Assembly: GCA_002433895.1 (NCBI GenBank)
Contig: DJJA01000003.1
Span: forward strand, 9,950 to 73,949
Source: Candidatus Gottesmanbacteria bacterium UBA6580
GTDB lineage: Bacteria > Patescibacteriota > Microgenomatia > UBA10105 > UBA927
Length of the DNA stretch: 64,000 bases
Direction: 5' to 3'
The notes under the pieces: generated by a model
The model's input: the letters and a program-made list of their open reading frames with translations, nothing else
Told to the model about the DNA's origin: nothing
Database searches by the model: none
Shown here: one piece after another, positions 1 to 64,000 of the stretch
How the letters are laid out: each line of letters begins with the position of its first letter
Position numbering within the stretch: position 1 is the first letter of the stretch
Translations under genes and position numbers: made by a program

Positions 1-1873
1 GGAGCTCTCCGCCAGAAAAATGCTTCACATTACTGTCCATCCGGTCAGCGATATGGTCTAAATGCAAATCATGGAGCACCTGTGTCACTTTGTCGGTATC
101 CACCTGTTTTTTGGTCCACAACAGGAGATTTTCCCGTAACGTCATGTTCTCAAAATATTGAGGGTTTTGGTTGGCATACGCGAGTTGTGAGTAGATAGAA
201 TGCTCGCCATATTTTTTAATCGAATTGAGATCGCGTCCTCCATACGATACCTTTCCCTCTTCCGCACCAAAAAGCCCCAACATGTGACGCAAGAATGTGG
301 TTTTCCCGATCCCCGATTGCCCCTTAATCGTCACAAAAGACCCCTGCGGAATATCCATGCTTACATCATGAAGAATGTTTTTAAATCCCAGTTTATTTAT
401 CGATATATCAAAATTTGGCAAACTTTCTACCGGCACGCGCAGTTTCTCACGGGCGCCATCTGGTGTATCTACTTGATCGTAAGGACCCAATAGCTCATTC
501 ATCCTACGGATATCCTGAAGTGCCGGCTGTATTTTATCGGTATAGTCATGCACCATTTCCTCTATCATGGCGCCATTTATTCCCTCAAGTGCCATAGTAC
601 TTGTACCCGCAAGCATCACATTAAGTGACGGGTTCGTAAATTTTCCTGCCTTCGCATCTTTATTGGTGAGCGCATCCCAATTCATCAACGCTTCCCAACC
701 TGCCGCGACAATAGGGATACCATAGGTATAACCCATGCCGTAATATGCCTCTTTTTTGTCCCGGTCACTTCGTGAAGAGTCTGCGGCGACATCAACCTCA
801 TCGCTTTTTGACATATTACTCTGCAACTCTTCCATGGCATTCACCATGCTATCGGTCGTGCGCACCACTTCCAGGCTCTGTAACGATGACAAAACGCGGG
901 CATCGATAAGGTCCTTGCGTTTGAGATTTTCAGCCCGCTCTTTCAATATTTTCCGTGCAGTTTGCTCCCCGTGACGCGCGAGAAATGGAATACGGATTAA
1001 CCCCAAAATACCGGCAGGAGGCGCGATCAGGAATTCAGTCGTGGTAATAGCGCCCAGGGCGGCCACTTTTGGCAACATTCCCTTGTATGTTATCCGCATC
1101 AAATCCACCGTCGCCTGCTTACCCTTATCGACAATATTCATGATTTCCGATGCCGGCTTGTCATGGATGAATTCAAAATCGCGCATAAATACGGACTGCG
1201 CAACACGGGTGTTAATAGCAGAGCGGAGCTTCATGGTGCTTTCCTCGAATTGTTTATTAATTCTCCTTCCGTTCACGAGCGGTGGAATAAGCCCCAACAC
1301 ATAGACATACGGTAGTGTTTCTTTTGCGATTGCCATTGCCCGCTTGAGGCGGTCCCAGTTTCCTTTTGCTGCTGAAAATTGCACCGCCTCAGCCACAGCT
1401 TTTTCGATGTGTCCAGGATTGGAAGCATGTTGTATCCCGTAGATACTCAGCGTTTCCAAAACAGTATTCGTGCGGATTTTATCGGCTGCTTCATAAAATT
1501 CCGGCGCTATCGAAGAAAATTTGTACGTTTTTTCTATATCGGTGACTATGCTTTTGTATTCCGCCATATCCTTCTGCATGTCCGGCGAAAAAACAACTTC
1601 AGAGGCGCGCTTCCCCGCATTTCCCACCGCTTCTTTTACTTTCTGACTGAGTGATGTGGTTTCCTGTGGAGTAAGCGGAACCTGATGTTGGGCAAAGTCT
1701 TTGCTCACCTCGCCGACAAGGGCGTTTGCCCCCTCTCCGATAGCTTTCGGATCCTGCGCTTCTAATGCATGCAGTAATTTCGAGGAAGCTCCGGTATTTT
1801 TCGGAGGTGTGGAAGGACGCTCAGAAACACGGGCATCTTTATGATGCAACGGTTTCGGCGCTTGTTCACTCAT
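1..1873 (-). CDS. ABC transporter ATP-binding protein with ~520 aa non-canonical N-terminal domain (C-terminus beyond window edge)
   Basis: Uninterrupted minus-strand frame from the ATG at 1873 to the window edge; absent from the ORF track only because no stop lies inside the window. My translation gives MSEQAPKPLHHKD... with Walker A GQSGIGKTT near residue 540 and FSGGE signature just before the window edge. The N-terminal 500 aa has a few Gly-rich hydrophobic stretches but is not a canonical 6-TM domain. Confidence 0.7.
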   Translation of the reverse strand, partial: MSEQAPKPLHHKDARVSERPSTPPKNTGASSKLLHALEAQDPKAIGEGANALVGEVSKDFAQHQVPLTPQETTSLSQKVKEAVGNAGKRASEVVFSPDMQKDMAEYKSIVTDIEKTYKFSSIAPEFYEAADKIRTNTVLETLSIYGIQHASNPGHIEKAVAEAVQFSAAKGNWDRLKRAMAIAKETLPYVYVLGLIPPLVNGRRINKQFEESTMKLRSAINTRVAQSVFMRDFEFIHDKPASEIMNIVDKGKQATVDLMRITYKGMLPKVAALGAITTTEFLIAPPAGILGLIRIPFLARHGEQTARKILKERAENLKRKDLIDARVLSSLQSLEVVRTTDSMVNAMEELQSNMSKSDEVDVAADSSRSDRDKKEAYYGMGYTYGIPIVAAGWEALMNWDALTNKDAKAGKFTNPSLNVMLAGTSTMALEGINGAMIEEMVHDYTDKIQPALQDIRRMNELLGPYDQVDTPDGAREKLRVPVESLPNFDISINKLGFKNILHDVSMDIPQGSFVTIKGQSGIGKTTFLRHMLGLFGAEEGKVSYGGRDLNSIKKYGEHSIYSQLAYANQNPQYFENMTLRENLLLWTKKQVDTDKVTQVLHDLHLDHIADRMDSNVKHFSGGEL

Positions 1874-1879
1874 ACAACG

Positions 1880-1888
1880 ATTATAGCA
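1880..1888 (-). promoter_or_regulatory. Extended -10 element (TGnTATAAT) 6 nt upstream of the ABC gene ATG; possible leaderless transcript
   Basis: Minus-strand sequence tgcTATAATcgttgtATG; no convincing -35 element. Confidence 0.3.
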
Positions 1889-2053
1889 AACATACGACAA
1901 CGAAAGGAAAGCAGTGAAGGGAGCGTCGTTATTGGTTTTTATACTCGGAAATTACCCAGCGGAGCCCTAGATTAAACTCACCGGTTACGTTCTCCGGCGC
2001 TTTCACGGCGTTTGTAAAATACATCGCGAGGCAAAAAAGGAAGGCCTCAACCG

Positions 2054-2557
2054 TTATGCTGCGGCTGGCTTTGGCGCACGGAAGTTGGTCCACATGCTCC
2101 TGGCTTTTTCAGGAATACTCTTAATGAACGTGAGAGCCTGGGCGCCTTTTTCTTTCACTGCTCCTTTTGCGACTTCCAGTCCAAATGCACCCATTGTCCC
2201 CTGATCGGCAAGCCACTTTCCAATAGGTCCGCCTTTGGCAATAATAGTACGGAATTTCTCACTCCCGACAAGACCGCCGGCAAACCCAACAACTGCGGTC
2301 GCGGTAGCAAGTGCGCCAACTCGTTTTCCGACAGCAATCCTTGCGGATTTCGTGGCGTCAGATTCAATCTGAGACATCACCGCTTGTCGTTGTTCATCGG
2401 TTAAACCGTTATGCACATCCGCATATTTGGCAACCATTTCTTTATGATCCTGATACCATTTTTCTTTGGCGCCCGACACCGTAAACGCGCGGCGCAATCC
2501 TTCTTTTATTCCTTTTTTTGGTGGTTCCATTGACATTCCTATTTCTGCCATAGACAT
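2054..2557 (-). CDS. Hypothetical protein, cassette large member L1 (helical N-terminus, Gly/Ala-rich hydrophobic C-terminal half)
   Basis: 167 aa ORF. Shares architecture with the proteins at 2941..3438 and 3750..4280 (hydrophobic segment VGALATATAVVGFAGGLVG followed by a Trp-containing Gly-rich amphipathic segment). Confidence 0.5.
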   Translation of the reverse strand: MSMAEIGMSMEPPKKGIKEGLRRAFTVSGAKEKWYQDHKEMVAKYADVHNGLTDEQRQAVMSQIESDATKSARIAVGKRVGALATATAVVGFAGGLVGSEKFRTIIAKGGPIGKWLADQGTMGAFGLEVAKGAVKEKGAQALTFIKSIPEKARSMWTNFRAPKPAAA

Positions 2558-2588
2558 ATCCTTTCTTCTTTGGGCAAGATAATTTTAC

Positions 2589-2912
2589 TTATTTTACCTG
2601 ATCAATCCCCTCTTCTGAGAGTGCCTTATCGACTTCCGTCAGCACTTCATTCATCAGCGTGTCGATTTCCGTAAGCGCCTGGCCATCTTTAATCGTGTCA
2701 GTAATAAGCTGCGAATAGCTCTCCACCGTCACCCTACTTTTTGGATCTGCCGCCAAAAAATCAAGCTGGTCTTTGGGCATGTATTTCAGTAATACCGGCC
2801 ACACTGTTACCTGAAGCCCCTCAGAAATGGTGGTATAAAGCTCTGCCTTTTCTTCTTCAGAAAGCTTACTCTGCTCTATTCTTGTTACAATTGCTTTTAG
2901 TTTGTCTTCCAT
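2589..2912 (-). CDS. Hypothetical acidic helical protein, cassette small member S1
   Basis: 107 aa ORF. Clear paralog of 3435..3746 and 4277..4618 (IEQSKLSEEEKAELYTTISEGLQVTVWPVLLKYMP versus IEASSLSADEKAQLYAAISGGLQGSVWPVLIKLAP). Confidence 0.55.
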   Translation of the reverse strand: MEDKLKAIVTRIEQSKLSEEEKAELYTTISEGLQVTVWPVLLKYMPKDQLDFLAADPKSRVTVESYSQLITDTIKDGQALTEIDTLMNEVLTEVDKALSEEGIDQVK

Positions 2913-2940
2913 GCCGCCTCCTTTATGAGCGTTCCCCTAT

Positions 2941-3438
2941 TTAGGGAATAATTTTTATTTTAGACGGTAACCCTGGACCTTTAGCAAAAAAGTCACCGAT
3001 GTTTTTGGCGATGTCTGAAAGTTTATTTGGTACATCAATAAGAATTGTCTTGTGGGGATCAAACATCCATGTCCGAACTGCTTCAAGCCCTGTGCCAATT
3101 GCTACCGGTGCGGTTTTGGTCAAAAATGCCCACATAGCCGGCAATCCGCCAGTCGCAATACTCCACCCTGCCGCAAGTCCTGCGCCGGTGATGATCCAGT
3201 TACGGACAACCTTACGCATCGCGGTTTTATGAATTGCTTTTTCATTGAACGCTATCAGTTCTTCCCGTTGTGCGGGGGTAAAACTAGCATACAAATTGTT
3301 GTACTTTGTCACCTCTTTTGCAGTCGCCCCTTTGAGGGTATAGGTTTCTTTTAGAAACGTCGTAATCCGCTCAGCGACGCGCTTCACGGCTCCCGGCTCT
3401 TTATCCACATTCACTGGTGTTTCAGTTACTTCGGTCAT
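2941..3438 (-). CDS. Hypothetical protein, cassette large member L2
   Basis: 165 aa ORF; 4-nt start/stop overlap with the upstream S2 gene. Gly-rich hydrophobic region WIITGAGLAAGWSIATGGLPAMWAFL. Confidence 0.5.
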   Translation of the reverse strand: MTEVTETPVNVDKEPGAVKRVAERITTFLKETYTLKGATAKEVTKYNNLYASFTPAQREELIAFNEKAIHKTAMRKVVRNWIITGAGLAAGWSIATGGLPAMWAFLTKTAPVAIGTGLEAVRTWMFDPHKTILIDVPNKLSDIAKNIGDFFAKGPGLPSKIKIIP

Positions 3439-3746
3439 ATGTGCTCCTCCTTCAAGGCAGCATCGACTTCGTCCAATAATTTATTCATCGTTTCTTCTAT
3501 TTCCGCGTACGAGCTATCTGTATCAACAACTCCGGAAATAAGCGCATTGTACCGTTCCACTTTCTTCTTCTCATCAGTTTCTTTGAGAATTTCATCAATC
3601 TCATTGGGTGGAGCAAGTTTGATAAGTACCGGCCACACAGACCCCTGCAATCCTCCGGAAATTGCTGCATAAAGCTGCGCTTTCTCATCAGCAGACAGTG
3701 AAGATGCTTCTATGCGCGTGATGATATCATCGAGTCGCTGTTCCAT
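3435..3746 (-). CDS. Hypothetical acidic helical protein, cassette small member S2
   Basis: 103 aa ORF; paralog of S1 and S3. Confidence 0.55.
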   Translation of the reverse strand: MEQRLDDIITRIEASSLSADEKAQLYAAISGGLQGSVWPVLIKLAPPNEIDEILKETDEKKKVERYNALISGVVDTDSSYAEIEETMNKLLDEVDAALKEEHI

Positions 3747-3749
3747 AGC

Positions 3750-4280
3750 TTATACGGCAACAGGAGCTGGCTCTCCCGGTTTTACCCGTTCCCCGCCGTG
3801 CAGTATTTTATTGACGATCGGTGCCACCGCTTCTGAAGTGACGACTGCGCCGCCTACTTTTGCCATTTTTCCTACTGCCCACTCCACCGGTCGGTACCGC
3901 ATTGTTGCCCACATACCAACGCCTTTAGTAAGCAATGAGCCTCTCATTGCAAATGGTATAACAACGGCAGTCAGCGCTATATCGGCAAGACGCGCACCAA
4001 ACTGAGCTATTTGAGCTGCTTCGTATGCCGCTGGGCGCAAGTCTGCGAGCATCTTTTGGGAACCCTCGTATCCTTTATTCCCCATCCGGTCAATCATCTG
4101 CTCGTAAGCCTCCACAGTTTCTACCAACGGTGCTGCACGCCGTACTTTTTCTGGCACAAGCGGGGTTTTAACATTCTTTTCCCGCCCACCCTGGAACCGC
4201 CCACTCTGTTTCATCTCAAGATAGGCAATTGCCCTACTCCTCGGACTCATTGCTGCTTCACCCATAGATTGCTCACTCAT
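3750..4280 (-). CDS. Hypothetical protein, cassette large member L3
   Basis: 176 aa ORF; 4-nt overlap with S3. Hydrophobic LADIALTAVVIPFAMRGSLL followed by the Trp/Gly-rich segment GVGMWATMRYRPVEWAVGKMAKVGGAVV. Confidence 0.5.
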   Translation of the reverse strand: MSEQSMGEAAMSPRSRAIAYLEMKQSGRFQGGREKNVKTPLVPEKVRRAAPLVETVEAYEQMIDRMGNKGYEGSQKMLADLRPAAYEAAQIAQFGARLADIALTAVVIPFAMRGSLLTKGVGMWATMRYRPVEWAVGKMAKVGGAVVTSEAVAPIVNKILHGGERVKPGEPAPVAV

Positions 4281-4618
4281 GCTATCCCTCCTTTGGAAAG
4301 GGCAGTTTCGATATCATCTAATACTTCCTGCGTTGCTGTGTTGAGCTCCTCATATAGCTTAGGATCACTTAATGGTTTTTTCATGAGTTCGATATAAGCA
4401 TCTACGGTTGCCTTGGACGCATCAGCGGCCATAGCCTTCACTTCTTCACTGGGAGCATGCTGTAAAATGATGGGAAGCACGGACTCGTGGAGATATTCAC
4501 TTATCTTGGCATACATCGCTTCTTTGTCTTCGTCAGTCCAGCCGGACTTTTCAATTTTTACCACTATATCGGTGAGCCTGCTTTCAAAACTTTGATTTGT
4601 TGTATTCATACTAAACAT
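4277..4618 (-). CDS. Hypothetical acidic helical protein, cassette small member S3 (start uncertain; ORF-track TTG at 4633, ATG at 4618 or 4609)
   Basis: Paralog of S1/S2 (VVKIEKSGWTDEDKEAMYAKISEYLHESVLPIILQHAP). Confidence 0.5.
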   Translation of the reverse strand: MFSMNTTNQSFESRLTDIVVKIEKSGWTDEDKEAMYAKISEYLHESVLPIILQHAPSEEVKAMAADASKATVDAYIELMKKPLSDPKLYEELNTATQEVLDDIETALSKGGIA

Positions 4619-4680
4619 CACTGTAGCGAACAATGAGATAGATTGTCAACAAGCTTGAGGCAGCGCTTGTTTCTTTACCC

Positions 4681-4710
4681 ATAGTAGTGTCCTGTAGGCA
4701 CACCTGTCAA
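4681..4710 (-). promoter_or_regulatory. Candidate sigma70-type promoter for the cassette array (-35 TTGACA, 18-nt spacer, -10 TACTAT on the minus strand)
   Basis: Reverse complement of 4681..4710 reads TTGACAggtgtgcctacaggacacTACTAT. It sits between the gdhA stop and the S3 start. Confidence 0.35.
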
Positions 4711-4729
4711 GCGAGCAATTACCCACGCG

Positions 4730-6061
4730 TCACTTCATTGCTTTAAGTATCCGCCCGAGTGCCACGATAAATGCCGCAGTTCGCAAATCCGTTTTATGAG
4801 CAACAGATGCCTGCCATACCGCTTCGGCGGCTGCGGCCATCTTATGCGCAAGCTTTTTATTTACTTGGGCTTTTGTCCAGTGCTGCCCTTTCAAATTCTG
4901 CTCCCACTCAAATGCCGACACCGTCACTCCCCCGCTATTACTAAGGATATCCGGAATAACCGGGACACCCTTTTTGTACAGAATAACATCCGCCTCCGGT
5001 GTCGTCGGACCATTTGCCATTTCGAGCACGACCTTAGCTTTGATCTTACCGGCATTTTCCTGCGTTACCGCGTTTTCTAGTGCTGCCGGAACCAATATAT
5101 CGACCGGCAACTCCAGCAGTGCATCGTTGGTCACCTGCTTCCCTTTTTTCAAATCGCACACCGAACCGGAACAATAGCACCCGGCCAAATACCCGTTTTT
5201 CTTTTTACATTCAAGGGTAAGCGCCGGATTAATTCCGTCGGGAACATAAATACCACCCTTGCTATCCGAGACCGCCACCACGGTAATCCCCGCTTCATCC
5301 AAAAACTTCACGATGTTATACCCCACATTGCCAAAGCCTTGTACTGCCGCAGTAAGTTTTCCTTTGAGCCGTAGTTTTTTTAAGATTGCCTGCAGCACAA
5401 ATAATCCCCCCAACCCGGTGGCCTCTTCTCTCCCCTCACTTCCCCCGTCTTTGATTGCCTTTCCGGTAAACGTGCTTTTGAGCTTCATCTCATCGCGCTT
5501 CGTCAGTGTTTTACCGAATAGCTTTGCTTTTTTGCGCTGTGTTTTGAGAAACTCGTCGACCATCCACCCCATAATAATCCCGTTTGTGTTCACATCGGGT
5601 GCTGGTACATCAGTGTCGGGACCAATGATGTCCGCGATCGCTTCACCGTATCCACGGCTTAACCGCTCAAGCTCACCCACCGAAAGCATTTTCGGATCAA
5701 CGATAATACCGCCTTTTCCTCCGCCGAGCGGAAGATCAGCTACCGCACATTTCATCGCCATCCAAAACGACAGCGCCTTTACCTCATCCAAACTTACATT
5801 GTGGTGATACCGGATACCCCCTTTATATGGACCTCTACTGTTATTAAACTGCACCCGGTATCCTTGAAATATTTGCTGGGAACCGTCATCCATGATGACA
5901 GGAATGGTCACATTTACCACACGCTGTGGTTGCTTCAACCGGTCAATTTTTTGTTGTAATGCAGCTTTTTGCTTTCCCGTTAACTGCTTATTGTTCACGG
6001 TTACTTGTTCAGCTTTTTTAAGCTGACTCATTGCTGACAAAAAAGGGTTTATAGTAGACAT
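4730..6061 (-). CDS. gdhA: NAD(P)-specific glutamate dehydrogenase
   Basis: 443 aa. Glu/Leu/Phe/Val dehydrogenase motifs [15 protein letters not shown] and the GFGNVG Rossmann fold. Confidence 0.85.
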
Positions 6062-6103
6062 AATTCCTCCTATTATAAATAGTACTCAATACCTATAGTT
6101 TGA

Positions 6104-6802
6104 CTAATAAAATAGCTCTGATTTAATCTGCTCCTTGGGAACATTATGCGCTAATAACTGCTCCCTCACCTCTTCTATCATTCCTTTGTTCCCGCACAGA
6201 TAAAACTCACTTTGCTGCAGGTCTTTTTCCTGCGAAAAAACATGTTCTGTCACATGCCCCCGCAGACCTGTCCAGGCATCAGAAGGCTTCGACAGTATTT
6301 GGTGCCACGTAAACGCCGGATGACGGGATTGTAACTTGTCTAACTCGTCTTTCCAATAGATATCTTTTTCAAACCGTTGCCCCCAATACAGTTCTACATT
6401 CGCTCCCCCACCCCGATCGAAATAATCGATGATCATCCCTCGAAATGGTGCAATTCCGGTACCCGTTGCAATCATCACTTTTTTACGCGGTGAATCTGCA
6501 AACGATAACACACCCCCGGTCGGAGCGACGATAGTCGCCGTATCCCCGACTTTCAAACCCAACGTCCATTTGCTTCCCGGCCCCATAGGGCTCACATCGT
6601 GCACCATAAGCAACGACAGATTTTCAGACGGAGGGGATGCAATCGACATCGTTCGGTTCACCCCGGGAGCAATCATGAGCATCATGTTTTGTCCTGCACG
6701 AAAATCAATACTCGGGGGCAAAACGAGGGCAAAGGTTACGAAATATACTTTATCGGTCACCTGCTCTTTTGAGGTAACCTTAAGCGTGAACTTCTGTGCC
6801 AT
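6104..6802 (-). CDS. FAD/NAD(P)-binding oxidoreductase (ferredoxin-NADP reductase-like)
   Basis: 232 aa; R-x-Y-S-like FAD motif RTMSIAS, GTGIAPF and the C-terminal YLCGNKGM typical of the FNR family. Overlaps trxB by 23 nt. Confidence 0.65.
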   Translation of the reverse strand: MAQKFTLKVTSKEQVTDKVYFVTFALVLPPSIDFRAGQNMMLMIAPGVNRTMSIASPPSENLSLLMVHDVSPMGPGSKWTLGLKVGDTATIVAPTGGVLSFADSPRKKVMIATGTGIAPFRGMIIDYFDRGGGANVELYWGQRFEKDIYWKDELDKLQSRHPAFTWHQILSKPSDAWTGLRGHVTEHVFSQEKDLQQSEFYLCGNKGMIEEVREQLLAHNVPKEQIKSELFY

Positions 6803-7730
6803 GGGCTTCTAAATATTTTTCTGCGTCCATTGCTGCCATACACCCCTGTCCTGCGGCAACAATCGCCTGCCGGTACCGTGGATCTACACAATCCCCTGCT
6901 GCAAATATTCCCGGTACCGTTGTTTCTGTTTGTGCCGCAAGAGGTGATACCCCACGCTTTACCACCACATAGCCTTTTGGATCTAATTCAACCACACCCT
7001 GTAAAAATCCCGTGCTTGGCTTGTGCCCGATAGCCAAAAACACTCCTTGCGTCGGATAATCGGTAATCTCCCCTGTCTTTGCGTCCTTGAGCCGGATACC
7101 TGTTACCTCTGTATCGCCTAATATCTCTTCAACGATTTTATTCGTCAAAAAACTGATGCGGTCATCCTTTTTTGCCCGGTCAAGCATAATCGCTGATGCG
7201 CGGAACTCATCCCTCCGGTGAACAATAGTTACTTTCGGAGAGAATTTCGTGAGAAACGTCGCCTCCTCCATTGCGGTGTCCCCGCCACCGATTACCGTGA
7301 CAACTTTTCCCCGGAAGAAAAATCCATCACAGGTAGCACACCCCGACACGCCCTTACCTTTCAGCCGCTCTTCACTCGGTAACCCTAGATACATAGCAGA
7401 TGCGCCGGTGGCCACAATGACCGTTTTTGCCGTGTATTCATTGTTTTGTGTTGTAACGGTGAATACCGTGCCTTTGTTAATACCCGTCACGACCTCCTGC
7501 TTTATCTCCGCGCCAAAGCGCTCCACCTGCGTTTTCATATCAGTCACGAGCTGTGGCCCCATTATCCCTTTGGGAAATCCCGGGAAATTATCAACCTCTG
7601 TTGTCGTGGTAAGCTGTCCTCCCGGTTCTAATCCTGACAATACGAGAGTTTTAAGAAACGCACGGGAGGTATACAGTGCGGCCGTATAGCCCGCCGGCCC
7701 TGAACCGATGATGATGACATCGTACGTCAT
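6780..7730 (-). CDS. trxB: Thioredoxin-disulfide reductase
   Basis: 316 aa; N-terminal GSGPAG FAD motif, redox-active CATC, second GGGDTA dinucleotide motif. Confidence 0.9.
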   Translation of the reverse strand: MTYDVIIIGSGPAGYTAALYTSRAFLKTLVLSGLEPGGQLTTTTEVDNFPGFPKGIMGPQLVTDMKTQVERFGAEIKQEVVTGINKGTVFTVTTQNNEYTAKTVIVATGASAMYLGLPSEERLKGKGVSGCATCDGFFFRGKVVTVIGGGDTAMEEATFLTKFSPKVTIVHRRDEFRASAIMLDRAKKDDRISFLTNKIVEEILGDTEVTGIRLKDAKTGEITDYPTQGVFLAIGHKPSTGFLQGVVELDPKGYVVVKRGVSPLAAQTETTVPGIFAAGDCVDPRYRQAIVAAGQGCMAAMDAEKYLEAHGTEVHA

Positions 7731-7765
7731 ATTACTTTTTTAAAATACAACACGTGCTACCGCAA

Positions 7766-8074
7766 TTATTTATTCAACTCAGCAACCAAGGTGTCTTTAC
7801 TGGTAACCCCAATAAACTGTTTCGTTACTGCCCCTCGGTTAAACACCATAAGGGTAGGAATACTCATGATTCCGTACTTTTGTGCGTTGACCGGATTCTC
7901 ATCCACATTCAACTTGACGACCTTTGCCTTATCTCCTACTGCGGCGGCGACTTCCTCTACTATCGGCCCCTGCACCTGGCACGGACCGCACCAGACTGCC
8001 CAAAAATCAACGAGCACCGGCTTATCTGATTGCAATACTTCTGTATCAAATGTTTGATCGGTTACGTCTGCCAT
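7766..8074 (-). CDS. trxA: Thioredoxin
   Basis: 102 aa; WCGPC active site. Confidence 0.9.
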   Translation of the reverse strand: MADVTDQTFDTEVLQSDKPVLVDFWAVWCGPCQVQGPIVEEVAAAVGDKAKVVKLNVDENPVNAQKYGIMSIPTLMVFNRGAVTKQFIGVTSKDTLVAELNK

Positions 8075-8195
8075 ATTGCCTCCTTTGCAACACTACCCAA
8101 TATATTTTAGGATTTTCAGTATACCACTGGAGCGCGCTCTGTAAACCCCGTCTGTTTTAGACTGTCCGTACGCGCCACAACAAAGAGGTACCTGC

Positions 8196-8399
8196 TTATT
8201 CGCGGATACGGTACCCAGCGGCTATGACCGCTTCTTTTACGAGATCGTCACTATTTTTTTCATCCATCTCTACTTCCACTATCTGCTTTGCAAAACTACA
8301 CCGGCCGTTAATTCCCCGGTCTTCCAATTCTCCTTCGATGAGCATGGCGCAACTTGCGCAATGCATCCCGTCAATCTGATACGTTTTTGTTTTTTTCAT
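8196..8399 (-). CDS. copZ: Heavy-metal-associated (HMA) copper chaperone
   Basis: 67 aa; GMHCASCA MxCxxC motif. Confidence 0.8.
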   Translation of the reverse strand: MKKTKTYQIDGMHCASCAMLIEGELEDRGINGRCSFAKQIVEVEMDEKNSDDLVKEAVIAAGYRIRE

Positions 8400-8410
8400 A
8401 TACTGGTTGA

Positions 8411-9418
8411 TTATTTTACAATGAAAGTGCCACCATACATCCCCATACTACAACTAAACGGTAACTCTCCGCTGGTATCCGGAGCGGTAAAGCTCACCGT
8501 GGTTGTCTGTCCCACCGGCACCACCTCCTGTATTCCAAGCTGCGGGATGGTGAATGCCTGGATACACCCCTCCCCCGCGGTATTCGTTAGGGTAAGCGTA
8601 ACATCTTGCCCTTTCGGAATAACCGGGTTATCTATCCTGTAGCCATTGAGCCAAAATGTAATAACTGGCGTCGTCGTCGGTTCACCCGTGCTTTGCCCAT
8701 CAGGGCAAAATGTGATGGTGCAATACGCAGAGCGCGCGAGTGATTTCAACGTCACTGTAGACCCGTACAACGTGAGCGCTGCGTTGAAATTAATGAGTGC
8801 AAGCACCATCACGAGCGTTGCGGCGACAACACCGAACTTATCCTTCAGTGTCGCTTTAATAACGTCGATCGAAACCCCAAGAAGGAAAAATAACGGTGCG
8901 GTTCCCAACACAAACACGAAAAGCACCGCCATCCCCCACCATGGACTTCCGGTGCCAGCTGCCAACGCCATCATTGCCTGCGTTGTCCCGCAAGGAATAA
9001 AAACAGAAAGTAATCCGATTACAAATGGCGCAAATACTCCCCCCGCCTTTGCCCTACCTCTGATAAACTTGGTGAGAAACCGCGGCGGCTGGATGACAAA
9101 ATAACGGAATAATGGATGCACGTCGAGAAAGGAAAGCGCTGTACCAATCATAAAAAACGAAGCTAAACCGATACCGATAGCCTGTGCCCTCGGTGATAAT
9201 CCAACTTGTGACCCTACCCACCCCAGAAAGAACCCCAACACTGCATGAGAAATAAGCTTAGCAAGTAAAAATGACGCCACTCCCCACGCCCGTGACCCCC
9301 GGGGATGCTCTTCTTCTTCAGAAGAAAGTGCAGTCACGAGTAAGCCTCCCTGTACGGCCATACAGGTCAGGCCGCCCGCGATTAAACCGGTCGTAAATAT
9401 GATCCAAAGGTTAGGCAT
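8411..9418 (-). CDS. Membrane protein: DsbD/CcdA-like transmembrane domain fused to a C-terminal cupredoxin-like domain
   Basis: 335 aa; multiple TM helices with Cys in TM segments (GGLTCMAV, IPCGTTQ). C-terminal domain ends SCSMGMYGGTFIV, resembling the cupredoxin_1-type C-terminus also seen in 9834..10187. Confidence 0.55.
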   Translation of the reverse strand: MPNLWIIFTTGLIAGGLTCMAVQGGLLVTALSSEEEEHPRGSRAWGVASFLLAKLISHAVLGFFLGWVGSQVGLSPRAQAIGIGLASFFMIGTALSFLDVHPLFRYFVIQPPRFLTKFIRGRAKAGGVFAPFVIGLLSVFIPCGTTQAMMALAAGTGSPWWGMAVLFVFVLGTAPLFFLLGVSIDVIKATLKDKFGVVAATLVMVLALINFNAALTLYGSTVTLKSLARSAYCTITFCPDGQSTGEPTTTPVITFWLNGYRIDNPVIPKGQDVTLTLTNTAGEGCIQAFTIPQLGIQEVVPVGQTTTVSFTAPDTSGELPFSCSMGMYGGTFIVK

Positions 9419-9445
9419 ATAAGTAAGGTAGTATAACCCGGCTAG

Positions 9446-9473
9446 TTGACATTCTGCAAAATGATGGTACGAT
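9446..9473 (+). promoter_or_regulatory. Sigma70-like promoter for csoR-cupredoxin-copA (-35 TTGACA, 16-nt spacer, -10 TACGAT)
   Basis: TTGACAttctgcaaaatgatggTACGAT directly upstream of the operator and csoR. Confidence 0.45.
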
Positions 9474-9476
9474 CAT

Positions 9477-9498
9477 TATATCCCTATGGGGGGGATAA
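9477..9498 (+). promoter_or_regulatory. CsoR-type operator (GC-tract pseudo-palindrome TATCCCTATGGGGGGGATA)
   Basis: Resembles the known B. subtilis CsoR copZA operator type (TACCCnnnnGGGGTA class). Lies between the promoter and the csoR start. Confidence 0.5.
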
Positions 9499-9556
9499 AC
9501 GTCAATACAGCAGTTTGGTTCACCCTAATTTGAACCATAAAATATAAGGAGTATAT

Positions 9557-9841
9557 ATGCCAAAAGGAATACCGCGAAATCAGACCGTACAACAAAAAAT
9601 CCTGCACCGCATGAAGATCGCGCGCGGACACCTCAACCGCGTCATCCGCATGATGGAACATGGCGATTATTGCGTCAACATAATCCATCAATCCCTTGCG
9701 GTACAGGCGGCTTTACGGAGCACCGACCAGGAGATTCTCAGGAACCATCTGGTTACCTGTGTCGCGGAAGAGATAAAAAAAGGTAATGCTGATGAGGTCA
9801 TCGAGGAAGTTATGAAAGTCATGGAGAAACAACATGGATAA
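9557..9841 (+). CDS. csoR: CsoR/RcnR-family copper-sensing transcriptional repressor
   Basis: 94 aa; DUF156-like with RGHLNRV, the metal ligands C..H..C (HGDYCVNIIHQ) and the LVTCV cysteine. Confidence 0.8.
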   Translation: MPKGIPRNQTVQQKILHRMKIARGHLNRVIRMMEHGDYCVNIIHQSLAVQAALRSTDQEILRNHLVTCVAEEIKKGNADEVIEEVMKVMEKQHG

Positions 9842-10187
9842 ACTAATAGTCACGCTCCTTGGCGCTGCTTCAATCGGCTTTATCTATTGGTTTTTCTTTG
9901 GGAAAAAAGAAGAGGCTGCGCAACCTAAAAATGTGTGGAGCATTCTCGTGGAAGGCGGATACAAACCATCCACGGTCACCATCTCCCACGGGGCACCGGC
10001 AACAATTACCTTCACCCGCAAGGATCCAAACAGCTGCCTGGAAGAAATTGTGCTTCCGGATTTTAAAATTAAAAAATTCCTTCCGTTGCATAAAGCAATA
10101 ACAGTGACTATATCCCCCGTCAAAAAGGGAACCTATGACATCCACTGCGGCATGAATATGTATCACGGAAAAATTATCGTTGTATGA
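9834..10187 (+). CDS. Cupredoxin-like domain protein with N-terminal TM anchor
   Basis: 117 aa; ends [19 protein letters not shown] (cupredoxin_1-type C-terminus). Overlaps csoR and copA starts. Confidence 0.6.
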
Positions 10188-12442
10188 CAAAAACATCATT
10201 CCCCATTATCGGTATGCATTGTGCAAGCTGCGCCCGGCTTATCGAACGGCAGCTCAAAAAAACACCGGGAGTATCTGATGCTGCCGTAAACTACGGTTCA
10301 GAACAGGCAAGCGTTGAATGTGATCCATCGGTCGCAACGCCGGAAGCACTGGCGGGTGCGGTCGCCGCCGCGGGTTACAAAGCGGTTGTGGGTGACGCGC
10401 CCCGCAAAACCGCATCGGGGTCTGTTATGACGCCGGACGATATAAAGGAAGAAGCAAAACGCAACGAACTCGCCGAGCTCAAAACGAAGGTTATCGTGTC
10501 GGGTGTATTAAGTGTTGTAATAATGCTCGGAAGTTTTCCTGAGTGGTTTACCGGAATATTCTCGGGCATAAGCTCCATTTACGCATTGTTGGCTGCTCCC
10601 GCTACACTCCTCCTCCTCACCATTCCCGTACAATTCTGGGCGGGCAAATCGTTTTATCAGGCAACGTGGTCGGGACTCAAAAACAGAACGGCAAGCATGG
10701 ATACGCTTATTGCGATAGGAACCACTGCCGCATTTGGCTACTCACTTACCACTCTTTTTCCTGAGCCTCTGGAAGCGCTTGGCGTTCCCATGACCATGTA
10801 CTATGACACCGCTGCCGTTATTATCACGCTCATTCTGCTCGGGCGTTATCTGGAGGCAAAGGCAAAGGCGCACACATCAGACGCCATCAAAAAACTCCTG
10901 CATCTTCAGGCAAAGACAGCCAGAGTTGTTCGCGGCGGCAAAGAAATTGATATCCCTATAGATCAGGTAAAAAAAGGAGATACTATAAGAGTGCGTCCGG
11001 GTGAAAAAATTCCGGTTGACGGCACCATTTCCGAAGGGTCAAGTTCTGTTGATGAGTCCATGGTCACCGGCGAATCCATTCCGGTTGATAAAAAACGTGG
11101 AGACACCGTAATCGGAGCGACGATTAACCGGACCGGCACATTCCTCTTTACTGCCACCAAAGTCGGCAATGAGACCCTACTGTCTCAAATTGTGACCATG
11201 GTATCGGAAGCACAAAGTTCACGGGCACCCATCCAACGGCTTGCTGATGTTGTTTCGGGTTATTTTGTTCCGGTGGTACTCATGCTTGCTGTTGCGACGT
11301 TTGTTGTCTGGTATGACGTGGGTCTCCCCACCCAGGCATTTGTCAACCTTATCGCGGTACTTATTATCGCCTGTCCGTGCGCCTTGGGACTCGCCACCCC
11401 AACCGCTATCATGGTCGGCACCGGCAGAGGGGCGGAGCGCGGTGTGCTTATAAAGGATGCCGAGGCACTCGAGACTGCCCACAAAATCAAAGTTGCGGTA
11501 TTTGATAAAACCGGCACGCTCACCCGCGGTAAACCAACGGTCACGGATATTATTCCGGTCGCAAAAATGAATGCTCATAAAGTATTGTCGCTTGCCGCTT
11601 CACTCGAAATGGGATCTGAGCATTCACTGGCAGAAGCAATCGTTTCTGCGGCTACGGAAAAAAACCTCCCATTAACCAAAGTAGGCTCTTTCCGGGCAAT
11701 AGCAGGACACGGCGTGACCGGGAGCTTGGCCGGTAAACTGCTCGCTTTGGGAAACCGGCTACTCATGGCGAAGCAATCAGTTGTCTATAGCGTTCACGAA
11801 AAGAAAATCGCAGCACTGGAAACACAAGGAAAAACGGTCATGCTTCTTGCGTCAGGAAAACAACTTCTTGGTCTTATTGCCATTGCCGATACGCTGAAAA
11901 ACGATGCAAAAGACATGGTGGCTGCACTCAAAAAAATGCATATAACGGTCTGGATGATCACTGGTGACAACCCGCGGACTGCACACGCTATCGCGAATCA
12001 AGCAGGCATCAATCATGTGCTCGCGGGCGTCCTTCCACAGGAAAAAGCCAATAAAATCAGGGAACTCAAAGCCAACAACGCCGTCGTTGCGTTTGCCGGA
12101 GATGGCATTAACGACGCACCCGCACTCGCCGGGGCAGATGTGGGTATCGCCATGGGAACAGGCACTGATGTCGCCATAGAATCTGCCGGCATTACGCTGC
12201 TTAACAAGGACTTACGAAGCGTCGTCACCGCCATCAAACTTTCTAAGGCAACACTATCAATTATCAAACAAAACTTGTTCTGGGCATTCGCCTACAATGT
12301 GATACTCATCCCCGTCGCGGCAGGAGTCCTCTACCCCATCACCGGCTGGCTACTTAATCCTGCGCTTGCGGCATTTGCCATGGCAGCAAGCAGTATTTCC
12401 GTTGTCGGAAATTCGTTAAGACTAAAAAGAGTAAATATATAA
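10184..12442 (+). CDS. copA: Copper-translocating P1B-type ATPase
   Basis: 752 aa; N-terminal [16 protein letters not shown] motif, phosphorylation site DKTGTLT, hinge GDGINDAP. Confidence 0.9.
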
Positions 12443-12453
12443 TTTAACGGGAT

Positions 12454-13122
12454 TTATACCTTACTGATTTCCTTCTGAAGTTGTGAGATATTTCGGACAA
12501 TAAGGAGTCGTCCTTTTGTTGCCAACAGTCCTTTTTTCACTAACGTCTCGACTTGCAGGCTGGCTGTTTCTCTTGTGGTTCCTATCCATGACGCGATCTC
12601 GCGGTGTGTCAATGGAACCTTTAGGGCAATCCCCTCCTTGGTCTGCTCACCGAAGTTGTCTGCATAGTACAGAATAAGCAAAATTGTTTTGGTATATGCA
12701 TCATCAAGCACCAACTGCGCTACCCGGCTAACAAAGCCCGCAAGACCAAGCGCCAAGCGCTGTGTCGCGTAAAAAAGCACTTCGGGATATTCCTTGATAA
12801 ATGTTAAAAACGCATCTTTCGGCGCGCGGGTAAGGACAGCCGGGGTCATCGCTTCAAAATGATACACATTAGGTGTATCGTTTAAAATCCACGTGAGTGG
12901 AAAAAATGATCCAGGCTTGTAAATATGCACTATAAACGTTTCCCCTGAAGGCGAAAGCAGATATTGTCGAACATAGCCGCTCTGCAGATAATAAACGCCA
13001 AACGGCGCGTCTTCTGCCCGCAATATAAGCTCGCCTTTCTTATATGACATCGGCGAATAACCGACGAAAAACGAATCTATTTTTTTAAGGACCTGCGGGT
13101 TAGTTTTGGCCATATCGTACAT
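12454..13122 (-). CDS. Crp/Fnr-family transcriptional regulator
   Basis: 222 aa; N-terminal cNMP-binding-like beta-barrel region and C-terminal HTH (THREIASWIGTTRETASLQVETLVKKGLL). Confidence 0.7.
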   Translation of the reverse strand: MYDMAKTNPQVLKKIDSFFVGYSPMSYKKGELILRAEDAPFGVYYLQSGYVRQYLLSPSGETFIVHIYKPGSFFPLTWILNDTPNVYHFEAMTPAVLTRAPKDAFLTFIKEYPEVLFYATQRLALGLAGFVSRVAQLVLDDAYTKTILLILYYADNFGEQTKEGIALKVPLTHREIASWIGTTRETASLQVETLVKKGLLATKGRLLIVRNISQLQKEISKV

Positions 13123-13200
13123 TTAGTATACACCCATGGGTCACAATTGGTATGTAATATACCTCACATGATATTTGTAGAAAATCTGTATACTAAATAC

Positions 13201-13647
13201 ATGGGAAATTTATCTGCAAACACAACATCCCGCAATCTCAACCGGGTTATCTTTTTTTTGTCATTGCTGGGCATAGTCATGGCAATTTATGTCACGCAAA
13301 GCTTTATCCGTCAGACCGGCATTGTCTGCGTCTCGAGCGGATGTGAACTGGTGCGGAAACACCCGGCAAGCTACTTGTTCGGCACTATCCCCGTTCCGGC
13401 AGTGGGACTCGTCGGTTATTCCCTCCTCGCCTTATTCTCATTTTTACGGACGACAAAACATAAGCCGTGGACACTGCGGGGCATGCTCGGCATATCCACA
13501 TTTGGTGTACTCTTTGTTTCGTGGTTTACCTACATTGAACTAACCGTCATAAAGGGAGTATGCACCTGGTGTGCGATCTCTGCGGTAAACATGTTCGTCA
13601 TTTTTACCTTGCTTCTTAAAAGTTACTCATTAGAAAAAAAGAAATAA
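13201..13647 (+). CDS. Vitamin K epoxide reductase (VKOR)-family membrane oxidoreductase
   Basis: ORF 13147..13647, with a probable start at MGNLS. Four TM segments with a Cys pair in the loop region (C..SSGC) and a CTWC (CxxC) in the last TM, as in VKOR/DsbB-analog proteins. Confidence 0.6.
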   Translation: MGNLSANTTSRNLNRVIFFLSLLGIVMAIYVTQSFIRQTGIVCVSSGCELVRKHPASYLFGTIPVPAVGLVGYSLLALFSFLRTTKHKPWTLRGMLGISTFGVLFVSWFTYIELTVIKGVCTWCAISAVNMFVIFTLLLKSYSLEKKK

Positions 13648-13660
13648 AAGGAGGCAATCT

Positions 13661-14416
13661 ATGTTTGATCTTTCAGGAAAAGTCGCACTCGTTACGGGAG
13701 CTTCAAGCGGCATGGGAAGAGCCACAGCAATTGCACTGGCAAATCAGGGAGCAAAAGTAGTGGCGGCAGCGCGGAGAATGGATAAATTAGAAGCATTAGT
13801 CGCGGAAATCAAATCACGGGGCAAGGAAGCACTAGCGGTGCAAATGGATGTCACTAAACGGAACGAGGTTGATGCCGCAGTACATGCCGCGGTCACAACC
13901 TTTGGCAAGCTCGATATACTCGTTAATAATGCCGGTGTACTGGATTACTCCCCTTTCTTAGACATGAAAGAGGAGGCGTGGGACAAAGTCATTGACACCA
14001 ATCTCAAGGGATATTTTTACGCTGCCCAAGCAGCTGCACGTGAGATGGCCAAAACGAAATGGGGGCGGATTATCAACATCGCCTCAATAGCCTCAGGTGG
14101 CGTCGGTGTCGGGTTTCCGATGATATCGCACTATTGTGCGAGCAAAGGTGGCGTCATCGGCCTCACAGAGGCTCTGGCAGGCGAATTGGGACCAAGCAAC
14201 ATAACTGTCAACGCTATTGGACCAGGTGGGGTGACCACTGAAATGACGCAAGGCATGACGGACGAAGCCGTAAAAGGCATGACGGCCCGGCTTCCGATCA
14301 AACGGTTCGGCACGGGAGAAGAAATTGCCGCAGCTGTCGTGTATTTTGCTTCAGAAGAAGCGGCGTATACAACCGGCGCTACGTTGTATGTAGACGGAGG
14401 GTGGTTGGTAACTTAA
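13661..14416 (+). CDS. SDR-family oxidoreductase (FabG-like)
   Basis: 251 aa; TGASSGMG Rossmann motif, NNAG, catalytic YxxxK (YCASK). Confidence 0.8.
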   Translation: MFDLSGKVALVTGASSGMGRATAIALANQGAKVVAAARRMDKLEALVAEIKSRGKEALAVQMDVTKRNEVDAAVHAAVTTFGKLDILVNNAGVLDYSPFLDMKEEAWDKVIDTNLKGYFYAAQAAAREMAKTKWGRIINIASIASGGVGVGFPMISHYCASKGGVIGLTEALAGELGPSNITVNAIGPGGVTTEMTQGMTDEAVKGMTARLPIKRFGTGEEIAAAVVYFASEEAAYTTGATLYVDGGWLVT

Positions 14417-15123
14417 AGATAAAGGGCAACCGTCATATTCCAGAAGACATGGACAAGTATCGGGGCAACGAGTGAACCAGTGTTGTAGAAAAGCAACGCG
14501 TTGGCAAATCCCAAAATAAAATCGGTAACAAAGAAAAGCAGCAGCGCCATTCCCTGCAATTTGAGCGAAAAAGCGAGTATGGGAATATGGAGCACCACAA
14601 ACATCAGTGTGGATACCAAAGCGGCGTAAAACAATCCCCGCTTCCCTTCAATAAGCCTGCTGAAAACGAACCCGCGGCTTAATAATTCTTCGGAAAATGC
14701 GGTTGCTGCCGACAGGAGAATAAGCATGCCAAGGCCGTATTCTTCAAAGGCAGCGATGGGCACAATCTCAATCCTCCCGTATTTAATCGCGTTCGCCGCC
14801 AACCCTTCCAACGCAAACACAAAACCGAATCCGAGTCCGATATAAATACTGGTGAATAAATTCTTTGTGGTAAGTCCAAGTGACGCAAACGGTTTTTTCT
14901 CCCTGTTTTTGACATACCACAACACGGGAAGCACGAATATCATCGGCTTGAAGATAAACTCATCCACCCACTCGGGAAGCCGGAAAAAATACCGGTACAA
15001 TGCCCACGCGATCACAATCCATCCCCACACGCGGTAGGCACGCTCCACAACATCGACAGGCGGCTGTTCCTTAATTTTTTTCACTCTATATGTACGATAC
15101 TCCGCTTTCGGCATCCGTTGCAA
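14413..15123 (-). CDS. CPBP (CAAX/Abi) family intramembrane metalloprotease
   Basis: 236 aa; multi-TM with EELLSRGF (EExxxR) and FxxxH/HxxxN-like motifs. Confidence 0.7.
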   Translation of the reverse strand: MQRMPKAEYRTYRVKKIKEQPPVDVVERAYRVWGWIVIAWALYRYFFRLPEWVDEFIFKPMIFVLPVLWYVKNREKKPFASLGLTTKNLFTSIYIGLGFGFVFALEGLAANAIKYGRIEIVPIAAFEEYGLGMLILLSAATAFSEELLSRGFVFSRLIEGKRGLFYAALVSTLMFVVLHIPILAFSLKLQGMALLLFFVTDFILGFANALLFYNTGSLVAPILVHVFWNMTVALYL

Positions 15124-15137
15124 GCATGACTTTTGAG

Positions 15138-15635
15138 TTATTTTTTCCGCGGACGCGTAATATCTACTGCCTCATTCATCGTATCGACGATCATGTGGAT
15201 GATATTGGTCGCTTCTTCCAAGCTCAGCCTCCGCACATTGTGGGGAAAATAATGAAATACCAGGTTGCGCCCCTGCTTCCACGTATTCCACAACACCTCC
15301 GATAAATGCGGACCGTACCGCTTTGTCACCGCACCATAGGCACTTTTTGTACCCAGCCTGCGGATAAGATTGGGGCTCAAGACTTTTCCTAGGCGGAAAT
15401 GGGCGCTTTCATATTCACGCTCACTTATTATTTCAAGATCGCGGAACAGCTGTTTTAGAAAGCCCTCATACAGCTTTGCAAACGGAAACACCAGATACGA
15501 ATAATCACTTAACTCTTCGTTGGGATGATTCTTTCTGTCCGCAAGCAACAATTGCCCATCCAACGCCAGTTGCCGCTGGGTAATACTCAGATACTGCCAC
15601 AGTAATGAACTGGGTTGCATCATATCAACGAACAA
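15138..15635 (-). CDS. Hypothetical protein
   Basis: 165 aa ORF; no recognisable motif; overlaps downstream gene start by 11 nt. Confidence 0.35.
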   Translation of the reverse strand: MFVDMMQPSSLLWQYLSITQRQLALDGQLLLADRKNHPNEELSDYSYLVFPFAKLYEGFLKQLFRDLEIISEREYESAHFRLGKVLSPNLIRRLGTKSAYGAVTKRYGPHLSEVLWNTWKQGRNLVFHYFPHNVRRLSLEEATNIIHMIVDTMNEAVDITRPRKK

Positions 15636-16086
15636 ATATTATTGTTTCCGCCAAAAAAATTATGAACGAAATAATGAGGATTGACCGTTGCGCCGGAGCG
15701 CTTACAGGTCCAGCCACCATACGATACCAACTATCCAGATTATGGTGTATCCGCCATTCTCCTACTTGCCACAACAACATCTGCAAATAGAGTGACAACA
15801 CTAAACCAATCCCGATCATACTTGTGGAACTCGTCACCACAAAAAACGCCACAATCGCAAATAATGCGCCGAAGACAATGGAACGGAACGGTGAAGGTTG
15901 CAACCCAAAAAATATTTCAGCAGCGTCAAGGAAATAAATGCCGATTGCCCCACCCATAAAAAACCACAATGCATCAAGAGAGGGGTTCGTAAGCCATTTT
16001 AACAACACCAACACCAATAAGTACACACCGGTAATATACACAAAAATTCGGGGCTTACTGCGTATCAATTCCTTCACTTTATCCAT
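15625..16086 (-). CDS. Hypothetical membrane protein (start probably MDKVKE)
   Basis: ORF 15625..16167; four predicted TM helices; a (TG)6 repeat lies at the 5' end of the longest frame. Confidence 0.4.
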   Translation of the reverse strand: MDKVKELIRSKPRIFVYITGVYLLVLVLLKWLTNPSLDALWFFMGGAIGIYFLDAAEIFFGLQPSPFRSIVFGALFAIVAFFVVTSSTSMIGIGLVLSLYLQMLLWQVGEWRIHHNLDSWYRMVAGPVSAPAQRSILIISFIIFLAETIIFVR

Positions 16087-16184
16087 GTGTATGTATTGTA
16101 ACGCAAAATTACCAACAGTGAAGCTTTGGATTGATATGTAACAGTCGTGTGTGTGTGTGACGTACAATCATCCTGTGCGCACGC

Positions 16185-16448
16185 TTACTCCTGATGTGTC
16201 GTACGGAGCTCCTTCATTTTCCACATAAAGAGCTTTGCTTTACTGTTTGCTTTGGCATCTTTCACAAAAGAAAGTGCCTTTTCCAGAATTGCCCGGGGCA
16301 CCGTTTTTGCCAACCGTATATAGAGTGCCTTGTGCTTATAGTCCCCCAGTGTTTCCGACAAATATATCCCGTACGCCTGAAACTCGCGGGAAATATACTT
16401 ATCCTCCACAGGGTTAAATTTCGCCAATATCGAACCGACTTTTTGCAT
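16185..16448 (-). CDS. Hypothetical small protein
   Basis: 87 aa ORF immediately upstream of pth. Confidence 0.3.
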   Translation of the reverse strand: MQKVGSILAKFNPVEDKYISREFQAYGIYLSETLGDYKHKALYIRLAKTVPRAILEKALSFVKDAKANSKAKLFMWKMKELRTTHQE

Positions 16449-16535
16449 ATTTATGTTGTCATACCATACGTAATCTGGTATCCGTCAGGATAATCTCGCG
16501 ATCCTGAATCAGGCGCAGGATAACACCAAAGCGTG

Positions 16536-17126
16536 TCAATTAAACCGGTTCATTGCTTGATCCACCCCTTTAAATAATGCTATCCGCACTGCCTCCACAC
16601 CCCGTTTTACAAGATGCTTAAACTCCCCTGCTTCGCTCTGTCCAAACCGTGACAACACAAATCGGATTACTGACGATTGGTGCAGCTGCCGGTCAGCAAC
16701 AACGGTGCTACCGCTTTTCCCTTTGCCGATACCCAAGCGGATCCTTGTAAACTTATCACTCCCTAATTCCCGGATAACCGAATCTATCCCATGATGCCCC
16801 GCAGAGGCCCCACCGGTTCTAATACGGATTTTCCCAAGCGGCAAATCAAGATCGTCATGTATTACCCAGACGTCTTCAGCAGATACTTTATAAAACGCCG
16901 CAAGACTTTTCACAGCAACTCCGCTCGCGTTCATAAACGTCTCGGGTTTTACCAACACTACTTCACCGGTCTTTGCGATACGCGCTTTGTGTTTTGTACT
17001 CACTTCCCATTGAATATCCGCTCCCCCTAACTCATGCGCTAGTTTATCAACGACCATAAATCCGACATTGTGCCGGGTGTCTTTATATTTGTCCCCTGGA
17101 TTACCCAATCCGACAATAAGTTTCAT
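16536..17126 (-). CDS. pth: Peptidyl-tRNA hydrolase
   Basis: 196 aa; MKLIVGLGNPG...RHNVGF N-terminus diagnostic of Pth. Confidence 0.9.
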   Translation of the reverse strand: MKLIVGLGNPGDKYKDTRHNVGFMVVDKLAHELGGADIQWEVSTKHKARIAKTGEVVLVKPETFMNASGVAVKSLAAFYKVSAEDVWVIHDDLDLPLGKIRIRTGGASAGHHGIDSVIRELGSDKFTRIRLGIGKGKSGSTVVADRQLHQSSVIRFVLSRFGQSEAGEFKHLVKRGVEAVRIALFKGVDQAMNRFN

Positions 17127-17132
17127 ACGCTA

Positions 17133-17786
17133 TTACCCCCTTCCTAAGGATACCACTTCTTGGTCAGTAACTTGCGGAAACGATGCGTAATAATCACCAA
17201 CCGCCACAAACGTGTCCGCGACATGACATGCCACCAATTCATCAACTTCCGGCCGTATTTTACGGAGCGCTTCCCCGGAAATAACAGGAAGCGCCACCAC
17301 AATATGCTTCGGCTTTTTCTTTTTCGCCCACAGCACCGCAGCTTCCATTGTGGCACCGGTTGCCGCACCGTCATCAATAAGCAACACGGTTTTCCCCTCG
17401 GCGCTTATCGGTTTCCTGCCATTTCTATATGTTGCCATAAGCATACGTATTTCCCGTGACAATCGTAACAATTCGCGCTGCACATACATTTCATCTGCCC
17501 CCGACCGCTGCGCGTCTTTCCAATGAATAATCTCTGTATTGTCCGGGGCGACCGCACCTATAGCATACTCGCGGTCATGCGGACTCGATAATTTCTTAAT
17601 AACCAGCACATCAATAGGTATTTGAAGAAGGTCTGCAGTACTTTTTGCAGTCACAAGACCCCCACGGGCAAGTCCCAAAATAAGCACATGACCATTACGG
17701 TATGCCGTCAGTTTTTCGGCCAGAAGTGTACCTGCATGCTGTCGGTCTTTGAATAACACGTGATTAGCACCCTTTTGAAAAATCAT
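17133..17786 (-). CDS. Phosphoribosyltransferase-domain protein (type I PRTase fold)
   Basis: ORF 17133..17870; PRPP-binding loop VLLIDDGAATGATM; start chosen at MIFQKG (alternatively MIGTLEG, 17807). Confidence 0.6.
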   Translation of the reverse strand: MIFQKGANHVLFKDRQHAGTLLAEKLTAYRNGHVLILGLARGGLVTAKSTADLLQIPIDVLVIKKLSSPHDREYAIGAVAPDNTEIIHWKDAQRSGADEMYVQRELLRLSREIRMLMATYRNGRKPISAEGKTVLLIDDGAATGATMEAAVLWAKKKKPKHIVVALPVISGEALRKIRPEVDELVACHVADTFVAVGDYYASFPQVTDQEVVSLGRG

Positions 17787-17826
17787 ACCCTCCAAGGTGC
17801 CAATCATGTGTTGATCAACACAGAAC

Positions 17827-18156
17827 TTACTTACCCATCTTGGAAAGCTGCTTTTCAGCAACATCTCCAACGTACGGAACTTTGTACATTTCTCCCTGGA
17901 ACGCTTTCCACATACACACGATCCACAAGATAAATGATGTAAAGCTCAATAGTAACCCAAGGAGCCATCCGATTATCGGTAAAAATCCGAGCGCTATGTT
18001 TGCAACAAACACTCCACCGAACAATATCGTGGATTGCATCGCATGGAAACGCACGAACTTACTTTGCTTTTCCAAAAGCAACATGATAATACCGGTGACA
18101 AACCCCAGGAGATAGCTTACTGCTCCCATCAGGTTTTCATTTCCTTTATCTGCCAT
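17827..18156 (-). CDS. DUF4870-like small membrane protein
   Basis: 109 aa; YLLGFVTGIIMLL...KFVRFHAMQS...GWLL pattern typical of this family. Confidence 0.55.
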   Translation of the reverse strand: MADKGNENLMGAVSYLLGFVTGIIMLLLEKQSKFVRFHAMQSTILFGGVFVANIALGFLPIIGWLLGLLLSFTSFILWIVCMWKAFQGEMYKVPYVGDVAEKQLSKMGK

Positions 18157-18282
18157 TTCGTATCACCTCCAATCCTGCCCGCCATCCCTGCGCTCAGGCG
18201 CTGGCAGGCGGGTCTTACCCAACATACCATGTTTTTTTTCGATGCGTCAATCACCCGAACCGTAAATAACCCGCGCGTTTTG

Positions 18283-19638
18283 TCATATTTCCAGCATGAG
18301 CTGCTCACGGCTTTTATCGGCAATCCCCTCTTCTCCGGCTCCCCAGATTTTTACCACACCAAACACGCCATCATACCCGGGATCGATGGTGAGCTTTCCT
18401 TTACGGACCAGATCGATCCCGGTCGCAATTTTTTCACCCGCCACCCGCGCGATATCATGAATCTCGGCGCGGAGAAGTACCGAAAATTCACTCCCTACCT
18501 CATCAGTAAGTCGACTGTAAGGTGTCTGCACTTTGGGACTAGTAACCGGAGAACCGATAGATTCCGCAATGATTTCCATAAGCGGCACCATCATCATAAA
18601 CGGTGGTCTATCCGGAAAAACCGCGCTTCCGAACAAGGGCGTCTTGATCGACGGATCGCTCGGCTTCACCTCGGCAAGTTTTACCGCATCTTCTGTTCTT
18701 CCAGCTAAATCATCGACCCGGTGCATCACTCCTACGGTAAGTGGCTTGCCGCATACCGGACAGGTTGCGCCTTTTTCACGGGTTTCTTCCGGCGTCTGCC
18801 GCACTTTGCAGGTGCGGTGGCCGGTGTAGTGATACTTCCCTTCCTCCGGATAAAACTCAATAGTATACGCGATAGTACTTTTACCTGATTGTTTGCCTTC
18901 CGGCACGCGTAGCGCTTCGTAAATTGCGTTGTAGCTTAATTGCCCTTCGGGTATTTCAAATACAGTCGCTTCCCGGCCGAGTTTTGCACCTGAATGTGCA
19001 TCGGAAAACGATACAATTGACCGCAGATCGAGCTCGGGGATGCGCCAATTCATTACGGGATTACTCGATAAACCTGTTTCTATGGCGTAAATATATTGTG
19101 CGTATGGACCGAATGCTTCCTCAATACTGTCAAAGCCGCCTAAACTCCCATACACACTAAACCATGGCGTCCACGCGTGCGCCGGAATAATGAGCGCCTT
19201 GGGCTCAATAGTAAAAACAAGCTCAGCAATCTGTACACTCGTAAGTCCGACAATCGGCCGGCCGTCACTCAGGAGGTTACATCCCCGCCTGGTCATCTCC
19301 AGACTAATCTTTCGGGCAGTATCAATGCTCGGTACCCAAATTAACGTGTGCACACGCCGCACTCTCCCCCCTTGTGAGTAAATACACGACACTTCCGTGG
19401 CAAGTAAAAAAAGCGGTGCGCCGGTATTATCACCCTTTAACCGTAATAACCCGTTACCGGTTTCTTCTAAATCACGTTCTATCTCACGAAACCATTGAGG
19501 ATGTGTCCAGTCGCCTGTGGCGACAAGTCCAATACCTTTCCTTTTTGCCCACAGCGCGATATTTGGAATAGTCATTGCCGGGGAAACTGCACGGGAAAAC
19601 CGTGAGTGCAGCTGTAAATCAGCAATAATCTCGGCCAT
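18283..19638 (-). CDS. Endonuclease Q-like PHP-domain nuclease with C-terminal zinc ribbon
   Basis: 451 aa; collinear with archaeal EndoQ: DLQLHSRFSRAVS, GTGD, PAHAWTPW, SDAHS..LGRE, GKYHYTGH, CPVCG zinc finger, RPPFMMMVPLMEIIA, EFGSE, DPGYDGVFGVVKI. Confidence 0.7.
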   Translation of the reverse strand: MAEIIADLQLHSRFSRAVSPAMTIPNIALWAKRKGIGLVATGDWTHPQWFREIERDLEETGNGLLRLKGDNTGAPLFLLATEVSCIYSQGGRVRRVHTLIWVPSIDTARKISLEMTRRGCNLLSDGRPIVGLTSVQIAELVFTIEPKALIIPAHAWTPWFSVYGSLGGFDSIEEAFGPYAQYIYAIETGLSSNPVMNWRIPELDLRSIVSFSDAHSGAKLGREATVFEIPEGQLSYNAIYEALRVPEGKQSGKSTIAYTIEFYPEEGKYHYTGHRTCKVRQTPEETREKGATCPVCGKPLTVGVMHRVDDLAGRTEDAVKLAEVKPSDPSIKTPLFGSAVFPDRPPFMMMVPLMEIIAESIGSPVTSPKVQTPYSRLTDEVGSEFSVLLRAEIHDIARVAGEKIATGIDLVRKGKLTIDPGYDGVFGVVKIWGAGEEGIADKSREQLMLEI

Positions 19639-19642
19639 ATAC

Positions 19643-20797
19643 TTATGTTATTACTTGTCCGTAAAGTGCCTCAAGTTTTGCGAGCACCAGTGGTTTATGG
19701 TGTGCAAGTCCGATAATCCTGCTGCGCTGCCCCATCTTTTTCCGGAGCGCAGGTGAGGTGGCAAGCTGGTCGAGACACTGAGCGAGGGTTCTATCGTCAT
19801 TCGTATCAACGAGAAATCCGTTTGTACCATCCACCAACTCTGGAAGCGCTCCTGCATTTGCGGCAATCAATGGTAGTCCGCACGAAATCGCCTGAAGGGC
19901 GACAATGCTCTGTGTTTCAACTGGCGACATGATAACAAAGCCGTCAGCAAGTTGATATAAATCTATTATCGTCTGTTTTTGCACTTCACCAACCCATGTA
20001 ATATTTTTAATACCTAACTCCCGTGCTAAGCCCAATAACCGCTCCTTCTGCTTGCCTACTCCGGCGATCACCACATGTATTCGGCTTTTTACTTGTGGCA
20101 TCGCACGAAGAATAGTGTCAATATTTTTGTCGGCATCCAACCGGCCTATATACAGGAAAATAGGCGCATCTTTTGGTAACGCGTATGCCGTCCGAAGTGG
20201 CGAAAGCTGTCTCGTCCTGGGCATATACACATTTGTATCCACACCGTTAGATATCGGGTGGATCCGTGAGGCGTTTCCGATAATTGTAGCAAGATCGCGT
20301 TTTGCCGTTTCTGTGGGCACCATGATCGCTGCAAAACCCGCGTAAATAACACGGACATACAGCTTTATAAATGGCACGCTAATCCATCTGAGCAACGGAG
20401 GCGCGACTTTCTCAACTTGTATCCAAGAAAAATGCTGCGCGCCGACAACCGGCACCCGGAACAGCTTCGCAAGAAAAAGCGCAGTAACCCCTAACGAGCC
20501 AGGCTCCTGTACGTGCATGACATCAACGTTTCCACTCCGTACTATATGCCACAATTTGCCAAACCCCAGAGGAAAAGGCGTCATTGATTTATTAACAAAT
20601 AATGCGTCACTTACCCCCGGAGTGTATACGATAGTTAACCCGGGTACGTCAGGCATAACAAAAGGAACAAGCGGGCGCGGGCACACAAGTGTCACCTGAT
20701 GACCCTGGGAAGCCATAAACCGGGCAATAGAGTCAGTAGATGTTGCTACCCCGCTCACTGTCGGAAGATACACGTCAGATACCAGTAATATGTTCAT
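19643..20797 (-). CDS. Glycosyltransferase family 4
   Basis: 384 aa; GT-B N-terminus MNILLVSDVYLPTVSGV and C-terminal EGFG-like sugar-donor domain. Confidence 0.75.
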   Translation of the reverse strand: MNILLVSDVYLPTVSGVATSTDSIARFMASQGHQVTLVCPRPLVPFVMPDVPGLTIVYTPGVSDALFVNKSMTPFPLGFGKLWHIVRSGNVDVMHVQEPGSLGVTALFLAKLFRVPVVGAQHFSWIQVEKVAPPLLRWISVPFIKLYVRVIYAGFAAIMVPTETAKRDLATIIGNASRIHPISNGVDTNVYMPRTRQLSPLRTAYALPKDAPIFLYIGRLDADKNIDTILRAMPQVKSRIHVVIAGVGKQKERLLGLARELGIKNITWVGEVQKQTIIDLYQLADGFVIMSPVETQSIVALQAISCGLPLIAANAGALPELVDGTNGFLVDTNDDRTLAQCLDQLATSPALRKKMGQRSRIIGLAHHKPLVLAKLEALYGQVIT

Positions 20798-20856
20798 GTC
20801 GCCTATCAGTATAACATCGTGTCACACGTCATTGATGAAATGCATAACACTGCAGT

Positions 20857-21102
20857 TTATCTCTCCTTATCGTAAAACCAAAGACTTCCGAAGAGTAACA
20901 CGAGTACTACCCATAATCCCCCCTCAATTACATACGAAAAATTCCTGCTTGAGAGGTACCGAATATCCATTATGGATGACATGGTCAACACTCCCCACTC
21001 TCCCGAGCGCACAGCGTGGCCCGCAATAATGATGAGATGGATAGATGCAAAAATAACCAGAGCCTTCAATAACACGCGCACAAACTTTCTGAAAAATGAC
21101 AT
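20857..21102 (-). CDS. Small membrane protein (DUF2304-like, GT2-associated)
   Basis: 81 aa, two TM helices, directly downstream of a GT2 gene. Confidence 0.35.
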   Translation of the reverse strand: MSFFRKFVRVLLKALVIFASIHLIIIAGHAVRSGEWGVLTMSSIMDIRYLSSRNFSYVIEGGLWVVLVLLFGSLWFYDKER

Positions 21103-21103
21103 A

Positions 21104-21922
21104 TTAATCGAAGATGTCCTTCATGAGCTCCTTAAGCTTCCGCTCATATGACTTCAGCACTGACCGCTGGATGCGCTTCTTTGACGAATATAAATGACCG
21201 CCCATCGTGTAACCGGGCATATGTTTCAAGGGCTTTTTAAATATCAAAACAGGCAACATCGACAAAATGTATTGATTCATCACCTTCATTTTGCCTTCAC
21301 GACGGATCCGCCGCATAGACCAGACATAAAGCGATTCCCGGAATACTGAAAACTGGTACCCGTGCGCCTGCAATCGGAGCCCTAAATCAACATCTTCGTT
21401 ATAATCATGTGCTTCGTCATATCCGCCGACTGACCGGAAAGCTTGTGCATCAACCACAGTAAGAGGACCGGGCGCCGCTGGCCGGTTGATCAATACCGTG
21501 CTTTCCCAATATATATTCGTGAGGAGCGTAAATATACTATCATGCGTAAGTTCAGAATCAGGCAGAGCCCATGTCGTAAAAAACACCGGATGTTTTTCAC
21601 GTATGTAAAATATAATACGCTCGATAAAATACGGATGAAGAACACTATCGGCGTCAATAAAAACAAACCATTCCCCTTTTGCCGATGCCGCACCTAAATT
21701 CCTCTGTAAAGGCAAACTGCCTTTTGCACTACTTACCAGCGTTAACGGGAGTCTTTTTTTATACGCTAACACCACCTCTTTCGTTTTATCTTTCGATGGG
21801 CCATCGACCACAATAACCTCAAAATCCTTCACCGTTTGCGCTGCTATGGAGTCAAGTAACTTGGGGATGAATTTTTCCTCATTTAATGTCGGTATGATAA
21901 TCGAAAAGAACGGGCGCTTCAT
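21104..21922 (-). CDS. Glycosyltransferase family 2
   Basis: 272 aa; FSIIIPTLNEE...DFEVIVVDGPSKD GT-A signature and the DAD motif. Confidence 0.8.
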   Translation of the reverse strand: MKRPFFSIIIPTLNEEKFIPKLLDSIAAQTVKDFEVIVVDGPSKDKTKEVVLAYKKRLPLTLVSSAKGSLPLQRNLGAASAKGEWFVFIDADSVLHPYFIERIIFYIREKHPVFFTTWALPDSELTHDSIFTLLTNIYWESTVLINRPAAPGPLTVVDAQAFRSVGGYDEAHDYNEDVDLGLRLQAHGYQFSVFRESLYVWSMRRIRREGKMKVMNQYILSMLPVLIFKKPLKHMPGYTMGGHLYSSKKRIQRSVLKSYERKLKELMKDIFD

Positions 21923-21995
21923 AAGTCAGATAACTTCCCGTATATTATACCGTAGAATACAGATGCGGAGCAAACCTACGGGCACACCGGCAACA

Positions 21996-23711
21996 TCACT
22001 TCTTCGTGCGGTTCTTCTGGTTCGTAAACATACCGGTAAGCTCGGCAACGGTGGTTACCTGTTCGGGCCGCTTATCGGACCGTATCCTAACAAGCCGCGG
22101 AAACCGTACAGCATACCCCGCTCCGTGGGAAGGTGACTTCGTCAGATCATCCCCGGCGAGTTCAACAACAACCCGCGGACTTACCCACACATCAGGCGTA
22201 AATATTTTATTTACCTCATGGTATTCCTTGGGCTGTTCACGGGTATTTATCGCGTGGAGCTTGGTGCGCAGCGCTTTCCAGAGTTCGTCGCTCACGCCGG
22301 TACCAATTTTTGTCACGGTCACATAGACATCTCCCTTTTTTACTCCTACTAAAAACGCACCAATTCCAAAACCTGTCCGCTTCCCTTCCCCCAGGTAATA
22401 CCCCATAACGACCGCGTCGATCGTGTCAGTAAGCTTCCCTGTTTTTCCCTCTTCCTCCTTAAACTTCACCCAGGAGTATCCCCGGCGTCCCGGCTCATAT
22501 GGGCTATTCCACTTTTTTACCATCGCCCCTTCTAAACCCGCCTTTAATTGTGTGTCATGATAGGACCGCACTACATTCGCGTCGTGAGTCACAATTTGCG
22601 GGGAAATTGCGAGCAATACGCCAGGTTTAACCGTATTCTCAAGTATTTTGCGCCGCTCGGAAAGAGGAATACTTAACAAGTCTTTTCCATCCTTATATAG
22701 GATATCGAACACAAAAAATTTAAGCGGCACACTTTTACTTGCCTCAGCAATATTATGCTTTCTTTTCCGTGTCGTCGTTTCCTGGAACGATATGGTCTTC
22801 CCGGTTTTGGGATCCAACCCGACTGCCTCACCGTCCAGAATAACGTCGTCTGCCCGAAGTTCGCTACCCACGTTGGATAACTCCGGAAACATCTCAGTTG
22901 TGTTTTCCAGATTTCTTGAAAACGTCCGCACCCAGGCTCCCCGTTTAAAATGAAGCTCCACCCGTACACCGTCATATTTCGGCTCCACTGCCACTTCTCC
23001 CATTTTTTTAATCATGTCATCTGCATTGGGGAGCCGCTGCGATAGCTGCGCCAACACTGGTGAGCCAACGTGTGCCCGCACATGACGCAAACCTTTTATC
23101 CCTTCGCGTTTCACGGTTTCTGATATGTAACCTATATCCGGCCGCACGTTATACGCGTCTTCCAGTGTCGGCCGGAGCGTTTTATCTCCTGCCAGCATCC
23201 ACGACAATGCGTCAAGCATGGTCGTTTCAGAAAAACCTAACCGGAGTTTATCAATGGGTATGCGTACGACATAACACGCGGATTCCTTATCTAATTTCTT
23301 GAGCAACTCAGATAGTAGTCCAATTTTTTTCTCTTGTGATCCCTGACCATTTACCGATGCGATACGGTATAGCGCTTCATAGACATCCGCGACATGCAGA
23401 CCTTTGGAAGCACCGTTATAGAGCGATTGCGCCGCATGCCCCAAATCTCCGAGCTTTTTAAACTCCTTCATTACCTGTTCTGAGGAAACCCCGTAGGCAA
23501 GGGCAATCGCACGGATAATAAACTTATCAGCTACCCCAAACTCAACCGCTTCATACAGGGGCACCACCCTCCCCTGCAGTAGATAACTCAATTTGCCAAT
23601 CTCGTCTGCGCTTGCGTGTGTAAATAGATCCGCAAGTATTTCGGTAATTTCATTACGGGACCTCGTTTTCTCGAGTTTACCGAGATATGAAGCAAGTTGG
23701 GAAAACAACAT
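21996..23711 (-). CDS. ATP-dependent DNA ligase
   Basis: 571 aa; adenylation motif I KYDGVRV (KxDG) plus downstream nucleotidyltransferase/OB motifs. Confidence 0.85.
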   Translation of the reverse strand: MLFSQLASYLGKLEKTRSRNEITEILADLFTHASADEIGKLSYLLQGRVVPLYEAVEFGVADKFIIRAIALAYGVSSEQVMKEFKKLGDLGHAAQSLYNGASKGLHVADVYEALYRIASVNGQGSQEKKIGLLSELLKKLDKESACYVVRIPIDKLRLGFSETTMLDALSWMLAGDKTLRPTLEDAYNVRPDIGYISETVKREGIKGLRHVRAHVGSPVLAQLSQRLPNADDMIKKMGEVAVEPKYDGVRVELHFKRGAWVRTFSRNLENTTEMFPELSNVGSELRADDVILDGEAVGLDPKTGKTISFQETTTRKRKHNIAEASKSVPLKFFVFDILYKDGKDLLSIPLSERRKILENTVKPGVLLAISPQIVTHDANVVRSYHDTQLKAGLEGAMVKKWNSPYEPGRRGYSWVKFKEEEGKTGKLTDTIDAVVMGYYLGEGKRTGFGIGAFLVGVKKGDVYVTVTKIGTGVSDELWKALRTKLHAINTREQPKEYHEVNKIFTPDVWVSPRVVVELAGDDLTKSPSHGAGYAVRFPRLVRIRSDKRPEQVTTVAELTGMFTNQKNRTKK

Positions 23712-23731
23712 AACGATATCTTTGTCTCCGG

Positions 23732-23917
23732 TCAGCGAATGAACAGAAAATACGCTGCCGCGATAAGAATGAGCAGAAACACGCCAACACCCACCGCCAC
23801 CGGTCCGTCTACTTCTTCTTTGACTATCTTACTAATTCCCTGAAAAATAACCGTGAGCGCAAAAAAGGTAGGAATAATAAGCAACGCGTATGTGATGGCA
23901 GGGCTCGATAGATCCAT
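23732..23917 (-). CDS. Hypothetical small membrane protein
   Basis: 61 aa, two hydrophobic helices; low certainty that it is expressed. Confidence 0.25.
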   Translation of the reverse strand: MDLSSPAITYALLIIPTFFALTVIFQGISKIVKEEVDGPVAVGVGVFLLILIAAAYFLFIR

Positions 23918-23930
23918 AGTTTCAAACGCA

Positions 23931-24974
23931 TTACGTGCGCAACACGTATTTCGCGCCTTTCGTAGATCCTTCTTTTTTGACTATACCCTTTTTTAACAAG
24001 TCCTTCAATTCACGAAGCACCGTATCTTCAGAAACCTGCGGGAACAACTCAAAAAATGCCTTATTCTGCAAAAATCCCTGCTCCTGAACGAATTCAATAA
24101 TCTTGATCTGCCGCTCAGTGAGCGCTAGCTGCTGCCCGCCAAGCGATTTTTTGATCTTAAGATCCGTCGAAAGAGATTTCACTTTATCTTTAATGCGGGT
24201 AAGCTCAATTGCCAGTCCTTCACCAAAATACTCGAGCCATGCGTTCAGATTTCCCTGTGCCTGGCCTACGCTTTGTAGCGCGATGTAATAATGAAGAGGT
24301 TCACGGTCATAGTGCTCTTCCAACGAAAAAAACCGTTTGATATCGTAACCTTCACAAAAAAGGACAAGTGTCGCGATGGCGCGGGCCACCCTCCCGTTCC
24401 CATCAAGGAACGGATGTATCCTCACTAATTCATAGTGCACTACCCCCGCCTTCAGTGCCGGATGGATATCATCACCTCCCACGCTGTTAACCCACTCGAC
24501 AAAATCGGAAATCAAAAACGGTACCTCTACGGCAGGAGGCGGACGGAATGTAATTTCTCCGGTTTGCGCGTTTTTCACCACGACCTGTGTCTTACGATAT
24601 TCGCCAACCTGTTCGTCAGGGAGGATGCGGTGAGCGACAAGCGCGTGTACATGTTTAATAACCTCTTCTGTAATATTCTTGCCCTGGAAGTCACCGATGA
24701 ATTTTAGAACGTTCCGGTAATTTAGCACTTCCTGGATATCCCGCTCCCTCCCGACAATCGTATGCCCTGCGAGTACTTTTTCCGCTTCGTTTTTCGTTAA
24801 ATCATTGCCTTCTATGTGGGTACCGTGATGCACCGTGCGCACCAGCGCTTCTTCGCGGAACTTTGCTTCCCAGGCGGGTACCAATGGGCTGTTTTCAATA
24901 ACTTCTTTGGCCGCCTCAATGATACCGATGGTTTTAAGTACTTTGTTGGTGATCGTAAACTGAGGCTGATACAT
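23931..24974 (-). CDS. Fic-family protein (AMPylation/phosphocholination fold) with C-terminal wHTH
   Basis: 347 aa; Fic motif HPFLDGNGRVARA. Confidence 0.8.
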   Translation of the reverse strand: MYQPQFTITNKVLKTIGIIEAAKEVIENSPLVPAWEAKFREEALVRTVHHGTHIEGNDLTKNEAEKVLAGHTIVGRERDIQEVLNYRNVLKFIGDFQGKNITEEVIKHVHALVAHRILPDEQVGEYRKTQVVVKNAQTGEITFRPPPAVEVPFLISDFVEWVNSVGGDDIHPALKAGVVHYELVRIHPFLDGNGRVARAIATLVLFCEGYDIKRFFSLEEHYDREPLHYYIALQSVGQAQGNLNAWLEYFGEGLAIELTRIKDKVKSLSTDLKIKKSLGGQQLALTERQIKIIEFVQEQGFLQNKAFFELFPQVSEDTVLRELKDLLKKGIVKKEGSTKGAKYVLRT

Positions 24975-25019
24975 AGTTAATCCTGCTCCGCCGGCTGGCG
25001 GATGGCGAAATTTCCCGCA

Positions 25020-25907
25020 CTATTCCTGTATATTAACCGCATCATCCGGCAGAAGCAATACCCTCATTGTTTTTGGGATCTCCTGCGCGAGGTCAGAGGC
25101 ATTAAAAAACGGCCCGACAGAGCGATACAACGCGTCACCCGCAGCTTTGTTAATAAAACTACCGGCAATAGTTGCGAGCATGGGGTCATTCGTACAGGCT
25201 AATGCCGCAATAAGACCGGCGAGCACATCACCGGTTCCTCCTTTTGTCATTCCTTCGTTGCCTCCGGCAATCAGCCGTGTTTCGCCAGGGGCACATACCC
25301 GTTCATCGCACTTCCCGCCTGAGCAGGCAATGTCGGTTTGTCCTTTTAGGAGCACGATACAATGATACGTCTTTGCAAATAGCTTCACTTTGTCTTCGTC
25401 GGTGTGAGCCTGGCTAAATTCGGGGTGCCCGGCACGTGCCCTATCCCATAACCTCGTAAATTCCTGATGGTGTGGTGTTAAAATAGCATTGTTGGGGATA
25501 TCGGATAACTCCATCATCTGCAGCGCGCCAGCATCGATCACCCATTGCTTCGTAGGGAACGAAACTAACAGGTTGTGGGTAAGCATACGGGTTTCTTCAT
25601 CGCGCACCATACCCGGCCCGATTAACACACAGTCATCCTCCTCTATGTAGGCGCCGACATCTTCCCGCGCTATCACTATCCCATCATGGAATTCTTTTTT
25701 TATTTCTTTTACGATATCGTTATTTTCAGGCACCGAGGAATAGTGAACGAGGTCCACAATACGTGACGCCACCTCCAGCGCCCATATACTGGCCGCATGA
25801 AACAAGTGGCTTCCTCCGACGATAAGCAGCCTGCCGTTTTGCCCTTTATGTGAATTTGGTTCCGCCAAACGGAGCATTTGGATGTCTTGGATGGTTACTT
25901 CCTTCAT
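25020..25907 (-). CDS. nnrD: ADP-dependent NAD(P)H-hydrate dehydratase (YjeF C-terminal domain)
   Basis: ORF 25020..25937; SHKGQNGRLLIVGGS and GGNEGMTKGGTGDVLAG signature regions. Confidence 0.7.
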   Translation of the reverse strand: MKEVTIQDIQMLRLAEPNSHKGQNGRLLIVGGSHLFHAASIWALEVASRIVDLVHYSSVPENNDIVKEIKKEFHDGIVIAREDVGAYIEEDDCVLIGPGMVRDEETRMLTHNLLVSFPTKQWVIDAGALQMMELSDIPNNAILTPHHQEFTRLWDRARAGHPEFSQAHTDEDKVKLFAKTYHCIVLLKGQTDIACSGGKCDERVCAPGETRLIAGGNEGMTKGGTGDVLAGLIAALACTNDPMLATIAGSFINKAAGDALYRSVGPFFNASDLAQEIPKTMRVLLLPDDAVNIQE

Positions 25908-25914
25908 ACCCGTA

Positions 25915-26973
25915 TTATAAACGAAGCACGGTAGCATTATTGGTGATACGTGTAGGCACGCTCGACATATCAGCGCTCGTGATAATCGTTTGTTGCTTAT
26001 CTGTCACCTCACCGACAAGAATCCTATGAGCCTCATCAAGCTCTGAAAAGATATCATCCAAAAGCAGCAGTGGCCGCTCCCCCGTTTCCTGCTCTATGTA
26101 TAACAGCTCTGCAAGCTTAAGCCAAAGCACCGCGAGGCGCTGCTCGCCACGGCTACCGAACTTATTAAGATCTCGAAACGTATGTGACCCCGAAGAAGCC
26201 CCATGCTCCTGGCTCGACAGGGTAAAATCATCCCTATGCGGGCCGACCAATGTTGATTTTGCCGCCACCTCTTCATCCTTATACTGCAATATCCGCGCCT
26301 CCGAAATAATACTTTTGTCATACGTTATGGTGTAGCGGTGATCGGAAAGGACGGTGGCATTCACAAATTCGATATACGCCGCCCTTTTTTCAGTAATATA
26401 CCCTCCGGCTTTAATCAGCAGCTGATCCCAAAATAACAGCTGGCTCCGGGTGGCAGCACCCTCTTTAATAAGGTCAAGAAGTTTATTTCGTTGCCGTAGC
26501 CCACGCTCATAGGATATGAGGTTCCTTCGGTACTCACGGTCGGTCTGTACCAATACCATATCCAGATATTTCCTCCGGATACTGGGACTGTCGGTCACGA
26601 TTTCAAGATCTTCCGGCCAAAAAAGGACAACCCGCACATGCCCCATGAAATCGATGAAACGCCGCGGAACACCGTTTACCATATACTTCTTGAGTGGCGA
26701 CCGCTGGCCGGAAACTTCACCAGGCGTAAGTATTACTTCCAACCTGGTACTACCGGCTTCCGCTTCAATGCGCGTAATTTCCTCACCCCAGTAAATAACG
26801 TCACGGTCCTGTCCCGCGCGGAAACTTTTTCCGGTCGCGAGCATTACGATGGCCTCCAATACGTTTGTTTTTCCTGCGGCATTGGGCCCTACTATACAGG
26901 TTGCGCCGTCTGAAAAATGCCAGGATTTATTTTTGTAACTGCGGAAATTTGAAAGCACCAACGAAGTCAGCAT
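25915..26973 (-). CDS. recF: DNA replication and repair protein RecF
   Basis: ORF 25915..27015; Walker A GPNAAGKTN, SMC-like signature, LLLDDIFSELD Walker B. Confidence 0.85.
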   Translation of the reverse strand: MLTSLVLSNFRSYKNKSWHFSDGATCIVGPNAAGKTNVLEAIVMLATGKSFRAGQDRDVIYWGEEITRIEAEAGSTRLEVILTPGEVSGQRSPLKKYMVNGVPRRFIDFMGHVRVVLFWPEDLEIVTDSPSIRRKYLDMVLVQTDREYRRNLISYERGLRQRNKLLDLIKEGAATRSQLLFWDQLLIKAGGYITEKRAAYIEFVNATVLSDHRYTITYDKSIISEARILQYKDEEVAAKSTLVGPHRDDFTLSSQEHGASSGSHTFRDLNKFGSRGEQRLAVLWLKLAELLYIEQETGERPLLLLDDIFSELDEAHRILVGEVTDKQQTIITSADMSSVPTRITNNATVLRL

Positions 26974-26980
26974 CATGAGG

Positions 26981-27688
26981 TTAGGTGATGGTTGTACCAG
27001 TAAATGGTTTACCATCGAGCGCCAATTCGAGATTTAATAAGTCCTTTCCGTTTACTATCTTTACCGTCACTCCCAAGTCCTGCGCGAGCTTACTGGCGAT
27101 CGGATCAAACGGCGCGTTCATTCCCGGTTTCCATACATCTCCCACCATCTTACGGTAGTCCTCCCATGAAATATTTGTTATCGGCTTTGCGTCAGTATGC
27201 TTATTTGGGTCTTTATCATATACCTGATCGACATTCGTCATATTCACAACCTGGGTAAGTCCGTAATCCTGACACACCGTCACCGCACAGTAATCAGTGC
27301 TCCATCCCGGTTTCCAACCCGCAGCAATGGCGACCGGTGACTGGATTTTTAAAATTATTTCGTAATGCTTGATCACGCGGGGATCAGCGAGGTCCTGAAA
27401 TATCGCCCGTATAAGCTGTGCGTTCAGGCGTGTGGCGTGCACACCCAGCCAATCGGCATCAGTATCGCTCAGGTCATGTCCGCGCACTTCCCGTGCTGCT
27501 TTTTGATAATCACGGGTTATTGCTCCCCCCCCTACAGTTATAAAAAATCTCCGCTTTTTTTCGGAGACCTGTTTTCTTATAAATTCGTGAAATTGGGAAA
27601 GAAAGGTGGTGTCAATACCACCGTTTGGAACGATTAGTGAACCACCTAAAGAAAGTACGAAGACGTCGGTTCCTTGTGCCATCACCAT
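26981..27688 (-). CDS. pyrH: UMP kinase-like amino-acid-kinase-family protein (archaeal-type PyrH)
   Basis: 235 aa; VLSLGGSLI N-terminal motif and ITVGGGAITRDY. Confidence 0.6.
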   Translation of the reverse strand: MVMAQGTDVFVLSLGGSLIVPNGGIDTTFLSQFHEFIRKQVSEKKRRFFITVGGGAITRDYQKAAREVRGHDLSDTDADWLGVHATRLNAQLIRAIFQDLADPRVIKHYEIILKIQSPVAIAAGWKPGWSTDYCAVTVCQDYGLTQVVNMTNVDQVYDKDPNKHTDAKPITNISWEDYRKMVGDVWKPGMNAPFDPIASKLAQDLGVTVKIVNGKDLLNLELALDGKPFTGTTIT

Positions 27689-27757
27689 TTTCTCCTTATA
27701 AAATATGTCCTGCGATGGTTTTTATCCTAACACACCACGGGAAAATCTCAAAACAGT

Positions 27758-28876
27758 CTATTTTTTCCCTTCCGCTCTCCGTGTGTGCATACGCACGAAG
27801 GCCTGGATCTCTTTACGGAACCGCTCCGCGCTAAACTCGGCTGCCCGATTCCTACTTTCCCTCTGCCAGTCAATATTTTTGCTTTCAAACCGAGATATGG
27901 AATCAAGTAATGATGAAACTTTTGGGGAATCAAAAAAGACTCCTGTCTTCCCTTCAACAACCGTTTCTTTGACGCCGCCTTGGTTGATTGCAATGACCGG
28001 TGTACCGTATGACATGGATTCAATCGGTACCATGCCGAAATCCTCATCCAGGGCACAAAAAATTGTTGCTTTCGCGCCGCCGTACAGCGCAATAAGTTCC
28101 GTGTCAGAAACAGAACCCATGAACTCAACAGTTGGGCCGGCAATAGACCGCAGCAAGGCTTCTTCAGGACCAGTGCCTACGATTTTTAACGGTAACTTCC
28201 GTTCATTGGCAGCTCGTATAATGATGTCCGTTTGCTTCGCCCATACCAAACGGCCGACGCTTAGGTAGTAGGTTCTTTTTTGTTTTTCATCCTGCTTCAC
28301 AAACTTGCTATCCACCGGCGGATAAATAACTGTAGCTTCCCTACGGTAAAATTTCTTTACTCTGCGTGCGGTTTCCTCTGAATTAGCGATAAAGTAGTCT
28401 ACTTTCTGTGCCGTCATGTAATCATATTGCCGCATAAAAAAATTAATAAAGGCGGCATACGCCCGTACGGCTGCATATTTCTGGAAGGTTCTCCCCGTGG
28501 CATACCCGTAAAGATTTCTCGGAGGGTGATGAATATAGCAAAAATGCACTGCCGGTTTTTTCACCGTAACACCCCGGCACATAAACCACCCGCTGCTTGA
28601 AATAACAATATCGTATGCCGAAAGATCAAAGCTACCCCACACGAAGGGCGCTAAAAAGCGTAGGGGTGAATGAAATTTTTTAACAACAGGGTTGTGTTGC
28701 ACCCAACTAGTCCGGATGTCCCACGATGCAAACCGCTTCGCGTGTTCTCTCAGCGCCTGCCAATCAACAAACGACGTATACAATGGAGCCTCCGGCCATA
28801 TGTCATGAAGGACTTCTACCACCCGCTCCGCTCCTCCGTATTCCCTCAAATAATCATGTACTAGTGCGATTTTCAT
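27758..28876 (-). CDS. Glycosyltransferase family 4
   Basis: 372 aa; MKIALVHDYLREYGGAERV N-terminus typical of GT4. Confidence 0.75.
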   Translation of the reverse strand: MKIALVHDYLREYGGAERVVEVLHDIWPEAPLYTSFVDWQALREHAKRFASWDIRTSWVQHNPVVKKFHSPLRFLAPFVWGSFDLSAYDIVISSSGWFMCRGVTVKKPAVHFCYIHHPPRNLYGYATGRTFQKYAAVRAYAAFINFFMRQYDYMTAQKVDYFIANSEETARRVKKFYRREATVIYPPVDSKFVKQDEKQKRTYYLSVGRLVWAKQTDIIIRAANERKLPLKIVGTGPEEALLRSIAGPTVEFMGSVSDTELIALYGGAKATIFCALDEDFGMVPIESMSYGTPVIAINQGGVKETVVEGKTGVFFDSPKVSSLLDSISRFESKNIDWQRESRNRAAEFSAERFRKEIQAFVRMHTRRAEGKK

Positions 28877-28882
28877 ATGATA

Positions 28883-29836
28883 TCAAAACAATGCTTGCTG
28901 CTGATCATGCTCCTTTTTTTCTTTTTTCGCTGTATCTCGCGCGGCTTTTGCCTTGCCTTTCGTCGGCACTTCTCCACTGATGCGACGCAGCAATGAAAAA
29001 AAATGGAACGATTCCAAGGCATTTCTTACCTCGGGCGTATCAAGCGTGGTAATGACCGCGTTTGACGGCACGAAGTCTATAGGAGCATCGGTTCTGATGG
29101 TCGCGAGTGTCACACCCAAAAACGCGCTGTCTTTCCCAGCGTGCAGCTTCATTTTTACTCCTTCGCTTATATTACTTTTTTCAAGCGACGCGTATATATT
29201 TTCCACTGATCCGAATTCGTTGAGTAAACTAATGGCAGTCTTGGGTCCGATGCCCGCAACTCCTGGATAATTATCTGATGCATCCCCCATGAGCGCCTTC
29301 AAATCGATAATGCGCTTTGGCACTACCCCCATTCGCTCAAAAACATCTGCCTCACTGTATAATTTCCCCTCAGATAACCCTTTGGTCGGCATAAATACCA
29401 GCACCTTTTCATCTTCAACAAGCTGCAAAATATCCCTATCGCCGGTTACGATAATTACCTGATCAATCTTTTTGCTTTTTCGCTGTTTGGCAATAGTGCC
29501 TATCATGTCATCTGCTTCAAACCCATCAAGTTCAAAAATGGGAATACCAAACGCCTTGACCACATCGTGTACCAAAGATATCTGACTGATAAAGTCGTCT
29601 TCCATTTTCGGCCGCTGAATTTGATATTCCTTATAAAGCTCGTTACGGAATGTCGGACCTGGCCGATCAAATGCTACGGCAAAATGCGTGGGCTTCAACG
29701 CTTGAAAAATCTTTATAATCATCGAGACAAAACCATACACCACGTGCGCGGGTTTCCCATCGGGAGTGGTCAACGGAGGAAGCGCGTGATACGCCCGATG
29801 CATGATGGCATTTCCATCAATGAGTACTAATCGGTT
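28883..29836 (-). CDS. 5'-3' exonuclease (FEN/PolA N-terminal domain family)
   Basis: ORF 28883..29893; start at MNRLVLIDGNAIMHRAYHAL; helix-hairpin-helix GIGPKTA. Confidence 0.8.
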   Translation of the reverse strand, partial: NRLVLIDGNAIMHRAYHALPPLTTPDGKPAHVVYGFVSMIIKIFQALKPTHFAVAFDRPGPTFRNELYKEYQIQRPKMEDDFISQISLVHDVVKAFGIPIFELDGFEADDMIGTIAKQRKSKKIDQVIIVTGDRDILQLVEDEKVLVFMPTKGLSEGKLYSEADVFERMGVVPKRIIDLKALMGDASDNYPGVAGIGPKTAISLLNEFGSVENIYASLEKSNISEGVKMKLHAGKDSAFLGVTLATIRTDAPIDFVPSNAVITTLDTPEVRNALESFHFFSLLRRISGEVPTKGKAKAARDTAKKEKKEHDQQQALF

Positions 29837-29843
29837 CATGAGG

Positions 29844-31727
29844 TTACTGTGTCCGTTTCTTTTCGCCGCCCAGCAAGACTGCGAAATCATCACCTTCGAG
29901 GGTTTCTTTCTTTATGAGTTCTTCTGCTACTATGTCCAAATCCTTACGGTATTTTTTTACCAACATCACTGCCCGCTCATAAGCGGCATCAAGAAGTTTT
30001 TTCACTTCCCGGTCTATAGCAGATTGCATTTCCTGCGAGACTGATTGCTGCTCATAAAACGTTTTCCCCCACTCCGTTACATCTGTCTGTGGGCCAAAAT
30101 TAACCGGACCCAAATCACTCATACCAAACTCCATTACCATATAGCGAGCAATACGGGTTGCCTGACTAATGTCATTAGCAGCGCCGCTGGTCATTTCCTT
30201 AAATATAAGCTGTTCCGCTGCTCTGCCACCCATGGTCATGGCCATTTCTTCGAGTAACCGGGATTTGGTTTCATGGAGACGGTCTTTTTCCGGAGGAGCC
30301 ATGGTAAATCCAAGCGCCATGCCGCGGGAAACGATACTGATACGGTGTACCGGATCCAGATGAGGACTGTAATAATTTACCACCGCGTGTCCCGCTTCGT
30401 GATACGCGGTCATCTTGCGGTCAAGGTCACTTTGCAACCTCTTTTTCTCAGGTCCCAATTTTACTTTGGTTGCCGCTTCCTCGATATCTTTCATATCGAT
30501 CTCTTTCTTTTCTCCACGTGCCGCGTGGATTGCCGCTTCATTTAACATGTTTTCTATATCAGCTCCTGAAAATCCTACGGTGCGTTTTGCGACTTTGTCC
30601 CAATCGACACTTTTCTCAAAAGGCTTACCTTTCGCGTGAATACCAAGAATGGCTTTACGCCCTTCAAGATCGGGCAAATCCAAAACCACCCGCCGGTCAA
30701 ACCGACCAGGCCTCGTTAATGCGGGATCGAGCAGGTCACCCCTGTTCGTCGCGGCCACGATAAGCACGGCAGTGTTCGGTTCAAACCCGTCCATCTCCAC
30801 AAGTATTTGGTTAAGTGTCTGCTCCCGCTCATCATGCCCGCCCATCACCCCTACGCTCCGCATGCGGCCGATGGCATCTATCTCATCGATAAAAATAATA
30901 GCCGGGGCACTCTTCTTGGCCTGGGCAAATAAATCACGAACCCGTGCAGCCCCCACACCCACCAGCATTTCCATAAACTCGCTGCCTGCAATAGAATAAA
31001 ATGCAGTCTTGGCTTCCCCCGCCATTGCTTTTGCAAGCATGGTCTTACCCGTGCCTGATGGGCCCACAAGAATAACACCCTTTGGCGTACGGGCACCCAG
31101 CAGTTTGTATTTTGCCGGGTTTTTTAAAAAGTCGACTACTTCTTCTAATTCTTTTTTTGCTTCATCAACTCCCGCCACATCCTTAAACGTGACCTTGGGT
31201 AAATCCCTATTCCAAATTCTTGCTTTACTCTGGCCGAACTGGAAAATATTGTCTTGTGCTCCTCTCGCCTGTCTGAACAAAAAGAGGAAAAATACAACCG
31301 TCAATACCAGGGGCAATACGTTTGAAATAATCCCGAGCCATATAGCACCCATCGATAAATCTTTTACGTTAATCGATACGGACTGGGGATCAACCCCTGA
31401 TTTTTCCAATACACTGACAAGTGAATCCTGTGCTTCTTTTGTGGAAATATATTTCGTACCGTCTTTATGGATAACCGTAAGCCTCGTGTCTTCGACATCT
31501 ATGGTTTTTACCTTGCCGTCCCGTACATCTGCAATCACGGTAGAAAGAGGCTTCGTTTCAGATAACGCCGCCTGGCTCCCCAGACTCCCGAACAGGGAAA
31601 AAAGGAAAAATAAAACAAAAAGCCCAACCACCACATTCTTAAGCGTAAAGTTCATGCGGAGCTGGAAGACATTCTTTGGTTTCTTACCATTGGTTTTTTT
31701 AGCTGGGTGGACGTGTTTTTCTGCCAT
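29844..31727 (-). CDS. ftsH: ATP-dependent zinc metalloprotease FtsH
   Basis: ORF 29844..31766; AAA Walker [12 protein letters not shown], zinc-binding HEAGHA. Confidence 0.9.
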
Positions 31728-31773
31728 ACGAGCCTCAAGTATAGCATGTTCTGCTGAGATTATCACACCCGGG

Positions 31774-33168
31774 TCAACGGATTTTAGCGCCTACCGGCAT
31801 TCCTTCTGCGGAAACAAATTGAGGCTTTGTATCAGCGCCATCAACTGCCAGTATCATCCCCTGACTTTCTTCATTCATCATTTTGCGCGGCGCAAGATTG
31901 GTAATGAAAAAAAATTGCTTACCGGAAAAATCCTCGGATGTATAACCAAAACCCCGTACCCCGGTAAATATTGTCCGCGGCTTTTCTTCCCCGACATCAA
32001 CGACGAGCCGGATGAGCTTTTCACTCCCCTCTTTATTTGTAGCTTCAAGCACTTTCCCGACACGTAACTCAACACGGGCAAACTCATCAATGGAAATTGT
32101 CTTTCCTGATGCTGGTTTTGGGTAATCAAAAAATGAGTATTGTGTTGTTACTCCGATCGCGTTCCGTACCTGCGTCATCGTCTGTATGGCAATCGAGAGG
32201 GCGCGCTCCTGCCCTCGCGCCAGTATGTCCCTGACTAATTGAGGGTTACTTTTCAGTTCATCGTATGCCTTTCGTGCGGCACCAAAATATGCCATAAGGC
32301 TATCAAACAAATATTCTTTCACCTCAACATCAGACACCTTTCCTTCCTTATATTGTCCCTTAAGTGCTGCGACCTTGACGGGGTCACCAAAAAAATCGAG
32401 ATACGTAAATACCATGTTGCCTTCAATATGCCCTGGGTCTGTCGCGTGCTTCCGGGTGGGATCGGTGAACGTTCCCATAACTTGTTTTCGGATCACATCT
32501 TCTGACTCAAACATAGATATAACGTTACCGAGTGATTTACTCATCTTCCGCTGTCCATCTGTCCCCAACACCACTGCGACTTCTTCCGGGATAAACGCTT
32601 CAGGAAGCTTAAACACATTTTTCTTATAAATCTTATTAAAATGTCCGGCGATATCCCGCGTGATTTCTATATGCTGCTTCTGATCCTTACCCACCGGCAC
32701 CAGGTCCGCCTGATACAAAAGGATGTCGGCTGCCATCAGCATCGGATAACTGAATAACCCTACATTGATGTCATCCTCCTCAACCTCTTTCTGGAGTTTG
32801 TCTTTATAGGCATGCGCTCGTTTCAATAATCCCAAAGGGGTGACGTTATTAATAATCGACTGGCATTCGGTATGCATCAATACGTCCGACTGACGGAAAA
32901 ATATAATGCGGTCAAACTGCTCCACCGTCATAAATCCCTTGAGAAGTGCGAGCTCATTTAACACTAAGGTTTCAATATTATGTTGGAGCTGGCTTTTATC
33001 CTGAATTGTAGTAAGCCCATGCAAATCCGCGACCATAAGATACGTCTCATTTGATTTGGCGAGCTCTATAAACTGGCGTACTGCTCCCAAGTAGTTGCCA
33101 ATATGAAGACTCCCATCTCCGCTGGGCGTGATACCGGACAGCAACCGTTTATTTGTTGGCATATTCAT
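31774..33168 (-). CDS. trpS: Tryptophan--tRNA ligase fused to a C-terminal Myf/Trbp111-type tRNA-binding domain
   Basis: 464 aa; class I HIGN (HIGNYLGA) and KMSKS; LYQADLVPVGKDQKQHIEITRDIA matches TrpRS; C-terminal ~110 aa RVGKVLEA...ESQGMILA matches the OB-fold tRNA-binding domain of MetRS/CsaA. Confidence 0.8.
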   Translation of the reverse strand: MNMPTNKRLLSGITPSGDGSLHIGNYLGAVRQFIELAKSNETYLMVADLHGLTTIQDKSQLQHNIETLVLNELALLKGFMTVEQFDRIIFFRQSDVLMHTECQSIINNVTPLGLLKRAHAYKDKLQKEVEEDDINVGLFSYPMLMAADILLYQADLVPVGKDQKQHIEITRDIAGHFNKIYKKNVFKLPEAFIPEEVAVVLGTDGQRKMSKSLGNVISMFESEDVIRKQVMGTFTDPTRKHATDPGHIEGNMVFTYLDFFGDPVKVAALKGQYKEGKVSDVEVKEYLFDSLMAYFGAARKAYDELKSNPQLVRDILARGQERALSIAIQTMTQVRNAIGVTTQYSFFDYPKPASGKTISIDEFARVELRVGKVLEATNKEGSEKLIRLVVDVGEEKPRTIFTGVRGFGYTSEDFSGKQFFFITNLAPRKMMNEESQGMILAVDGADTKPQFVSAEGMPVGAKIR

Positions 33169-33998
33169 ACATCCTCCTTATTGTAACGAATTCTTCTGAA
33201 ATTGCGTACACGCAATGACTGATACTGCTCCATATACATATGGAGCTTGCTTCTGTCGACGACCCGGTTCGTCATAATGGCTGACCCAACGATAATAGCA
33301 TCAGCGCTTGTAAAAAGCTCACCCATGTTATCGGGCGTTGATCCGCTCCCCACAACAACAGGGAGCCCCCGTCCGAAATGCCGCGCTATATGTAAATCCT
33401 TCATAATCGGCGCGACACCCGTCCACGTACCGGTAATAATAAGGGCATCTGCCCCCTTTTTTACTGCTTCGCCCACTGACTGCCGCAATGGCTTTGTTTT
33501 GTCGAGCATTTCAGAATGTTTCACCTGTACATCAGCAAGCACCGCAACGTGTTGCTCTAAACCCAATTGTTTCCGGTATGTCATCACCTCGTCTGCCCTT
33601 CCCACCATAATCCCGTAGTTTGTCGCCACATCATCAACGTATGAAGCCACACGGACAAACCGGGCACCCGTATCGCGGCAGATGTTAAGCGCTGTTTGAT
33701 AGCCGCTCCATAAGACATCAACGCCCACCGGTATATGGACTGACCGCACGACTGCATCCACGAGCCGTTTCATTTCCAACGCTTCCGCCTTGCGCACAAA
33801 TTCCCGGTGGGGCGTACTATAATTATTTTCTATCATGATGGCATGCACTCCCCCGTCCTCCAGATCTTTTGCCTCCCGGAGAATTCTCCGGCGGGTCACG
33901 CTAATCGGCTGATGTTCAGGATACCCCGCGAGCGGTGGTAAATGGATCATACCGATGATCGGCTTTCTCATTGGCAATACTTCTTTAAATATGTTCAT
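33165..33998 (-). CDS. BtpA/SgcQ-family (TIM-barrel) protein
   Basis: 277 aa; IGMIHLPPLAGYP N-terminal signature of the BtpA family. Confidence 0.6.
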   Translation of the reverse strand: MNIFKEVLPMRKPIIGMIHLPPLAGYPEHQPISVTRRRILREAKDLEDGGVHAIMIENNYSTPHREFVRKAEALEMKRLVDAVVRSVHIPVGVDVLWSGYQTALNICRDTGARFVRVASYVDDVATNYGIMVGRADEVMTYRKQLGLEQHVAVLADVQVKHSEMLDKTKPLRQSVGEAVKKGADALIITGTWTGVAPIMKDLHIARHFGRGLPVVVGSGSTPDNMGELFTSADAIIVGSAIMTNRVVDRSKLHMYMEQYQSLRVRNFRRIRYNKEDV

Positions 33999-35509
33999 AC
34001 TGTCCCTCCTTTTCCTGCAAATTTGTTTGTGATAGCGACATAGCGGTCAAGCTGCTCTTTACCTTTCCCGGACAACAACATGTCTAACCCATATTTGGTA
34101 CATTGCCGAAGCATCTCCCTGTTTACGTGCTTTTTCTTCCTGTCCAATGCGTTGGGATCCATCAGACACCTGCGGACAAAAATCCCCAACCCCACGGTCA
34201 TTGCCAAATACTTCGCCCGTGTTACATCCCGTCCCTCTATCGCAGTAATATTTGCTTCCATGATGGAGTCGTATGTATTGGGTATTGCGAGTGAACCAGG
34301 AAAAAAATCAGCAAGATCCCGCGGATCGTAAAAATCTTCCGGAGACAATATGTAGGTTCCCGCATTCTCCCCGTTCACTAAAAATGATGCGATAGTTTTG
34401 TACGGCGGCGGCGCCACCTCGTCCAGCACCACCACATGCTTCATAAGTATCGGATCCACTATGTTCTCATCATCGCTCGATACGAGTGTCCCGCAATATA
34501 CTGCGCTATTTTCGTATCGTTGAAACCCTTTTTGTGAAAGTATGGATAATGCGTCAACCACCACGGACGGATGCACTTTTTCATTTACTCCGATCATTGC
34601 GTGAACCGGTGTTTCGGAAGACAGGGTAAATGCCAACGGACCGATAACGTGATTTACTGTCTCCCCCTTTAGCTTGTGTGACAACGAATGAAGCGTTCTG
34701 GTATTATGACAACTCGTCATTAATACATTCGACTGGCACAGCACTTCCTCAAATGCCTGCGGCGTATGAAAATCGGACCGCGCACCAAATGCTTCAATCG
34801 CACTCTGTCCGGCAACCTTCGACGTATTTGGATATGAGTGGTGTTTGTGCACTGCTCCATCAACAGAGAGAGCAATTGCCGCCAAAGTAGAAAGGCTAAA
34901 CAGCTTCGTCGTGTGACTATTTAACGGATACCCCTTATCCCCGCCCATACCACCAAACGCCACAATTGGACCGTCATGGGTGGTTCTCACGACTGTATCG
35001 AGGTGAATAGTTGCCGCCACCATGCCGGCAATTTCCTCTGCAGTGAGACCGACATATGCTTCTTTCGTTGACATGGCGGAAAGCAACATCGTTGCCTGCA
35101 GCAAATGCGTATCTAGTGGCATGATATTTTTTAATTTCGCCCCGATAGCATCATGAAGCGGCCGGTTAAGAGCCGCGCAAACAAACACTCCTAGTCCGAA
35201 CGCCTCGTCAAACGTGAGCCGCTTCCCCTGCTCTATTTTTTGCTGAATTGTATAGTACCCTCCCTTTTCAAATAAATCTGACAGCCGTGATTCTACCTCG
35301 GCCACCTTACGCGCCAGGTCGTGTACATAATTCGTGTGCTGCGCCAACGTATTGAGACTTTTATTACTGTCTATCGCAACTGTTACCCCATCCATTTCTA
35401 CATATTTTTGATACGGCTCACCCCGTAACTGGATAAAGGAAACGTCGCCAAAGATACCCCGGGATTTCCTTTTGCACGGAAACCTCCGGGGCAACCTCCT
35501 TATTAACAA
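33995..35509 (-). CDS. Glycosyl transferase family 3 protein (anthranilate phosphoribosyltransferase/TrpD-like) with N-terminal extension
   Basis: 504 aa; GGMGGDKG...NTS region matching the TrpD/thymidine-phosphorylase fold; true start uncertain. Confidence 0.5.
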   Translation of the reverse strand: MLIRRLPRRFPCKRKSRGIFGDVSFIQLRGEPYQKYVEMDGVTVAIDSNKSLNTLAQHTNYVHDLARKVAEVESRLSDLFEKGGYYTIQQKIEQGKRLTFDEAFGLGVFVCAALNRPLHDAIGAKLKNIMPLDTHLLQATMLLSAMSTKEAYVGLTAEEIAGMVAATIHLDTVVRTTHDGPIVAFGGMGGDKGYPLNSHTTKLFSLSTLAAIALSVDGAVHKHHSYPNTSKVAGQSAIEAFGARSDFHTPQAFEEVLCQSNVLMTSCHNTRTLHSLSHKLKGETVNHVIGPLAFTLSSETPVHAMIGVNEKVHPSVVVDALSILSQKGFQRYENSAVYCGTLVSSDDENIVDPILMKHVVVLDEVAPPPYKTIASFLVNGENAGTYILSPEDFYDPRDLADFFPGSLAIPNTYDSIMEANITAIEGRDVTRAKYLAMTVGLGIFVRRCLMDPNALDRKKKHVNREMLRQCTKYGLDMLLSGKGKEQLDRYVAITNKFAGKGGTV

Positions 35510-35559
35510 ACATCCCCAAGCATTCTTTTGACATAGACACTCCTTTCAAAAAAATAACA

Positions 35560-35870
35560 ATAAAAAACCCCTGCAAATCCTTCAGTCCGCCGATTGGCGG
35601 ATGAAAAACTTGCAGGGGCCTATTATGGCGGTGCCACCCTGCTATTTGTTATTCTCATAAAAAATCCCGCCGATGGCGGGACGTCAGGTGAGAATAACCT
35701 CATTCATGACGAGCTCCGTTTCCTACGACACTCGTTCCTGTCTTTTTACGGTTTCGGCTCCGTACTTGATTTAAGAGTCAGCTCGCCCCGATATTATCGG
35801 GGCTGACCCGGTTCCAACCCTCCGGATCGACGCTTTTATTTACCCCGATTCAATCGGGGGTTATTTGGAA
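35560..35870. repeat. Cluster of four GC-rich hairpins with GAT-containing loops in a divergent intergenic region
   Basis: ccgccGATTggcgg nested inside cccctgcaa...ttgcagggg; cccgccGATggcggg; gccccgatATtatcggggc; ccccgattCAAtcggggg. Confidence 0.4.
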
Positions 35871-35922
35871 CTAAGTATAGCACAACCCGTCAATTTCCAA
35901 TATGTTACTGTCCTGATACAAT

Positions 35923-36216
35923 ATGAATATGGATCTGGGAAAGCTTTCCTACTACGCGCGGAAAATCCACCGTTTTCTTTTACTATTCGTCATTATTTTT
36001 GGTCTGATACAGATGGGTACCGGTATTGCTATGAGGTATCCCGCGCAATTTTCCATGGTTGATCAGGGAGCCGCATTGTCGCTCCACTACCAAACAGCAA
36101 CCTACTTTGCGGTAGCCTTTGGTCTCCAGATGTTCACGGGCATTATCATGTACCTTACACCGTGGCTTATCAAAACTTTCCGCCGGCCTCCAAAAACCAC
36201 TAATCTTCCAAACTAA
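35923..36216 (+). CDS. Hypothetical small membrane protein
   Basis: 97 aa ORF with three hydrophobic helices. Confidence 0.35.
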   Translation: MNMDLGKLSYYARKIHRFLLLFVIIFGLIQMGTGIAMRYPAQFSMVDQGAALSLHYQTATYFAVAFGLQMFTGIIMYLTPWLIKTFRRPPKTTNLPN

Positions 36217-36218
36217 CT

Positions 36219-36247
36219 TTGCGGGCACCGTCTGAAGCTGGTATAAT
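36219..36247 (+). promoter_or_regulatory. Sigma70-like promoter upstream of the tRNA (-35 TTGCGG, 17-nt spacer, -10 TATAAT)
   Basis: TTGCGGgcaccgtctgaagctggTATAAT, 24 nt before the tRNA 5' end. Confidence 0.45.
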
Positions 36248-36271
36248 CCCAGTTGTACTCATCTTTCGTAC

Positions 36272-36344
36272 CGCGGGGTAGTGTAAAGTTGCACAGGAGG
36301 CTCATAATCTCCTAGGCTGGGTGCGATTCCCAGCCCCGCAACCA
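36272..36344 (+). tRNA. tRNA-Met (anticodon CAU) with initiator-like acceptor stem (C1.A72 mismatch) and 3' CCA
   Basis: Cloverleaf: acceptor CGCGGGG/CCCCGCA, U8, D-stem GUGU/GCAC with short 6-nt D-loop, anticodon loop CUCAUAA, T-stem CUGGG/CCCAG, discriminator A, encoded CCA. The acceptor is identical to E. coli tRNA-fMet. Confidence 0.75.
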
Positions 36345-36351
36345 AATAAAT

Positions 36352-36380
36352 AAGCGGCCATTGTGGCCGCTTTATTTTTT
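36352..36380 (+). terminator. Rho-independent terminator after the tRNA
   Basis: aagcggccattgtggccgctt hairpin followed by a T-run. Confidence 0.6.
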
Positions 36381-36404
36381 CTCGTGCTACACTAGGATCT
36401 ACCC

Positions 36405-36650
36405 ATGTGGCATACCTATATACTCCTCTGTCGTGATAATACCCTCTACACCGGGATCACAAACAATCTCAAAAAACGGTTTCATATGCATACGCATGGA
36501 AAAGGAGGCGCGTATACACGCTCCCATAAACCACAAAAAATTCTATATAAAAAACGTGCTGCGACAAAATCCGAGGCACTGAAACATGAAGCAGAAATTA
36601 AAAAGTGGTCGAGAACCAAAAAAATAACCACGCTGAAACTCAAATTATAG
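36405..36650 (+). CDS. GIY-YIG nuclease-family protein (UPF0213/YhbQ-like)
   Basis: 81 aa; WHTYILLCRDNTLYTGITNNLKKR GIY-YIG core. Confidence 0.65.
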   Translation: MWHTYILLCRDNTLYTGITNNLKKRFHMHTHGKGGAYTRSHKPQKILYKKRAATKSEALKHEAEIKKWSRTKKITTLKLKL

Positions 36651-36713
36651 CCATCAAAAAACCACCCAAGGTTTCCCCGGGGTGGTTTTTCTTTTTGAAT
36701 TCAAAAAGCGCTC

Positions 36714-37154
36714 TTACCAATCGCGTCCTCCACGATCGTCTCCGCGGTTATCACGTCGGTCAAATCCGCCGCGACCACCTCGGTCATCACGTCGTCCACC
36801 ACCTCCGCCACCGTATCCACCTCTTGAACCACCGCCACGATTGCCTCCACCAAATCCGCCGCCACCACCTCGGTAGCCACCTCCACCGCCTCGGTTTTCA
36901 CGGGGAGCCATCGGCTTGGCTTCATTGACCACAATGGATCGTCCATCCAATTGTGAACCATTCAAATCAGCAATCGCTTTTTGCGCGTCATCTGGGTTTG
37001 TCATTTCGACAAAACCGAAACCTCGGGATTTCCCGGTAAACTTATCGGTGATGACCTGTGCACTTGCCACCGGTCCCACTTGCGCAAAATGATTGCGAAG
37101 CGTGTCTTCTGTCGTATCCCAAGATAGTCCTCCAACAAATAATTTAGCTGCCAT
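36714..37154 (-). CDS. RNA-binding protein (RRM domain) with long RGG/Gly-rich C-terminal tail
   Basis: ORF 36714..37166, with a start at MAAKLFVGGLS. RNP2 LFVGGL and RNP1 RGFGFVEM; the C-terminal 60 aa are RGG/GGY repeats (tandem DNA repeats at 36720..36900). Confidence 0.8.
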   Translation of the reverse strand: MAAKLFVGGLSWDTTEDTLRNHFAQVGPVASAQVITDKFTGKSRGFGFVEMTNPDDAQKAIADLNGSQLDGRSIVVNEAKPMAPRENRGGGGGYRGGGGGFGGGNRGGGSRGGYGGGGGGRRDDRGGRGGFDRRDNRGDDRGGRDW

Positions 37155-37293
37155 AAAAAAATTCACCTCCTCAGGTATCCCAATCTATCACGTACCTATT
37201 AAACAAATGGCAACAGTATACGAACAGAAAGGTTAGATAGAGTTATTATACCATTTGACCCGCCGGAATGGTTCTTTTACACTAACATCACCT

Positions 37294-37866
37294 ATGACCT
37301 CGCGCGTTAACCGACCGGCATTTGCGATAGAACGGGTCATTATTTTTTTTCTTTTTGCGAACATTCTGATCCTCGATATCATCGTCATTGCAAAAATACG
37401 TAATACAGAGACTGTGCTTGGTACGACATCCAACGACACTTGCCCATCGTCATGCATCGCCCGTATAAACCAAGTGGCAGGAAAAACGTCAACCACAAAC
37501 GGCGTCAAAGAATACTTCGTACCGTTGGGATCCGGCACGAATGCAACCAGCGACTGGTCGGATGTTACTGGTGCAAGCGCCTACATTGATACATCCTCTT
37601 ATGGGAGGCTTAAAAAAGTAACATTCGAAGCAACCATTTCTCAACCGGTAAGCAGCCAAAAAATCTGGATTAGATTATTTAATGCGACAGACAAACATCC
37701 TGTTTGGAATTCAGAAATAAGCACCGATAACGCAGGTCCAATTTTGCTTATTTCCCCCACAATCACTCTGGATTCCGGCAATAAGCAGTACCAGGTGCAA
37801 ATGAAAACGCAGCTTAACGGAGTCACCAACCTTACCCAGTCACGCATCCATATCACCACCTACTAG
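37294..37866 (+). CDS. Hypothetical membrane-anchored/secreted protein
   Basis: ORF 37255..37866; N-terminal hydrophobic anchor then Ser/Thr-rich extracellular region. Confidence 0.35.
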   Translation: MTSRVNRPAFAIERVIIFFLFANILILDIIVIAKIRNTETVLGTTSNDTCPSSCIARINQVAGKTSTTNGVKEYFVPLGSGTNATSDWSDVTGASAYIDTSSYGRLKKVTFEATISQPVSSQKIWIRLFNATDKHPVWNSEISTDNAGPILLISPTITLDSGNKQYQVQMKTQLNGVTNLTQSRIHITTY

Positions 37867-37908
37867 CCTCATTGTTTTCCAGCCTCAATCTGATAAAATA
37901 CGGAAACC

Positions 37909-37983
37909 GAGCCAGCGTAGCTCAGTGGTAGAGCAGTGTCTTCATAAGGCATTTGTCGCAGGTCCGATCCCTGCCGCTGGCAC
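37909..37983 (+). tRNA. tRNA with CAU anticodon (elongator tRNA-Met or tRNA-Ile2/lysidine), encoded CCA
   Basis: Acceptor GCCAGCG/CGCUGGC, D-arm GCUCAGUGGUAGAGC, anticodon loop UUCAUAA, T-arm GCAGG-UCCGAUC-CCUGC, discriminator A + CCA. Confidence 0.8.
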
Positions 37984-38005
37984 CAGATAGAAACCTCACT
38001 GGTGA

Positions 38006-38356
38006 TCAAAAAAATAACTCCACCCACTGCCGCCATAGCGCGACATTGCTCTTGTCCTTTGTTTCTCCCCCAGCAGTCTCTGTAGACCCAGGCATGATCA
38101 CAATCGTTTCACCCGGTTTGACCATGCCGAGCTTATCCCGGGCAATTCGCTCCACAAACTGCTCTCCACGGGCATCTTGTAGCGCATTTTCCAATGTCTT
38201 GTTTTCTTCCTGTAGCCGGACAAGATCGGCCTCCCGCTCGCTGACAATCCCACGGCGAGCCCACAGGTTAATGATGGTGCTACCCGCGCTTAGGCACAAA
38301 ACGAGGCTAATTACCCAAACGAGTATTTTTCCAATCTGAGGCTGTTTTAGTTGCAT
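38006..38356 (-). CDS. ftsB: Septum formation initiator (FtsB/DivIC family)
   Basis: 116 aa; single TM then coiled coil and conserved ARDKLGMVKPGE motif. Confidence 0.75.
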   Translation of the reverse strand: MQLKQPQIGKILVWVISLVLCLSAGSTIINLWARRGIVSEREADLVRLQEENKTLENALQDARGEQFVERIARDKLGMVKPGETIVIMPGSTETAGGETKDKSNVALWRQWVELFF

Positions 38357-38471
38357 ACGTTGCGTTTACGTCCCGTATATGATATTATAGGCTTTAACAA
38401 AACAGCTATATCCCGTTCTCCTTTCTCCCTGTCTCCGGTTGAAACGGCTCTAGCTTTTAAATGTAATTATC

Positions 38472-39332
38472 ATGACACTCGACTTAAAAGGCGCTCACAA
38501 ACAATTCGTCGAATACCTGCAGTCACGCCGCCGTGCCCACGCTACCATCGTAGCATACAGCAAGGATATAGAGCAGCTTGTGGCGTTCCTTACCAATGCG
38601 GGCAAAAAGGAAATAACAACCGTTTCCCGCGAAGAACTTGAGGCTTTCTTAAAAAAGCTTGCCGCTGATAGCTATACGCCAAAATCAATCTCACGGAAAA
38701 TTAATTCTATGAAAACCTTTTACCGGTTCTTAAAAACGACCGGCGTGCTCGCATCTGATCCCGCAAGTGACATTGAACACCCGAAATACGAAATCAAACC
38801 GCCCCGCATACTCTCAAAACTAGAGTACCGCGCGTTACGGGATGCATGCCGTAGCGATGTACGAACACATGCTATCGTCGAGCTGTTTCTCCAAACGGGA
38901 CTCCGCATTGGTGAACTCGCCAACCTTATGGTTGAAGATGTCCGTCCCAGTGAGCTGCACGTTGCTGCCCAGGAAGGACACGAGGAGCGCATGGTGCCGT
39001 TAAATCGCGCCGGCCGCGAAGCATTAGATAACTGGCTTAAAGCCAGAAACAATGATACAAAATCCCACGCCTTATTTATTACCAAAACAGGACGGCCCCT
39101 TCTTATTCGCAATATCAGAACCGCAATTGACCGCTATTTCAAAGTCGCGGGCATTGAAGACGCAAAAGTAAATGACCTCCGGCACACTTTTATCGCCCAC
39201 CATCTTATGGCCGGTACACCTATCACCACCATAAGCAAATTGGTCGGTCATAAACGCCTATCAACAACTGAAAAATATCTTGAGTTCATCAAAGATAAAC
39301 AAACCGACCACGTAAAACTGGACGAACTCTAA
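38472..39332 (+). CDS. Tyrosine site-specific recombinase (XerC/XerD-like)
   Basis: 286 aa; N-terminal SAM-like core-binding domain; catalytic residues in LRHTFIAHHL and VGHKRLSTTEKYL (H-x-x-R ... Y). Confidence 0.8.
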   Translation: MTLDLKGAHKQFVEYLQSRRRAHATIVAYSKDIEQLVAFLTNAGKKEITTVSREELEAFLKKLAADSYTPKSISRKINSMKTFYRFLKTTGVLASDPASDIEHPKYEIKPPRILSKLEYRALRDACRSDVRTHAIVELFLQTGLRIGELANLMVEDVRPSELHVAAQEGHEERMVPLNRAGREALDNWLKARNNDTKSHALFITKTGRPLLIRNIRTAIDRYFKVAGIEDAKVNDLRHTFIAHHLMAGTPITTISKLVGHKRLSTTEKYLEFIKDKQTDHVKLDEL

Positions 39333-39339
39333 AGCGATT

Positions 39340-39556
39340 TGTATACTATAAAAGGCGCTTGTAGTCTGACCAGTCATCAGACGAGCCATCCGCACGAACA
39401 TTGGCATTCTTTGCTGATAAGTAATCGGAACGGGTAAGCCCGTCATAGCAGTAATGAGATCCGCCGGCTGGCGGAAACTAAGGTGGTACCACGGATTAGC
39501 GCGATTAACTGCGGCTGACTCGTCCTTATAGTAAGATATAAGTGGCGGGTTTTTTT
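39340..39556 (+). promoter_or_regulatory. T-box-like leader upstream of valS (conserved T-box sequence AACUAAGGUGGUACCACGG at 39476..39494)
   Basis: Near-consensus T-box motif (AAnUAGGGUGGNACCGCG) with a UGGU bulge candidate; upstream GUC-A candidates for a Val specifier (39373..39376); a T7 run abuts the valS ATG. Confidence 0.5.
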
Positions 39557-41791
39557 ATGGATAAAAACTTTGATCCTAAGGCAACAGAAGATGCAATATA
39601 CCGGATGTGGGAAACCGGCGGTTTTTTTGCGCCCAACAAGAGTTCACAAGCCAAGCCGTTTACCATTATCATGCCTCCACCCAACGCTAATGATCCCCTG
39701 CATATCGGGCACGCCATGTTTATCACGATTGAAGATATCCTCATCCGCTACCACCGGATGAAAGGAGAAAGCACACTCTGGCTCCCCGGCACCGACCACG
39801 CGGGCATTGAAACACAATTTGTATTTGAAAAAAAACTTGCCAAACAAGACAAAAGCCGGTTTAATTTTGACCGTGAAACCCTCTACAAAATGATATGGGA
39901 TTACGTTCAGGAAAACTCCGGCGTGGCGATTGATCAGATGAAAAAGCTGGGTGCTTCTGCCGACTGGAGCACATTTAAGTTTACGCTTGATCCCGATATC
40001 GTTGCACGCGTACTGGAAACGTTCATCAAACTCCATAAAGATAACCTGGTATACCGCGGTCAAAAACTTATAAATTACTGCACTAAATGTGGTACAGGGT
40101 ACTCTGAGCTTGAGGTGGAGCATGTCGAGGAAACCACAAAGCTTTATTTCATCAAATACGGACCATTCGTGCTGGCAACCACTCGGCCGGAAACAAAGTT
40201 TGCCGATACTGCGGTTGCCGTCAACCCCAATGACAAACGATATAAAAGCTACATAGGCCAGGAAATAGAAGTTATGGGACTATTAGGCACATTCAAATTG
40301 AAGGTTATCGCCGATGATTATGTCGACCCTGAATTTGGCACGGGGGTTGTAAAAATTACGCCATATCACGACTTTAACGACTTTGACGTATGGCAACGGC
40401 ATATAGACGAAATACCGGCTCCCAAGCAGGTTATCGACAAGCAAGGAAAGCTCACATCCATCGCGGGAAAATATGCCGGAATGAAAATTAAAGCCGCGCG
40501 GGAGATGATCGAAAAAGACCTCGGTGAAAAAGGGTTACTCGCCAAACCAAGCGAAGCCTACACACACAACGTTGGCGTATGTTACCGGTGTAAAACAGTC
40601 CTGGAACCGCTGCCGCTTACGCAATTTTTTATCAAAACCAAGCCACTCGTTGAGGGCGCACTTCGCGCGCTTGATACGGGTGAAACAAAGATATTGGGTG
40701 CGGGACAAGATAAAATATTGCGGCATTGGCTCACCAATATCCGCGACTGGAATATTAGCAGACAAATTGTGTGGGGCATCCGGATTCCGGTTTGGTACAA
40801 CATCAAAGGACATGAACAACGGGCATGGCTGAGCTTTCTCGACAAGGAGGGCAAGCAACAACAAGGTACGCTTGCTCAATATTTGAATGAATTCGGATTT
40901 GACCATATCAAAAAAAATCTTCAACAAATCGACGTAGGAACATGGAGTGAAGGGAACAATCCTGACTGGGTAGTCAGCGTCACCGAGCCAAGCGAAGATG
41001 GGTTATGGATCCAGGAAACGGATACCTTTGATACCTGGTTTTCTTCCGGTCAGTGGCCGGTCGTGACGTTGCAAACGAACGGTGCTGCCGTATTTGAAAA
41101 ATTTTATCCCACATCGGTTATGGAAACGGGCTACGATATATTGCCGATTTGGGTCATGCGGATGATGCTTCTGGGCATCTATGTCACGGGGAAATCACCG
41201 TTTACTACCGTGTATCTTCACGGACTCGTCCGTGATGAAAAAGGGCAAAAAATGAGTAAGTCAAAAGGAAATGTCATCAATCCACTGGACATGGTCGACA
41301 AATACGGCGCTGATGCGATCAGGATCGCGCTTGTCATGAGCTCAACTCCGGGTCAGGACAAGGCGGTCGGCGAAAACACCATCCGTGGCATGCGCAACTT
41401 TTCCAATAAAATCTGGAACGCTGCCCGCTTCGTGTATATGGAGAAGCAACATGCTGAAGCTACCGACGCGCCGGGCATTGAAGATAATAATTTTATGAAA
41501 AAACTGGACGAAACGGTACATTCAATTACACAGCTTTTAAATGCGCTTCGGGTGGGGCTTGCAGCAGAAACAGTACACAATGAATTTTGGCACTGGTACT
41601 GCGATGTGGCCATTGAACAAAGAAAGCGGAAAGAAATTTCCTTACAAGCGCTTGAAACAGGGCTAACCACATTCCTCACCCTGCTCCACCCATTTATGCC
41701 GTTTGTCACTGAAGAAATATGGGGGAAATTTGTAAACGACGGCCGCTCCCCGCTTATCATCTCCTCATGGCCGGAAAATAAAAACGTTTAG
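39557..41791 (+). CDS. valS: Valine--tRNA ligase (short form lacking C-terminal coiled coil)
   Basis: ORF 39542..41791, with a start at MDKNF. PPNANDPLHIGHA...RY.RM.G...LW.PGTDHAGIETQ matches the ValRS N-terminus; KMSKSKGN present. Confidence 0.8.
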   Translation: MDKNFDPKATEDAIYRMWETGGFFAPNKSSQAKPFTIIMPPPNANDPLHIGHAMFITIEDILIRYHRMKGESTLWLPGTDHAGIETQFVFEKKLAKQDKSRFNFDRETLYKMIWDYVQENSGVAIDQMKKLGASADWSTFKFTLDPDIVARVLETFIKLHKDNLVYRGQKLINYCTKCGTGYSELEVEHVEETTKLYFIKYGPFVLATTRPETKFADTAVAVNPNDKRYKSYIGQEIEVMGLLGTFKLKVIADDYVDPEFGTGVVKITPYHDFNDFDVWQRHIDEIPAPKQVIDKQGKLTSIAGKYAGMKIKAAREMIEKDLGEKGLLAKPSEAYTHNVGVCYRCKTVLEPLPLTQFFIKTKPLVEGALRALDTGETKILGAGQDKILRHWLTNIRDWNISRQIVWGIRIPVWYNIKGHEQRAWLSFLDKEGKQQQGTLAQYLNEFGFDHIKKNLQQIDVGTWSEGNNPDWVVSVTEPSEDGLWIQETDTFDTWFSSGQWPVVTLQTNGAAVFEKFYPTSVMETGYDILPIWVMRMMLLGIYVTGKSPFTTVYLHGLVRDEKGQKMSKSKGNVINPLDMVDKYGADAIRIALVMSSTPGQDKAVGENTIRGMRNFSNKIWNAARFVYMEKQHAEATDAPGIEDNNFMKKLDETVHSITQLLNALRVGLAAETVHNEFWHWYCDVAIEQRKRKEISLQALETGLTTFLTLLHPFMPFVTEEIWGKFVNDGRSPLIISSWPENKNV

Positions 41792-42768
41792 AATTCTGCG
41801 GATCTTGTTGTGGGAGTTGCTGCCGGCAGACTCACGGAAGGTGTGGCAGTATTGACTACACCCGTCTTAAACGAAGCAATAATTTCGTTAAACACGACAT
41901 CGTCACTGGCAAAATCAGAGGTAATTCCCGCCGGAGCAAAGTGATTAAATTCAACCGCAAGCGTCTCTGAAACCGGCATAAGCACGCCACGGATAGCGGT
42001 AAAGGTATAACCACCTCCGGTTCTCCCGGTAAAATTCCCGGTGTACTCATAGGCATATACGCCGCCATATACCCCCTGTTTCATCGTAAACTCACGACCG
42101 GCGGCATCAGTAAGAATGGCACCACGAAAATCAGGTAGTAATTGTCCTTTTCCCCGCGCTGCGACGGTGAAACGGGTTCCCCCGGGTAAGTTAGTGCCCT
42201 GAGATGCACAACTTTGACTGTCACATACCGGTGCTTTTATCCCACTCGGCATTTGATACGTTAATCCGTCAATTGGTTTTTTTGTTACACCGCTTATGAC
42301 GTTGTACACCTGACGCACGCCGGATGGCGCCGCACCTGAAGGGCTTGCCACACCAGCCGCTGGAGGGCTAACCCGCGCAACGGGAGCAAGGGTTGGCACG
42401 ACCGTCTCTTCTGAGACTGACGGCGCAAAAAATGTACGCAACTGACTACTCAACCATACGCCAAGTCCGAAAAGGATAACAATAAATAAAATTGTTCCAA
42501 GATGATTTTTCTTCGATGGTTTCTTTATGTGTTCTTCCGTTACGTGCAAACCCTCAGACAACGGGTCATTTTTCTGTGCTACCTCAGGTGAAGGTTGAAA
42601 TACCCGGGACGCTTCAGGAATTACGGACGCCACCTCATCCTCCCGTTCGCTTGTTGAGAGCGGAGCCTGTGCTGATGCTACCTCTCCTGAAACTGGATCG
42701 ATAATCGGAGTTTCTTCGTAAGAGAGTGATGGCTTTTCTTCGGAGTTCTGTTTTAGTGGTTCATCCAT
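41788..42768 (-). CDS. Hypothetical membrane-anchored protein (acidic N-terminus, one TM, extracellular domain)
   Basis: 326 aa ORF; TM at ILFIVILFGLGVWL. Confidence 0.4.
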   Translation of the reverse strand: MDEPLKQNSEEKPSLSYEETPIIDPVSGEVASAQAPLSTSEREDEVASVIPEASRVFQPSPEVAQKNDPLSEGLHVTEEHIKKPSKKNHLGTILFIVILFGLGVWLSSQLRTFFAPSVSEETVVPTLAPVARVSPPAAGVASPSGAAPSGVRQVYNVISGVTKKPIDGLTYQMPSGIKAPVCDSQSCASQGTNLPGGTRFTVAARGKGQLLPDFRGAILTDAAGREFTMKQGVYGGVYAYEYTGNFTGRTGGGYTFTAIRGVLMPVSETLAVEFNHFAPAGITSDFASDDVVFNEIIASFKTGVVNTATPSVSLPAATPTTRSAEF

Positions 42769-42787
42769 ATAATTTATTGTACCCTCA

Positions 42788-43990
42788 TTACTTTCTCACA
42801 AACAAGATAGCATTCGGAATATTTCTCCCGGGACCGACTTTGTATCCCCCGCTCCACAATGCCGTGGATCCGCCGTTATCTAAGTTCAATGCATTTTCGA
42901 GTCCCATCGTTTTTAACACATGCGCAACCTCTGCCACGGTCGCACTATGCACTACGCCAATATATGCAGTAGTTCCTTTGTTTCCCACAAAACTTCGGTT
43001 TCCTTTACTCCCCTTTTTTGGGTCTCCGTCACCTCCGAATACAATATTGCCTCCGGACAAAAGCAGTGGTTGCATCGCAAGCACGCTGTCAGGCCCGGTA
43101 TCCCTACCCCAATCCAACGAACGGCCGACAAAGCGCATTGATCCCGGCAAAAAAATAACGGCAGGCACGGTACTATATACGTTGTTGTCTGAATTAAAAT
43201 ACACTTTATTTTTGTTCATAAGTAACGTGTCAAAGGAATTTTTTTTGTCTGCACAACTTGGATAATCTGCGGGGCAGAAATATGTTCCGTTTATCCCGGC
43301 GAAGGCACCGTTTCGGGACACGTAATCGGCAAGTGACAAAGCGGGACAATCGCTGGTACAAGTACTTTCCGAAGCGGTGTCAACGATAACGCGGGTAGAA
43401 CCCATATCAGCGGCGATAATATCAACTAAATAGGTACCTATCTCCGCGTTGACCGATTGACGGCTAAATCCCGTGCCGGGAGCAACATTGCTCTCTGGAA
43501 CATTTGCCGGTATGACAAAACTAGCGGCAATCTTTTGTCGAGCGGCGATAATATCTTTTGAGATTGCCGCAAGTTGTGCCGCCGCCGTTGACCAATTTCT
43601 TTTTGATAATTCATGCAAGCTATCTGCTAAATGTTCCTCCAGTTTAGCGGTATCCCGGGTGACGGATCGTAAATCGATAAGCTCCTCATACGTTACCACA
43701 GCTTGCTCGTATACCTTCTTTATGTTATTAATCTCCGCTTCAAGCCGGTCGTTCCGGGCCAACTGGTCTTCACTGCGTATTTCTTGCAACTCTGTCATAA
43801 GCCGGTTAATCTCGACCTCGGTCTGCACGCGTTGTACTTCAAGCATTTTATTCCTACCGACGTACACCGATATAGCAAATAGCGAAAGTCCGGTAACTAC
43901 AAGCACTGTGCTCATGTAGAGGCCAATAGGCACTTTGGGGAATGTTAACTGAGAAGTGGTTGGGGTTCCCTTCGGCAGCTGAACCTTCAT
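42788..43990 (-). CDS. Phosphodiester glycosidase-family protein (DUF2233-like), membrane-anchored with coiled coil
   Basis: ORF 42788..44035; C-terminal NALNLDNGGSTAL motif typical of the family; N-terminal TM plus coiled coil. Confidence 0.55.
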   Translation of the reverse strand: MKVQLPKGTPTTSQLTFPKVPIGLYMSTVLVVTGLSLFAISVYVGRNKMLEVQRVQTEVEINRLMTELQEIRSEDQLARNDRLEAEINNIKKVYEQAVVTYEELIDLRSVTRDTAKLEEHLADSLHELSKRNWSTAAAQLAAISKDIIAARQKIAASFVIPANVPESNVAPGTGFSRQSVNAEIGTYLVDIIAADMGSTRVIVDTASESTCTSDCPALSLADYVSRNGAFAGINGTYFCPADYPSCADKKNSFDTLLMNKNKVYFNSDNNVYSTVPAVIFLPGSMRFVGRSLDWGRDTGPDSVLAMQPLLLSGGNIVFGGDGDPKKGSKGNRSFVGNKGTTAYIGVVHSATVAEVAHVLKTMGLENALNLDNGGSTALWSGGYKVGPGRNIPNAILFVRK

Positions 43991-44071
43991 ACTGTGATTA
44001 AGTGTAATACAAAATACGAGGGTTACACAATCCAAATAGAAGTCATCAGATATTCACGCGACACGAAGCTA

Positions 44072-44635
44072 TTATCCGCGCTCGAGATATGCGCCGGTTT
44101 CAGGATCTATACCGATCTTGTCACCCTCTTTAATAAAGAGTGGCACAGTAATAACAGCGCCCGTTTCCACTACGACTGTTTTCGTCGCTCCCGATGCAGT
44201 ATTTCCCTTTACGCCTTCGTCCGCTTCCGTAACGGTAAGCCATACTTTTTTAGGAAACCGCACACCCACGGCATCCTCGCCATAGACTAACACCTGGTAG
44301 GTATCGTTTGGCTTAAGGTATTTGATAAACCCTTCCAGCAGACCTTCAGAAATATTGAACTGCTCATAACTGAAATTATCCATAAACACATATGAATCGC
44401 CCTCTTTATAAAGGTACTGCATTTCGCGGGTGAGAATTGGAAGTTCTTCAACAGTTTCCCCTGACTTGTAGGTAAACTCAATCACCTTCCCGGTTTTCAG
44501 GCTTTTTAGCTTTGCACGGACAAACGCGCTGCCCTTCCCCGGATTTACAAACTGAAAGTCCACAATCTGATTTGGCTCGTTGCGGAATTCAATAAAATTC
44601 CCTTTTTTAAAATTTGCGGTCGTTATGGTAGCCAT
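44072..44635 (-). CDS. efp: Elongation factor P
   Basis: 187 aa; N-terminal KOW-like domain with NPGKGSAFVRAKLK loop (modifiable Lys present). Confidence 0.9.
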   Translation of the reverse strand: MATITTANFKKGNFIEFRNEPNQIVDFQFVNPGKGSAFVRAKLKSLKTGKVIEFTYKSGETVEELPILTREMQYLYKEGDSYVFMDNFSYEQFNISEGLLEGFIKYLKPNDTYQVLVYGEDAVGVRFPKKVWLTVTEADEGVKGNTASGATKTVVVETGAVITVPLFIKEGDKIGIDPETGAYLERG

Positions 44636-44642
44636 AGTTCAA

Positions 44643-44664
44643 ATAAAAAATCCCCTTCGGGATA
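44643..44664 (-). terminator. Rho-independent terminator downstream of epmA
   Basis: atcccgaaggggat hairpin followed by T6 on the minus strand. Confidence 0.5.
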
Positions 44665-44714
44665 CCGGTATTATCCCATAAACACCCATATAAGATCAAT
44701 TCCTGTGTGTTTCC

Positions 44715-45779
44715 CTATGCGTTTTCAAACAATTCGTTTGCGGGGAACAACAAGGTTTCCTGTATCGTTTTTACATCTGCAAACAACATGACCAAACGGT
44801 CAACACCTATTGCTATACCACTACAGTCAGGAAGGCCAATTTTGAGCGCCTCAATAAAATCGTGATCGTAGTCATACATAGTTTTTCCTGAACGTTTTAG
44901 CTCTTTCAGTTCATTTTCAAAACGAGATTGCTGCTCCCGCCAATCAGTCAGCTCACTATAACAATCACCGAGCTCCAATCCTTCTATATAAAATTCAAAC
45001 CGTTCAGCGAACCGCGGGTCAGACTGTTTTCGCCGGGCAAGCGCAGCCATACTCCCGGGAAATTCATACAAAATCGTAGGCTTGCCCCTACCCAAGTGAG
45101 GCTCCACTTCATTAAGAAATATCTGATTGTATAACTCCTCCCATGACGTATCAGCGCTCACGGTATATCCTTTCTTTACTGCTATTTCTTTGGCTTTTTC
45201 CATTTCTAAAAATTGCACGAAATCTATCCCCGCCCATTTTTTAAATGCCTCGACCATTGTAAGTTTTTCCCATGGCGCGGATAGATCTACTACTGTATTT
45301 TGATACGTCAACGTAGGTGATGTATCTCCCGGTTTTTTTTGTTTTTTAACAATATACTCCCGGATATACAGCAGTAAAGACTCGCAGTCGCTCATTATCT
45401 CCTTATAATCGGCGCCCACCCGGTACCACTCTAATATGGTGAATTCAGGGTTATGAAGTGAGCTTTGCATTTCCATGTTCCGGAAACTCTTGGTCAGCGC
45501 ATAACAATTTCCGAGACCGGCAACCATTAATTTTTTAAGCGGCACTTCTGGAGAAGTTGAAAGATACGCATGCTTCCCATTTCTATTTCTATCAAGCAAC
45601 TTTGTTTCGAAGACGTCCAAATAGCTTTCCGCGGGAGGGTTCGCTATCAAAAGCGGTGTTTCCACTTCATGAAAATCCTGCCGGTCAAAAAATTCACGGA
45701 TCGCATGAAGCACGTGTTCACGGATAACATACCGCTGCCATAACTGAGGATCCGCATGTAATTTTTGCCACGTTGTCAT
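44715..45779 (-). CDS. epmA: EF-P--(R)-beta-lysine ligase (EpmA/PoxA; LysRS catalytic-domain paralog)
   Basis: ORF 44715..45797; FRNME, HNPEFTILEWY, ERFEFYIEGLELGDCYSELTDWREQQSRFE, LPDCSGIAIGVDRLVML closely parallel E. coli EpmA. Confidence 0.85.
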   Translation of the reverse strand: MTTWQKLHADPQLWQRYVIREHVLHAIREFFDRQDFHEVETPLLIANPPAESYLDVFETKLLDRNRNGKHAYLSTSPEVPLKKLMVAGLGNCYALTKSFRNMEMQSSLHNPEFTILEWYRVGADYKEIMSDCESLLLYIREYIVKKQKKPGDTSPTLTYQNTVVDLSAPWEKLTMVEAFKKWAGIDFVQFLEMEKAKEIAVKKGYTVSADTSWEELYNQIFLNEVEPHLGRGKPTILYEFPGSMAALARRKQSDPRFAERFEFYIEGLELGDCYSELTDWREQQSRFENELKELKRSGKTMYDYDHDFIEALKIGLPDCSGIAIGVDRLVMLFADVKTIQETLLFPANELFENA

Positions 45780-45840
45780 AGTAATAATACATCCCAAACT
45801 TCATTATAAACGAGTGGCCCAAAAAAGTTGTATGGCTGAA

Positions 45841-46095
45841 TTATTTATTGCGGCGGGAAGATTTCTTAGGAGGCGTCGTAAATGCTTTCACAATAAACAT
45901 GAGATAGAAAAATTCTACGACACCAGCGGTGTGTACAAGAAGAAAAAAAATAAACCATCCCTTGTCCTGTCTCCGTGCCGCATGCCATAGTGCAAAACCG
46001 GTCCAGAGAAGTGACCATAACGCGAGTAAACCAATACCTGCACCCCACCAGTGCTCAAAATTTACGCGCCCGTTTCCTAAATACCACGGCATCAT
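45841..46095 (-). CDS. Hypothetical small membrane protein
   Basis: 84 aa; two TM helices, Trp-rich. Confidence 0.3.
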   Translation of the reverse strand: MMPWYLGNGRVNFEHWWGAGIGLLALWSLLWTGFALWHAARRQDKGWFIFFLLVHTAGVVEFFYLMFIVKAFTTPPKKSSRRNK

Positions 46096-46096
46096 A

Positions 46097-46750
46097 TTAA
46101 AGGAATTTCACAACGTTCGATTGCTGACGGAGGTCCAAAAACCATGACTGCAACTTTTCGCTCACTGCGTTACCGATGATCGCCTTCCTCGCTTCTTCAC
46201 GGAGCGCTGCTGGCTCTGTTGCGGTGAGAAGCGAACTGCTCGTCGCGATATAATTATCGATATCCGCGTCCGTTACCGTAAGATCCTTCGATAACAATTT
46301 TTCGACCGTCAACTGCACTCTGAGCTGTTGATTAAAATCGGCCTCAGTTAATCCCTGAAACTGTAAAAAGTCCGCAAGACTCACTTCCGTTCCCAAACTC
46401 GATAATATCTCCTTCTGTTTGGCTTGTATTTCTTCACTGCTTATAACAACACCTGATTTTTGTGCTTCTTTCTCAATAAGCACTTCACCAATCATTCCTT
46501 CAAGGGTTTGCTGCCCATAACGAGTACGGAGTGTGTTATTAAGTTGCCAACTGAATATCGGTTGTCCATTTACTACTGCGGCTAAAACTAAACCTTTGTT
46601 TACCGAACCAAGCACAAGAAGAAGGACACCTAATCCAATAAGAACCCACCGCCATGGAAAGCCTTTGCGGATACTTGTGGCAGACATTGAAGCTTCATAT
46701 ACCGGTGGAACAGGAACTACTACTTTTTTAACAGATTCTTTTTTTGCCAT
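46097..46750 (-). CDS. SurA N-terminal-domain-like periplasmic chaperone/PPIase-family protein, membrane-anchored
   Basis: ORF 46097..46837, with a start at MAKKES. Single TM then helical chaperone-like domain. Confidence 0.45.
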   Translation of the reverse strand: MAKKESVKKVVVPVPPVYEASMSATSIRKGFPWRWVLIGLGVLLLVLGSVNKGLVLAAVVNGQPIFSWQLNNTLRTRYGQQTLEGMIGEVLIEKEAQKSGVVISSEEIQAKQKEILSSLGTEVSLADFLQFQGLTEADFNQQLRVQLTVEKLLSKDLTVTDADIDNYIATSSSLLTATEPAALREEARKAIIGNAVSEKLQSWFLDLRQQSNVVKFL

Positions 46751-47012
46751 ATCTCGCAGAATACCATAGAAAATACCCTCATTCAAGGAGAAGACAAAAT
46801 GAGCGGGTGCGTAACCGCTGCCACACCATCTCACCATTCGTCGATTGCGCGATAATCCCGTTTATCATAGACTAATACCCGTACACACAAACCATAGTAT
46901 GAATAAGCGTGATCCGTCACCAAATCATTCCGAAGGCCAACCACCGAAAAGTAATTATTTACCGCAGTTTACCCGATTTTTTTCCGCACCGCTCGCCAAA
47001 CGGCTTTTTTCC

Positions 47013-47396
47013 ATGTCTATTAAGGGTGCTATTTGGACACTTCTTCTTTTTCTTCTCCTCACAAATGTAGCACTGAGCAACCGTGGCGTAGCATCGTATT
47101 TTGAAGCAACCTTCCGCCGCATTTCCGGTGGCGGTGCAAAACAACCAAACGTACTCGGAACAACAAGTAAATCCTCCAACGCCTCGCCGACAATAGGCGA
47201 CCTAAAAAAACAATATGACCATTGGGAAAAAATTGTCGCTGAGCTTCCTGACTACCGTGATGGCCATTTTGCGCTTGCCACACTCGCCTATCAACTCGGA
47301 GATACAGATGTTTCAATGCAGCATCTTATGATAGTAAAAGAAATGGATCCGAACTTCCCGGGGCTTAAGCAACTTGAAGCGGTCCTCGTAAAATAA
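47013..47396 (+). CDS. Hypothetical membrane-anchored protein (start uncertain; alternatives 46845/46899)
   Basis: N-terminal TM (WTLLLFLLL) then TPR-like helical C-terminus. Confidence 0.35.
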   Translation: MSIKGAIWTLLLFLLLTNVALSNRGVASYFEATFRRISGGGAKQPNVLGTTSKSSNASPTIGDLKKQYDHWEKIVAELPDYRDGHFALATLAYQLGDTDVSMQHLMIVKEMDPNFPGLKQLEAVLVK

Positions 47397-47414
47397 CATC
47401 AATTGGCGGACTTC

Positions 47415-48116
47415 TTACTTCTTTTCTTCTGAAGCGGCTGGTTTTTCTGCTGAAGCTTCTGCGGGTTTTTCAGCGTCCTCTGCTGGTGCTTCGCCCTCTG
47501 CGGGGGCGGCTGCCTCTTCTGCGGCTGCAACCTCTGCTGCTGCCTGCTCTTCAGCTTCCTTACTCACTAATTCACCAACCTTCACAACGCTTATCGCGGC
47601 ATCAGAAAGAACCGCGACTCCTGAAGGAGCCAGGAGATCGGATACCTTCAGCTCCTGACCAACTTCCGCAAGTGACGCGACATCTACTTCAATTTTCTCC
47701 GGTAAATCTGTTGGCAGCGCTTCGACTTCAATTTCGGATAACAAAGTTAACAAAACACCGACTTTCTGCGCAACCGCTGGGGCTTCACCAACAAGCACCA
47801 AAGGCACATTGGCGTGAACTTTCTCTTTAAGATCAACTTGATGAAACTCAACGTGAAGTATGGTGTTTTTTACAGGATCCCGTTGTACATGGTGAACAAG
47901 CACGGGTTTCAGATCACTGCCCACGGCAAGCTCAATAAGTCCGGTTTCTCCCGTCTCCATGTAAGTCTTTGCGAAATCAGAAGCAGAGACGACTAAATTT
48001 TGACTGTCGACTTTTTTGCCATATACTGTTACCGGCAATAAACCGTCAGCCCGGAGTCTTTTTACTTTTCTGCCGACTATTTCTCTACTCTCCCCTTTTA
48101 ACGTATGTTTTTTCAT
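47415..48116 (-). CDS. rplY: 50S ribosomal protein L25/general stress protein Ctc with acidic Ala/Glu-rich tail
   Basis: 233 aa; N-terminal domain matches L25 (GRKVKRLRADGLLPVTVYGK). Confidence 0.8.
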   Translation of the reverse strand: MKKHTLKGESREIVGRKVKRLRADGLLPVTVYGKKVDSQNLVVSASDFAKTYMETGETGLIELAVGSDLKPVLVHHVQRDPVKNTILHVEFHQVDLKEKVHANVPLVLVGEAPAVAQKVGVLLTLLSEIEVEALPTDLPEKIEVDVASLAEVGQELKVSDLLAPSGVAVLSDAAISVVKVGELVSKEAEEQAAAEVAAAEEAAAPAEGEAPAEDAEKPAEASAEKPAASEEKK

Positions 48117-50602
48117 AAATTTTTCTGAAAGATGATACGGTACTTAGTATCTTTAGTCAGAGTTGTATTGTACTCAACGGAAGGCGCATTTGCAATACCA
48201 CCCTCTCCTGACGAGCCCCATGTTGGTGGATATCTGACAATAATATTCCACGGTGTTGCCGCTACCCCTGGCTGCTTTCGCAGCGTCAGCTCATACACTG
48301 CAACAGCGTTATCAAATGTAAGCGCATTTGCTCTTACCCAGGAAAGGGAAAGTTGTCTTGTCTGTTGTGGCGCAACAAACACTGGAACATGCACCACCTG
48401 ATGGGAGTTTGCCTCCTCAACAAACCAATATGGGGGTGACGGAGGGACCACTTTCGTTATGTCCCGTATAGGCACCATGACACCATCAAGGCTTACCTCC
48501 CGTACCGTAGCTCCCGAAGGCACGAGGATCCGCATATAATTTTGATATCCACCTGATCCGTCCTGTAGCACAGGCGCGTCATTACTCATCTTTACCGTAA
48601 ACGCATGCTCGATGCTACCGTCGGGCTCAATAGTTATTTGTGACAAAGCCTCACGTGTCACAAAAAAATTCGTCTTGTTCACACCCAGGTTTGCCTCAAC
48701 TAACCCGACACTATCCCCCTCCATGTCCACTGACCCGCTCCAATTCCACTGGCTTACTAATGACTGCAGTTGCTCATCGGTAAAATAAAACTGTATGTCG
48801 CGCGACTGAATTGCCTCCGTCATGACGTGAAGTAACGCGCCCGCAGAAAGCGTTCTGTCTGTGGTAATCCTGGTTAACAACGCATTCGTAAGTGCGCCCA
48901 AGAAATCTTTTTTTTGTGTGCTTCCCGGAAAAAAATCAGTTTGTGTATAAAGCAAAGATTTTGCAAAAAAATTACTTTCCGAAATTCTCTCGTTAAAATC
49001 TAAAAGTTCAATGGGCCCGGTAACGGTTAGCAACTTGGTAACCATCGGCAAACTGATAGCGATTACTCCATCGACGGTCACCCCCATTTCTTTTTCATAA
49101 AACCACGCCGCCTCCCTACCGCTTTCGGAAAAGTCGGGGTTCCAATTGCTGTCACGTAAATACCAATGCTCCTGACCAAGTATCTCCCGTATTGGCAAAG
49201 GAGGATCAATGTGTCCCTTTAATTGACCATCTGCTGTATATACATCCTGTACCTCCAATGACTCAACTCTTCCATCCACAAATGAAACCAGCAATAAGCT
49301 TCCGATAAATCCTCCTGTCGGCCGCAATTCCATGCTATTTTGAAGTAACACTAAATATGTTTGCTTACGGCGAAACCCTCCGATATGGGGATACATCGTA
49401 AGCAGTTTTTCTGTATATCCGATAATCTCCCTTACCCGCAGAAGTTCGTTTGCTGCTTTTGTTGAAATTTGGGAAACCGTGCGGGTAGCAAATGGAAACC
49501 GCCCGGCACTTTGCAATGAATCAAATTGCGCTGATATCAATGCTAAATGCTGTGACACCCGTGACACCTCCGTAGTCAACTTCGTGACATCAGCTAGGCC
49601 CGCGCTCCTGACAGATTGTTCAGGGAAAAATATTGACCCTGCCACCTGCTTACTTGTATTAAATATAGTGAGCGCGCCGGCTTCCGCTTTCGATATGTCC
49701 GAAAGAATAGAAATAAATCTGTCTTGATCTTCAGCGAGTCCGCCTTGTCCAACAAATACAAAAAAGGGTGACATGAAATGGAGCATCACGCGTGCTGCCT
49801 GAAGATATGAAGTACCATGCAGGATAAATATATTGGTAAGCCGGACATCATCCTTCAGTAAAGTCCTGCCGCTTAATACAAGTAACCCAGCGCCGATACT
49901 TAGAGAACTCAAATACATAAATAATGGAAGGAAAACGAGGAGCATTCCCACACCTGCCCAGCGGATCCACCGGGTATAAAAACGTGATTGCTTTTTTAAT
50001 GACCCCCCAGAACGCGAATGAAAAACCTGCTGTAGAGTATCCGCGATCCGCTTCTTATCCGTACTCTCCTGTACCGGCTCCACCGCTATCTGCTCACGTC
50101 GCGGTTCAGGAGCGATTACACTCTTTCTTTTTACCGTGTTCGGCTCTTTTCGGCTGTCATGACTTAATGCTCTTCCTGTGAAAAAAAATGCAAAGATATC
50201 ACGCACCTGCACTTCGCTCAGTGGCCGGGCGTCAACAAAGTAATATTTAATCTTCTGCGGCTGAAGCTCATTTAGATCGTCCAATAGACCTTCATAAATA
50301 ATGGCAAGTTTTTTGGAACTCTCCCACCGCTCACCTTCGTAAAAAGATTTCACGAAGTCAGTATCACCGACGCAAATAAGGTAGTGCGGTACCCCCGCAG
50401 CATGCCTGTTTACCAGAACTTTGCAGCCATACGATTCTAGATATTCCCGCAACGGTTCGGCAAACAATGTATTTTGCGCCTCAATACGGGCTACTGGCAT
50501 AGTATTTTCTCCCGCATTATTTGTATCAAGATGTGAAGAAGTCATAGGGGCAGTAATGTATCGCTTCTGTATTATGGCAAAACACGCTACCGAAAACAAC
50601 AC
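48113..50602 (-). CDS. Large membrane-anchored extracellular protein (DUF4012-like)
   Basis: 829 aa; internal TM (FYTRWIRWAGVGMLLVFLPLFMYL) then ~600 aa extracellular region; family assignment tentative. Confidence 0.4.
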   Translation of the reverse strand: MLFSVACFAIIQKRYITAPMTSSHLDTNNAGENTMPVARIEAQNTLFAEPLREYLESYGCKVLVNRHAAGVPHYLICVGDTDFVKSFYEGERWESSKKLAIIYEGLLDDLNELQPQKIKYYFVDARPLSEVQVRDIFAFFFTGRALSHDSRKEPNTVKRKSVIAPEPRREQIAVEPVQESTDKKRIADTLQQVFHSRSGGSLKKQSRFYTRWIRWAGVGMLLVFLPLFMYLSSLSIGAGLLVLSGRTLLKDDVRLTNIFILHGTSYLQAARVMLHFMSPFFVFVGQGGLAEDQDRFISILSDISKAEAGALTIFNTSKQVAGSIFFPEQSVRSAGLADVTKLTTEVSRVSQHLALISAQFDSLQSAGRFPFATRTVSQISTKAANELLRVREIIGYTEKLLTMYPHIGGFRRKQTYLVLLQNSMELRPTGGFIGSLLLVSFVDGRVESLEVQDVYTADGQLKGHIDPPLPIREILGQEHWYLRDSNWNPDFSESGREAAWFYEKEMGVTVDGVIAISLPMVTKLLTVTGPIELLDFNERISESNFFAKSLLYTQTDFFPGSTQKKDFLGALTNALLTRITTDRTLSAGALLHVMTEAIQSRDIQFYFTDEQLQSLVSQWNWSGSVDMEGDSVGLVEANLGVNKTNFFVTREALSQITIEPDGSIEHAFTVKMSNDAPVLQDGSGGYQNYMRILVPSGATVREVSLDGVMVPIRDITKVVPPSPPYWFVEEANSHQVVHVPVFVAPQQTRQLSLSWVRANALTFDNAVAVYELTLRKQPGVAATPWNIIVRYPPTWGSSGEGGIANAPSVEYNTTLTKDTKYRIIFQKNL

Positions 50603-50653
50603 AAATAAAAATTACACATACTGCCACGGTGAAGTAATCGCACATGAGGAAAA

Positions 50654-51073
50654 CTAGGCGTCCAGTGCTTGATTTACAAAAAAGTCAGCACGGGAATTCT
50701 GCTCCCGGGGAACTGCCGCATACTGGATCTGCCCGCCAACTTGCTGCTCCAAAACACGGACGCGCATAAGTAGCTCACGCAGATGAGGCTGCTTAATCTT
50801 AAACAAGCCATTCAGCTGGTTAACCACAAGGGTTGAGTCCAGAAAAAAAGAAATTGATTGCACACTTCCCCGCTCTCGCATTTCGGGGCGCAACAAAAAA
50901 TTCAACGCCTCAATGACCGCCTGGTACTCAGCAGTGTTATTGGTCGTTTCTCCAATAGTTTTACCAAACTCGGCAACGACCTTGCCGTCACGTTCATCTT
51001 CGATAACTACACCAATAGCGGCTGGTCCAGGATTACCCCGCGCACCACCATCGGTATGTATGATGTATTTCAT
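50654..51073 (-). CDS. rnhA: Ribonuclease HI
   Basis: 139 aa; HTDGGARGNPGPAA and TNNTAEYQAVIEAL catalytic motifs. Confidence 0.85.
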   Translation of the reverse strand: MKYIIHTDGGARGNPGPAAIGVVIEDERDGKVVAEFGKTIGETTNNTAEYQAVIEALNFLLRPEMRERGSVQSISFFLDSTLVVNQLNGLFKIKQPHLRELLMRVRVLEQQVGGQIQYAAVPREQNSRADFFVNQALDA

Positions 51074-51076
51074 AGG

Positions 51077-52375
51077 TTATGTTTTTATCGAGTTGCGGTA
51101 TTTGACTAACGCAATTATACCGGTTGAAACCAAAACAAAAAACTCCGAAGATATCGTTATCCAAGCGGCAGCATGCATACCGTAGCTCGGAATAAATATT
51201 GCGTTACAAAAAATATTTCCAATCATCGCAATACCGTGAACGACAAGTAACACCCGTTGCATTTTCCGGGCGATAAGAAACCACATAAATAATGCGGATA
51301 CAAAAAAAATGGGTAAACCGAGAATGAGAATTCGCAGCGGCGCGATGCTATCTGCAAAATCAGGCCGGACCAGGGTTACCAGTGGGGCAGTCACCCATAT
51401 GCCAACCGCCAAGATCACCGAACTAAAAAGTAAAAACTGCAAAGACCGGATAAAAATATTCCTGTCTTGGGAGCCCTGCTGTTTACCGTTTTTCAAAAGA
51501 AGTGGATATACCGCGTTCATGAAAAAAATTGGCACCACCAAGGGAAGCTCAAACACTTTATACGCAAGACCATAAATTCCTACCTCACGTGTTGTTCGTG
51601 TGAGTGTAAGCACCACACTGTCTGAGTGAAAATAAATAAGATTGAAAATAAGCGCAAGACCTAAAGGCGTTCCATCACGCAAATAGGAAGCAAACGCGGA
51701 AAAAGAAATTTTTGGCAATATACTTCCCAAGTGCCCCCGTACTAGCTTGAGCGCAAGCAATGCCGTAATGACGCTGCCAGCGATAACAGAAAATACCCCC
51801 AAAAAAGAGCCGCTGATTGAGGTCCAGTAGGAGAGCGACATCACTACTGTTAACATCGCCAACGAACCTGCGTTTTGCGCAACAGTTGAAAGGTCATACC
51901 GGAGGATTTTCTGAAAAAATGCATTTGTCGTGGTGGTCACCGCCTGGGCAAAAATAACCGGAATAAGTATCACAATGCCGAGGCGCACAAGTTCGGTATA
52001 TCCCTGACTAAGGCCGGGTGGGAGGAGGGATAAGATTGCAAGCGCAACGGCAATCAGCACCAAGCTCATGATTAACCGAAGTCCCAAGAGAAGCCGCCAA
52101 TCATTGCCGACGCTCGGTCTGGATATTTTTTCTTCGCCAGCTGTTCGCTGAAGATATACCGCGTTTAACCCAAAATCTGCTATCAAGTAAAAAAAGCTTA
52201 CGTAGGTGGTAATTTTAACAAAGTCCCCATACCCCTCAGGACCGTAGCGTTTTGCGATAAGCAAACTTACAATCACCACAGCCACTGAACTAATAACTCG
52301 CCCAATCAGCTGACTAAGCGTATTACCAGCTACAATTCGACGCAACGAACCCCGGGGAAGCCAATCGTGTAACAT
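51077..52375 (-). CDS. Polysaccharide biosynthesis flippase (Wzx/MOP superfamily)
   Basis: 432 aa; about 12 TM helices, typical flippase topology. Confidence 0.6.
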   Translation of the reverse strand: MLHDWLPRGSLRRIVAGNTLSQLIGRVISSVAVVIVSLLIAKRYGPEGYGDFVKITTYVSFFYLIADFGLNAVYLQRTAGEEKISRPSVGNDWRLLLGLRLIMSLVLIAVALAILSLLPPGLSQGYTELVRLGIVILIPVIFAQAVTTTTNAFFQKILRYDLSTVAQNAGSLAMLTVVMSLSYWTSISGSFLGVFSVIAGSVITALLALKLVRGHLGSILPKISFSAFASYLRDGTPLGLALIFNLIYFHSDSVVLTLTRTTREVGIYGLAYKVFELPLVVPIFFMNAVYPLLLKNGKQQGSQDRNIFIRSLQFLLFSSVILAVGIWVTAPLVTLVRPDFADSIAPLRILILGLPIFFVSALFMWFLIARKMQRVLLVVHGIAMIGNIFCNAIFIPSYGMHAAAWITISSEFFVLVSTGIIALVKYRNSIKT

Positions 52376-52402
52376 GGGGCAATTGTAGCATGTTTATACT
52401 TT

Positions 52403-53695
52403 TTACCTCTTTAAAATTAATCCAAGAAGAACTACTGACCACAGTTGTCCCTGCTGCAGCGTGACGGGGTAGTGATCAATACTGCCTATTACGAGGAAAT
52501 ATCCACATGCAGCAAACCAGAGGGGGATTGTACCGCGGTAGAACCGGGCACTCTTTATCATATACCAAAAGAAAATAATGATACCTGCAATACCCGCAAC
52601 ACCAACTTCTGCTAATGCTAATAGAAAAATATTATGCGCCGGTTGGATAAAATTTATATACCTGCTGACATCACTTTCCGGCAGCACTATCATGAAATTA
52701 CCTAGTCCTTTTCCAAAAACAGGGGATACGCGCCACATATCCACTGCCGCACGGTTTAATTCAATTCTTCTCACCACGCTTTCACTGGTAGCTGACGGGG
52801 CAAAAATAATACTTAACCAAGTTATGCCGGTAACGATCAGCAGCAGCACTATGGTCACACTGCGAGCCACATGCTCACGTGTGCCGAAGTGTTTACCAGA
52901 AAGAAATAAAATCACCACTGTCAGCAGCCCGAGACCACCAACTATCCATGCGCTTCTGCTAAACGTTATAAGCAGCGCCACCAATCCCAACAGGAGCACC
53001 ACCCAATAATATACACGCTGCACCAGTGTACGTATAGTTAACGTATTTGTCAGAACCATAAATAAAATAACCGGTAACACTGTTGCCAAAAACCCTCCGA
53101 GAACATTTGGGTGGGAAAATGTAGCGTATGGGCGAAGCAACAACATACACGGTGAATGTTCTAATAAACAAAAATCGAACCGGGAAATCCCTGGAGTATC
53201 CAAAGAAAATGTCCGTTCACCCAAAACCCAAAAAAATCCACCAACTGAACGTTGTACCACAAACTGCATAATCGCGAGAACTGATGTGTACAACACACCA
53301 AGCGATATATATGGGATAACCGTAGCTCCCTTTTGTTTCGTGCTGATGATATACCACCCTAATAATATAAATTCCAACAATTTTATCCACTTATACACCG
53401 CCACGGGCTGACTCGCGGCGAGCAAAACATTTACAATGACAAATCCCGTGGCAAGTAATATATACCCGGAGGGCATAACTACATTTTTTTTACTACGGGG
53501 AGCATTATGAAAGGCGCGGTCTTTGAGCCAAAAAAGAATAACAAGGAACAGTACGATGTCAGTAATAAACAATGTGGGGGAGAGATAATCAATTCTTCTG
53601 CCTAAGACATATGCCCAGTCCGGCCATAGATGTAATCCAAATTGTGTTGGAATAAGAACAAGCAGCAAGTAAAATAGCCGCTGATGAATAGTCAT
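52403..53695 (-). CDS. O-antigen ligase/polymerase-family membrane protein
   Basis: 430 aa; multi-TM with an FSRSAW loop motif typical of the Wzy_C/O-antigen ligase domain. Confidence 0.6.
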   Translation of the reverse strand: MTIHQRLFYLLLVLIPTQFGLHLWPDWAYVLGRRIDYLSPTLFITDIVLFLVILFWLKDRAFHNAPRSKKNVVMPSGYILLATGFVIVNVLLAASQPVAVYKWIKLLEFILLGWYIISTKQKGATVIPYISLGVLYTSVLAIMQFVVQRSVGGFFWVLGERTFSLDTPGISRFDFCLLEHSPCMLLLRPYATFSHPNVLGGFLATVLPVILFMVLTNTLTIRTLVQRVYYWVVLLLGLVALLITFSRSAWIVGGLGLLTVVILFLSGKHFGTREHVARSVTIVLLLIVTGITWLSIIFAPSATSESVVRRIELNRAAVDMWRVSPVFGKGLGNFMIVLPESDVSRYINFIQPAHNIFLLALAEVGVAGIAGIIIFFWYMIKSARFYRGTIPLWFAACGYFLVIGSIDHYPVTLQQGQLWSVVLLGLILKR

Positions 53696-53719
53696 TAGCG
53701 CTATTATAACCCGAGGCGG

Positions 53720-54169
53720 TTATTTTGGCTTCACAAGGAGTATCCGGTCATCACCTTCACCCATGGATTCTGTTTCTATGCGGTCATCACCTGATAGCGT
53801 CAGATGAATAATACGCCGTTCTGCCGGAGTTAACCGCGAAAGCTCGACAGGCCTACCCAACGCAAGCGCTCTGTCCGCTGCCCGCTGCGCCATGTGCATA
53901 AGTGTTTCTTCACGTTTTTCACGGTAATCTCCTACGTTTACGTACGCTTTTACCCACCGTCCAAGTGACTTAGAAACCATGATACCTAAAATAAGCTGAA
54001 GACTTTCCAGCGTTTTTCCATGATGTCCGATAAGAAGACCGGTTTCTTCTGTTTCAATTCCCACCCGGAATGCTCCGGTCTCATCGGTGGTTACGGTAAC
54101 CGACCCTGCAATTTCCAGCTTACCCAACAGATCCTCAACAATTTGCTGCACTGTTTGTATGTCTTCCAT
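53720..54169 (-). CDS. jag: Jag/KhpB-like RNA-binding protein (KH + R3H domains)
   Basis: 149 aa; GHHGKTLESLQ KH region and C-terminal R3H; sits downstream of yidC. Confidence 0.7.
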   Translation of the reverse strand: MEDIQTVQQIVEDLLGKLEIAGSVTVTTDETGAFRVGIETEETGLLIGHHGKTLESLQLILGIMVSKSLGRWVKAYVNVGDYREKREETLMHMAQRAADRALALGRPVELSRLTPAERRIIHLTLSGDDRIETESMGEGDDRILLVKPK

Positions 54170-54178
54170 AAGTATTAA

Positions 54179-54979
54179 TTATTTCTCACGGTTCACCGCG
54201 AGTTGTTGCATGATACCAAAAACTCCGAATACGTTCCAGTAGAGCGCGAGTCCCAACGGAAACTGATATGCAAACATACCAAACATAATGGGGGTAATCA
54301 TCGCCATTTGTTTCTGCATTTCCATGGCGGTATCTTCCGGCTTTTTTTCTTCCTTGCCTTTCACCTCCAGCTGTTTACCGGTCGCCACTGTACTTTGCGG
54401 AAGCATTAGTTTACTCTGCCACCACTGCAGCGCCGCGGTAACGACGGGAATGAGCAACAACCATACACCATGTGTTTGCCACTCACTTGGTTTTACACCC
54501 AAATTAGATCCAAAAAATGAAAGATCCAATCCGGATAAATGAAGTGAGGATGTATAGAGCACCTTATTGAGATCTTCGACTAACTTCGCCATGTTTCCGT
54601 TTTGCAGCACCTGATAAAACACATTATAGAGAGCAATAAGCACCGGCAACTGGATAAGGAGGGGGAGACATCCTGCGGCGGGATTGACACCGTGAGATTT
54701 ATATAAATCAAGTTGCGCCTGTTGCAATGCCTTTTTATCATCTTTGTGCTTTGCATTTAATGCATCTAGGTGAGGCTTTAGCTGTTGCATTTTTTTGGCA
54801 GACTTCATTTGCGCTGCCATGAGAGGGTAGAGGATGAGGCGGATAACGATGGTAAGTGCAATGACCGCAAATCCCAACGGGCCGGGAATATGTAGCCATT
54901 CAAAAAATTTATAAAGGGCGACCAGTAAGTTTACGATTGGCCACACAAACAATTGATTCCAGAGTGTTGGGTTTGTCAT
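54179..54979 (-). CDS. yidC: Membrane protein insertase YidC
   Basis: 266 aa; short YidC/Oxa1-type core with five TM helices; operon position after yidD. Confidence 0.8.
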
Positions 54980-55251
54980 ATATGAAATTTTTTCGGAACC
55001 GGATCAGCTCCTGCCGAGGCCCAGGGGTGACAACGGAGTATTCGCTTCAACCCTAACCAGGATCCTCGCATTATACCATACGCTTCGATCGCCTGATATG
55101 TGTACTCGCTACAGGTAGGCCGGTACCGGCACGCGCTGTCAACCAACCATAACGCTTTTAATAAACCGGTATCCGGCGAAAAATATTTCTGATAAAACCG
55201 GATAGCAGATAAAACAAATTGCTTCATATATCGCTTATAAAGCCACATCAA
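54976..55251 (-). CDS. yidD: Membrane protein insertion efficiency factor YidD
   Basis: 91 aa; [10 protein letters not shown]...RCHPW signature. Confidence 0.8.
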
Positions 55252-55254
55252 TAA

Positions 55255-55587
55255 CTACCGTAAGACTCCGATTTTGACAAAAGCTTTCCGAAGGAGAACC
55301 TCAACAGTTTCACGTGAATTTCCCATACTTTGCCGCGCGACGATAACACAATCAACCCCTCGCACGAGCTCGGGGAGCATGCTGCGTACCGCTTCACGTA
55401 ATAATCGTTTTATTCTATTTCTTGCGGTTGCCCGTTTATCAACTTTTGCGGATACGACAAACCCGAAACGGAAACCATTTTCTTTTGGAATATACACCAC
55501 GTCAAATGACTGTTCATGTACCCGGGTGCCACGACGCAACAAAGGGGACACATCAACGGAAGGAAGTCGATTGATTGTGGGAAGCAT
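55255..55587 (-). CDS. rnpA: Ribonuclease P protein component
   Basis: 110 aa; basic RnpA fold with the RNR-type motif region (ATARNRIKRLLRE). Confidence 0.8.
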   Translation of the reverse strand: MLPTINRLPSVDVSPLLRRGTRVHEQSFDVVYIPKENGFRFGFVVSAKVDKRATARNRIKRLLREAVRSMLPELVRGVDCVIVARQSMGNSRETVEVLLRKAFVKIGVLR

Positions 55588-55595
55588 GCGCGAAA

Positions 55596-55733
55596 TTATA
55601 CCGTCAGTTTTTTGCGCCCGGTTGCCCTGCGGCGTTTCAAAACTTGCCGGCCTTTCACACTTTTCATGCGTTCACGAAATCCGTGTACCCGTTTTCTTTT
55701 GAGTTTTTTTGGCTGGTAGGTGCGTTTTGGCAT
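55596..55733 (-). CDS. rpmH: 50S ribosomal protein L34
   Basis: Not in the ORF track (<60 aa). The minus strand translates to [45 protein letters not shown]. Confidence 0.85.
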
Positions 55734-55779
55734 AACCATAGTATACCGTAATTCCGGCTCCTAACACAAGGGTAGTGCT

Positions 55780-57156
55780 TCACCGGGGCGTCCCGAGTTC
55801 TCTCACTGCAGTTTTAAACTGGTTTCCACGGTCTTCGTAATCCCGGAACATATTATAGCTCGCGCTCGCGGGTGAAAGGAGGCATATTTTTCCTTGCGGG
55901 GTGTGTTTGTATGCCAGACGCACCGCCTCTTCCATAGAGCTCACTTCAAATTTTTGGATAGGATAGTCTTGTTGCACCTCGCCGATAGCTTCCCATATCT
56001 TTTTGCCTGTATCGGGAAATAATATAAGTGTTGGTACAAAATGACTCCGTAGATAGGCGCCGAGCTCTGTAAAATCTAAACTCCGGTCATATCCGCCGGC
56101 GAGCAGTGTTACCACATCAGGCCCCAGCGCTTCCAGTGCGTGCACGGTTGCCTGCGGGATAGTGGCAAGCGAATCATTATAAAATCTCACGCCCCGGTAC
56201 TCGCCGACATACTCGAGCCGGTGGGGAAGAGACTGAAATGGGGTAATCGCAGCGGCGATGGATATAACAGGCACGTCCATAAGATGAGCTACCGTGACCG
56301 CTGCGAGCACATTTTCTACGTTCCCCAAAAGCGGCACGTCCGCAAGATTTATAACCGGGGATTCTCCATCTGTTGCGTTCACCATAATAATGCTGCGTTG
56401 TATGTATGTCTGTAATTCGGAAGTTTTATCTGCCCCAAACCGGACGTGATTCGCAGCAGTTGTTTTTGCGATCTCCCGGACATATGTGTGTGTTGGGTTA
56501 TATACAAAGTAATCACCGGTACCTTGATGCCTCGTAATATTTCCTTTCGCGTTCACATAGCTCAAAAAATCAGGATAGTAATCCAAATGCTCAGAGACAA
56601 TGCCAAGCATGACGGCAATATGCGGACTATACCGGCAATCCAATAACTGGTGACTGGATAACTCAAGGACAAAAACCGTGTTTGCATCAGCTGTGCCCAA
56701 TGAATCGAGCATGGGCTCACCGATGTTACCCGCAAGCCGCACGTCTTTAATGGACGAAGATAAAATATGCGCGATCAAGCTGGACGTCGTACTTTTTCCC
56801 TTCGTGCCGGTAATACCTATTGTTGTACCGCGGACGAGGGAAAAAAAGATATTTGTTGCCGAAGTTACATGGCCACCCTTTTTAATATATTCAGATATTT
56901 CAGGTAAGTAAGGGGAAATGCCGGGGCTTCGCACCACCGTATCATATTCATCGAGATGAAATAAATAACCCTCACCGTTATAGACCGCTGCACCGTTATA
57001 TATCTCCCCGGTAGTTGACCCGGTCTCTACTCTTCTATCCGCAATACCAACTCTTATATCTGGATAGTGGGTCGTAAGCCACCGGTGGATGCTTTTTCCC
57101 TCCCGCCCATATCCCAAAATAAGCACAGACTTCCCCTTAATTTCTGGTGTTTTCAT
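55780..57156 (-). CDS. murD: UDP-N-acetylmuramoyl-L-alanine--glutamate ligase (MurD family)
   Basis: 458 aa; N-terminal Rossmann KSVLILGYGREG, Mur ligase P-loop GTKGKSTT, C-terminal domain. Confidence 0.8.
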   Translation of the reverse strand: MKTPEIKGKSVLILGYGREGKSIHRWLTTHYPDIRVGIADRRVETGSTTGEIYNGAAVYNGEGYLFHLDEYDTVVRSPGISPYLPEISEYIKKGGHVTSATNIFFSLVRGTTIGITGTKGKSTTSSLIAHILSSSIKDVRLAGNIGEPMLDSLGTADANTVFVLELSSHQLLDCRYSPHIAVMLGIVSEHLDYYPDFLSYVNAKGNITRHQGTGDYFVYNPTHTYVREIAKTTAANHVRFGADKTSELQTYIQRSIIMVNATDGESPVINLADVPLLGNVENVLAAVTVAHLMDVPVISIAAAITPFQSLPHRLEYVGEYRGVRFYNDSLATIPQATVHALEALGPDVVTLLAGGYDRSLDFTELGAYLRSHFVPTLILFPDTGKKIWEAIGEVQQDYPIQKFEVSSMEEAVRLAYKHTPQGKICLLSPASASYNMFRDYEDRGNQFKTAVRELGTPR

Positions 57157-57159
57157 AAT

Positions 57160-58545
57160 CTATAGGTCAAATGAATGTTCCTGCCATGCGGACTTAAGCA
57201 GTGACAAGTGTTCTGCGGGGAGATTATACGTATCGCCCCATTGCTCCAGAACAGTCTCCCGGAGGCTGGCAACTTCCCCGTCAGTTACGTGCATATCCGC
57301 ATACACCCGCAATAAACCCTCCGGAATATCTTTTGCTTCTTTTTTATACTTTTGCACACTTAACCACACCGCCAATCTCGCCTCATCGCGGGTACCCACG
57401 CACTCAAACGGCTTCACGGGGGTAAGCCCGACAAGTTCACGGATAAACCCGATAATCTCAGGGTGCACAAAAAAATCACTTCCAAATATGCGCGCTATAT
57501 CGGTAAATGATAAAAACGGAACAAGAACCAGATAGGTAAATGCGCACTTGGCACACATGCCGCACCACGCTCCTGTTTTGCTACCGACATTACAGCTCCG
57601 GAACAGGGGATAATACTGAGGGTATGTTGCGAACAATACTGCTATTTGCAGATCATTAAGCGGCCGGAGCAGGCTAAAATAAGCAGCAGACCCGGGTAAA
57701 AACTCAGCCACATACTGCCGGAAACTCTGTTCAAACCGAAAACTCTTGGAATATTGGTGATTAATCTCCATCCCGTGGAAAACGACATTGCCCTCATCAG
57801 CGCTTTTTTCATTTGCCACAATAACGTGCTCCTGGTTTGTCACCATTGCAACCGTTACTCCTAAAAATGCCAAATATGCAGAAAAGGGGGTATGACCGTT
57901 TAAGTATCCTTTCGCATTTAAATCGAGCAGTGTTGGGTCGATAGTGCGCTCTATTACAAGCGGCGCCTGGGAGGAAGACGCTTCCACCACCGCGAGTGCC
58001 GCTTTTGTGGGATTTACAATCATCGTGCGGAGCTTTCTACTGCCCTTTTTAAGTAACCCAAGGGCAACGGCTGAATCTTTGCCTCCCCCCACCAAAAAAA
58101 GATCACTTAAAGATGGAGATAGATTGTTGTTTCGCGCTAAATCAAATATTTGTGCATCTTTATCTGTGGTTGTGATAGTGAAAAAATTCTCGTGGGTAAA
58201 ATCTATGGAATTCCGGTAAAAAAATTCGCCTAGCCCATGAATAAATAAGTCATACCAAAACCGTACTTGTCCGGGTGATAACGGCTCGGCCTCCACCACA
58301 AACTCGGGCGGACAAGCAGCTTTCCAATAGCTTATTGCTTCAACCAGGCCCAGATGAAATGCGTACGGACGGAGCGTATCCACGTCAATGCTTCCATCAA
58401 TGGGGATGGTTACCCGTGGCCGAAATACGATATGAGGCTCGAGCAAAAACTCATGTTCGATGACAATAACGCCATCCAGTTTCGTGATGGAATATCTTTT
58501 ATAAACAAGCCGAGGATGATTAAGCCGCAGTTGTTCGAGCGTCAT
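57160..58545 (-). CDS. PP-loop (SGGxDS-type) ATPase-family protein with QueC-like C-terminal Cys cluster
   Basis: 461 aa; LVGGGKDS PP-loop at about residue 160 after an N-terminal extension; C-x10-CGMC-AKC cluster. Stop is 4 nt from the murD start, suggesting translational coupling. Confidence 0.5.
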   Translation of the reverse strand: MTLEQLRLNHPRLVYKRYSITKLDGVIVIEHEFLLEPHIVFRPRVTIPIDGSIDVDTLRPYAFHLGLVEAISYWKAACPPEFVVEAEPLSPGQVRFWYDLFIHGLGEFFYRNSIDFTHENFFTITTTDKDAQIFDLARNNNLSPSLSDLFLVGGGKDSAVALGLLKKGSRKLRTMIVNPTKAALAVVEASSSQAPLVIERTIDPTLLDLNAKGYLNGHTPFSAYLAFLGVTVAMVTNQEHVIVANEKSADEGNVVFHGMEINHQYSKSFRFEQSFRQYVAEFLPGSAAYFSLLRPLNDLQIAVLFATYPQYYPLFRSCNVGSKTGAWCGMCAKCAFTYLVLVPFLSFTDIARIFGSDFFVHPEIIGFIRELVGLTPVKPFECVGTRDEARLAVWLSVQKYKKEAKDIPEGLLRVYADMHVTDGEVASLRETVLEQWGDTYNLPAEHLSLLKSAWQEHSFDL

Positions 58546-58571
58546 GCCTTAGGTATTGTACCACTCCGGGA

Positions 58572-60200
58572 TTACGGAGCCACTTCCTGCCAGGTGACCG
58601 GCAGTTCTTTCATGGGGTCGGGCATAGTAAACAACAGCTGCGGATCGTAGATAAACAACTCAGCAGCGTGGGTGGTATTACCAGTGCCATACCCTTCTAA
58701 ATCACGCTGCAAAAGAAAGTCACCCGCTATAAACATGCCTTCGCCCACAAACCGGGCTGACGAAGCAGCAGTAGAAGTGCCGGTGTCAAAAGTGCCGGTA
58801 GGGGAAGTAATGTAGATACCCTGAAGCACGGGGGTTTGCGAGTTGTATGCTGTCCCGACTGCTGAATCTACCGCAATATCTCCATTGACAATAAATGCCA
58901 CGAAACCGGTCCCGGTAGTTGTAATGCTGCCGCCGATGGTGACATTACCGTCAACAATAAACACCACGGACTCGCCATCTCCCACCACCCAGTCACCAGC
59001 TGTAGTCATATCGCCCACGACATAATAGGGTGTTTCACTTGAGGTGGGTTTGTCGACCGCCAGCAAATCAGCAAACGCGTATGGCGTAGCCGGGGAACCA
59101 AAACGGCGATAGAAATAGTCGTAGTAATCAACCGTGGTGCGCGGCGCATAGGCAAGCCAATTGGTGGAAGATACATTGGTATTTCCCTGACCTGTCAATG
59201 CACTGTCAAAATCATAACTCGTACCGTACGCAACCACTCCGGGATACCCTCCTGTGCCATCTCGTACTACGACCGGGGTCGACGCGCCTGGCTGCACATA
59301 CGACCGGAGGATAGCTGATGCGTATACGTCACCTCCCTCAGCTTGAAACCATGGAGTACCTAACGAATATCCCACTGTCCAAATAAGTGTCGATCCGTCA
59401 ACCGTAAGTGATGCGGCGGTACCCGTACCACTTCCTGCCGGATTATCACGATTCCAACAGGCAAGCCGTTGAACATATTGGCTGGAAGCAGAGGGTACAA
59501 GATAAAAAACTGACCCGGATGCGCCCATCGGCACATTCGTCCATGATGAATAACTGCCATCACCGGCATTATTGCGCGTCGTGCCCGGCGGGGTTAACGA
59601 AAACGATGCGGGAATATACGTCGTGCTGCTATTTACATCTGCACAACTCGTCGCGTCTGATGGCACGAGTACCGCACGGGCGTTCACATTGCCGGTTATT
59701 GTACACGCACCACAATCAGACACGCATGTAGTGCATGTTTCGGTTCCATTGCATGCCAAATCACCGCAATAAGGCCCCGCTGTATCATCACCACCACCGG
59801 TATCGTCACCTCCGGTGCCTCCGCCGGTAGGGGGTGCAGCAGAACCACATGTGCCCGTTACGGCACCATCACATATGGTTGCTCCTGCACTCGTTGTATT
59901 ACAGCAAGTAACCACACCGCTCGTACCGGTCGTCCCATTCGGACACACATATTGATATGAGGTTTCCAGTATCCAGCCATCATACGTACCACACCCGCCA
60001 TAATCATCTTCATATGCCGTTCCGGTCCATATCATCTTCGGATAATCAGCGGTACAACTATATCGTGTTCCCCACACCCATGTATCGGTAGATCCGGTAA
60101 CTACAGCGCCAGTACAAACCTGTGTTTGCGCATACACCGTTGGCGTCGCTGATACGAAGAACAACAACAAAGCGATAATGGCGATAAATAGCTTCTTCAT
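58572..60200 (-). CDS. Secreted Cys/Gly/Thr-rich protein with C-terminal beta-helix-like repeat region
   Basis: ORF 58572..60227, with a start at MKKLF. Signal peptide; 20+ Cys in the N-terminal half; TGGGTGGDDTGGGDD low-complexity linker; C-terminal VDGNVTIGG.. repeats. Confidence 0.45.
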   Translation of the reverse strand: MKKLFIAIIALLLFFVSATPTVYAQTQVCTGAVVTGSTDTWVWGTRYSCTADYPKMIWTGTAYEDDYGGCGTYDGWILETSYQYVCPNGTTGTSGVVTCCNTTSAGATICDGAVTGTCGSAAPPTGGGTGGDDTGGGDDTAGPYCGDLACNGTETCTTCVSDCGACTITGNVNARAVLVPSDATSCADVNSSTTYIPASFSLTPPGTTRNNAGDGSYSSWTNVPMGASGSVFYLVPSASSQYVQRLACWNRDNPAGSGTGTAASLTVDGSTLIWTVGYSLGTPWFQAEGGDVYASAILRSYVQPGASTPVVVRDGTGGYPGVVAYGTSYDFDSALTGQGNTNVSSTNWLAYAPRTTVDYYDYFYRRFGSPATPYAFADLLAVDKPTSSETPYYVVGDMTTAGDWVVGDGESVVFIVDGNVTIGGSITTTGTGFVAFIVNGDIAVDSAVGTAYNSQTPVLQGIYITSPTGTFDTGTSTAASSARFVGEGMFIAGDFLLQRDLEGYGTGNTTHAAELFIYDPQLLFTMPDPMKELPVTWQEVAP

Positions 60201-60868
60201 AATTTTTCTTCGACGACAAACGGCCACGGGAAAATATTTCCCTGCAGGTAATCGCGTATATCTCTCACTATATCAATATCTCTGGCAGATCCAACACTAT
60301 CCTTTTCCTTAAAAGACGCGTTGTACATAATCATTGACACAAGTTGGATAAACTTTTGCCCGAGTTCGTCCTTGCCGAAATTTTTGTCTTTTGCAATATC
60401 AGCAACATTGAGATACACCGATATGATGAGTGTATCTCCTTCAATTGCATATTCCGCGCTTCCGGTACGGCGCACCGGCTCAAACGGACGCATTTCGGGC
60501 ATAAGGGAAGTCAATGGGAAATTAACATGTTCCACCAAGCGAAACGTTATGGATGTAATTGTCCGCCGGTTGAGACTGCTTTTGTCGATATGATAAATTG
60601 GATCAATCACGCCCTGATCATTAAATAACTGTAGTTTTGTCGTTAACCATTCAAGATACGCAGTGTCGACAAGACGTAAATCATAATCGGGAACAATGGA
60701 TTCGACTTTATATTTTTGTGAAATTACTGAGTTTGGCGCTCCGAATAAAGACTGAACGAAGCGCAAAAATGGAGGATATCGGTACGCGGCAATACCAAGG
60801 GGGATCAGCAAAACCAACACCGCCCCAACCATAAGGGCAACTTTGGTCGATCGGGTTAATTGCGTCAT
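60197..60868 (-). CDS. Hypothetical membrane-anchored protein (start probably MTQLTRS)
   Basis: ORF 60197..61084; TM ALMVGAVLVLLIPLGIAAY. Confidence 0.35.
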   Translation of the reverse strand: MTQLTRSTKVALMVGAVLVLLIPLGIAAYRYPPFLRFVQSLFGAPNSVISQKYKVESIVPDYDLRLVDTAYLEWLTTKLQLFNDQGVIDPIYHIDKSSLNRRTITSITFRLVEHVNFPLTSLMPEMRPFEPVRRTGSAEYAIEGDTLIISVYLNVADIAKDKNFGKDELGQKFIQLVSMIMYNASFKEKDSVGSARDIDIVRDIRDYLQGNIFPWPFVVEEKL

Positions 60869-60944
60869 AATTACTCCACTTATATAGAGCGTAGTATAAT
60901 AAGAAGTGAAACACAATAGTGCAGCAAGACGGCAGATATTTACT

Positions 60945-61346
60945 ATGAAAAAAATCGAATTCGGGAAAATTAGGAAAATCACGAAGGATATCATCCGCGG
61001 GGGAACTGCACTTGTTATTATGTTTGGGCTTTCAGGAAGTGCGCCGCGGGGTAGGTGTGTTTCTTTTTGGGAAGCAGCCAACATCGACTATACACCGGCG
61101 GTATGGAACGATGACGCCAGACTGTTTGAATCCGTATTCCGCCAAAAATCCAAACGGGGGGAAAGGGGATGGGTTTATGATATCGATAGAACCGGTAACA
61201 CCCGTCATCCGATCATTGTTTTTCCCATAGGCGCGGACGTTGCCGGCTATAGTGATACGACCACAATGCGCCGCGTCAGACTTCCTGACGGGACATTCAT
61301 AGATTCATACACCACGGAATATTGCCCCGTCGGCAACAGTCAATAA
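60945..61346 (+). CDS. Hypothetical secreted/membrane-anchored protein
   Basis: ORF 60906..61346, with a start at MKKIEFG. N-terminal hydrophobic segment. Confidence 0.35.
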   Translation: MKKIEFGKIRKITKDIIRGGTALVIMFGLSGSAPRGRCVSFWEAANIDYTPAVWNDDARLFESVFRQKSKRGERGWVYDIDRTGNTRHPIIVFPIGADVAGYSDTTTMRRVRLPDGTFIDSYTTEYCPVGNSQ

Positions 61347-61466
61347 TTACGTTGCACTCCACGAAAAACCCCACGGTCATATAATCCGTGTTCACAAAAC
61401 AAACTGCATCTATTACACTTTTCCAATCGGGAGTTGTAATTAAAAGAAGCCCTTGATGAAAAAGAT

Positions 61467-61504
61467 GCCAGTGCCGAGCCCGTAAACGGGTTATCGGCAC
61501 TGGC
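61467..61504. terminator. Bidirectional intrinsic terminator between convergent genes
   Basis: gccagtgccga[gcccgtaaacgggtt]atcggcactggc: an 11-bp outer stem with a nested inner hairpin. Confidence 0.5.
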
Positions 61505-61523
61505 CAGTGTTACCTCAGCGAGG

Positions 61524-62009
61524 CTATTTTGAATTACCGAGAGGAACAAAATTCCATGTTGTATAGAGCGTGTCGCCACTTGAATACAGAAAAATGTCTC
61601 CGGTGAATGTCTGGGTGGATTCGCTGGGAGTTCCCGCGAAAAACGTGTAGTCGAACGTGCCCGACATCTTCAGATTGTTGACTGCTGGATTCCACGTCAG
61701 GATGTGTGTCAAGCACTTGACCTGCCAGATATCATCTGCCTGCCGGATGCCATAGACATAGGTTCCTGCCCAATTGACGACGAACTGGTCACCCAGATTC
61801 GAAATCGAAAGAGGCAAAATATCTGCGACGGTCACCGACTGGTTGACATCAAGCTGGGTCCAAGAATGACCTGAAACCCGAACGAGCGGCACCACGGAAA
61901 CCGTAAGTGTCGTGGATTGACTGGCTTCAGCGGCTTGAACCTGCGGTTGTGTGAACAGCGTTAATATCATCCCCATTACAACAAACATTGTGGTGAGTTT
62001 ACTTTTCAT
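61524..62009 (-). CDS. Hypothetical secreted protein
   Basis: 161 aa; signal peptide with an AxA site (VQAAEA). Confidence 0.4.
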   Translation of the reverse strand: MKSKLTTMFVVMGMILTLFTQPQVQAAEASQSTTLTVSVVPLVRVSGHSWTQLDVNQSVTVADILPLSISNLGDQFVVNWAGTYVYGIRQADDIWQVKCLTHILTWNPAVNNLKMSGTFDYTFFAGTPSESTQTFTGDIFLYSSGDTLYTTWNFVPLGNSK

Positions 62010-62303
62010 TTGTGCTCCTTTATAGTCTTGACCGACTTCTTTTTAAATATGATTTAACTTCCCCTCTAAACTGCTAGGTAAAACCCAACAATACATGAGT
62101 TCCACATAGCAGTTTAGGGGGCGGAGACTTGGGAGATTATCACGCCATTTTTTCCACCTATCCGTTCGGTCTATAAGCTTCGCATTTGAAGCCACGACCG
62201 AACGCCTCGCTTTGTTAAGGTACAGCCTATAGTTTATCTAATTTCCCTATAAAAGTCAAATAATCTAGCCACCTTTACGGGAGAATTTGATTCGCTTAAG
62301 GCC

Positions 62304-62328
62304 AAAAAAAACCCGGCGGTCTGCCGGG
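62304..62328 (-). terminator. Rho-independent terminator downstream of the sugar transferase gene
   Basis: Minus strand: cccggcagaccgccggg followed by T8. Confidence 0.55.
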
Positions 62329-62439
62329 AAAATGGAGGACGGTGCGGAAGTAAATCCGAGAAACCAAATCCTGTTGTGGAATATTGCCTCCATCGCCCCT
62401 ATAGTATATAGGGGAAACGCATGGTCTTGTCAAGCTAAA

Positions 62440-63048
62440 TCACCGTTTTTCGATACCACGCCGGATCTCGCGACCCAACAACCACGCCACAAAGGGAATA
62501 AATTCCACAAGCAAGATGGTGTCACGCCAGACAGATTTATCTCTTGTATACGCGACATCATTCCTCATCCACGCGTCGAAATCCAAATGATATTTGCCGG
62601 TTAAAATCGCGGGGGATATTATCCCGGGTAGCACGCTCTCCCGCTCGCGCATCCATGGCTGTAATTTTTTTGCTTCGGAAAGGGGGAGTGGCCGCGGACC
62701 GACAAGCGCCATCTCCCCACGAAGCACGTTGATAATCTGCGGAAGCTCATCAAGGCCAATATGGCTTAATACTTTTCCTATACGGGTAAACCGGGGATCA
62801 TTATGGATTTTAAACACCGGACCATCAGATTCATTTTGCCTCCTGAACTGATGCTGTTTCTTTTCTGCAGATCGGACCATCGTTCTGAATTTATAAATCG
62901 TAAACAATTTCCCGTTTTTTCCAACCCGCACCTGACGAAAAATAACGGGAAACCCAGAAGTTAACGCAATGATGAGTGCTGTTACGGCAAGAACTGGCAA
63001 TAAACTTATGCCGACAAACACAACTGCGATAAAATAGAATATATTCAT
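62440..63048 (-). CDS. Polyprenyl-phosphate sugar phosphotransferase (bacterial sugar transferase family)
   Basis: ORF 62440..63132, with a start at MNIFYF. Single TM then a conserved C-terminal catalytic domain (GPRPL, DELPQ motifs). Confidence 0.75.
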   Translation of the reverse strand: MNIFYFIAVVFVGISLLPVLAVTALIIALTSGFPVIFRQVRVGKNGKLFTIYKFRTMVRSAEKKQHQFRRQNESDGPVFKIHNDPRFTRIGKVLSHIGLDELPQIINVLRGEMALVGPRPLPLSEAKKLQPWMRERESVLPGIISPAILTGKYHLDFDAWMRNDVAYTRDKSVWRDTILLVEFIPFVAWLLGREIRRGIEKR

Positions 63049-63440
63049 ACATCCATAACCCCTCTCAGTACCGGGGATACTCCCAAATCCAACCCATATG
63101 CGCATATAGCCGCCTCGTGGAAAATGGGTCATTGCGTGCTTTTGCGGACGCCGTCTCCACGCTCATATGTTTCCCATATAATCGATAATCCCTTCGTTAC
63201 ATCAGTCGTTGGTTACCAACCCGTGTCTCCCTAACGCGATATCCCCGTTGCAGAGCAGTACGGGCGATATTCGTTCTGATAAAATCAACTCCACTAAAAA
63301 ATACAATTTTCATTCTTCACTAATATGCATTCAGATTGTTGAATAAACACATTGTACTATACGCGTATCATACCCAATCAGTCTCACGAACGACATAGAC
63401 AAAATGCCACAGAGCCGCTAAAACTTGTATAATACGGCTC

Positions 63441-64000
63441 ATGATCAACCAGGCTTTACATTTTTGGGAACTTTTATGGGAAATGACAGAAAAGGAACTC
63501 CGTGCGCGCTACAAACATACTGTGTTTGGTTTCTTATGGCTCGTCGCAAACCCCGCATTGCAAATGTTGATTATCGGCTTCATATTTCCACTGTTTTTTG
63601 AAACTCAAATCGAGCATTACTCTTTCTACTTATTCACGGGACTGTTAGCATGGAACTTTTTCTCTCTATCACTCAGCAAAGCCACACCATCAATCGTGTT
63701 TGAGCGTTCGTTGGTAAAAAAGGCCATGTTTCCCCGTGCGGTAATCCCGCTTTCGATTGTCATGTCAAATTTCATCAACTACACTGTAGCGCTTGTCATA
63801 TTTCTCATACCAGTGCTTTTCCTCAATACACTCTCACTGAAATCTTGTATATTTTTCCTCGTCGGCATGACGGCGCTAGTTGTGCTTGCCGCAGGCATTA
63901 GTCTTCTTACCTCTGCACTAAATGTTCGGTATAGAGATATCAATTTTTTTGTCCAAGCATTACTTATTATTTGGTTTTATGCAACCCCCATCGTATATGC
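63441..64000 (+). CDS. ABC-2-type transporter permease (polysaccharide/teichoic-acid export type), 3' end beyond window
   Basis: Open frame from the ATG at 63441 to the window end; ELRARYKHTVFGFLWLVANP is the hallmark N-terminus of Wzm/TagG-type permeases; multiple TM segments. Confidence 0.65.
   Translation, partial: MINQALHFWELLWEMTEKELRARYKHTVFGFLWLVANPALQMLIIGFIFPLFFETQIEHYSFYLFTGLLAWNFFSLSLSKATPSIVFERSLVKKAMFPRAVIPLSIVMSNFINYTVALVIFLIPVLFLNTLSLKSCIFFLVGMTALVVLAAGISLLTSALNVRYRDINFFVQALLIIWFYATPIVY

What the first reader, a model, noticed from the sequence alone, without database searches (positions are those of the whole stretch)
1..1873. ABC ATPase preceded by a ~520 aa non-canonical N-terminal domain, with an extended -10 element abutting its start codon
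The NBD (Walker A GQSGIGKTT, signature FSGGE) begins about residue 530. The preceding region is largely hydrophilic and helical with only about three Gly-rich hydrophobic stretches (e.g. LPKVAALGAITTTEFLIAPPAGILGLI), not the six-helix TMD of ABC exporters. I saw no C39 peptidase motif (which would carry a Cys-containing active-site signature such as QxxxxDCGxA). One hydrophobic Gly-rich stretch resembles those of the adjacent cassette L proteins, hinting at a shared membrane-interaction module. A TGnTATAAT element 6 nt upstream of the ATG suggests a leaderless mRNA. The C-terminal end lies outside the window.
Basis: seen in the sequence. Interest (0 to 1): 0.6.

Follow-up and report, generated by a model that had tools for sequence, protein, structure and literature searches.

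The report
Divergent ABC exporter, barely hydrophobic membrane domain
This is the first 624 residues of an ABC ATPase whose long N-terminal part is a very diverged copy of the ordinary exporter membrane domain that has lost most of its hydrophobicity, and which in Gottesmanbacteria always sits with a paralogue inside arrays of paired small genes of unknown function.

Summary
The sequence facts hold. A minus-strand ORF runs from the ATG at 1873-1871 off the window start (624 aa seen, about 722 in full). It has Walker A GQSGIGKTT and signature FSGGE, no cysteine (so no C39 peptidase), and TGCTATAAT six nt before the ATG.

It is still abnormal. Its predicted membrane segments carry charges, and hydropathy is far below MsbA and same-genome membrane proteins.

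The family is tiny (81 representatives in 1.84 billion proteins) and found only in Gottesmanbacteria/Patescibacteria assemblies. The gene is followed by one or two paralogues and embedded in S/L gene-pair arrays in 12 of 14 related loci (the other two carry fragments).

The -10 element abutting the start codon is conserved in orthologues, and is common in this genome.

No similarity to the L proteins was found.

My best reading is a heterodimeric ABC motor that exports or delivers the L proteins. Whether it is still membrane-embedded is open.

The parts
2..1873 (-). Partial CDS of ABC1: aa 1-624 of about 722. The C-terminal ~98 aa, with Walker B, D-loop and H-loop, lie beyond the window start.
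   Evidence: Translation has no stop. The 95%-identical full-length homologue P0001 is 722 aa. Pfam ABC_tran at 501-623, E 5.6e-19.
1880..1888 (-). Extended -10 element TGCTATAAT. It is followed by 6 nt (CGTTGT) and then the ATG at 1873-1871, with no Shine-Dalgarno sequence. This is the putative promoter of a leaderless mRNA.
   Evidence: The same arrangement is found in orthologues: TGCTATACT/TGGTATACT/TATACT/TGGTAGAGT + 6 nt + ATG. 22 of 32 ABC-family genes in related loci have TAnnnT 5-8 nt before the start.
1514..1873 (-). N-terminal extension, aa 1 to about 120. It is hydrophilic and variable in sequence, and predicted as four helices (24-39, 42-62, 69-91, 97-116). It has no counterpart in canonical half-transporters. 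It is missing from the middle paralogue (P0023/P0024 type) in some genomes.
   Evidence: AF2 models, alignment A1, no Pfam hit, no similarity to S or L families.
488..1504 (-). Divergent type IV ABC exporter membrane-domain fold, aa ~124-462. Predicted helices are 124-168, 172-226, 241-283, 285-336, 340-397 and 415-462. Hydrophobicity is abnormally low.
1169..1189 (-). FMRDFEF, aa 229-235. This is the near-invariant motif at the position of coupling helix 1 (intracellular loop 1).
   Evidence: Invariant columns M230, R231, D232, E234, F235 in A1. Short helix 228-234 between the long helices in the AF2 model.
995..1075 (-). Gly-rich hydrophobic stretch LPKVAALGAITTTEFLIAPPAGILGLI, aa 267-293. 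It forms the tip of the predicted TM3-TM4 hairpin and is the most hydrophobic part of the protein.
   Evidence: KD19 maximum 1.79 at aa 281-299; helix break at 284; aligned to ABCB6 TM3-TM4.
2..406 (-). Nucleotide-binding domain, aa ~490-624 visible. Walker A is at nt 296-322, Q-loop Gln569 at nt 167-169, and signature FSGGE at nt 5-19.
2054..4633 (-). Three upstream S/L gene pairs that belong to the same conserved locus. S genes: 4277-4633, 3435-3746, 2589-2912. L genes: 3750-4280, 2941-3438, 2054-2557. The S stop overlaps the L start by 4 nt in two of the pairs.
   Evidence: ORFs; orthologous pairs in L001, L008, L010, L011, L013 and L017; no Pfam or NCBIfam family.

Best explanation
The feature is the 5' 86% of a gene for a half-size ABC protein with type IV ('exporter') architecture. 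It has a ~120-aa helical N-terminal extension, a six-long-helix membrane-domain fold with two coupling loops, and a nucleotide-binding domain.

Shown:
- The fold assignment.
- The intact ATPase motifs.
- The rarity of the family and its restriction to Gottesmanbacteria.
- The adjacent paralogue(s).
- The conserved position inside arrays of translationally coupled S (about 85-120 aa, helical) and L (about 165-440 aa, with a Gly-rich hydrophobic patch) genes.
- The conserved -10 element 6 nt before the start codon.

Inferred:
- ABC1 pairs with the downstream paralogue ABC2 into a heterodimer with two competent ATP sites.
- The pair is the ATP-driven motor of a lineage-specific system that exports the L proteins or delivers them to the membrane.
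- The S proteins act as cytosolic partners of the L proteins.
- The N-terminal extension is the docking site.
- The gene is transcribed from its own promoter as a leaderless mRNA.

Rough confidence by step: type IV ABC half-transporter homologue 0.9; heterodimer with ABC2 0.7; leaderless transcript 0.65; functional link to the S/L proteins 0.5; export as the direction of action 0.35.
For: Fold:
- The full-length AF2 model hits TmrAB, CmABCB1, Atm1, CydDC and PCAT1 over about 600 columns, E about 1e-15.

Sequence:
- PF00664 in 7 of 17 members, and above the gathering score in distant members.
- ABCB6 TM3-TM4 aligned in register.
- The NBD is closest to the ABCB, CydC/CydD and bacteriocin exporter families.
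- Walker A, Q-loop, signature, Walker B-Glu and H-loop are present in both ABC1 and ABC2.

Partner:
- ABC2 starts 24 nt after ABC1 in L001, is 37-48% identical over the full length, and is present in every long locus.

Context:
- The order S/L pairs - ABC1 - (ABC1b) - ABC2 - L/S pairs is seen in 12 of 14 loci, down to 28-37% ABC identity.
- The number of pairs varies even between 95%-identical relatives.
- No L protein has an N-terminal signal-peptide-like segment. Each has one marginally hydrophobic Gly-rich segment.

Promoter.
Against: - No substrate link is shown. It rests on gene order alone.
- The S and L proteins match no known family, so nothing marks them as secreted.
- The predicted membrane-spanning segments are too polar for a normal integral transporter. 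They carry 1.5-5.7 charges per 20-residue segment. The lowest approximate insertion energies (summed Hessa-scale values) are +5.8 to +9.5 kcal/mol, against -0.1 to +4.2 for MsbA and -1.7 to +4 for same-genome membrane proteins. ABC2 has no KD19 window above 1.05.
- The AF2 models are only moderately confident (pLDDT 69-74) and could be pulled toward a familiar fold.
- The window's own protein does not itself hit PF00664.
- No membrane-fusion or outer-channel partner is present, although none is expected in a cell with a single membrane.
Confidence: 0.5

Rival explanations
1. The ABC1/ABC2 pair keeps the exporter fold but is no longer a lipid-embedded transporter. It would be a soluble or peripheral ATP-driven clamp, or sit inside a protein shell. 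It would bind S/L complexes in its central cavity, then release, assemble or insert the L proteins. At most the tips of the TM3-4 and TM5-6 hairpins would touch the membrane.
For: - In all 81 family representatives only 0-3 segments reach KD19 1.6.
- The predicted outer-half segments of TM1 and TM2 average 5.7 and 4.6 charged residues.
- ABC2 has no window above 1.05.
- ABC1's best approximate insertion energies (Hessa-scale sums) lie between those of membrane helices and the soluble GDH control. MsbA shows six clear peaks.
- Conservation is concentrated in the cytoplasmic loops and the TM6-NBD linker, not in the putative membrane parts.
Against: - No soluble protein with a type IV TMD fold is known to me, and a paper search found none.
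- Some distant relatives, such as P0101 and P0115, have more hydrophobic helices, so membrane residence is ancestral.
- Hydropathy windows are crude. No topology predictor, model coordinates or multimer model were available.
- TM3-6 keep Gly/Ala/Leu-rich stretches that could still span a thin bilayer within a dimer.
Confidence: 0.2
2. It is an ordinary small-molecule, lipid or drug exporter of the ABCB/CydDC type. It would merely sit next to the S/L genes, with a membrane domain that has drifted in a fast-evolving reduced genome.
For: - The structural neighbours are multidrug, heme, siderophore and lipid transporters.
- The best NCBIfam NBD hits are CydD and CydC.
- JGI annotates relatives as 'multidrug' or 'cytochrome bd biosynthesis' ABC proteins.
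Against: - Synteny with the S/L arrays is kept down to about 28-37% identity, while the flanking gene content changes.
- The family is extremely rare and lineage-restricted, which is unlike a housekeeping exporter.
- Other membrane proteins of the same genome are normally hydrophobic, so genome-wide drift does not explain the polar helices.
- The conserved N-terminal extension has no role in this picture.
Confidence: 0.15
3. The locus is a toxin or bacteriocin export system. The L proteins would be glycine-zipper membrane-damaging toxins aimed at host or competitor cells. The S proteins would be immunity proteins or chaperones. ABC1/ABC2 would be the dedicated exporter, working like the Cdz or PCAT systems. 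This is a specific version of the best explanation.
For: - The L proteins carry Gly-rich hydrophobic segments such as VGALATATAVVGFAGGLVG and WIITGAGLAAGWSIATGGL.
- The pairs are translationally coupled, variable in number and fast-evolving. Only 2 homologues of L2 and 9 of S2 were found among 5.8 billion proteins. This is typical of polymorphic toxin/immunity cassettes (my own knowledge).
- Peptide and protein exporters PCAT1, ComA, HlyB, PrtD and McjD are among the structural matches.
Against: - There is no C39 peptidase domain and no cysteine.
- No double-glycine leader or RTX repeats were recognised in the L proteins.
- No toxin or immunity family was hit.
- The gene order is S-L upstream but L-S downstream.
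- The same orthologous pairs are retained across genera. That fits structural components better than diversifying toxins.
Confidence: 0.15
4. One reading: the ~520-aa N-terminus is a new, non-TMD domain with a few membrane-interacting Gly-rich segments shared with the L proteins.
For: - The window's protein has no Pfam hit upstream of the NBD.
- Hydropathy is weak.
Against: - PF00664 is hit in relatives.
- There is no sequence or profile similarity to the L or S families.
Confidence: 0.03

Closest known systems
Heterodimeric type IV ABC exporters (BmrCD, EfrCD, TmrAB, TM287/288, Rv1273c/72c)
   Same: - Half-transporter layout with TMD then NBD.
- Two adjacent paralogous genes.
- Coupling-loop motifs and the TM6-NBD linker sit in the canonical places.
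   Different: - Both ATP sites look consensus here, whereas many of these heterodimers have one degenerate site.
- The membrane helices are polar.
- There is an extra ~120-aa N-terminal helical extension.
- Sequence identity in the TMD is only about 6-10%.
- The genomic context is S/L arrays rather than drug-resistance regulators.
Protein and peptide exporting ABC transporters (PCAT1/ComA with C39 peptidase; HlyB/PrtD of type I secretion)
   Same: - Type IV fold plus an N-terminal accessory domain, encoded next to the presumed protein substrates.
- They appear among the structural hits.
- NCBIfam bacteriocin_ABC matches the NBD and linker, E 9e-17.
   Different: - There is no C39 or C39-like domain and no cysteine.
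- No HlyD-type adaptor or outer-membrane factor is present in any locus (precomputed Pfam columns).
- The candidate substrates are 165-440 aa proteins, each paired with a small partner, rather than leader-peptide bacteriocins or RTX proteins.
ABC exporters with extra N-terminal domains (TAP and ABCB6 TMD0; IrtA siderophore-interaction domain)
   Same: An additional N-terminal module precedes a type IV core. ABCB6 is the best sequence-profile hit and the top Foldseek hit for the N-terminal region.
   Different: The extension here is a soluble four-helix segment. It is neither a membrane TMD0 nor an FAD-binding domain, and it matches no family.
Cdz glycine-zipper bacteriocin system of Caulobacter; PE/PPE pairs of mycobacterial ESX systems (analogies recalled from my own knowledge, not tested here)
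   Same: Small co-encoded protein pairs with Gly-rich hydrophobic segments (Cdz), or a ~100-aa helical partner plus a larger partner (PE/PPE), encoded beside a dedicated ATPase-driven exporter.
   Different: No sequence similarity was detected to any known family. ESX systems use FtsK-type ATPases, not ABC proteins. Cdz uses a C39-type ABC protein with an adaptor.

Membership tests
ABC ATPase superfamily (PF00005) | Walker A, Q-loop and signature motif; Walker B with catalytic Glu; H-loop | tested here: met
   PF00005 E 5.6e-19. GQSGIGKTT, AYANQ and FSGGE are in the window. Walker B LFLDEPT and H-loop VTHD lie outside the window but are intact in the 95%-identical P0001 and in ABC2.
Type IV ABC exporter fold (ABC_membrane PF00664 + NBD) | Six long helices per half-transporter, with two short coupling helices between TM2/3 and TM4/5 | tested here: met
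Type IV ABC exporter fold (ABC_membrane PF00664 + NBD) | Sequence match to the PF00664 profile | tested here: inconclusive
   The window's protein and P0001 give no hit. 7 of 17 family N-terminal regions hit, best E 3.3e-5. Distant relatives reached by the family HMM score 29.1-33 bits against a cutoff of 28.
Type IV ABC exporter fold (ABC_membrane PF00664 + NBD) | Six hydrophobic membrane-spanning segments | tested here: not met
   Only one KD19 window reaches 1.6 in ABC1 and none in ABC2, and 0-3 across the family. MsbA has five windows at 1.84 or above and a sixth at 1.43. Predicted outer-half segments carry 1.5-5.7 charges.
Type IV ABC exporter fold (ABC_membrane PF00664 + NBD) | Integral membrane localisation and transport activity | not testable with these tools
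   Needs fractionation, a structure or a transport assay.
Peptidase-containing ABC transporters (PCAT, C39) | N-terminal C39 papain-like domain with catalytic Cys and His | tested here: not met
   No Peptidase_C39 hit. There are zero cysteines in the fragment and in 25 of 27 relatives' N-terminal regions.
Type I secretion system | ABC protein encoded with a membrane-fusion protein (HlyD family) and an outer-membrane factor | tested here: not met
   No HlyD, MFP or OMF family appears among the called genes of five long loci.
Leaderless mRNA gene | -10 promoter element placed so that transcription starts at or next to the start codon, with no Shine-Dalgarno sequence | tested here: met
   TGCTATAAT + 6 nt + ATG. 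This is conserved in orthologues. The arrangement is enriched genome-wide, 7 against 1.8 expected. Neighbouring S/L genes use AAGGAGG instead.
Leaderless mRNA gene | Mapped 5' end at the start codon | not testable with these tools
   Needs dRNA-seq, 5'-RACE or metatranscriptome read starts.
Soluble ABC proteins (ABCF/ABCE type) | Two tandem NBDs and no TMD-like domain | tested here: not met
   There is a single NBD preceded by a TMD-fold domain.

The most novel reading that the evidence does not exclude
A clade of proteins with the ABC exporter fold has shed its hydrophobic belt. It would work as a non-integral (soluble, peripheral or protein-encased) ATP-driven machine that handles the co-encoded S/L protein pairs. 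Together they would form a previously undescribed secretion or membrane-delivery apparatus specific to Gottesmanbacteria.
Probability: 0.2. Interest if true: 0.85.

Novelty: new variant of a known kind. Interest (0 to 1): 0.58.

Why it matters
Patescibacteria are thought to live attached to other microbes, but how they interact with them is largely unknown. This is a conserved locus of roughly 14 kb made entirely of unannotated genes, built around two ABC ATPases. It is a concrete candidate for a lineage-specific protein export or delivery system.

Separately, a type IV exporter fold whose 'membrane' helices are charged challenges the assumption that this fold is always lipid-embedded. If the pair proves not to be integral to the membrane, that would be a new use of one of the best-studied transporter architectures.

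The conserved promoter-at-the-start-codon arrangement also gives a clean comparative case for leaderless expression in this phylum.

Tried and rejected
- Hypothesis of shortened (half-spanning) TM hairpins: rejected. Helix lengths in the models (43-58 residues) and the PF00664 alignment spans (for example profile positions 16-270 over 261 residues in P0096) are canonical. What has changed is the composition of the helices.
- S-like or L-like module inside ABC1 (N-terminal extension or TMD): rejected. BLASTP and hhalign against 12 S/L family alignments gave nothing.
- hmmsearch of the full-length profile against PDB matched only the NBD. The N-terminal-only profile gave just weak ABCB6 hits, E 0.19.
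- hhalign of the family TMD against the single MsbA sequence gave no signal. A single-sequence template is too weak for this.
- Pfam and NCBIfam on S and L proteins gave no family.
- Database searches for S2 and L2 returned only 9 and 2 homologues, too few to model.
- Looking for a canonical ABC exporter in the window as a same-genome control found none. P-type ATPase, DsbD_2, FtsH, GDH and E. coli MsbA were used as controls instead.
- Literature searches on Gottesmanbacteria ABC proteins, leaderless Patescibacteria genes, and soluble or non-hydrophobic ABC exporter TMDs found nothing describing this family.
- Rfam and tRNA scans found nothing in or near 1-1873.
- The promoter/terminator scan found no canonical -35/-10 pair at the ABC start and no terminator between L1 and ABC1.
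Full report
OBSERVATION

The feature is on the minus strand. An ORF starts at the ATG at 1873-1871 and runs off base 1, giving 624 codons with no stop.
- Walker A GQSGIGKTT is at aa 518-526 and the signature FSGGE is at aa 619-623.
- The Gly-rich stretch LPKVAALGAITTTEFLIAPPAGILGLI is at aa 267-293.
- The upstream sequence reads TGCTATAAT-CGTTGT-ATG, with no Shine-Dalgarno sequence.
- Pfam recognises only ABC_tran, at aa 501-623. The NBD therefore begins near aa 490-500, not 530.
- The fragment contains no cysteine, which rules out a C39 peptidase.
- The closest relative, P0001, is 95% identical and 722 aa long, so about 98 residues (Walker B to the C-terminus) lie outside the window.

WHAT THE N-TERMINAL REGION IS

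A word-indexed search of 5.8 billion proteins returned only 28 relatives of 642-768 aa (plus one 444-aa partial). None had a precomputed PF00664 hit.

In their alignment, the conserved blocks (INxRxAxSxFMRDFEFIHDK..EI.NI.DKGK, RKDxIDxR..SLQSLEVVK, KIQPALQDIKRMEELLGPYD) sit where canonical exporters have intracellular loop 1, intracellular loop 2 and the TM6-NBD linker.

Structure prediction supports this.
- An AlphaFold2 model of P0001 (pLDDT 69) gave six long helices followed by the NBD. Foldseek matched full-length type IV exporters (CmABCB1, TmrAB, Atm1/Atm3, CydDC, PCAT1, MsbA) over about 600 columns, E about 1e-15.
- To remove the NBD's contribution I modelled residues 1-486 alone (pLDDT 74). 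All top 50 Foldseek hits were type IV ABC transporters, with 340-400 aligned columns.

Sequence evidence agrees.
- PF00664 is hit by 7 of 17 family N-terminal regions, best E 3.3e-5.
- The N-terminal profile's only PDB hits are ABCB6 TM3-TM4, aligned in register, E 0.19.
- Distant relatives found by an exhaustive HMM search score above Pfam's gathering threshold: P0066 29.6 bits, P0088 33 bits, P0096 29.1 bits covering profile positions 16-270.

The region is therefore a diverged six-helix exporter membrane domain preceded by a ~120-aa helical extension. It is not a new domain.

WHAT IS STILL ODD

The helices have canonical lengths but not canonical composition.
- ABC1 has one 19-residue Kyte-Doolittle window at or above 1.6 (1.79). 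The partner ABC2 has none above 1.05. Across all 81 family representatives the count is 0-3.
- E. coli MsbA shows six peaks of 1.43-2.69. The P-type ATPase, DsbD_2 and FtsH from the same window show peaks of 1.6-2.6.
- I summed approximate per-residue insertion energies using Hessa 2005 scale values recalled from memory, ignoring position. The best ABC1 segments come to +5.8 to +9.5 kcal/mol. Real membrane helices here give -1.7 to about +4, and the soluble GDH control gives +8.8 or more.
- Using the model's hairpin turns, the six 20-residue stretches that should cross the outer half of the bilayer average 1.5-5.7 charged residues across the family.

Whether this pair is still an integral membrane protein cannot be settled with these tools.

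FAMILY AND CONTEXT

- The N-terminal HMM found only 81 representatives at E ≤ 0.001 among 1.84 billion proteins.
- A scan of 185,579 species genomes found 11 loci. All are Gottesmanbacteria or Patescibacteria metagenome-assembled genomes, and four of them are titled 'uncultured Gammaproteobacteria'. The best match was UBA5942 at 92%.
- In 12 of 14 loci examined the gene order is the same: GDH, then S/L pairs, then ABC1, sometimes a third ABC paralogue lacking the N-terminal extension, then ABC2, then L/S pairs. L014 and L019 carry only fragments of this order.
- ABC2 is a full-length paralogue, 37-48% identical, with consensus ATPase motifs.
- S and L genes are translationally coupled: 4-nt overlaps at 3435-3438 and 4277-4280.
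- S and L proteins fall into several families with only partial profile links between them. S_b, S_c and S_d link at 82-88% hhalign probability; L_f and L_g at 89%; L_f and L_h only at 55%.
- S and L proteins match nothing in Pfam or NCBIfam and have very few homologues in the databases.
- The number of pairs varies even between close relatives. L001 has an extra 250+94 aa pair just upstream of ABC1 that the window lacks.

PROMOTER

- The -10 + 6 nt + ATG arrangement recurs at ABC1 in orthologues of 37-95% identity (TGCTATACT, TGGTATACT, TATACT, TGGTAGAGT).
- A TACAAT + 7 nt + ATG arrangement precedes ABC2.
- 22 of 32 family genes have TAnnnT 5-8 nt before the start codon.
- Between the window and L001, upstream similarity is limited to the last ~24 nt.
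- The pattern TAYAMT-N6-ATG occurs 7 times in the window against 1.8 expected, with 0 of 100 shuffles reaching 7. At least five of the seven hits are at plausible gene starts.
- Other genes in the window carry a strong AAGGAGG.

A leaderless start is therefore well supported comparatively. It is a habit of this genome rather than a peculiarity of this gene, and it has not been verified experimentally.

MECHANISM

Best reading: ABC1 and ABC2 form a heterodimeric type IV ABC motor with two active sites. It serves the co-encoded S/L proteins, most likely exporting or membrane-delivering the L proteins, which have no signal peptide and a single Gly-rich hydrophobic segment. The S proteins would be cytosolic partners and the N-terminal extension would be a docking module. 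Only the fold, the motifs, the synteny and the promoter conservation are shown. The pairing, the substrates and the direction of action are inferred.

Rivals:
- A non-integral exporter-fold machine (the most novel reading).
- An unrelated small-molecule exporter.
- A toxin/immunity export system.

VERDICT

This is a real and rare gene, and a new variant of a known kind. The 'non-canonical domain' turns out to be a type IV exporter membrane domain. Its loss of hydrophobicity and its fixed place in an uncharacterised multi-gene locus make it moderately to highly interesting.

Noticed in passing
window 2054-4633 (-): Three S/L gene pairs lie here: S of 103-118 aa, acidic and helical, and L of 165-176 aa with a Gly-rich hydrophobic patch. 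Two pairs have 4-nt stop/start overlaps. They match no known family. Orthologous pairs, and further L/S pairs downstream of ABC2, occur in most Gottesmanbacteria loci examined.
   Followed up: partly
window 1874-2053 versus L001:8837-10000: Close relatives (L001, L010, L011) carry an extra L (234-253 aa) + S (93-94 aa) pair between the last L gene and ABC1. The window lacks it. Only the last ~24 nt before the ATG, including the -10 element, are shared.
   Followed up: partly
L011:12191-14122, L013:12173-14152, L018:3062-5005: Some genomes have three tandem ABC paralogues. The middle one (643-659 aa, P0023/P0024 type) lacks the N-terminal extension.
   Followed up: no
whole window, e.g. 52373-52387 (-), 35917-35931 (+), 25905-25919 (-), 13189-13203 (+): Genes split into two classes: those with a strong AAGGAGG Shine-Dalgarno sequence, and those with a TATAAT/TACAAT/TATACT element 5-8 nt before the start codon. 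This suggests widespread leaderless transcription in this genome.
   Followed up: partly
window 4607-4649 (-): The first S gene was listed with a TTG start at 4633. It more likely starts at the ATG at 4609 (110 aa, as called in L001). A TTGACA-18-TACAGT promoter-like site lies at 4649-4620.
   Followed up: no
L011, L012, L014, L016 (GTDB records): Four records that carry this Gottesmanbacteria-type locus are titled 'uncultured Gammaproteobacteria bacterium'. These titles are probably wrong taxonomic labels on the assemblies.
   Followed up: no
window 4730-12442: A block of GDH, NAD-binding oxidoreductase, thioredoxin reductase, thioredoxin, DsbD_2-cupredoxin, CsoR-like repressor and copper P-type ATPase genes lies next to the locus. 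It is syntenic with L001, L004 and L008, which makes it a useful anchor for finding the locus.
   Followed up: partly
window 36272-36344 and 37911-37985 (+): Two tRNA-Met (CAT) genes lie 1.6 kb apart. TGGTATAAT elements sit nearby at 36239-36247 (+) and 37245-37253 (-).
   Followed up: no

What the first reader, a model, noticed from the sequence alone, without database searches (positions are those of the whole stretch)
2054..4633. Tandem triplication of a diverged two-gene cassette (acidic helical ~105-118 aa protein + ~165-176 aa Gly/Ala-rich membrane-like protein) next to an atypical ABC ATPase
Three consecutive minus-strand gene pairs (S3-L3, S2-L2, S1-L1) have the same architecture and clearly homologous sequences. 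The small members share a conserved core, (I/V)E(Q/A/K)S.L(S/T).(E/D)(E/D)K(A/E).(L/M)Y..IS.(G/Y)L(Q/H)..V(W/L)P(V/I)(L/I).K..P. The large members share a helical N-terminus, one Ala/Gly-rich hydrophobic segment and a second Trp-containing Gly-rich amphipathic segment. Each pair has a 4-nt start/stop overlap, implying translational coupling. The array begins 96 nt downstream of gdhA behind a candidate TTGACA/TACTAT promoter and ends ~180 nt upstream of an ABC ATPase with an unusual N-terminus. Neither protein type matches any family I recognise. Divergent paralogous pairs arrayed beside an exporter are the hallmark organisation of bacteriocin/immunity or polymorphic toxin/immunity loci, and also of some chaperone/effector sets. 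A membrane-inserting effector with a cognate acidic immunity or chaperone partner is a reasonable hypothesis, but it is inference.
Basis: partly seen in the sequence, partly recalled or inferred. Interest (0 to 1): 0.85.

Follow-up and report, generated by a model that had tools for sequence, protein, structure and literature searches.

The report
Uncharacterised paired-gene array beside divergent ABC ATPases
Three back-to-back pairs of a small acidic helical protein and a larger basic protein with one greasy segment are real, conserved genes that form one arm of a roughly 14-kb operon around two unusual ABC ATPases, found only in Candidatus Gottesmanbacteria, and no database or fold search says what it does.

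Summary
Six minus-strand genes (S1-L1-S2-L2-S3-L3, 4609-2054) lie between gdhA and a truncated ABC gene. All six are under purifying selection (dN/dS 0.007-0.07).

- **Homology:** the three S proteins are clear paralogues. L2 and L3 join only at profile level. L1 joins only through intermediates.
- **Overlaps:** two of the three pairs overlap by 4 nt, not all three.
- **Conservation:** the array is syntenic across about 26 Gottesmanbacteria-type loci. The common layout is gdhA-(S-L)x3-[X-Y]-ABC1-ABC2-(large basic, small acidic)x3.
- **Database matches:** S, L and the other partners match nothing significant in Pfam, NCBIfam, PADLOC, PHROGs, PDB, phages or plasmids. An exhaustive search finds only 55 L-family clusters.
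- **Rates:** S3 is as conserved as housekeeping genes or more so. L proteins diverge fast, with a conserved N-terminal 80 residues and swappable C-tails.
- **ABC proteins:** the nucleotide-binding domain is ABCB-like. The exporter-type membrane domain is barely recognisable and poorly hydrophobic.

Best reading (confidence about 0.35): S proteins are conserved cytosolic adaptors or chaperones for fast-evolving L clients that the ABC pair exports or inserts. An immunity role for S is disfavoured. No toxin activity is shown.

The parts
4681..4710 (-).
   Evidence: 10 of 12 matches. Conserved in L015 and L005 but not L003. Site counts are not above shuffled controls.
4620..4649 (-). Promoter-like site TTGACA-18-TACAGT. 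It is the best conserved, ends 10 nt before the S1 ATG, and contains the TTG at 4633.
   Evidence: Conserved in W, L015, L003, L005 and L025 despite diverged flanks.
4277..4609 (-). S1: small acidic helical protein, 110 aa from ATG 4609 (the longest ORF starts at TTG 4633). It belongs to the 'SGWTDEDK' orthogroup.
   Evidence: dN/dS 0.040.
3750..4280 (-). L1: basic 176-aa protein with one hydrophobic segment (residues about 88-124). It overlaps S1 by 4 nt (ATGA). It is a divergent member of the L family.
   Evidence: dN/dS 0.069.
3435..3746 (-). S2: small acidic helical protein, 103 aa. It starts 3 nt after the L1 stop.
   Evidence: dN/dS 0.046.
2941..3438 (-). L2: basic 165-aa protein with a Gly/Ala/Trp-rich hydrophobic segment (residues about 77-107). 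It overlaps S2 by 4 nt.
   Evidence: dN/dS 0.051.
2589..2912 (-). S3: small acidic helical protein, 107 aa, with its own AAGGAGG ribosome-binding site. It is the most conserved gene of the neighbourhood.
   Evidence: dN/dS 0.007. AlphaFold2 model with pLDDT 80, all helical.
2054..2557 (-). L3: basic 165-167-aa protein (probable start ATG 2551). The N-terminal roughly 80 residues are conserved, followed by a hydrophobic Gly/Ala segment (residues 78-101) and a variable basic amphipathic C-tail.
1911..2321 (-). Replaced segment: the C-terminal half of L3 plus the spacer. It has no nucleotide similarity to the closest relative, which carries 1313 bp here instead (a different L3 tail plus X234 plus Y93).
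   Evidence: blastn colinear at 81% on both sides..
1880..1888 (-). TGCTATAAT, an extended -10-like element 6 nt upstream of the ABC1 ATG. It suggests a separate, near-leaderless ABC1 transcript.
   Evidence: Read from the sequence. Conserved in L015, L003 and L005, and nearly so in L023. Function is inferred.
2..1873 (-). ABC1, first 624 of about 722 aa, cut by the window start. It has a roughly 200-aa soluble N-extension, a highly divergent and poorly hydrophobic exporter-type helical domain, and an ABCB-like nucleotide-binding domain.

Best explanation
The six genes form the upstream arm of a lineage-specific (Candidatus Gottesmanbacteria) operon built around a pair of divergent ABC exporter-like ATPases. 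Each L protein is a fast-evolving client. It has a conserved helical N-terminal module of about 80 residues, one Gly/Ala-rich hydrophobic segment and an exchangeable basic C-tail. Each S protein is a conserved, acidic, all-helical cytosolic partner. S is made by coupled translation just before its L. I propose that S binds the conserved N-terminal or hydrophobic part of L, keeps it soluble, and presents it to the ABC1/ABC2 machine, which then inserts L into the membrane or exports it. Shown: gene reality, paralogy, conservation, stoichiometry, rate asymmetry, tail swapping, and the ABC nucleotide-binding domain type. Inferred: S-L binding, ABC dependence, and the destination of L.
For: - **Conserved pairing.** S-then-L adjacency with about 1:1 stoichiometry holds in 26 loci, including S-S fusions followed by L-L.
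- **Coupled translation.** Gaps are tiny or 4-nt overlaps.
- **ABC linkage.** Linkage to ABC1-ABC2 persists even where ABC1 is only 33% identical.
- **Charge complementarity.** Small proteins have pI about 4.4-5.6 and large partners about 9.2-10, across all six pair types of the full cluster.
- **Rate asymmetry.** S3 is 73-99% identical with dN/dS 0.007, while L proteins are 23-66% identical at the same distances. This fits a partner that contacts conserved machinery or a conserved module.
- **Modular L.** The N-terminal 80 residues are 60-96% identical and the C-tail 15-63%. Family members range from 99 to 406 aa through C-terminal variation. A cassette-like replacement separates the window from its closest relative.
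- **L may need a partner or membrane.** L alone gives no confident fold (pLDDT 48.6), while S folds well (pLDDT 80).
- **ABC type.** The nucleotide-binding domains are ABCB/PCAT1-like. Sub-threshold but colinear ABC_membrane matches occur in 7 of 17 members.
- **Precedent.** Small helical partners encoded upstream target modular effectors to an ATPase-driven exporter in the Lap1/Lap2-LXG system of T7SSb (PMC9600955, PMC10801868).
Against: - No S-L interaction was computed or measured.
- The ABC membrane domains are so weakly hydrophobic (at most one 19-residue window with mean Kyte-Doolittle hydropathy of 1.5 or more per protein, against six in a control membrane protein) that a classical translocation channel is doubtful.
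- The L hydrophobic segment is borderline for a transmembrane helix (peak 1.2-1.7).
- L has no signal or leader motif, and no peptidase or accessory secretion component was found.
- ABC1 seems to have its own conserved promoter-like element, so co-regulation with the S/L arm is not shown.
- The S fold matches nothing informative.
- The analogy with Lap/LXG is functional only.
Confidence: 0.35

Rival explanations
1. Integral parts of one multi-subunit ABC machine. The L proteins, and the X and Z-type large proteins, would supply the membrane-embedded helices that the polar ABC1/ABC2 helical domains lack. The small acidic proteins would be assembly or regulatory subunits. The cluster would then be a composite transporter for an unknown cargo, not a substrate/chaperone set.
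For: The ABC helical domains are poorly hydrophobic. Every large partner carries one or two Gly/Ala-rich hydrophobic segments. Gene order and copy number around the ABC pair are fixed. All genes are under purifying selection.
Against: Structural subunits of one machine should not evolve several times faster than the ATPase, and should not swap C-tails or vary between one and three copies among close relatives. X234-Y93 is dispensable: it is absent from the window.
Confidence: 0.2
2. Bacteriocin or polymorphic toxin (L) with cognate immunity protein (S), exported by the adjacent ABC transporter.
For: Several diverged paralogous pairs sit beside ABC genes. L has a conserved N-terminal part and variable, cassette-like C-tails. 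One family member has a C-terminal JAB-like HxH...SxxD motif, though Pfam Prok-JAB gives only E 0.03. Glycine-zipper proteins exported by an ABC system exist in the Cdz system (PMC5380434).
Against: S is upstream of L and is the most conserved gene, rather than co-diversifying with the L tail. S is soluble and acidic, whereas immunity to membrane-active toxins is normally a membrane protein, as with CdzI (PMC5380434). No toxin domain, double-glycine leader, C39 peptidase or HlyD was found. The locus is chromosomally fixed, syntenic and of normal composition, with no phage or plasmid relatives.
Confidence: 0.12
3. Membrane-tethered sequestration switches of the anti-sigma type. L would be a single-pass sensor whose cytoplasmic N-domain holds the soluble regulator S at the membrane until a signal acting on the variable outer C-tail releases it.
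For: The L architecture (conserved N-domain of about 80 aa, one hydrophobic segment, variable C-terminal part) and the upstream, translationally coupled small partner mimic sigma/anti-sigma operons.
Against: S has no sigma-70 region 2 or region 4 or other DNA- or RNAP-binding family hit, and it is strongly acidic. The only structural hits to sigma domains are noise: Foldseek E above 3 and TM-score about 0.2. The idea explains neither the ABC pair nor the six-fold repetition.
Confidence: 0.08
4. Stress-protective amphipathic proteins (LEA-, phasin- or PspA-like membrane-surface binders) with acidic partners. They would be co-located with the redox and copper stress genes and unrelated in function to the ABC genes.
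For: L tails and the Z-type proteins are Ala/Lys/Gly-rich amphipathic helices. The neighbours are trx, trxR, an FNR-like reductase, gdhA, a copper ATPase, CsoR and a DsbD-cupredoxin protein.
Against: No match to LEA, PspA, phasin or YtxH families. Linkage to the ABC pair is invariant, with pairs on both sides. Fast divergence and tail swapping are unusual for such proteins.
Confidence: 0.07

Closest known systems
Lap1/Lap2 (DUF3130/DUF3958) targeting factors with LXG effectors of the type VIIb secretion system (PMC9600955, PMC10801868)
   Same: [quoted passage not shown] In that system the small proteins stay cytoplasmic, bind the N-domain and target the effector to an ATPase-driven exporter. 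The rate asymmetry and gene order here fit that logic.
   Different: No sequence or fold relation was found: no WXG100, LXG, DUF3130 or DUF3958 hits. There is one small partner per client, not two. The neighbouring ATPases are ABC-type, not EssC/FtsK-type. L carries a hydrophobic segment and mostly short basic tails without recognisable toxin domains. No downstream immunity gene is present.
Dedicated ABC peptide and bacteriocin exporters (PCAT1, ComA, NHLP-type ABC pairs) and the Cdz glycine-zipper system exported by a type I system (PMC5380434)
   Same: The ABC1 nucleotide-binding domain matches ABCB and PCAT1 chains best, with PCAT1 alignments reaching about 50 residues upstream of that domain. 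Two adjacent half-transporter-like genes sit beside multiple small diverged genes. Gly-rich hydrophobic segments occur in L and especially in X234.
   Different: No C39 peptidase, double-glycine leader, HlyD-type partner or membrane immunity protein is present. The clients are 165-400 aa, not peptides. The ABC membrane domains are barely recognisable (13-20 bits against a 28-bit cutoff) and poorly hydrophobic. A lineage-specific N-extension of about 200 aa is present.
ECF sigma / single-pass anti-sigma operons
   Same: A small soluble protein is encoded upstream and translationally coupled to a protein with a conserved N-domain of about 80 aa, one hydrophobic segment and a variable C-terminal region.
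   Different: S has no sigma domains, is only about 105 aa and is acidic. Six such pairs flank two ABC ATPases.

Membership tests
ABC exporter, type IV fold (ABCB-like half-transporter): applies to ABC1 | ABC nucleotide-binding domain with Walker A, signature and Walker B motifs | tested here: met
   Pfam ABC_tran scores E 5.6e-19 on the truncated window copy and 1.2e-32 on the full orthologue. The best PDB matches are ABCB1, ABCB4, BSEP and PCAT1.
ABC exporter, type IV fold (ABCB-like half-transporter): applies to ABC1 | Six-helix ABC_membrane (PF00664) transmembrane domain N-terminal to the nucleotide-binding domain | tested here: inconclusive
   PF00664 is hit by 7 of 17 cluster ABC proteins, but only at 13-20 bits against a cutoff of 28. 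The hits are always colinear (protein residues about 245-390 to profile positions 70-212). The PDB profile search aligns only the nucleotide-binding domain. At most one segment per protein reaches a 19-residue Kyte-Doolittle mean of 1.5, against six in a control membrane protein.
Class II bacteriocin or PCAT-type export locus | C39 peptidase domain on the ABC protein and a double-glycine leader on the substrate | tested here: not met
   No Peptidase_C39 hit on any of the 17 ABC proteins. The L N-termini form a conserved 80-aa helical module, not a short GG leader.
Polymorphic toxin/immunity system | Conserved N-terminal trafficking part with a variable C-terminal part | tested here: met
   L3 orthologues are 60-96% identical at the N-terminus and 15-63% in the C-tail. 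Family lengths run from 99 to 406 aa. There is a cassette-like replacement relative to L015.
Polymorphic toxin/immunity system | Recognisable toxin domain in the variable C-terminus | tested here: not met
   No Pfam hit at E 0.02 or better on the C-terminal parts of 10 long family members. The closest is one weak JAB-like match at E 0.03. The window L tails are 60-70 aa basic amphipathic helices.
Polymorphic toxin/immunity system | Cognate immunity gene immediately downstream that co-varies with the toxin tail | tested here: not met
   S lies upstream and is more conserved than L. L3 tail type does not track the presence of the downstream X234-Y93 pair: L003 and L005 carry the window-type tail together with X-Y.
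Type VIIb secretion LXG/Lap or WXG100 system | Membership of the WXG100, LXG, DUF3130 or DUF3958 families, with an EssC FtsK-type ATPase | tested here: not met
Type I secretion / Cdz-like glycine-zipper bacteriocin system | ABC protein plus HlyD-family membrane fusion protein, with small glycine-zipper substrates and a membrane immunity protein | tested here: not met
   No HlyD or other Pfam family appears on any neighbour in four gene-called loci. GxxxG runs are clear only in X234, which the window lacks. S is soluble.
ECF sigma / anti-sigma pair | Sigma-70 region 2 and region 4 domains in the upstream protein | tested here: not met
   No sigma family hit at E 1 or better in Pfam or NCBIfam.
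Known anti-phage defence or phage-derived module | Match to PADLOC or PHROGs models, or to phage or plasmid records | tested here: not met
   PADLOC gives no hits. PHROGs gives only E 0.004 or weaker, to families of unknown function. tblastn of S3 against phages and of L3 against plasmids gives no match.

The most novel reading that the evidence does not exclude
The whole cluster, roughly 16-18 genes, would be a previously unrecognised protein export or surface-assembly apparatus specific to a CPR lineage. It comprises three small-then-large pairs, two or three ABC ATPases whose exporter-type helical domains have lost most hydrophobicity, and three large-then-small pairs. Acidic helical adaptors would deliver a rapidly diversifying set of basic, membrane-active or surface-displayed proteins, possibly used in contact with host cells.
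Probability: 0.25. Interest if true: 0.85.

Novelty: new variant of a known kind. Interest (0 to 1): 0.55.

Why it matters
CPR/Patescibacteria have tiny genomes of about 1 Mb, are thought to live attached to other cells, and carry many genes of unknown function. This cluster takes up more than 1% of such a genome. It is kept in the same chromosomal place across the clade and is under purifying selection, yet every component except an ABC nucleotide-binding domain is unrecognisable.

Its organisation gives concrete, testable hypotheses for how these organisms place fast-evolving proteins in or beyond their membrane: six acidic-small/basic-large pairs arranged around an atypical ABC pair, with one ultra-conserved small protein and fast-evolving, tail-swapping partners. 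If the ABC proteins really work with a largely non-hydrophobic 'membrane' domain, that would also interest ABC transporter mechanists.

If the cluster proves to be an ordinary accessory transporter, the finding is a modest addition of two lineage-restricted protein families.

Tried and rejected
- **Family libraries.** Pfam, NCBIfam, PADLOC and PHROGs scans of S1-3 and L1-3, and Pfam or PADLOC scans of the off-window partners, gave only noise.
- **L3 fold.** The AlphaFold2 model was unusable (pLDDT 48.6), so no fold search was run on L.
- **Profile searches against PDB sequences.** S gave nothing. L gave only a repeat-summed hit to the staphylococcal protein A motif 'LNEEQRNAFIQSL', with no single stretch significant. 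I treat this as a shared helix-capping motif, not homology. The three downstream large families gave nothing.
- **Are all six small proteins and the L N-domain one family?** They share an 'IExS.L(S/T)xE(E/D)K..L' motif, but only motif-level support emerged: hhalign 33% for S against the downstream small proteins, and 10% for S against L. The three downstream small families do unite (90.6%).
- **Are L, X234 and the Z-type large proteins homologous?** Not supported.
- **Does the L3 tail type co-vary with the presence of X234-Y93?** No.
- **Locus scans.** The genome scan with a 43-sequence alignment failed for lack of a conserved block. Single-protein scans gave 13 genome loci and 8 metagenome loci.
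- **Literature.** Searches for this cluster in CPR papers found nothing relevant.
- **Terminator.** No intrinsic terminator was predicted between L3 and ABC1.


Full report
**What is in the sequence.**
Between gdhA (4730-6061, minus strand) and an ABC gene that starts at 1873 and runs off the window start, there are six tightly packed minus-strand ORFs:

| Gene | Coordinates |
|---|---|
| S1 | 4277-4633 |
| L1 | 3750-4280 |
| S2 | 3435-3746 |
| L2 | 2941-3438 |
| S3 | 2589-2912 |
| L3 | 2054-2557 |

- The S proteins are 103-110 aa with pI 4.3-4.5.
- The L proteins are 165-176 aa with pI 9.7-9.9 and 19-27% Gly+Ala.
- S1/L1 and S2/L2 overlap by ATGA. L1 to S2 is a 3-nt gap.
- L2 to S3 (28 nt) and S3 to L3 (31 nt) have spacers with Shine-Dalgarno sequences. 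The claim that every pair overlaps by 4 nt is therefore true for two of three.
- Orthologues start at 'MNT...', and the TTG at 4633 lies inside a conserved promoter-like element. S1 therefore most likely starts at ATG 4609, giving 110 aa.
- L3 probably starts at ATG 2551, like its 99%-identical homologue P0121, which starts MAEIG.

**Are these real genes, and are they paralogues?**
I compared the window with its closest relative, a 1.17-Mb contig (L015) that is 81% identical in DNA.
- All six genes have dN/dS of 0.007-0.07. The flanking trxR, fnr, gdhA and ABC1 give 0.03-0.09. All six are coding and under purifying selection.
- S1, S2 and S3 are unambiguous paralogues: BLASTP E 1e-10 to 1e-26, 31-46% identity.
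- Each S has its own orthogroup in other genomes, so the triplication is old.
- The L proteins are much less alike. Pairwise BLASTP finds nothing.
- L2 and L3 merge into one family only in iterated searches over related loci and through intermediate orthologues.
- L1 is linked only marginally by profile-profile comparison (P 3e-4 and 4e-3) and by a few sequences that hit both profiles.
- 'Clearly homologous' holds for S. For L it holds only at profile level.

**Where it comes from and how far it extends.**
- S homologues (153 hits) and L homologues (37 hits) come from Patescibacteria, mainly Candidatus Gottesmanbacteria. None carries a Pfam domain.
- An exhaustive HMMER pass of an L2/L3 profile over 1.84 billion cluster representatives found only 55 proteins at E 1e-3 or better.
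- The ABC N-terminal 490 residues have only 31 relatives, all in the same clade.
- In 26 related loci the arrangement is conserved and chromosomal: trx-trxR-fnr-gdhA, then one to three S-L pairs, then an optional X234-Y93 pair, then ABC1 (sometimes a second ABC1-like gene) and ABC2.
- After ABC2 come three pairs in the opposite order (a basic protein of 300-400 aa, then an acidic protein of 85-105 aa) and two more proteins of about 300 aa.
- Written as strings, most loci read SLSLSL(xy)AA(A)zy(y)(y), and the number of S domains equals the number of L genes in most loci.
- In L009 two S domains are fused into one protein and followed by two L genes. L010 has the same fusion, but only one L gene was detected after it.
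- The reported triplication is therefore one arm of a cluster of about 14 kb and 16-18 genes. The rest lies beyond position 1 of the window.
- The window holds no other S, L or related ABC copy.
- The rest of the window is ordinary chromosome: a copper ATPase, DNA ligase, FtsH, tRNA synthetases and Mur ligases.

**What the proteins look like.**
- S, L and the other partners have no significant match in Pfam, NCBIfam, PADLOC or PHROGs, in PDB sequences, or in phage or plasmid records.
- L3 alone gives no confident model (pLDDT 48.6).
- Each L has one moderately hydrophobic Gly/Ala-rich segment, with a peak 19-residue Kyte-Doolittle mean of 1.2-1.7. No L has an N-terminal signal.
- Across the L family, the N-terminal roughly 80 residues and the position of the hydrophobic segment are conserved. 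The C-terminal part varies from about 50 to 300 residues and is mostly basic.
- Ten long family members have no significant Pfam domain. One has a JAB-like HxH...SxxD motif, at E 0.03 only.
- The L profile hit to staphylococcal protein A is a repeat-summed match to the helix-capping motif 'LNEEQRNAF'. It is not evidence of homology.

**Rates and mosaicism.**
I compared each window protein with the same genomes.

| Protein group | Identity to window |
|---|---|
| trx / trxR / gdhA | about 60-95% |
| S3 | 64-99% |
| S1 | 31-90% |
| S2 | 43-93% |
| L1 | 34-85% |
| L2 | 25-92% |
| L3 | 23-66% |

- S3 has the lowest dN/dS of the neighbourhood, 0.007.
- L3 orthologues are 60-96% identical over residues 1-80 and 15-63% identical over the tail. 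Some have a 91% N-terminus with a 21% tail.
- At DNA level the window and L015 are colinear at 81% except for window 1911-2321, which is the L3 C-terminal half plus the spacer. L015 has an unrelated 1313 bp here that encodes a different L3 tail plus X234 and Y93.
- Tail type and presence of X-Y vary independently among relatives.

**The ABC proteins.**
- ABC1 has a canonical nucleotide-binding domain. It is closest to ABCB-type exporters and to the bacteriocin exporter PCAT1.
- The preceding 490 residues match nothing at threshold.
- However, 7 of 17 cluster ABC proteins hit Pfam ABC_membrane at 13-20 bits (cutoff 28), always colinearly, with protein residues about 245-390 aligned to profile positions 70-212.
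- Hydropathy is anomalous. At most one 19-residue window per protein reaches a mean of 1.5, and ABC2 proteins mostly have none. A DsbD-type membrane protein from the same window has six.
- I read these proteins as highly derived exporter-fold half-transporters with a lineage-specific soluble N-extension of about 200 aa. Whether they still span the membrane conventionally is open.

**Transcription signals.**
- Two TTGACA-18-TAnnnT sites lie in the gdhA-S1 spacer. The proximal one (4649-4620) is conserved across relatives.
- A TGCTATAAT extended -10-like element sits 6 nt before the ABC1 ATG and is conserved in several relatives. This suggests a separate, near-leaderless ABC transcript.
- No terminator is predicted between L3 and ABC1.
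- These are consensus matches, and the overall site count is not above shuffled controls.

**Interpretation.**
The data fit best a client/adaptor logic.
- S is a conserved, soluble, acidic partner translated just before its basic, partly hydrophobic L.
- L is modular, with a conserved N-module and an exchangeable tail, and it evolves fast.
- Both are invariably linked to an ABC pair.
- The closest functional precedent is the Lap1/Lap2-LXG arrangement of type VIIb secretion, where small upstream helical proteins bind the conserved N-domain of polymorphic effectors and target them for export (PMC9600955, PMC10801868). There is no sequence, fold or ATPase-type relationship to that system, so this is analogy, not membership.
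- The immunity reading is disfavoured. S is upstream, soluble, and far more conserved than the variable part of L. Immunity to glycine-zipper toxins such as CdzC/D is a membrane protein (PMC5380434).
- A serious rival is that L and the other large proteins are membrane subunits that compensate for the polar ABC helical domains. Copy-number variation, tail swapping and fast divergence argue against fixed structural subunits but do not exclude this.
- Anti-sigma-like switches and stress-protective amphipathic proteins are weaker alternatives.
- My confidence in the adaptor/client-of-ABC model is about 0.35. The function is not established.

**Novelty and score.**
- The S and L families and the cluster are uncharacterised and confined to one CPR lineage.
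- The only recognisable part is an ABC nucleotide-binding domain.
- I file the finding as a new variant of a known kind: an ABC-ATPase-centred system with dedicated paired partners.
- I give about 0.25 probability that it is a distinct export or assembly apparatus.
- Interest is 0.55. The feature is real, conserved, large for a roughly 1-Mb genome and mechanistically odd. It is also taxonomically narrow and has no functional evidence yet.

Noticed in passing
L001:14400-15664; L015:17763-20118; L025:14444-20638 (off-window continuation of the cluster): Downstream of ABC2, relatives carry three further pairs in the opposite order: a basic 300-400-aa protein followed by an acidic 85-105-aa protein, often with 4-nt overlaps. 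Two proteins of about 300 aa follow. None has a Pfam or PDB match. The three small families are homologous to each other (hhalign 90.6%). They share only an N-terminal 'IExS.L(L)SxE(E/D)K' motif with S.
   Followed up: partly
window 1911-2321, compared with L015:10589-11901: There is a sharp break in otherwise colinear 81% DNA identity. The window has a 411-bp segment (the L3 C-terminal half plus spacer). The closest relative has an unrelated 1313 bp encoding another L3 tail plus X234, a GxxxG-rich 234-aa protein, and Y93. The site looks like a recombination or indel hot spot.
   Followed up: partly
L009:9527-10309, L010:9671-10309, L020 (241-aa ORF): These are natural S-S fusion proteins with two S domains in one ORF. 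In L009 the fusion is followed by two L-type genes, and in L010 by one detected L gene.
   Followed up: partly
window 2-1873 and ABC1/ABC2 orthologues (alignment A5): The exporter-type helical domain of these ABC proteins has almost no segment hydrophobic enough for a normal transmembrane helix. ABC2 proteins mostly have none, yet the intracellular-loop motifs are conserved. How such a protein sits in a membrane is unexplained.
   Followed up: partly
window 1880-1888 (-): TGCTATAAT lies 6 nt upstream of the ABC1 start codon and is conserved in several relatives. It suggests a leaderless or near-leaderless ABC1 mRNA. The proximal S1 promoter-like site also ends only 10 nt before its ATG.
   Followed up: partly
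P0169 (406 aa, L-family member from the exhaustive search): The C-terminal extension carries 'HYHPDDSPPSYGD', a JAB/MPN-like HxH...SxxD metalloprotease motif. Pfam Prok-JAB gives only E 0.03. It is the only hint of an enzymatic domain fused to an L N-module.
   Followed up: no
L003, L005, L007, L009, L012-L014 (record titles): Several public MAG records that carry this Gottesmanbacteria-type syntenic locus are titled 'uncultured Gammaproteobacteria bacterium'. This is most likely a labelling error in those assemblies.
   Followed up: no
window 6104-12442: A redox and copper-handling neighbourhood is conserved with the cluster. It holds an FNR-like reductase (6104-6802), thioredoxin reductase (6780-7730), thioredoxin (7766-8074), an HMA copper chaperone (8196-8399), a DsbD_2-cupredoxin membrane protein (8411-9418) and a P-type copper ATPase (10184-12442, + strand).
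   Followed up: partly
window 36272-36344 and 37911-37985 (+): Two tRNA-Met (CAT) genes lie 1.6 kb apart. They are the only RNA genes detected in the window.
   Followed up: no
window 18283-19638, 33995-35509, 58572-60227 (all -), and 48113-50602 (-): Three large ORFs (451, 504 and 551 aa) have no Pfam match at E 1e-5 or better. An 829-aa protein has only a DUF4012 domain. These are further uncharacterised genes in the same window.
   Followed up: no

Follow-up and report, generated by a model that had tools for sequence, protein, structure and literature searches.

The segment from 39357 to 39556 of the window (the whole stretch of 64,000 nucleotides that was analysed) is very probably a valine-specific T-box riboswitch that controls valS. 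T-boxes are textbook tRNA-reading RNAs, and nearly all that have been mapped belong to Firmicutes and Actinobacteria. The leader carries the sequence and structure elements of a T-box, these elements are conserved and covary among related leaders, and the codon that it displays matches the gene that it precedes.

Locus and host lineage

Direct reading of the sequence places the leader in a 224-nt gap between a tyrosine-recombinase gene (38472-39332) upstream and valS downstream. Two NCBIfam valS equivalog models match the downstream gene with 788 and 760 bits, each above its cut-off (704 for the 788-bit match), and the Pfam domains tRNA-synt_1 and Anticodon_1 identify a class I synthetase with an anticodon-binding domain. 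Its start at ATG 39557 is called identically in three other assemblies, and the leader sequence itself is the same in three independent assemblies (samples). The exact ValRS occurs in the sequencing runs SRR5325083, SRR1506987 and SRR2082602. Among contigs of one genome per GTDB species, the closest ValRS sequences belong to Candidatus Gottesmanbacteria, with 84-86% identity, and the next to other Microgenomates/Patescibacteria; the host of the leader thus appears to be a Ca. Gottesmanbacteria-like member of the CPR/Patescibacteria. The first-pass annotation had pointed out that a T-box in a lineage outside the usual phyla would be notable, and the host is indeed a CPR bacterium. In the searchable full-text literature nothing was found that links T-boxes with the Candidate Phyla Radiation, Patescibacteria or Microgenomates, which is not proof of novelty.

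The features of the locus are as follows.

39342..39347, plus strand: -10-like promoter box TATACT, 9 nt 5' of the first paired base of the leader (promoter scan, TGGACG-17-TATACT)
39357..39386, plus strand: Stem I module (Rfam alignment, MFE fold, covariation)
39370..39376, plus strand: apical specifier loop CCAGUCA, 7 nt (GUC invariant in 17/17 valS leaders)
39389..39429, plus strand: Stem II (Rfam alignment, MFE)
39430..39443, plus strand: Stem IIA hairpin ACGGG-UAAG-CCCGU, the hairpin part of IIA/B (Rfam alignment)
39461..39474, plus strand: Stem III CCGCC-GGCU-GGCGG, with 5' flank AAUGAGAU and 3' flank AAAC (Rfam alignment, MFE)
39479..39528, plus strand: discriminator/antiterminator (MFE of the isolated segment, pairing over 15 leaders)
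39517..39551, plus strand: putative terminator hairpin with loop 39531-36 and bulged U39543 (-15.5 kcal/mol, z = -4.59)
39550..39556, plus strand: U7 tract, directly after the hairpin and directly before the valS ATG (sequence)
39557..41791, plus strand: valS, 744 aa, the putatively regulated gene (NCBIfam equivalogs, Pfam, start in three other assemblies)

The -10-like box at 39342-47 may function as the promoter of the leader, and TATACT or TATAAT stands at the corresponding place in the related loci L001, L026, L002 and L003. Many genes of the window have a -10-like box a few bases 5' of their ATG.

Match to the T-box family

Aligned to the Rfam T-box model (RF00230) with permissive filters, the leader spans model positions 1-219 over 39351-39530 and scores 44.8 bits. 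The E-value is 7.7e-9 on 401 nt and 1.2e-6 on the whole 64-kb window, both strands, against 4227 Rfam families, and in that whole-window scan the leader is the sole non-tRNA match. At the Rfam gathering thresholds, the scan of the window returned two tRNA-Met genes only and no T-box, and the scan of 14 related loci returned tRNAs only, with none of the 14 leaders passing. The gathering score of RF00230 is 93 bits, and that of the leader is about half of it. Stem II, the IIA hairpin, Stem III and the T-box/antiterminator are all covered by the alignment; 70 consecutive model positions, corresponding to the upper two-thirds of Stem I, are reduced to 3 nt. The score falls below 93 bits because these approximately 70 positions of distal Stem I are missing. 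Taken alone, the gathering-threshold test is misleading for this leader, the threshold being an annotation criterion and not a biological one.

The RF00230 search that the first-pass annotation had proposed as a check thus gave a window-wide significant match, yet one under the curated score, and alongside this match a specifier hairpin conserved with covariation was found. The T-box-like 19-mer AACTAAGGTGGTACCACGG at 39476-39494, which the first-pass annotation had quoted, deviates from its T-box consensus at 2 of the 16 positions that the consensus specifies. A further site, GGTGGCACC at 3820-3828 on the minus strand, was considered as a T-box and rejected, as it has no T-box context.

Stem I and the specifier

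Stem I is an ultrashort hairpin. Its base helix consists of two pairs (G39357-C39358 with G39385-C39386), and a helix of 6 bp (39364-39369 with 39377-39382) carries the apical loop, in which the specifier GUC (Val) occupies 39373-39375 and is followed by the conserved 3' purine A39376. GUC lies in this loop in all 17 valS leaders, with A as the next base in 16 and C in one, and the loop consensus in the related leaders is YYW-GUC-A. Of 20 leaders, 18 have a 7-nt apical loop of the form NNN-codon-R; in L004 and L031 the closing position is an A-C mismatch.

The GUC-A that had been noted at 39373-39376 is therefore a GUN codon presented before valS. Of the two GUC candidates put forward, this one occupies the apical loop, whereas the other (39364-39366) forms the 5' strand of the Stem I helix. 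The canonical picture of Stem I requires correction, since the codon is held in the apical loop of an ultrashort hairpin and there is no internal specifier loop. The proposed GA-rich K-turn-like elements are present in part, with 3' GA at 39383-84 and the two-pair base helix in place and the 5' GA broken by an extra U. In this region 39359-39363 (UUGUA) lies opposite G39383-A39384, and the 5' strand reads G39361-U39362-A39363. The extra U39362 does not occur in the four closest relatives, yet it is identical in three independent assemblies and is thus a genuine feature of the genome rather than an assembly error.

The same loop position holds a different codon upstream of a different synthetase gene. 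The leader L095, which is among the metagenome matches listed, has the hairpin GCGG-UUUCCCG-CCGU upstream of a ProRS gene, the closest named relatives of which are at 80% identity (Woesebacteria) and at 75% or less (Shapirobacteria). Via homologues, two more proS loci were retrieved; the leader of L210 (Shapirobacteria) contains GCGG-UAUCCCG-CCGC and a terminator, and that of L211 (Microgenomates) contains ACGG-UAUCCCG-CCGU and an SD-proximal hairpin. In 3/3 of these proS leaders, CCC followed by G occupies loop positions 4-7, the same register as the GUC of the valS leaders. The Woesebacteria proS locus L209 has no T-box. A Val codon before valS and a Pro codon before proS in one slot constitute the classical argument that such a loop acts as the specifier.

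Stem II, Stem III and the discriminator

Stem II is built from a lower helix (39389-92 with 39426-29) and an upper helix (39400-06 with 39412-18), and between them lies an asymmetric internal loop with CACGAAC (39393-99) on the 5' side and AAGUAAU (39419-25) on the 3' side, in which GAA/AGUA is a loop-E/S-turn signature. By inspection, this signature recurs between helices of divergent sequence in most related leaders that possess Stem II. The exceptions are L026 and L003, which are without the G of GAA, and L016 and L077, which have CUAG/UUAG in place of AGUA. The Stem IIA hairpin of the window is conserved in L001, L026, L002 and L027, and L003 has an altered version. A possible IIB pseudoknot pairing is limited to a GC/GC contact of 2-3 bp that is inconsistent across relatives. 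Among relatives from the genome collection, Stem III is shared by the window and L027 only, and the nearest relatives carry GAGAAGCAA in its place; it is also found in the metagenome valS leader L144.

The discriminator comprises helix A1 (UAAGG/CCUUA, 39479-83 with 39524-28), the 7-nt T-box bulge UGGUACC (39484-90) and helix A2 (39491-94 with 39520-23, ACGG...CUCGU), followed by the mismatch A39495/C39519 and an apical extension (39496-39518). Within the bulge, UGGU at 39484-87 would pair with the 3'-ACCA of the tRNA. The base pair at the foot of A2 is A-U instead of the usual G-U wobble, with the uridine kept. As this A-U pair is common to all window-type relatives (defined below) except L027, it represents a trait of the lineage and not a lesion. 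Folded in isolation, the discriminator adopts the canonical antiterminator as its MFE structure at -12.5 kcal/mol, which is no better than shuffled sequence.

The hairpin at 39517-39551 has 14 bp, and 0/200 shuffles reach its stability. The 3' strands of A2 and A1 (39519-39528) make up its 5' arm, and formation of the hairpin hence excludes the antiterminator. Folding of the leader, as had been suggested, thus yields a Stem I/specifier hairpin together with mutually exclusive antiterminator and terminator structures, and the T7 run said to abut the valS ATG is present at 39550-39556. A terminator scan of the window did not list this hairpin, probably owing to its bulged U. A weak antiterminator that would need a ligand, set against a strong terminator formed by default, is the arrangement expected of a T-box.

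Related leaders and covariation

Of the 80 loci returned from related CPR genomes, 14 carry the T-box core AGGUGGUACC at a distance of 50-160 nt upstream of valS. Together with two of the metagenome matches listed, these 14 genome loci give 16 related CPR (Microgenomates) valS leaders, all of which have the short hairpin with the codon in the apical loop. The metagenomes were scanned by the exact 14-mer core; the matches listed are mostly ordinary T-boxes with a long Stem I, and at least two of them, L156 and L144, are valS leaders of the short type.

The leaders fall into sub-types. The window-type sub-type comprises the window, L001, L026, L003 and L002, with L027 more distant, and is characterized by Stem II and IIA and by a hairpin with U5-7 at or near the AUG. 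The second sub-type (L012, L014, L016, L018, L023, L029, L031 and L077, from MAGs labelled Collierbacteria, Woesebacteria or unclassified) has Stem II alone, without IIA/B and without Stem III. Its segments from discriminator to start fold at -28 to -60 kcal/mol and contain very strong terminators roughly 10-100 nt 5' of the AUG, with an uninterrupted U5-7 in 6/8 and interrupted U-rich tracts in L029 and L014. In L004 (Amesbacteria) there is no Stem II, and Stem I is joined to the discriminator by a 25-nt purine-rich linker.

The co-variation check in related genomes that the first-pass annotation had called for showed two-sided changes in both Stem I and the antiterminator. In the whole-leader MAFFT alignment the two sub-types were misregistered at the 3' strand of Stem I, and Stem I was therefore counted on short module alignments, the MAFFT alignment being used for the discriminator only. 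Across 15 leaders, 4/4 inner pairs of Stem I show compensatory changes and 96.7% are paired, with a covariation score of 0.78 compared with 0.30 in shuffles (0/500) and 0.06-0.10 when the partner strand is slid; the base-helix pairs are 90% paired in the same 15. With 17 distinct hairpins, including the three from proS, 5/5 loop-flanking pairs change on both sides and 92.9% are paired, and the score is 1.02 compared with 0.28 in shuffles (0/500) and at most 0.18 after sliding. For A1/A2, 98.3% of cells over 15 leaders are paired, in contrast to 23-53% with a slid partner, with two-sided changes at 4/8 pairs; these changes mostly distinguish one sub-type from the other and thus represent few independent events. 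In 13/15 leaders the isolated discriminator adopts the canonical arrangement of A1, 7-nt bulge and A2, and 15/15 have a competing hairpin of greater stability. Stem II and Stem III are described by inspection of the leaders, the six-sequence window-type alignment being small and poorly aligned in Stem II.

With a strict rule for the specifier hairpin (stem of at least 4 bp, 7-nt loop NNN-GUC-R), the hairpin was found in 11/14 loci with the T-box core, as against 4/66 loci without it and 9/319 coding control windows. Members and non-members are already told apart by the core motif.

Proposed mechanism and output

In the mechanism that these elements suggest, uncharged tRNA-Val (anticodon GAC) would pair with GUC in the 7-nt apical loop of the ultrashort Stem I, and the S-turn of Stem II would support the codon-anticodon helix, as in actinobacterial ileS T-boxes. 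The free 3'-ACCA of the uncharged tRNA would then pair with UGGU in the T-box bulge, stabilise the weak antiterminator (39479-39528) and block the stronger hairpin (39517-39551), so that RNA polymerase reads through U7 into valS. With charged tRNA-Val the antiterminator would be left unstabilised, the hairpin with U7 would form, and transcription would stop at the start codon. A UGGU bulge predicts A73 in the tRNA, and bacterial tRNA-Val has A73. The tRNA genes in the window and 91 loci are for Met, Glu, Arg and Ser only, with no tRNA-Val among them for comparison with anticodon GAC and A73.

Less probable is that the leader acts purely at translation, like the actinobacterial ileS T-boxes, the hairpin at 39517-39551 sequestering the ribosome landing region and U7 serving as an unstructured S1-type loading site. 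T-boxes with an ultrashort Stem I have so far been found mostly to control translation (PMC7583486, PMC10482949), and in published work the fast tRNA capture required of transcriptional T-boxes is held to depend in general on the long Stem I platform (PMC7583486), a view that argues against co-transcriptional control by an ultrashort Stem I. The hairpin of the window ends 5 nt before the AUG, and GGAGG or AAGGAG lies in the 3' arm of the hairpin in L027 and L003. In L004 and L211 the competing hairpin covers AGGAGG and has no U-run; these two leaders look purely translational, and both outputs therefore seem to exist within the group. In the window, however, there is no Shine-Dalgarno to sequester (GGCGGG; GACGAG in L001), and starts without one are normal in this genome, an SD core preceding the first ATG in just 13/50 genes of the window. 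The missing RBS, which had been taken as a sign of coupling, is accordingly not specific to valS. Moreover, a U5-U8 tract follows the hairpin in 14/17 valS leaders at distances of 0 to ~250 nt from the start codon, the exceptions being the interrupted tracts of L029 and L014 and the lack of one in L004, and in L002, L012-L031 and L144 hairpin and U5-U8 lie 20 to ~250 nt from the AUG and cannot occlude the start. A 14-bp hairpin directly followed by U7 also has the textbook form of an intrinsic terminator.

The retention of hairpin and U-tract far from the AUG in relatives, the lack of a Shine-Dalgarno to hide at valS and the prevalence of SD-less starts favour termination over pure translational control, and termination is probably the main output. 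The terminator or sequestrator coupling proposed in the first-pass annotation is thus best upheld in its first form, as an intrinsic terminator. Occlusion of the start region may be a secondary effect at most, given that the hairpin ends 5 nt before the AUG; in a full-length transcript it would bury -40 to -6 relative to the AUG.

It is very unlikely that the leader is a decaying, non-functional remnant in which the extra U and the replacement of the G-U sensor pair by A-U are inactivating and valS is expressed constitutively by readthrough. The one-base insertion in the 5' GA of the K-turn distinguishes the window from four close relatives, and the K-turn has been reported as essential for tRNA binding by T-boxes with a short Stem I and Stem II (PMC7583486). 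All other elements are nevertheless intact, with specifier, bulge and terminator unchanged relative to relatives at 82-86% ValRS identity, and the leader, insertion included, does not vary among three independent samples. As described above, the A-U pair at the foot of A2 is shared by the window-type relatives except L027, and a strong terminator before an essential gene would be lethal without antitermination.

Least probable of all is a chance resemblance, with hairpin and U7 forming the terminator of the recombinase gene at 38472-39332: the match lies below the Rfam gathering threshold and the hairpin, downstream of a co-oriented gene, could stop its readthrough, but this reading appears effectively refuted by the window-wide E-value and by the conservation and covariation of Stem I and antiterminator over 17 leaders with differing upstream genes, and a -10 box is situated after the stop codon of the upstream gene and before the leader.

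Comparison with known T-box classes

The ileS T-boxes of Nocardia farcinica and Mycobacterium tuberculosis were reportedly treated by Sherwood et al. in 2015. For the present comparison the class definitions were taken from PMC7583486 and PMC10482949. Four classes are distinguished in the 2023 paper, as follows: Class I, with a long Stem I carrying the distal platform and with Stem II; Class II (glyQS), with a long Stem I and without Stem II; Class III (N. farcinica ileS), with a short Stem I, an apical loop of five or six nucleotides that holds the specifier, and a need for Stem II; and Class IV, with a Stem I of intermediate length (PMC10482949).

By its architecture the leader would belong to Class III, with departures in loop size, specificity, host and output. 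In common with this class, the leader has a short Stem I that lacks the distal double-T-loop platform, a specifier that sits in the apical loop with a purine after it, Stem II with an S-turn signature, Stem III and the canonical discriminator; of the IIA/B element it shows the IIA hairpin. An apical insertion in helix A2, such as that of the leader, is frequent in the class according to the review PMC7583486. Where Class III has a K-turn at the base of Stem I, the leader has the 3' GA and the base helix, and its 5' GA is broken by U39362. The loop has 7 nt, unlike the penta- or hexanucleotide loops of the class; the specifier is for valine (GUC) rather than isoleucine, and the host belongs to the CPR/Microgenomates rather than the Actinobacteria. 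The competing hairpin with U7 has the form of an intrinsic terminator and not of an SD sequestrator, although SD sequestration is typical of Class III and not strictly defining. The G-U wobble described as a steric sensor is replaced by A-U at the base of A2, and among the relatives of the leader Stem IIA/B, Stem III or, in L004, all of Stem II is lost.

With Class I (Bacillus subtilis tyrS, Firmicutes valS leaders and the RF00230 seed) the leader shares the order of elements, the T-box sequence, the 7-nt bulge, the terminator/antiterminator logic and, as proposed here, the regulation of an aminoacyl-tRNA synthetase gene by its own tRNA. Unlike Class I, it is without the internal specifier loop, the AG bulge, the distal loop and the platform for the tRNA elbow, together ~70 model positions. 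A likeness to Class II is confined to the relative L004, in which a single-stranded linker connects Stem I and discriminator without Stem II. The glyQS leaders are specific for glycine and have a long Stem I, whereas that of the window has GUC, an ultrashort Stem I and Stem II.

A second T-box-like leader on the minus strand

A weaker, tentatively Trp-type T-box-like leader was observed at 35842-35560 on the minus strand, with 24.7 bits and E = 0.0014 on 471 nt for RF00230. It includes a long Stem III and the following features.

35882-74, minus strand: -10 box with upstream TG, TGCTATACT (sequence)
35828-22 with 35811-05, minus strand: 7-bp hairpin with the 10-nt loop AGGGUUGGAA holding UGG-A (35816-13)
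35803-35785, minus strand: inserted palindromic hairpin
35642-35612, minus strand: discriminator GCAGGG-UGGCACC-GCC-AUAAUA-GGC-CCCUGC
35618-10 with 35576-68, minus strand: putative terminator, followed by U6

The operon after this leader encodes a 504-aa glycosyltransferase-family-3 protein, a BtpA-family protein and a TrpRS to which a tRNA-binding domain is fused. With its UGGC bulge the leader is compatible with G73 of tRNA-Trp, and it is conserved ahead of the same operon in L201, L203 and L204. It is also present in L205 (Woesebacteria), where the operon is without trpS, and the second leader therefore tracks the family-3 gene rather than trpS.

Implications

With the valS leaders, T-boxes reach into the Candidate Phyla Radiation, whose gene regulation is essentially unexplored. 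It is an evenly balanced question whether the Microgenomates own a radiation of miniaturised T-boxes, on valS, on proS and, as a Trp-type, on the trpS operon, with the codon in a 7-nt loop, no contact to the tRNA elbow and usually a terminator as output. If such a radiation exists, a tRNA can be sensed co-transcriptionally without the long Stem I platform, and the lineage holds the smallest natural T-boxes, of ~97 nt, without Stem II, IIA/B and Stem III.

TBDB sought short-Stem-I T-boxes only in Actinobacteria or among hits passing Rfam (PMC7778990), and curated Rfam thresholds together with such class searches confined to Actinobacteria miss a whole set of T-boxes. The combination of a compact Stem I with terminators would contradict the generalisation that a long platform is needed (PMC7583486), and the CPR leaders offer a natural system in which to test the kinetic tRNA-capture argument. 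Among the relatives, IIA/B, Stem III and Stem II are each naturally present in some leaders and lost from others, a series that amounts to a ready-made deletion analysis. In a 2024 perspective on Patescibacteria, riboswitches figure only as prospective or candidate tools to modulate gene expression (PMC11665869); the very small variants could serve as compact tRNA-responsive switches, including as expression tools for Patescibacteria.

Genes around valS and their starts

The ValRS encoded at 39557-41791 of the window has 744 amino acids and lacks the usual C-terminal extension, since the valS models (860 residues) are matched only to about residue 700 to 715. Its relatives align with the query from residue 1 to about residue 740, as would fit proteins of much the same size. 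The gene and its valine T-box leader are flanked by the following features:

36272-36344 and 37911-37985, two tRNA-Met genes, just 5' of the valS leader
38472-39332, XerC/D-like tyrosine recombinase, just 5' of the valS leader
41788-42768, minus strand, 326-amino-acid ORF convergent with valS

The tRNA-Met genes and the recombinase precede the valS leader in the same arrangement in the related loci L001, L002, L003, and L026. The 326-amino-acid ORF, which is unchanged in the other assemblies, has no match in Pfam. Many related ValRS contigs, among them L003, L006-L009, L012-L014, and L016, carry titles such as "uncultured Pseudomonadales" or "uncultured Gammaproteobacteria". The ValRS and gene context of these contigs are clearly Patescibacteria-like, and they look like mislabelled MAGs.

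In the window, a Shine-Dalgarno (SD) core precedes the first ATG of only 13 of the 50 long ORFs, and a TATACT, TACAAT, or TATAAT box lies 3 to 13 nt 5' of the ATG at many genes, including these examples:

12453-13122, ORF with a -10-like box near its ATG
15624-16167, likewise
51076-52393, likewise
57159-58548, likewise

The scarcity of SD cores and the position of these boxes suggest that leaderless transcripts are widespread in this genome.

A second T-box-like leader in the window

35560-35842, minus strand, T-box-like leader matched by RF00230 at 24.7 bits (local E = 0.0014)
35421-35534, minus strand, 37-codon frame opened by ATG 35534 with a strong SD (GAAAGGAG)

The second leader presents UGG-A inside the 10-nt loop of a short 5' hairpin, followed by a discriminator (GCAGGG-UGGCACC-GCC...GGC-CCCUGC) and a terminator that runs into U6. 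The downstream operon encodes a glycosyltransferase of family 3, BtpA, and trpS, and the leader is kept in the loci L201, L203, and L204, which share this operon, as well as in L205. tRNA-Trp may be its specificity; both the specificity and the logic of the leader are tentative because in L205 it accompanies an operon without trpS. The 37-codon frame may be a small upstream ORF; a frameshift or a mis-set start would also account for it. The 504-amino-acid ORF begins in a different frame at TTG 35509 (minus strand), and homologues have 475 to 530 amino acids.

Two copies of the palindrome CCCCGAU-N3-AUCGGGG occur near this leader (35843-35859 and 35785-35803, minus strand), and the one within its Stem I is found only in the window and in L201. 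The valS leaders of L016 and L031 carry GGAUUCCCGAUCAGGUCGGGAAUGAC in the apical loop of Stem II, with a second copy 3' of the terminator. These small palindromes, insertions within or beside the leaders, look like REP/MITE-type elements tolerated in variable loops.

Ultrashort and reduced leaders among relatives

L095, about 8760-8960, reverse complement, proS T-box leader with ultrashort Stem I
L210, 975-1190, proS T-box leader with ultrashort Stem I and a terminator
L211, 700-865, proS T-box leader with ultrashort Stem I and an SD-proximal hairpin
L012, L014, L016, L018, L023, L029, L031, and L077, about 2720-2950 in most, second sub-type of valS leader
L004, 1816-1926, valS leader of about 97 nt in an Amesbacteria MAG

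The three proS leaders, from Woesebacteria/Shapirobacteria-like CPR contigs, all present CCC-G at positions 4 to 7 of a 7-nt apical loop; the leader of L211 is followed by a tRNA-binding-domain gene and proS. Another proS locus, L209, has no T-box leader.

In model systems, deletion studies reported both IIA/B and Stem III to be necessary for tRNA binding (PMC7583486). The eight valS leaders of the second sub-type lack IIA/B and Stem III, and have very strong terminators placed well 5' of the AUG. The L004 leader, which is missing Stem II, IIA/B, and Stem III, consists solely of Stem I joined to the discriminator by a purine-rich linker of 25 nt (AAGAAGCAAUAAAGG), with AGGAGG covered by a competing hairpin. 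This single sequence, if functional, would count as a natural T-box of very small size.
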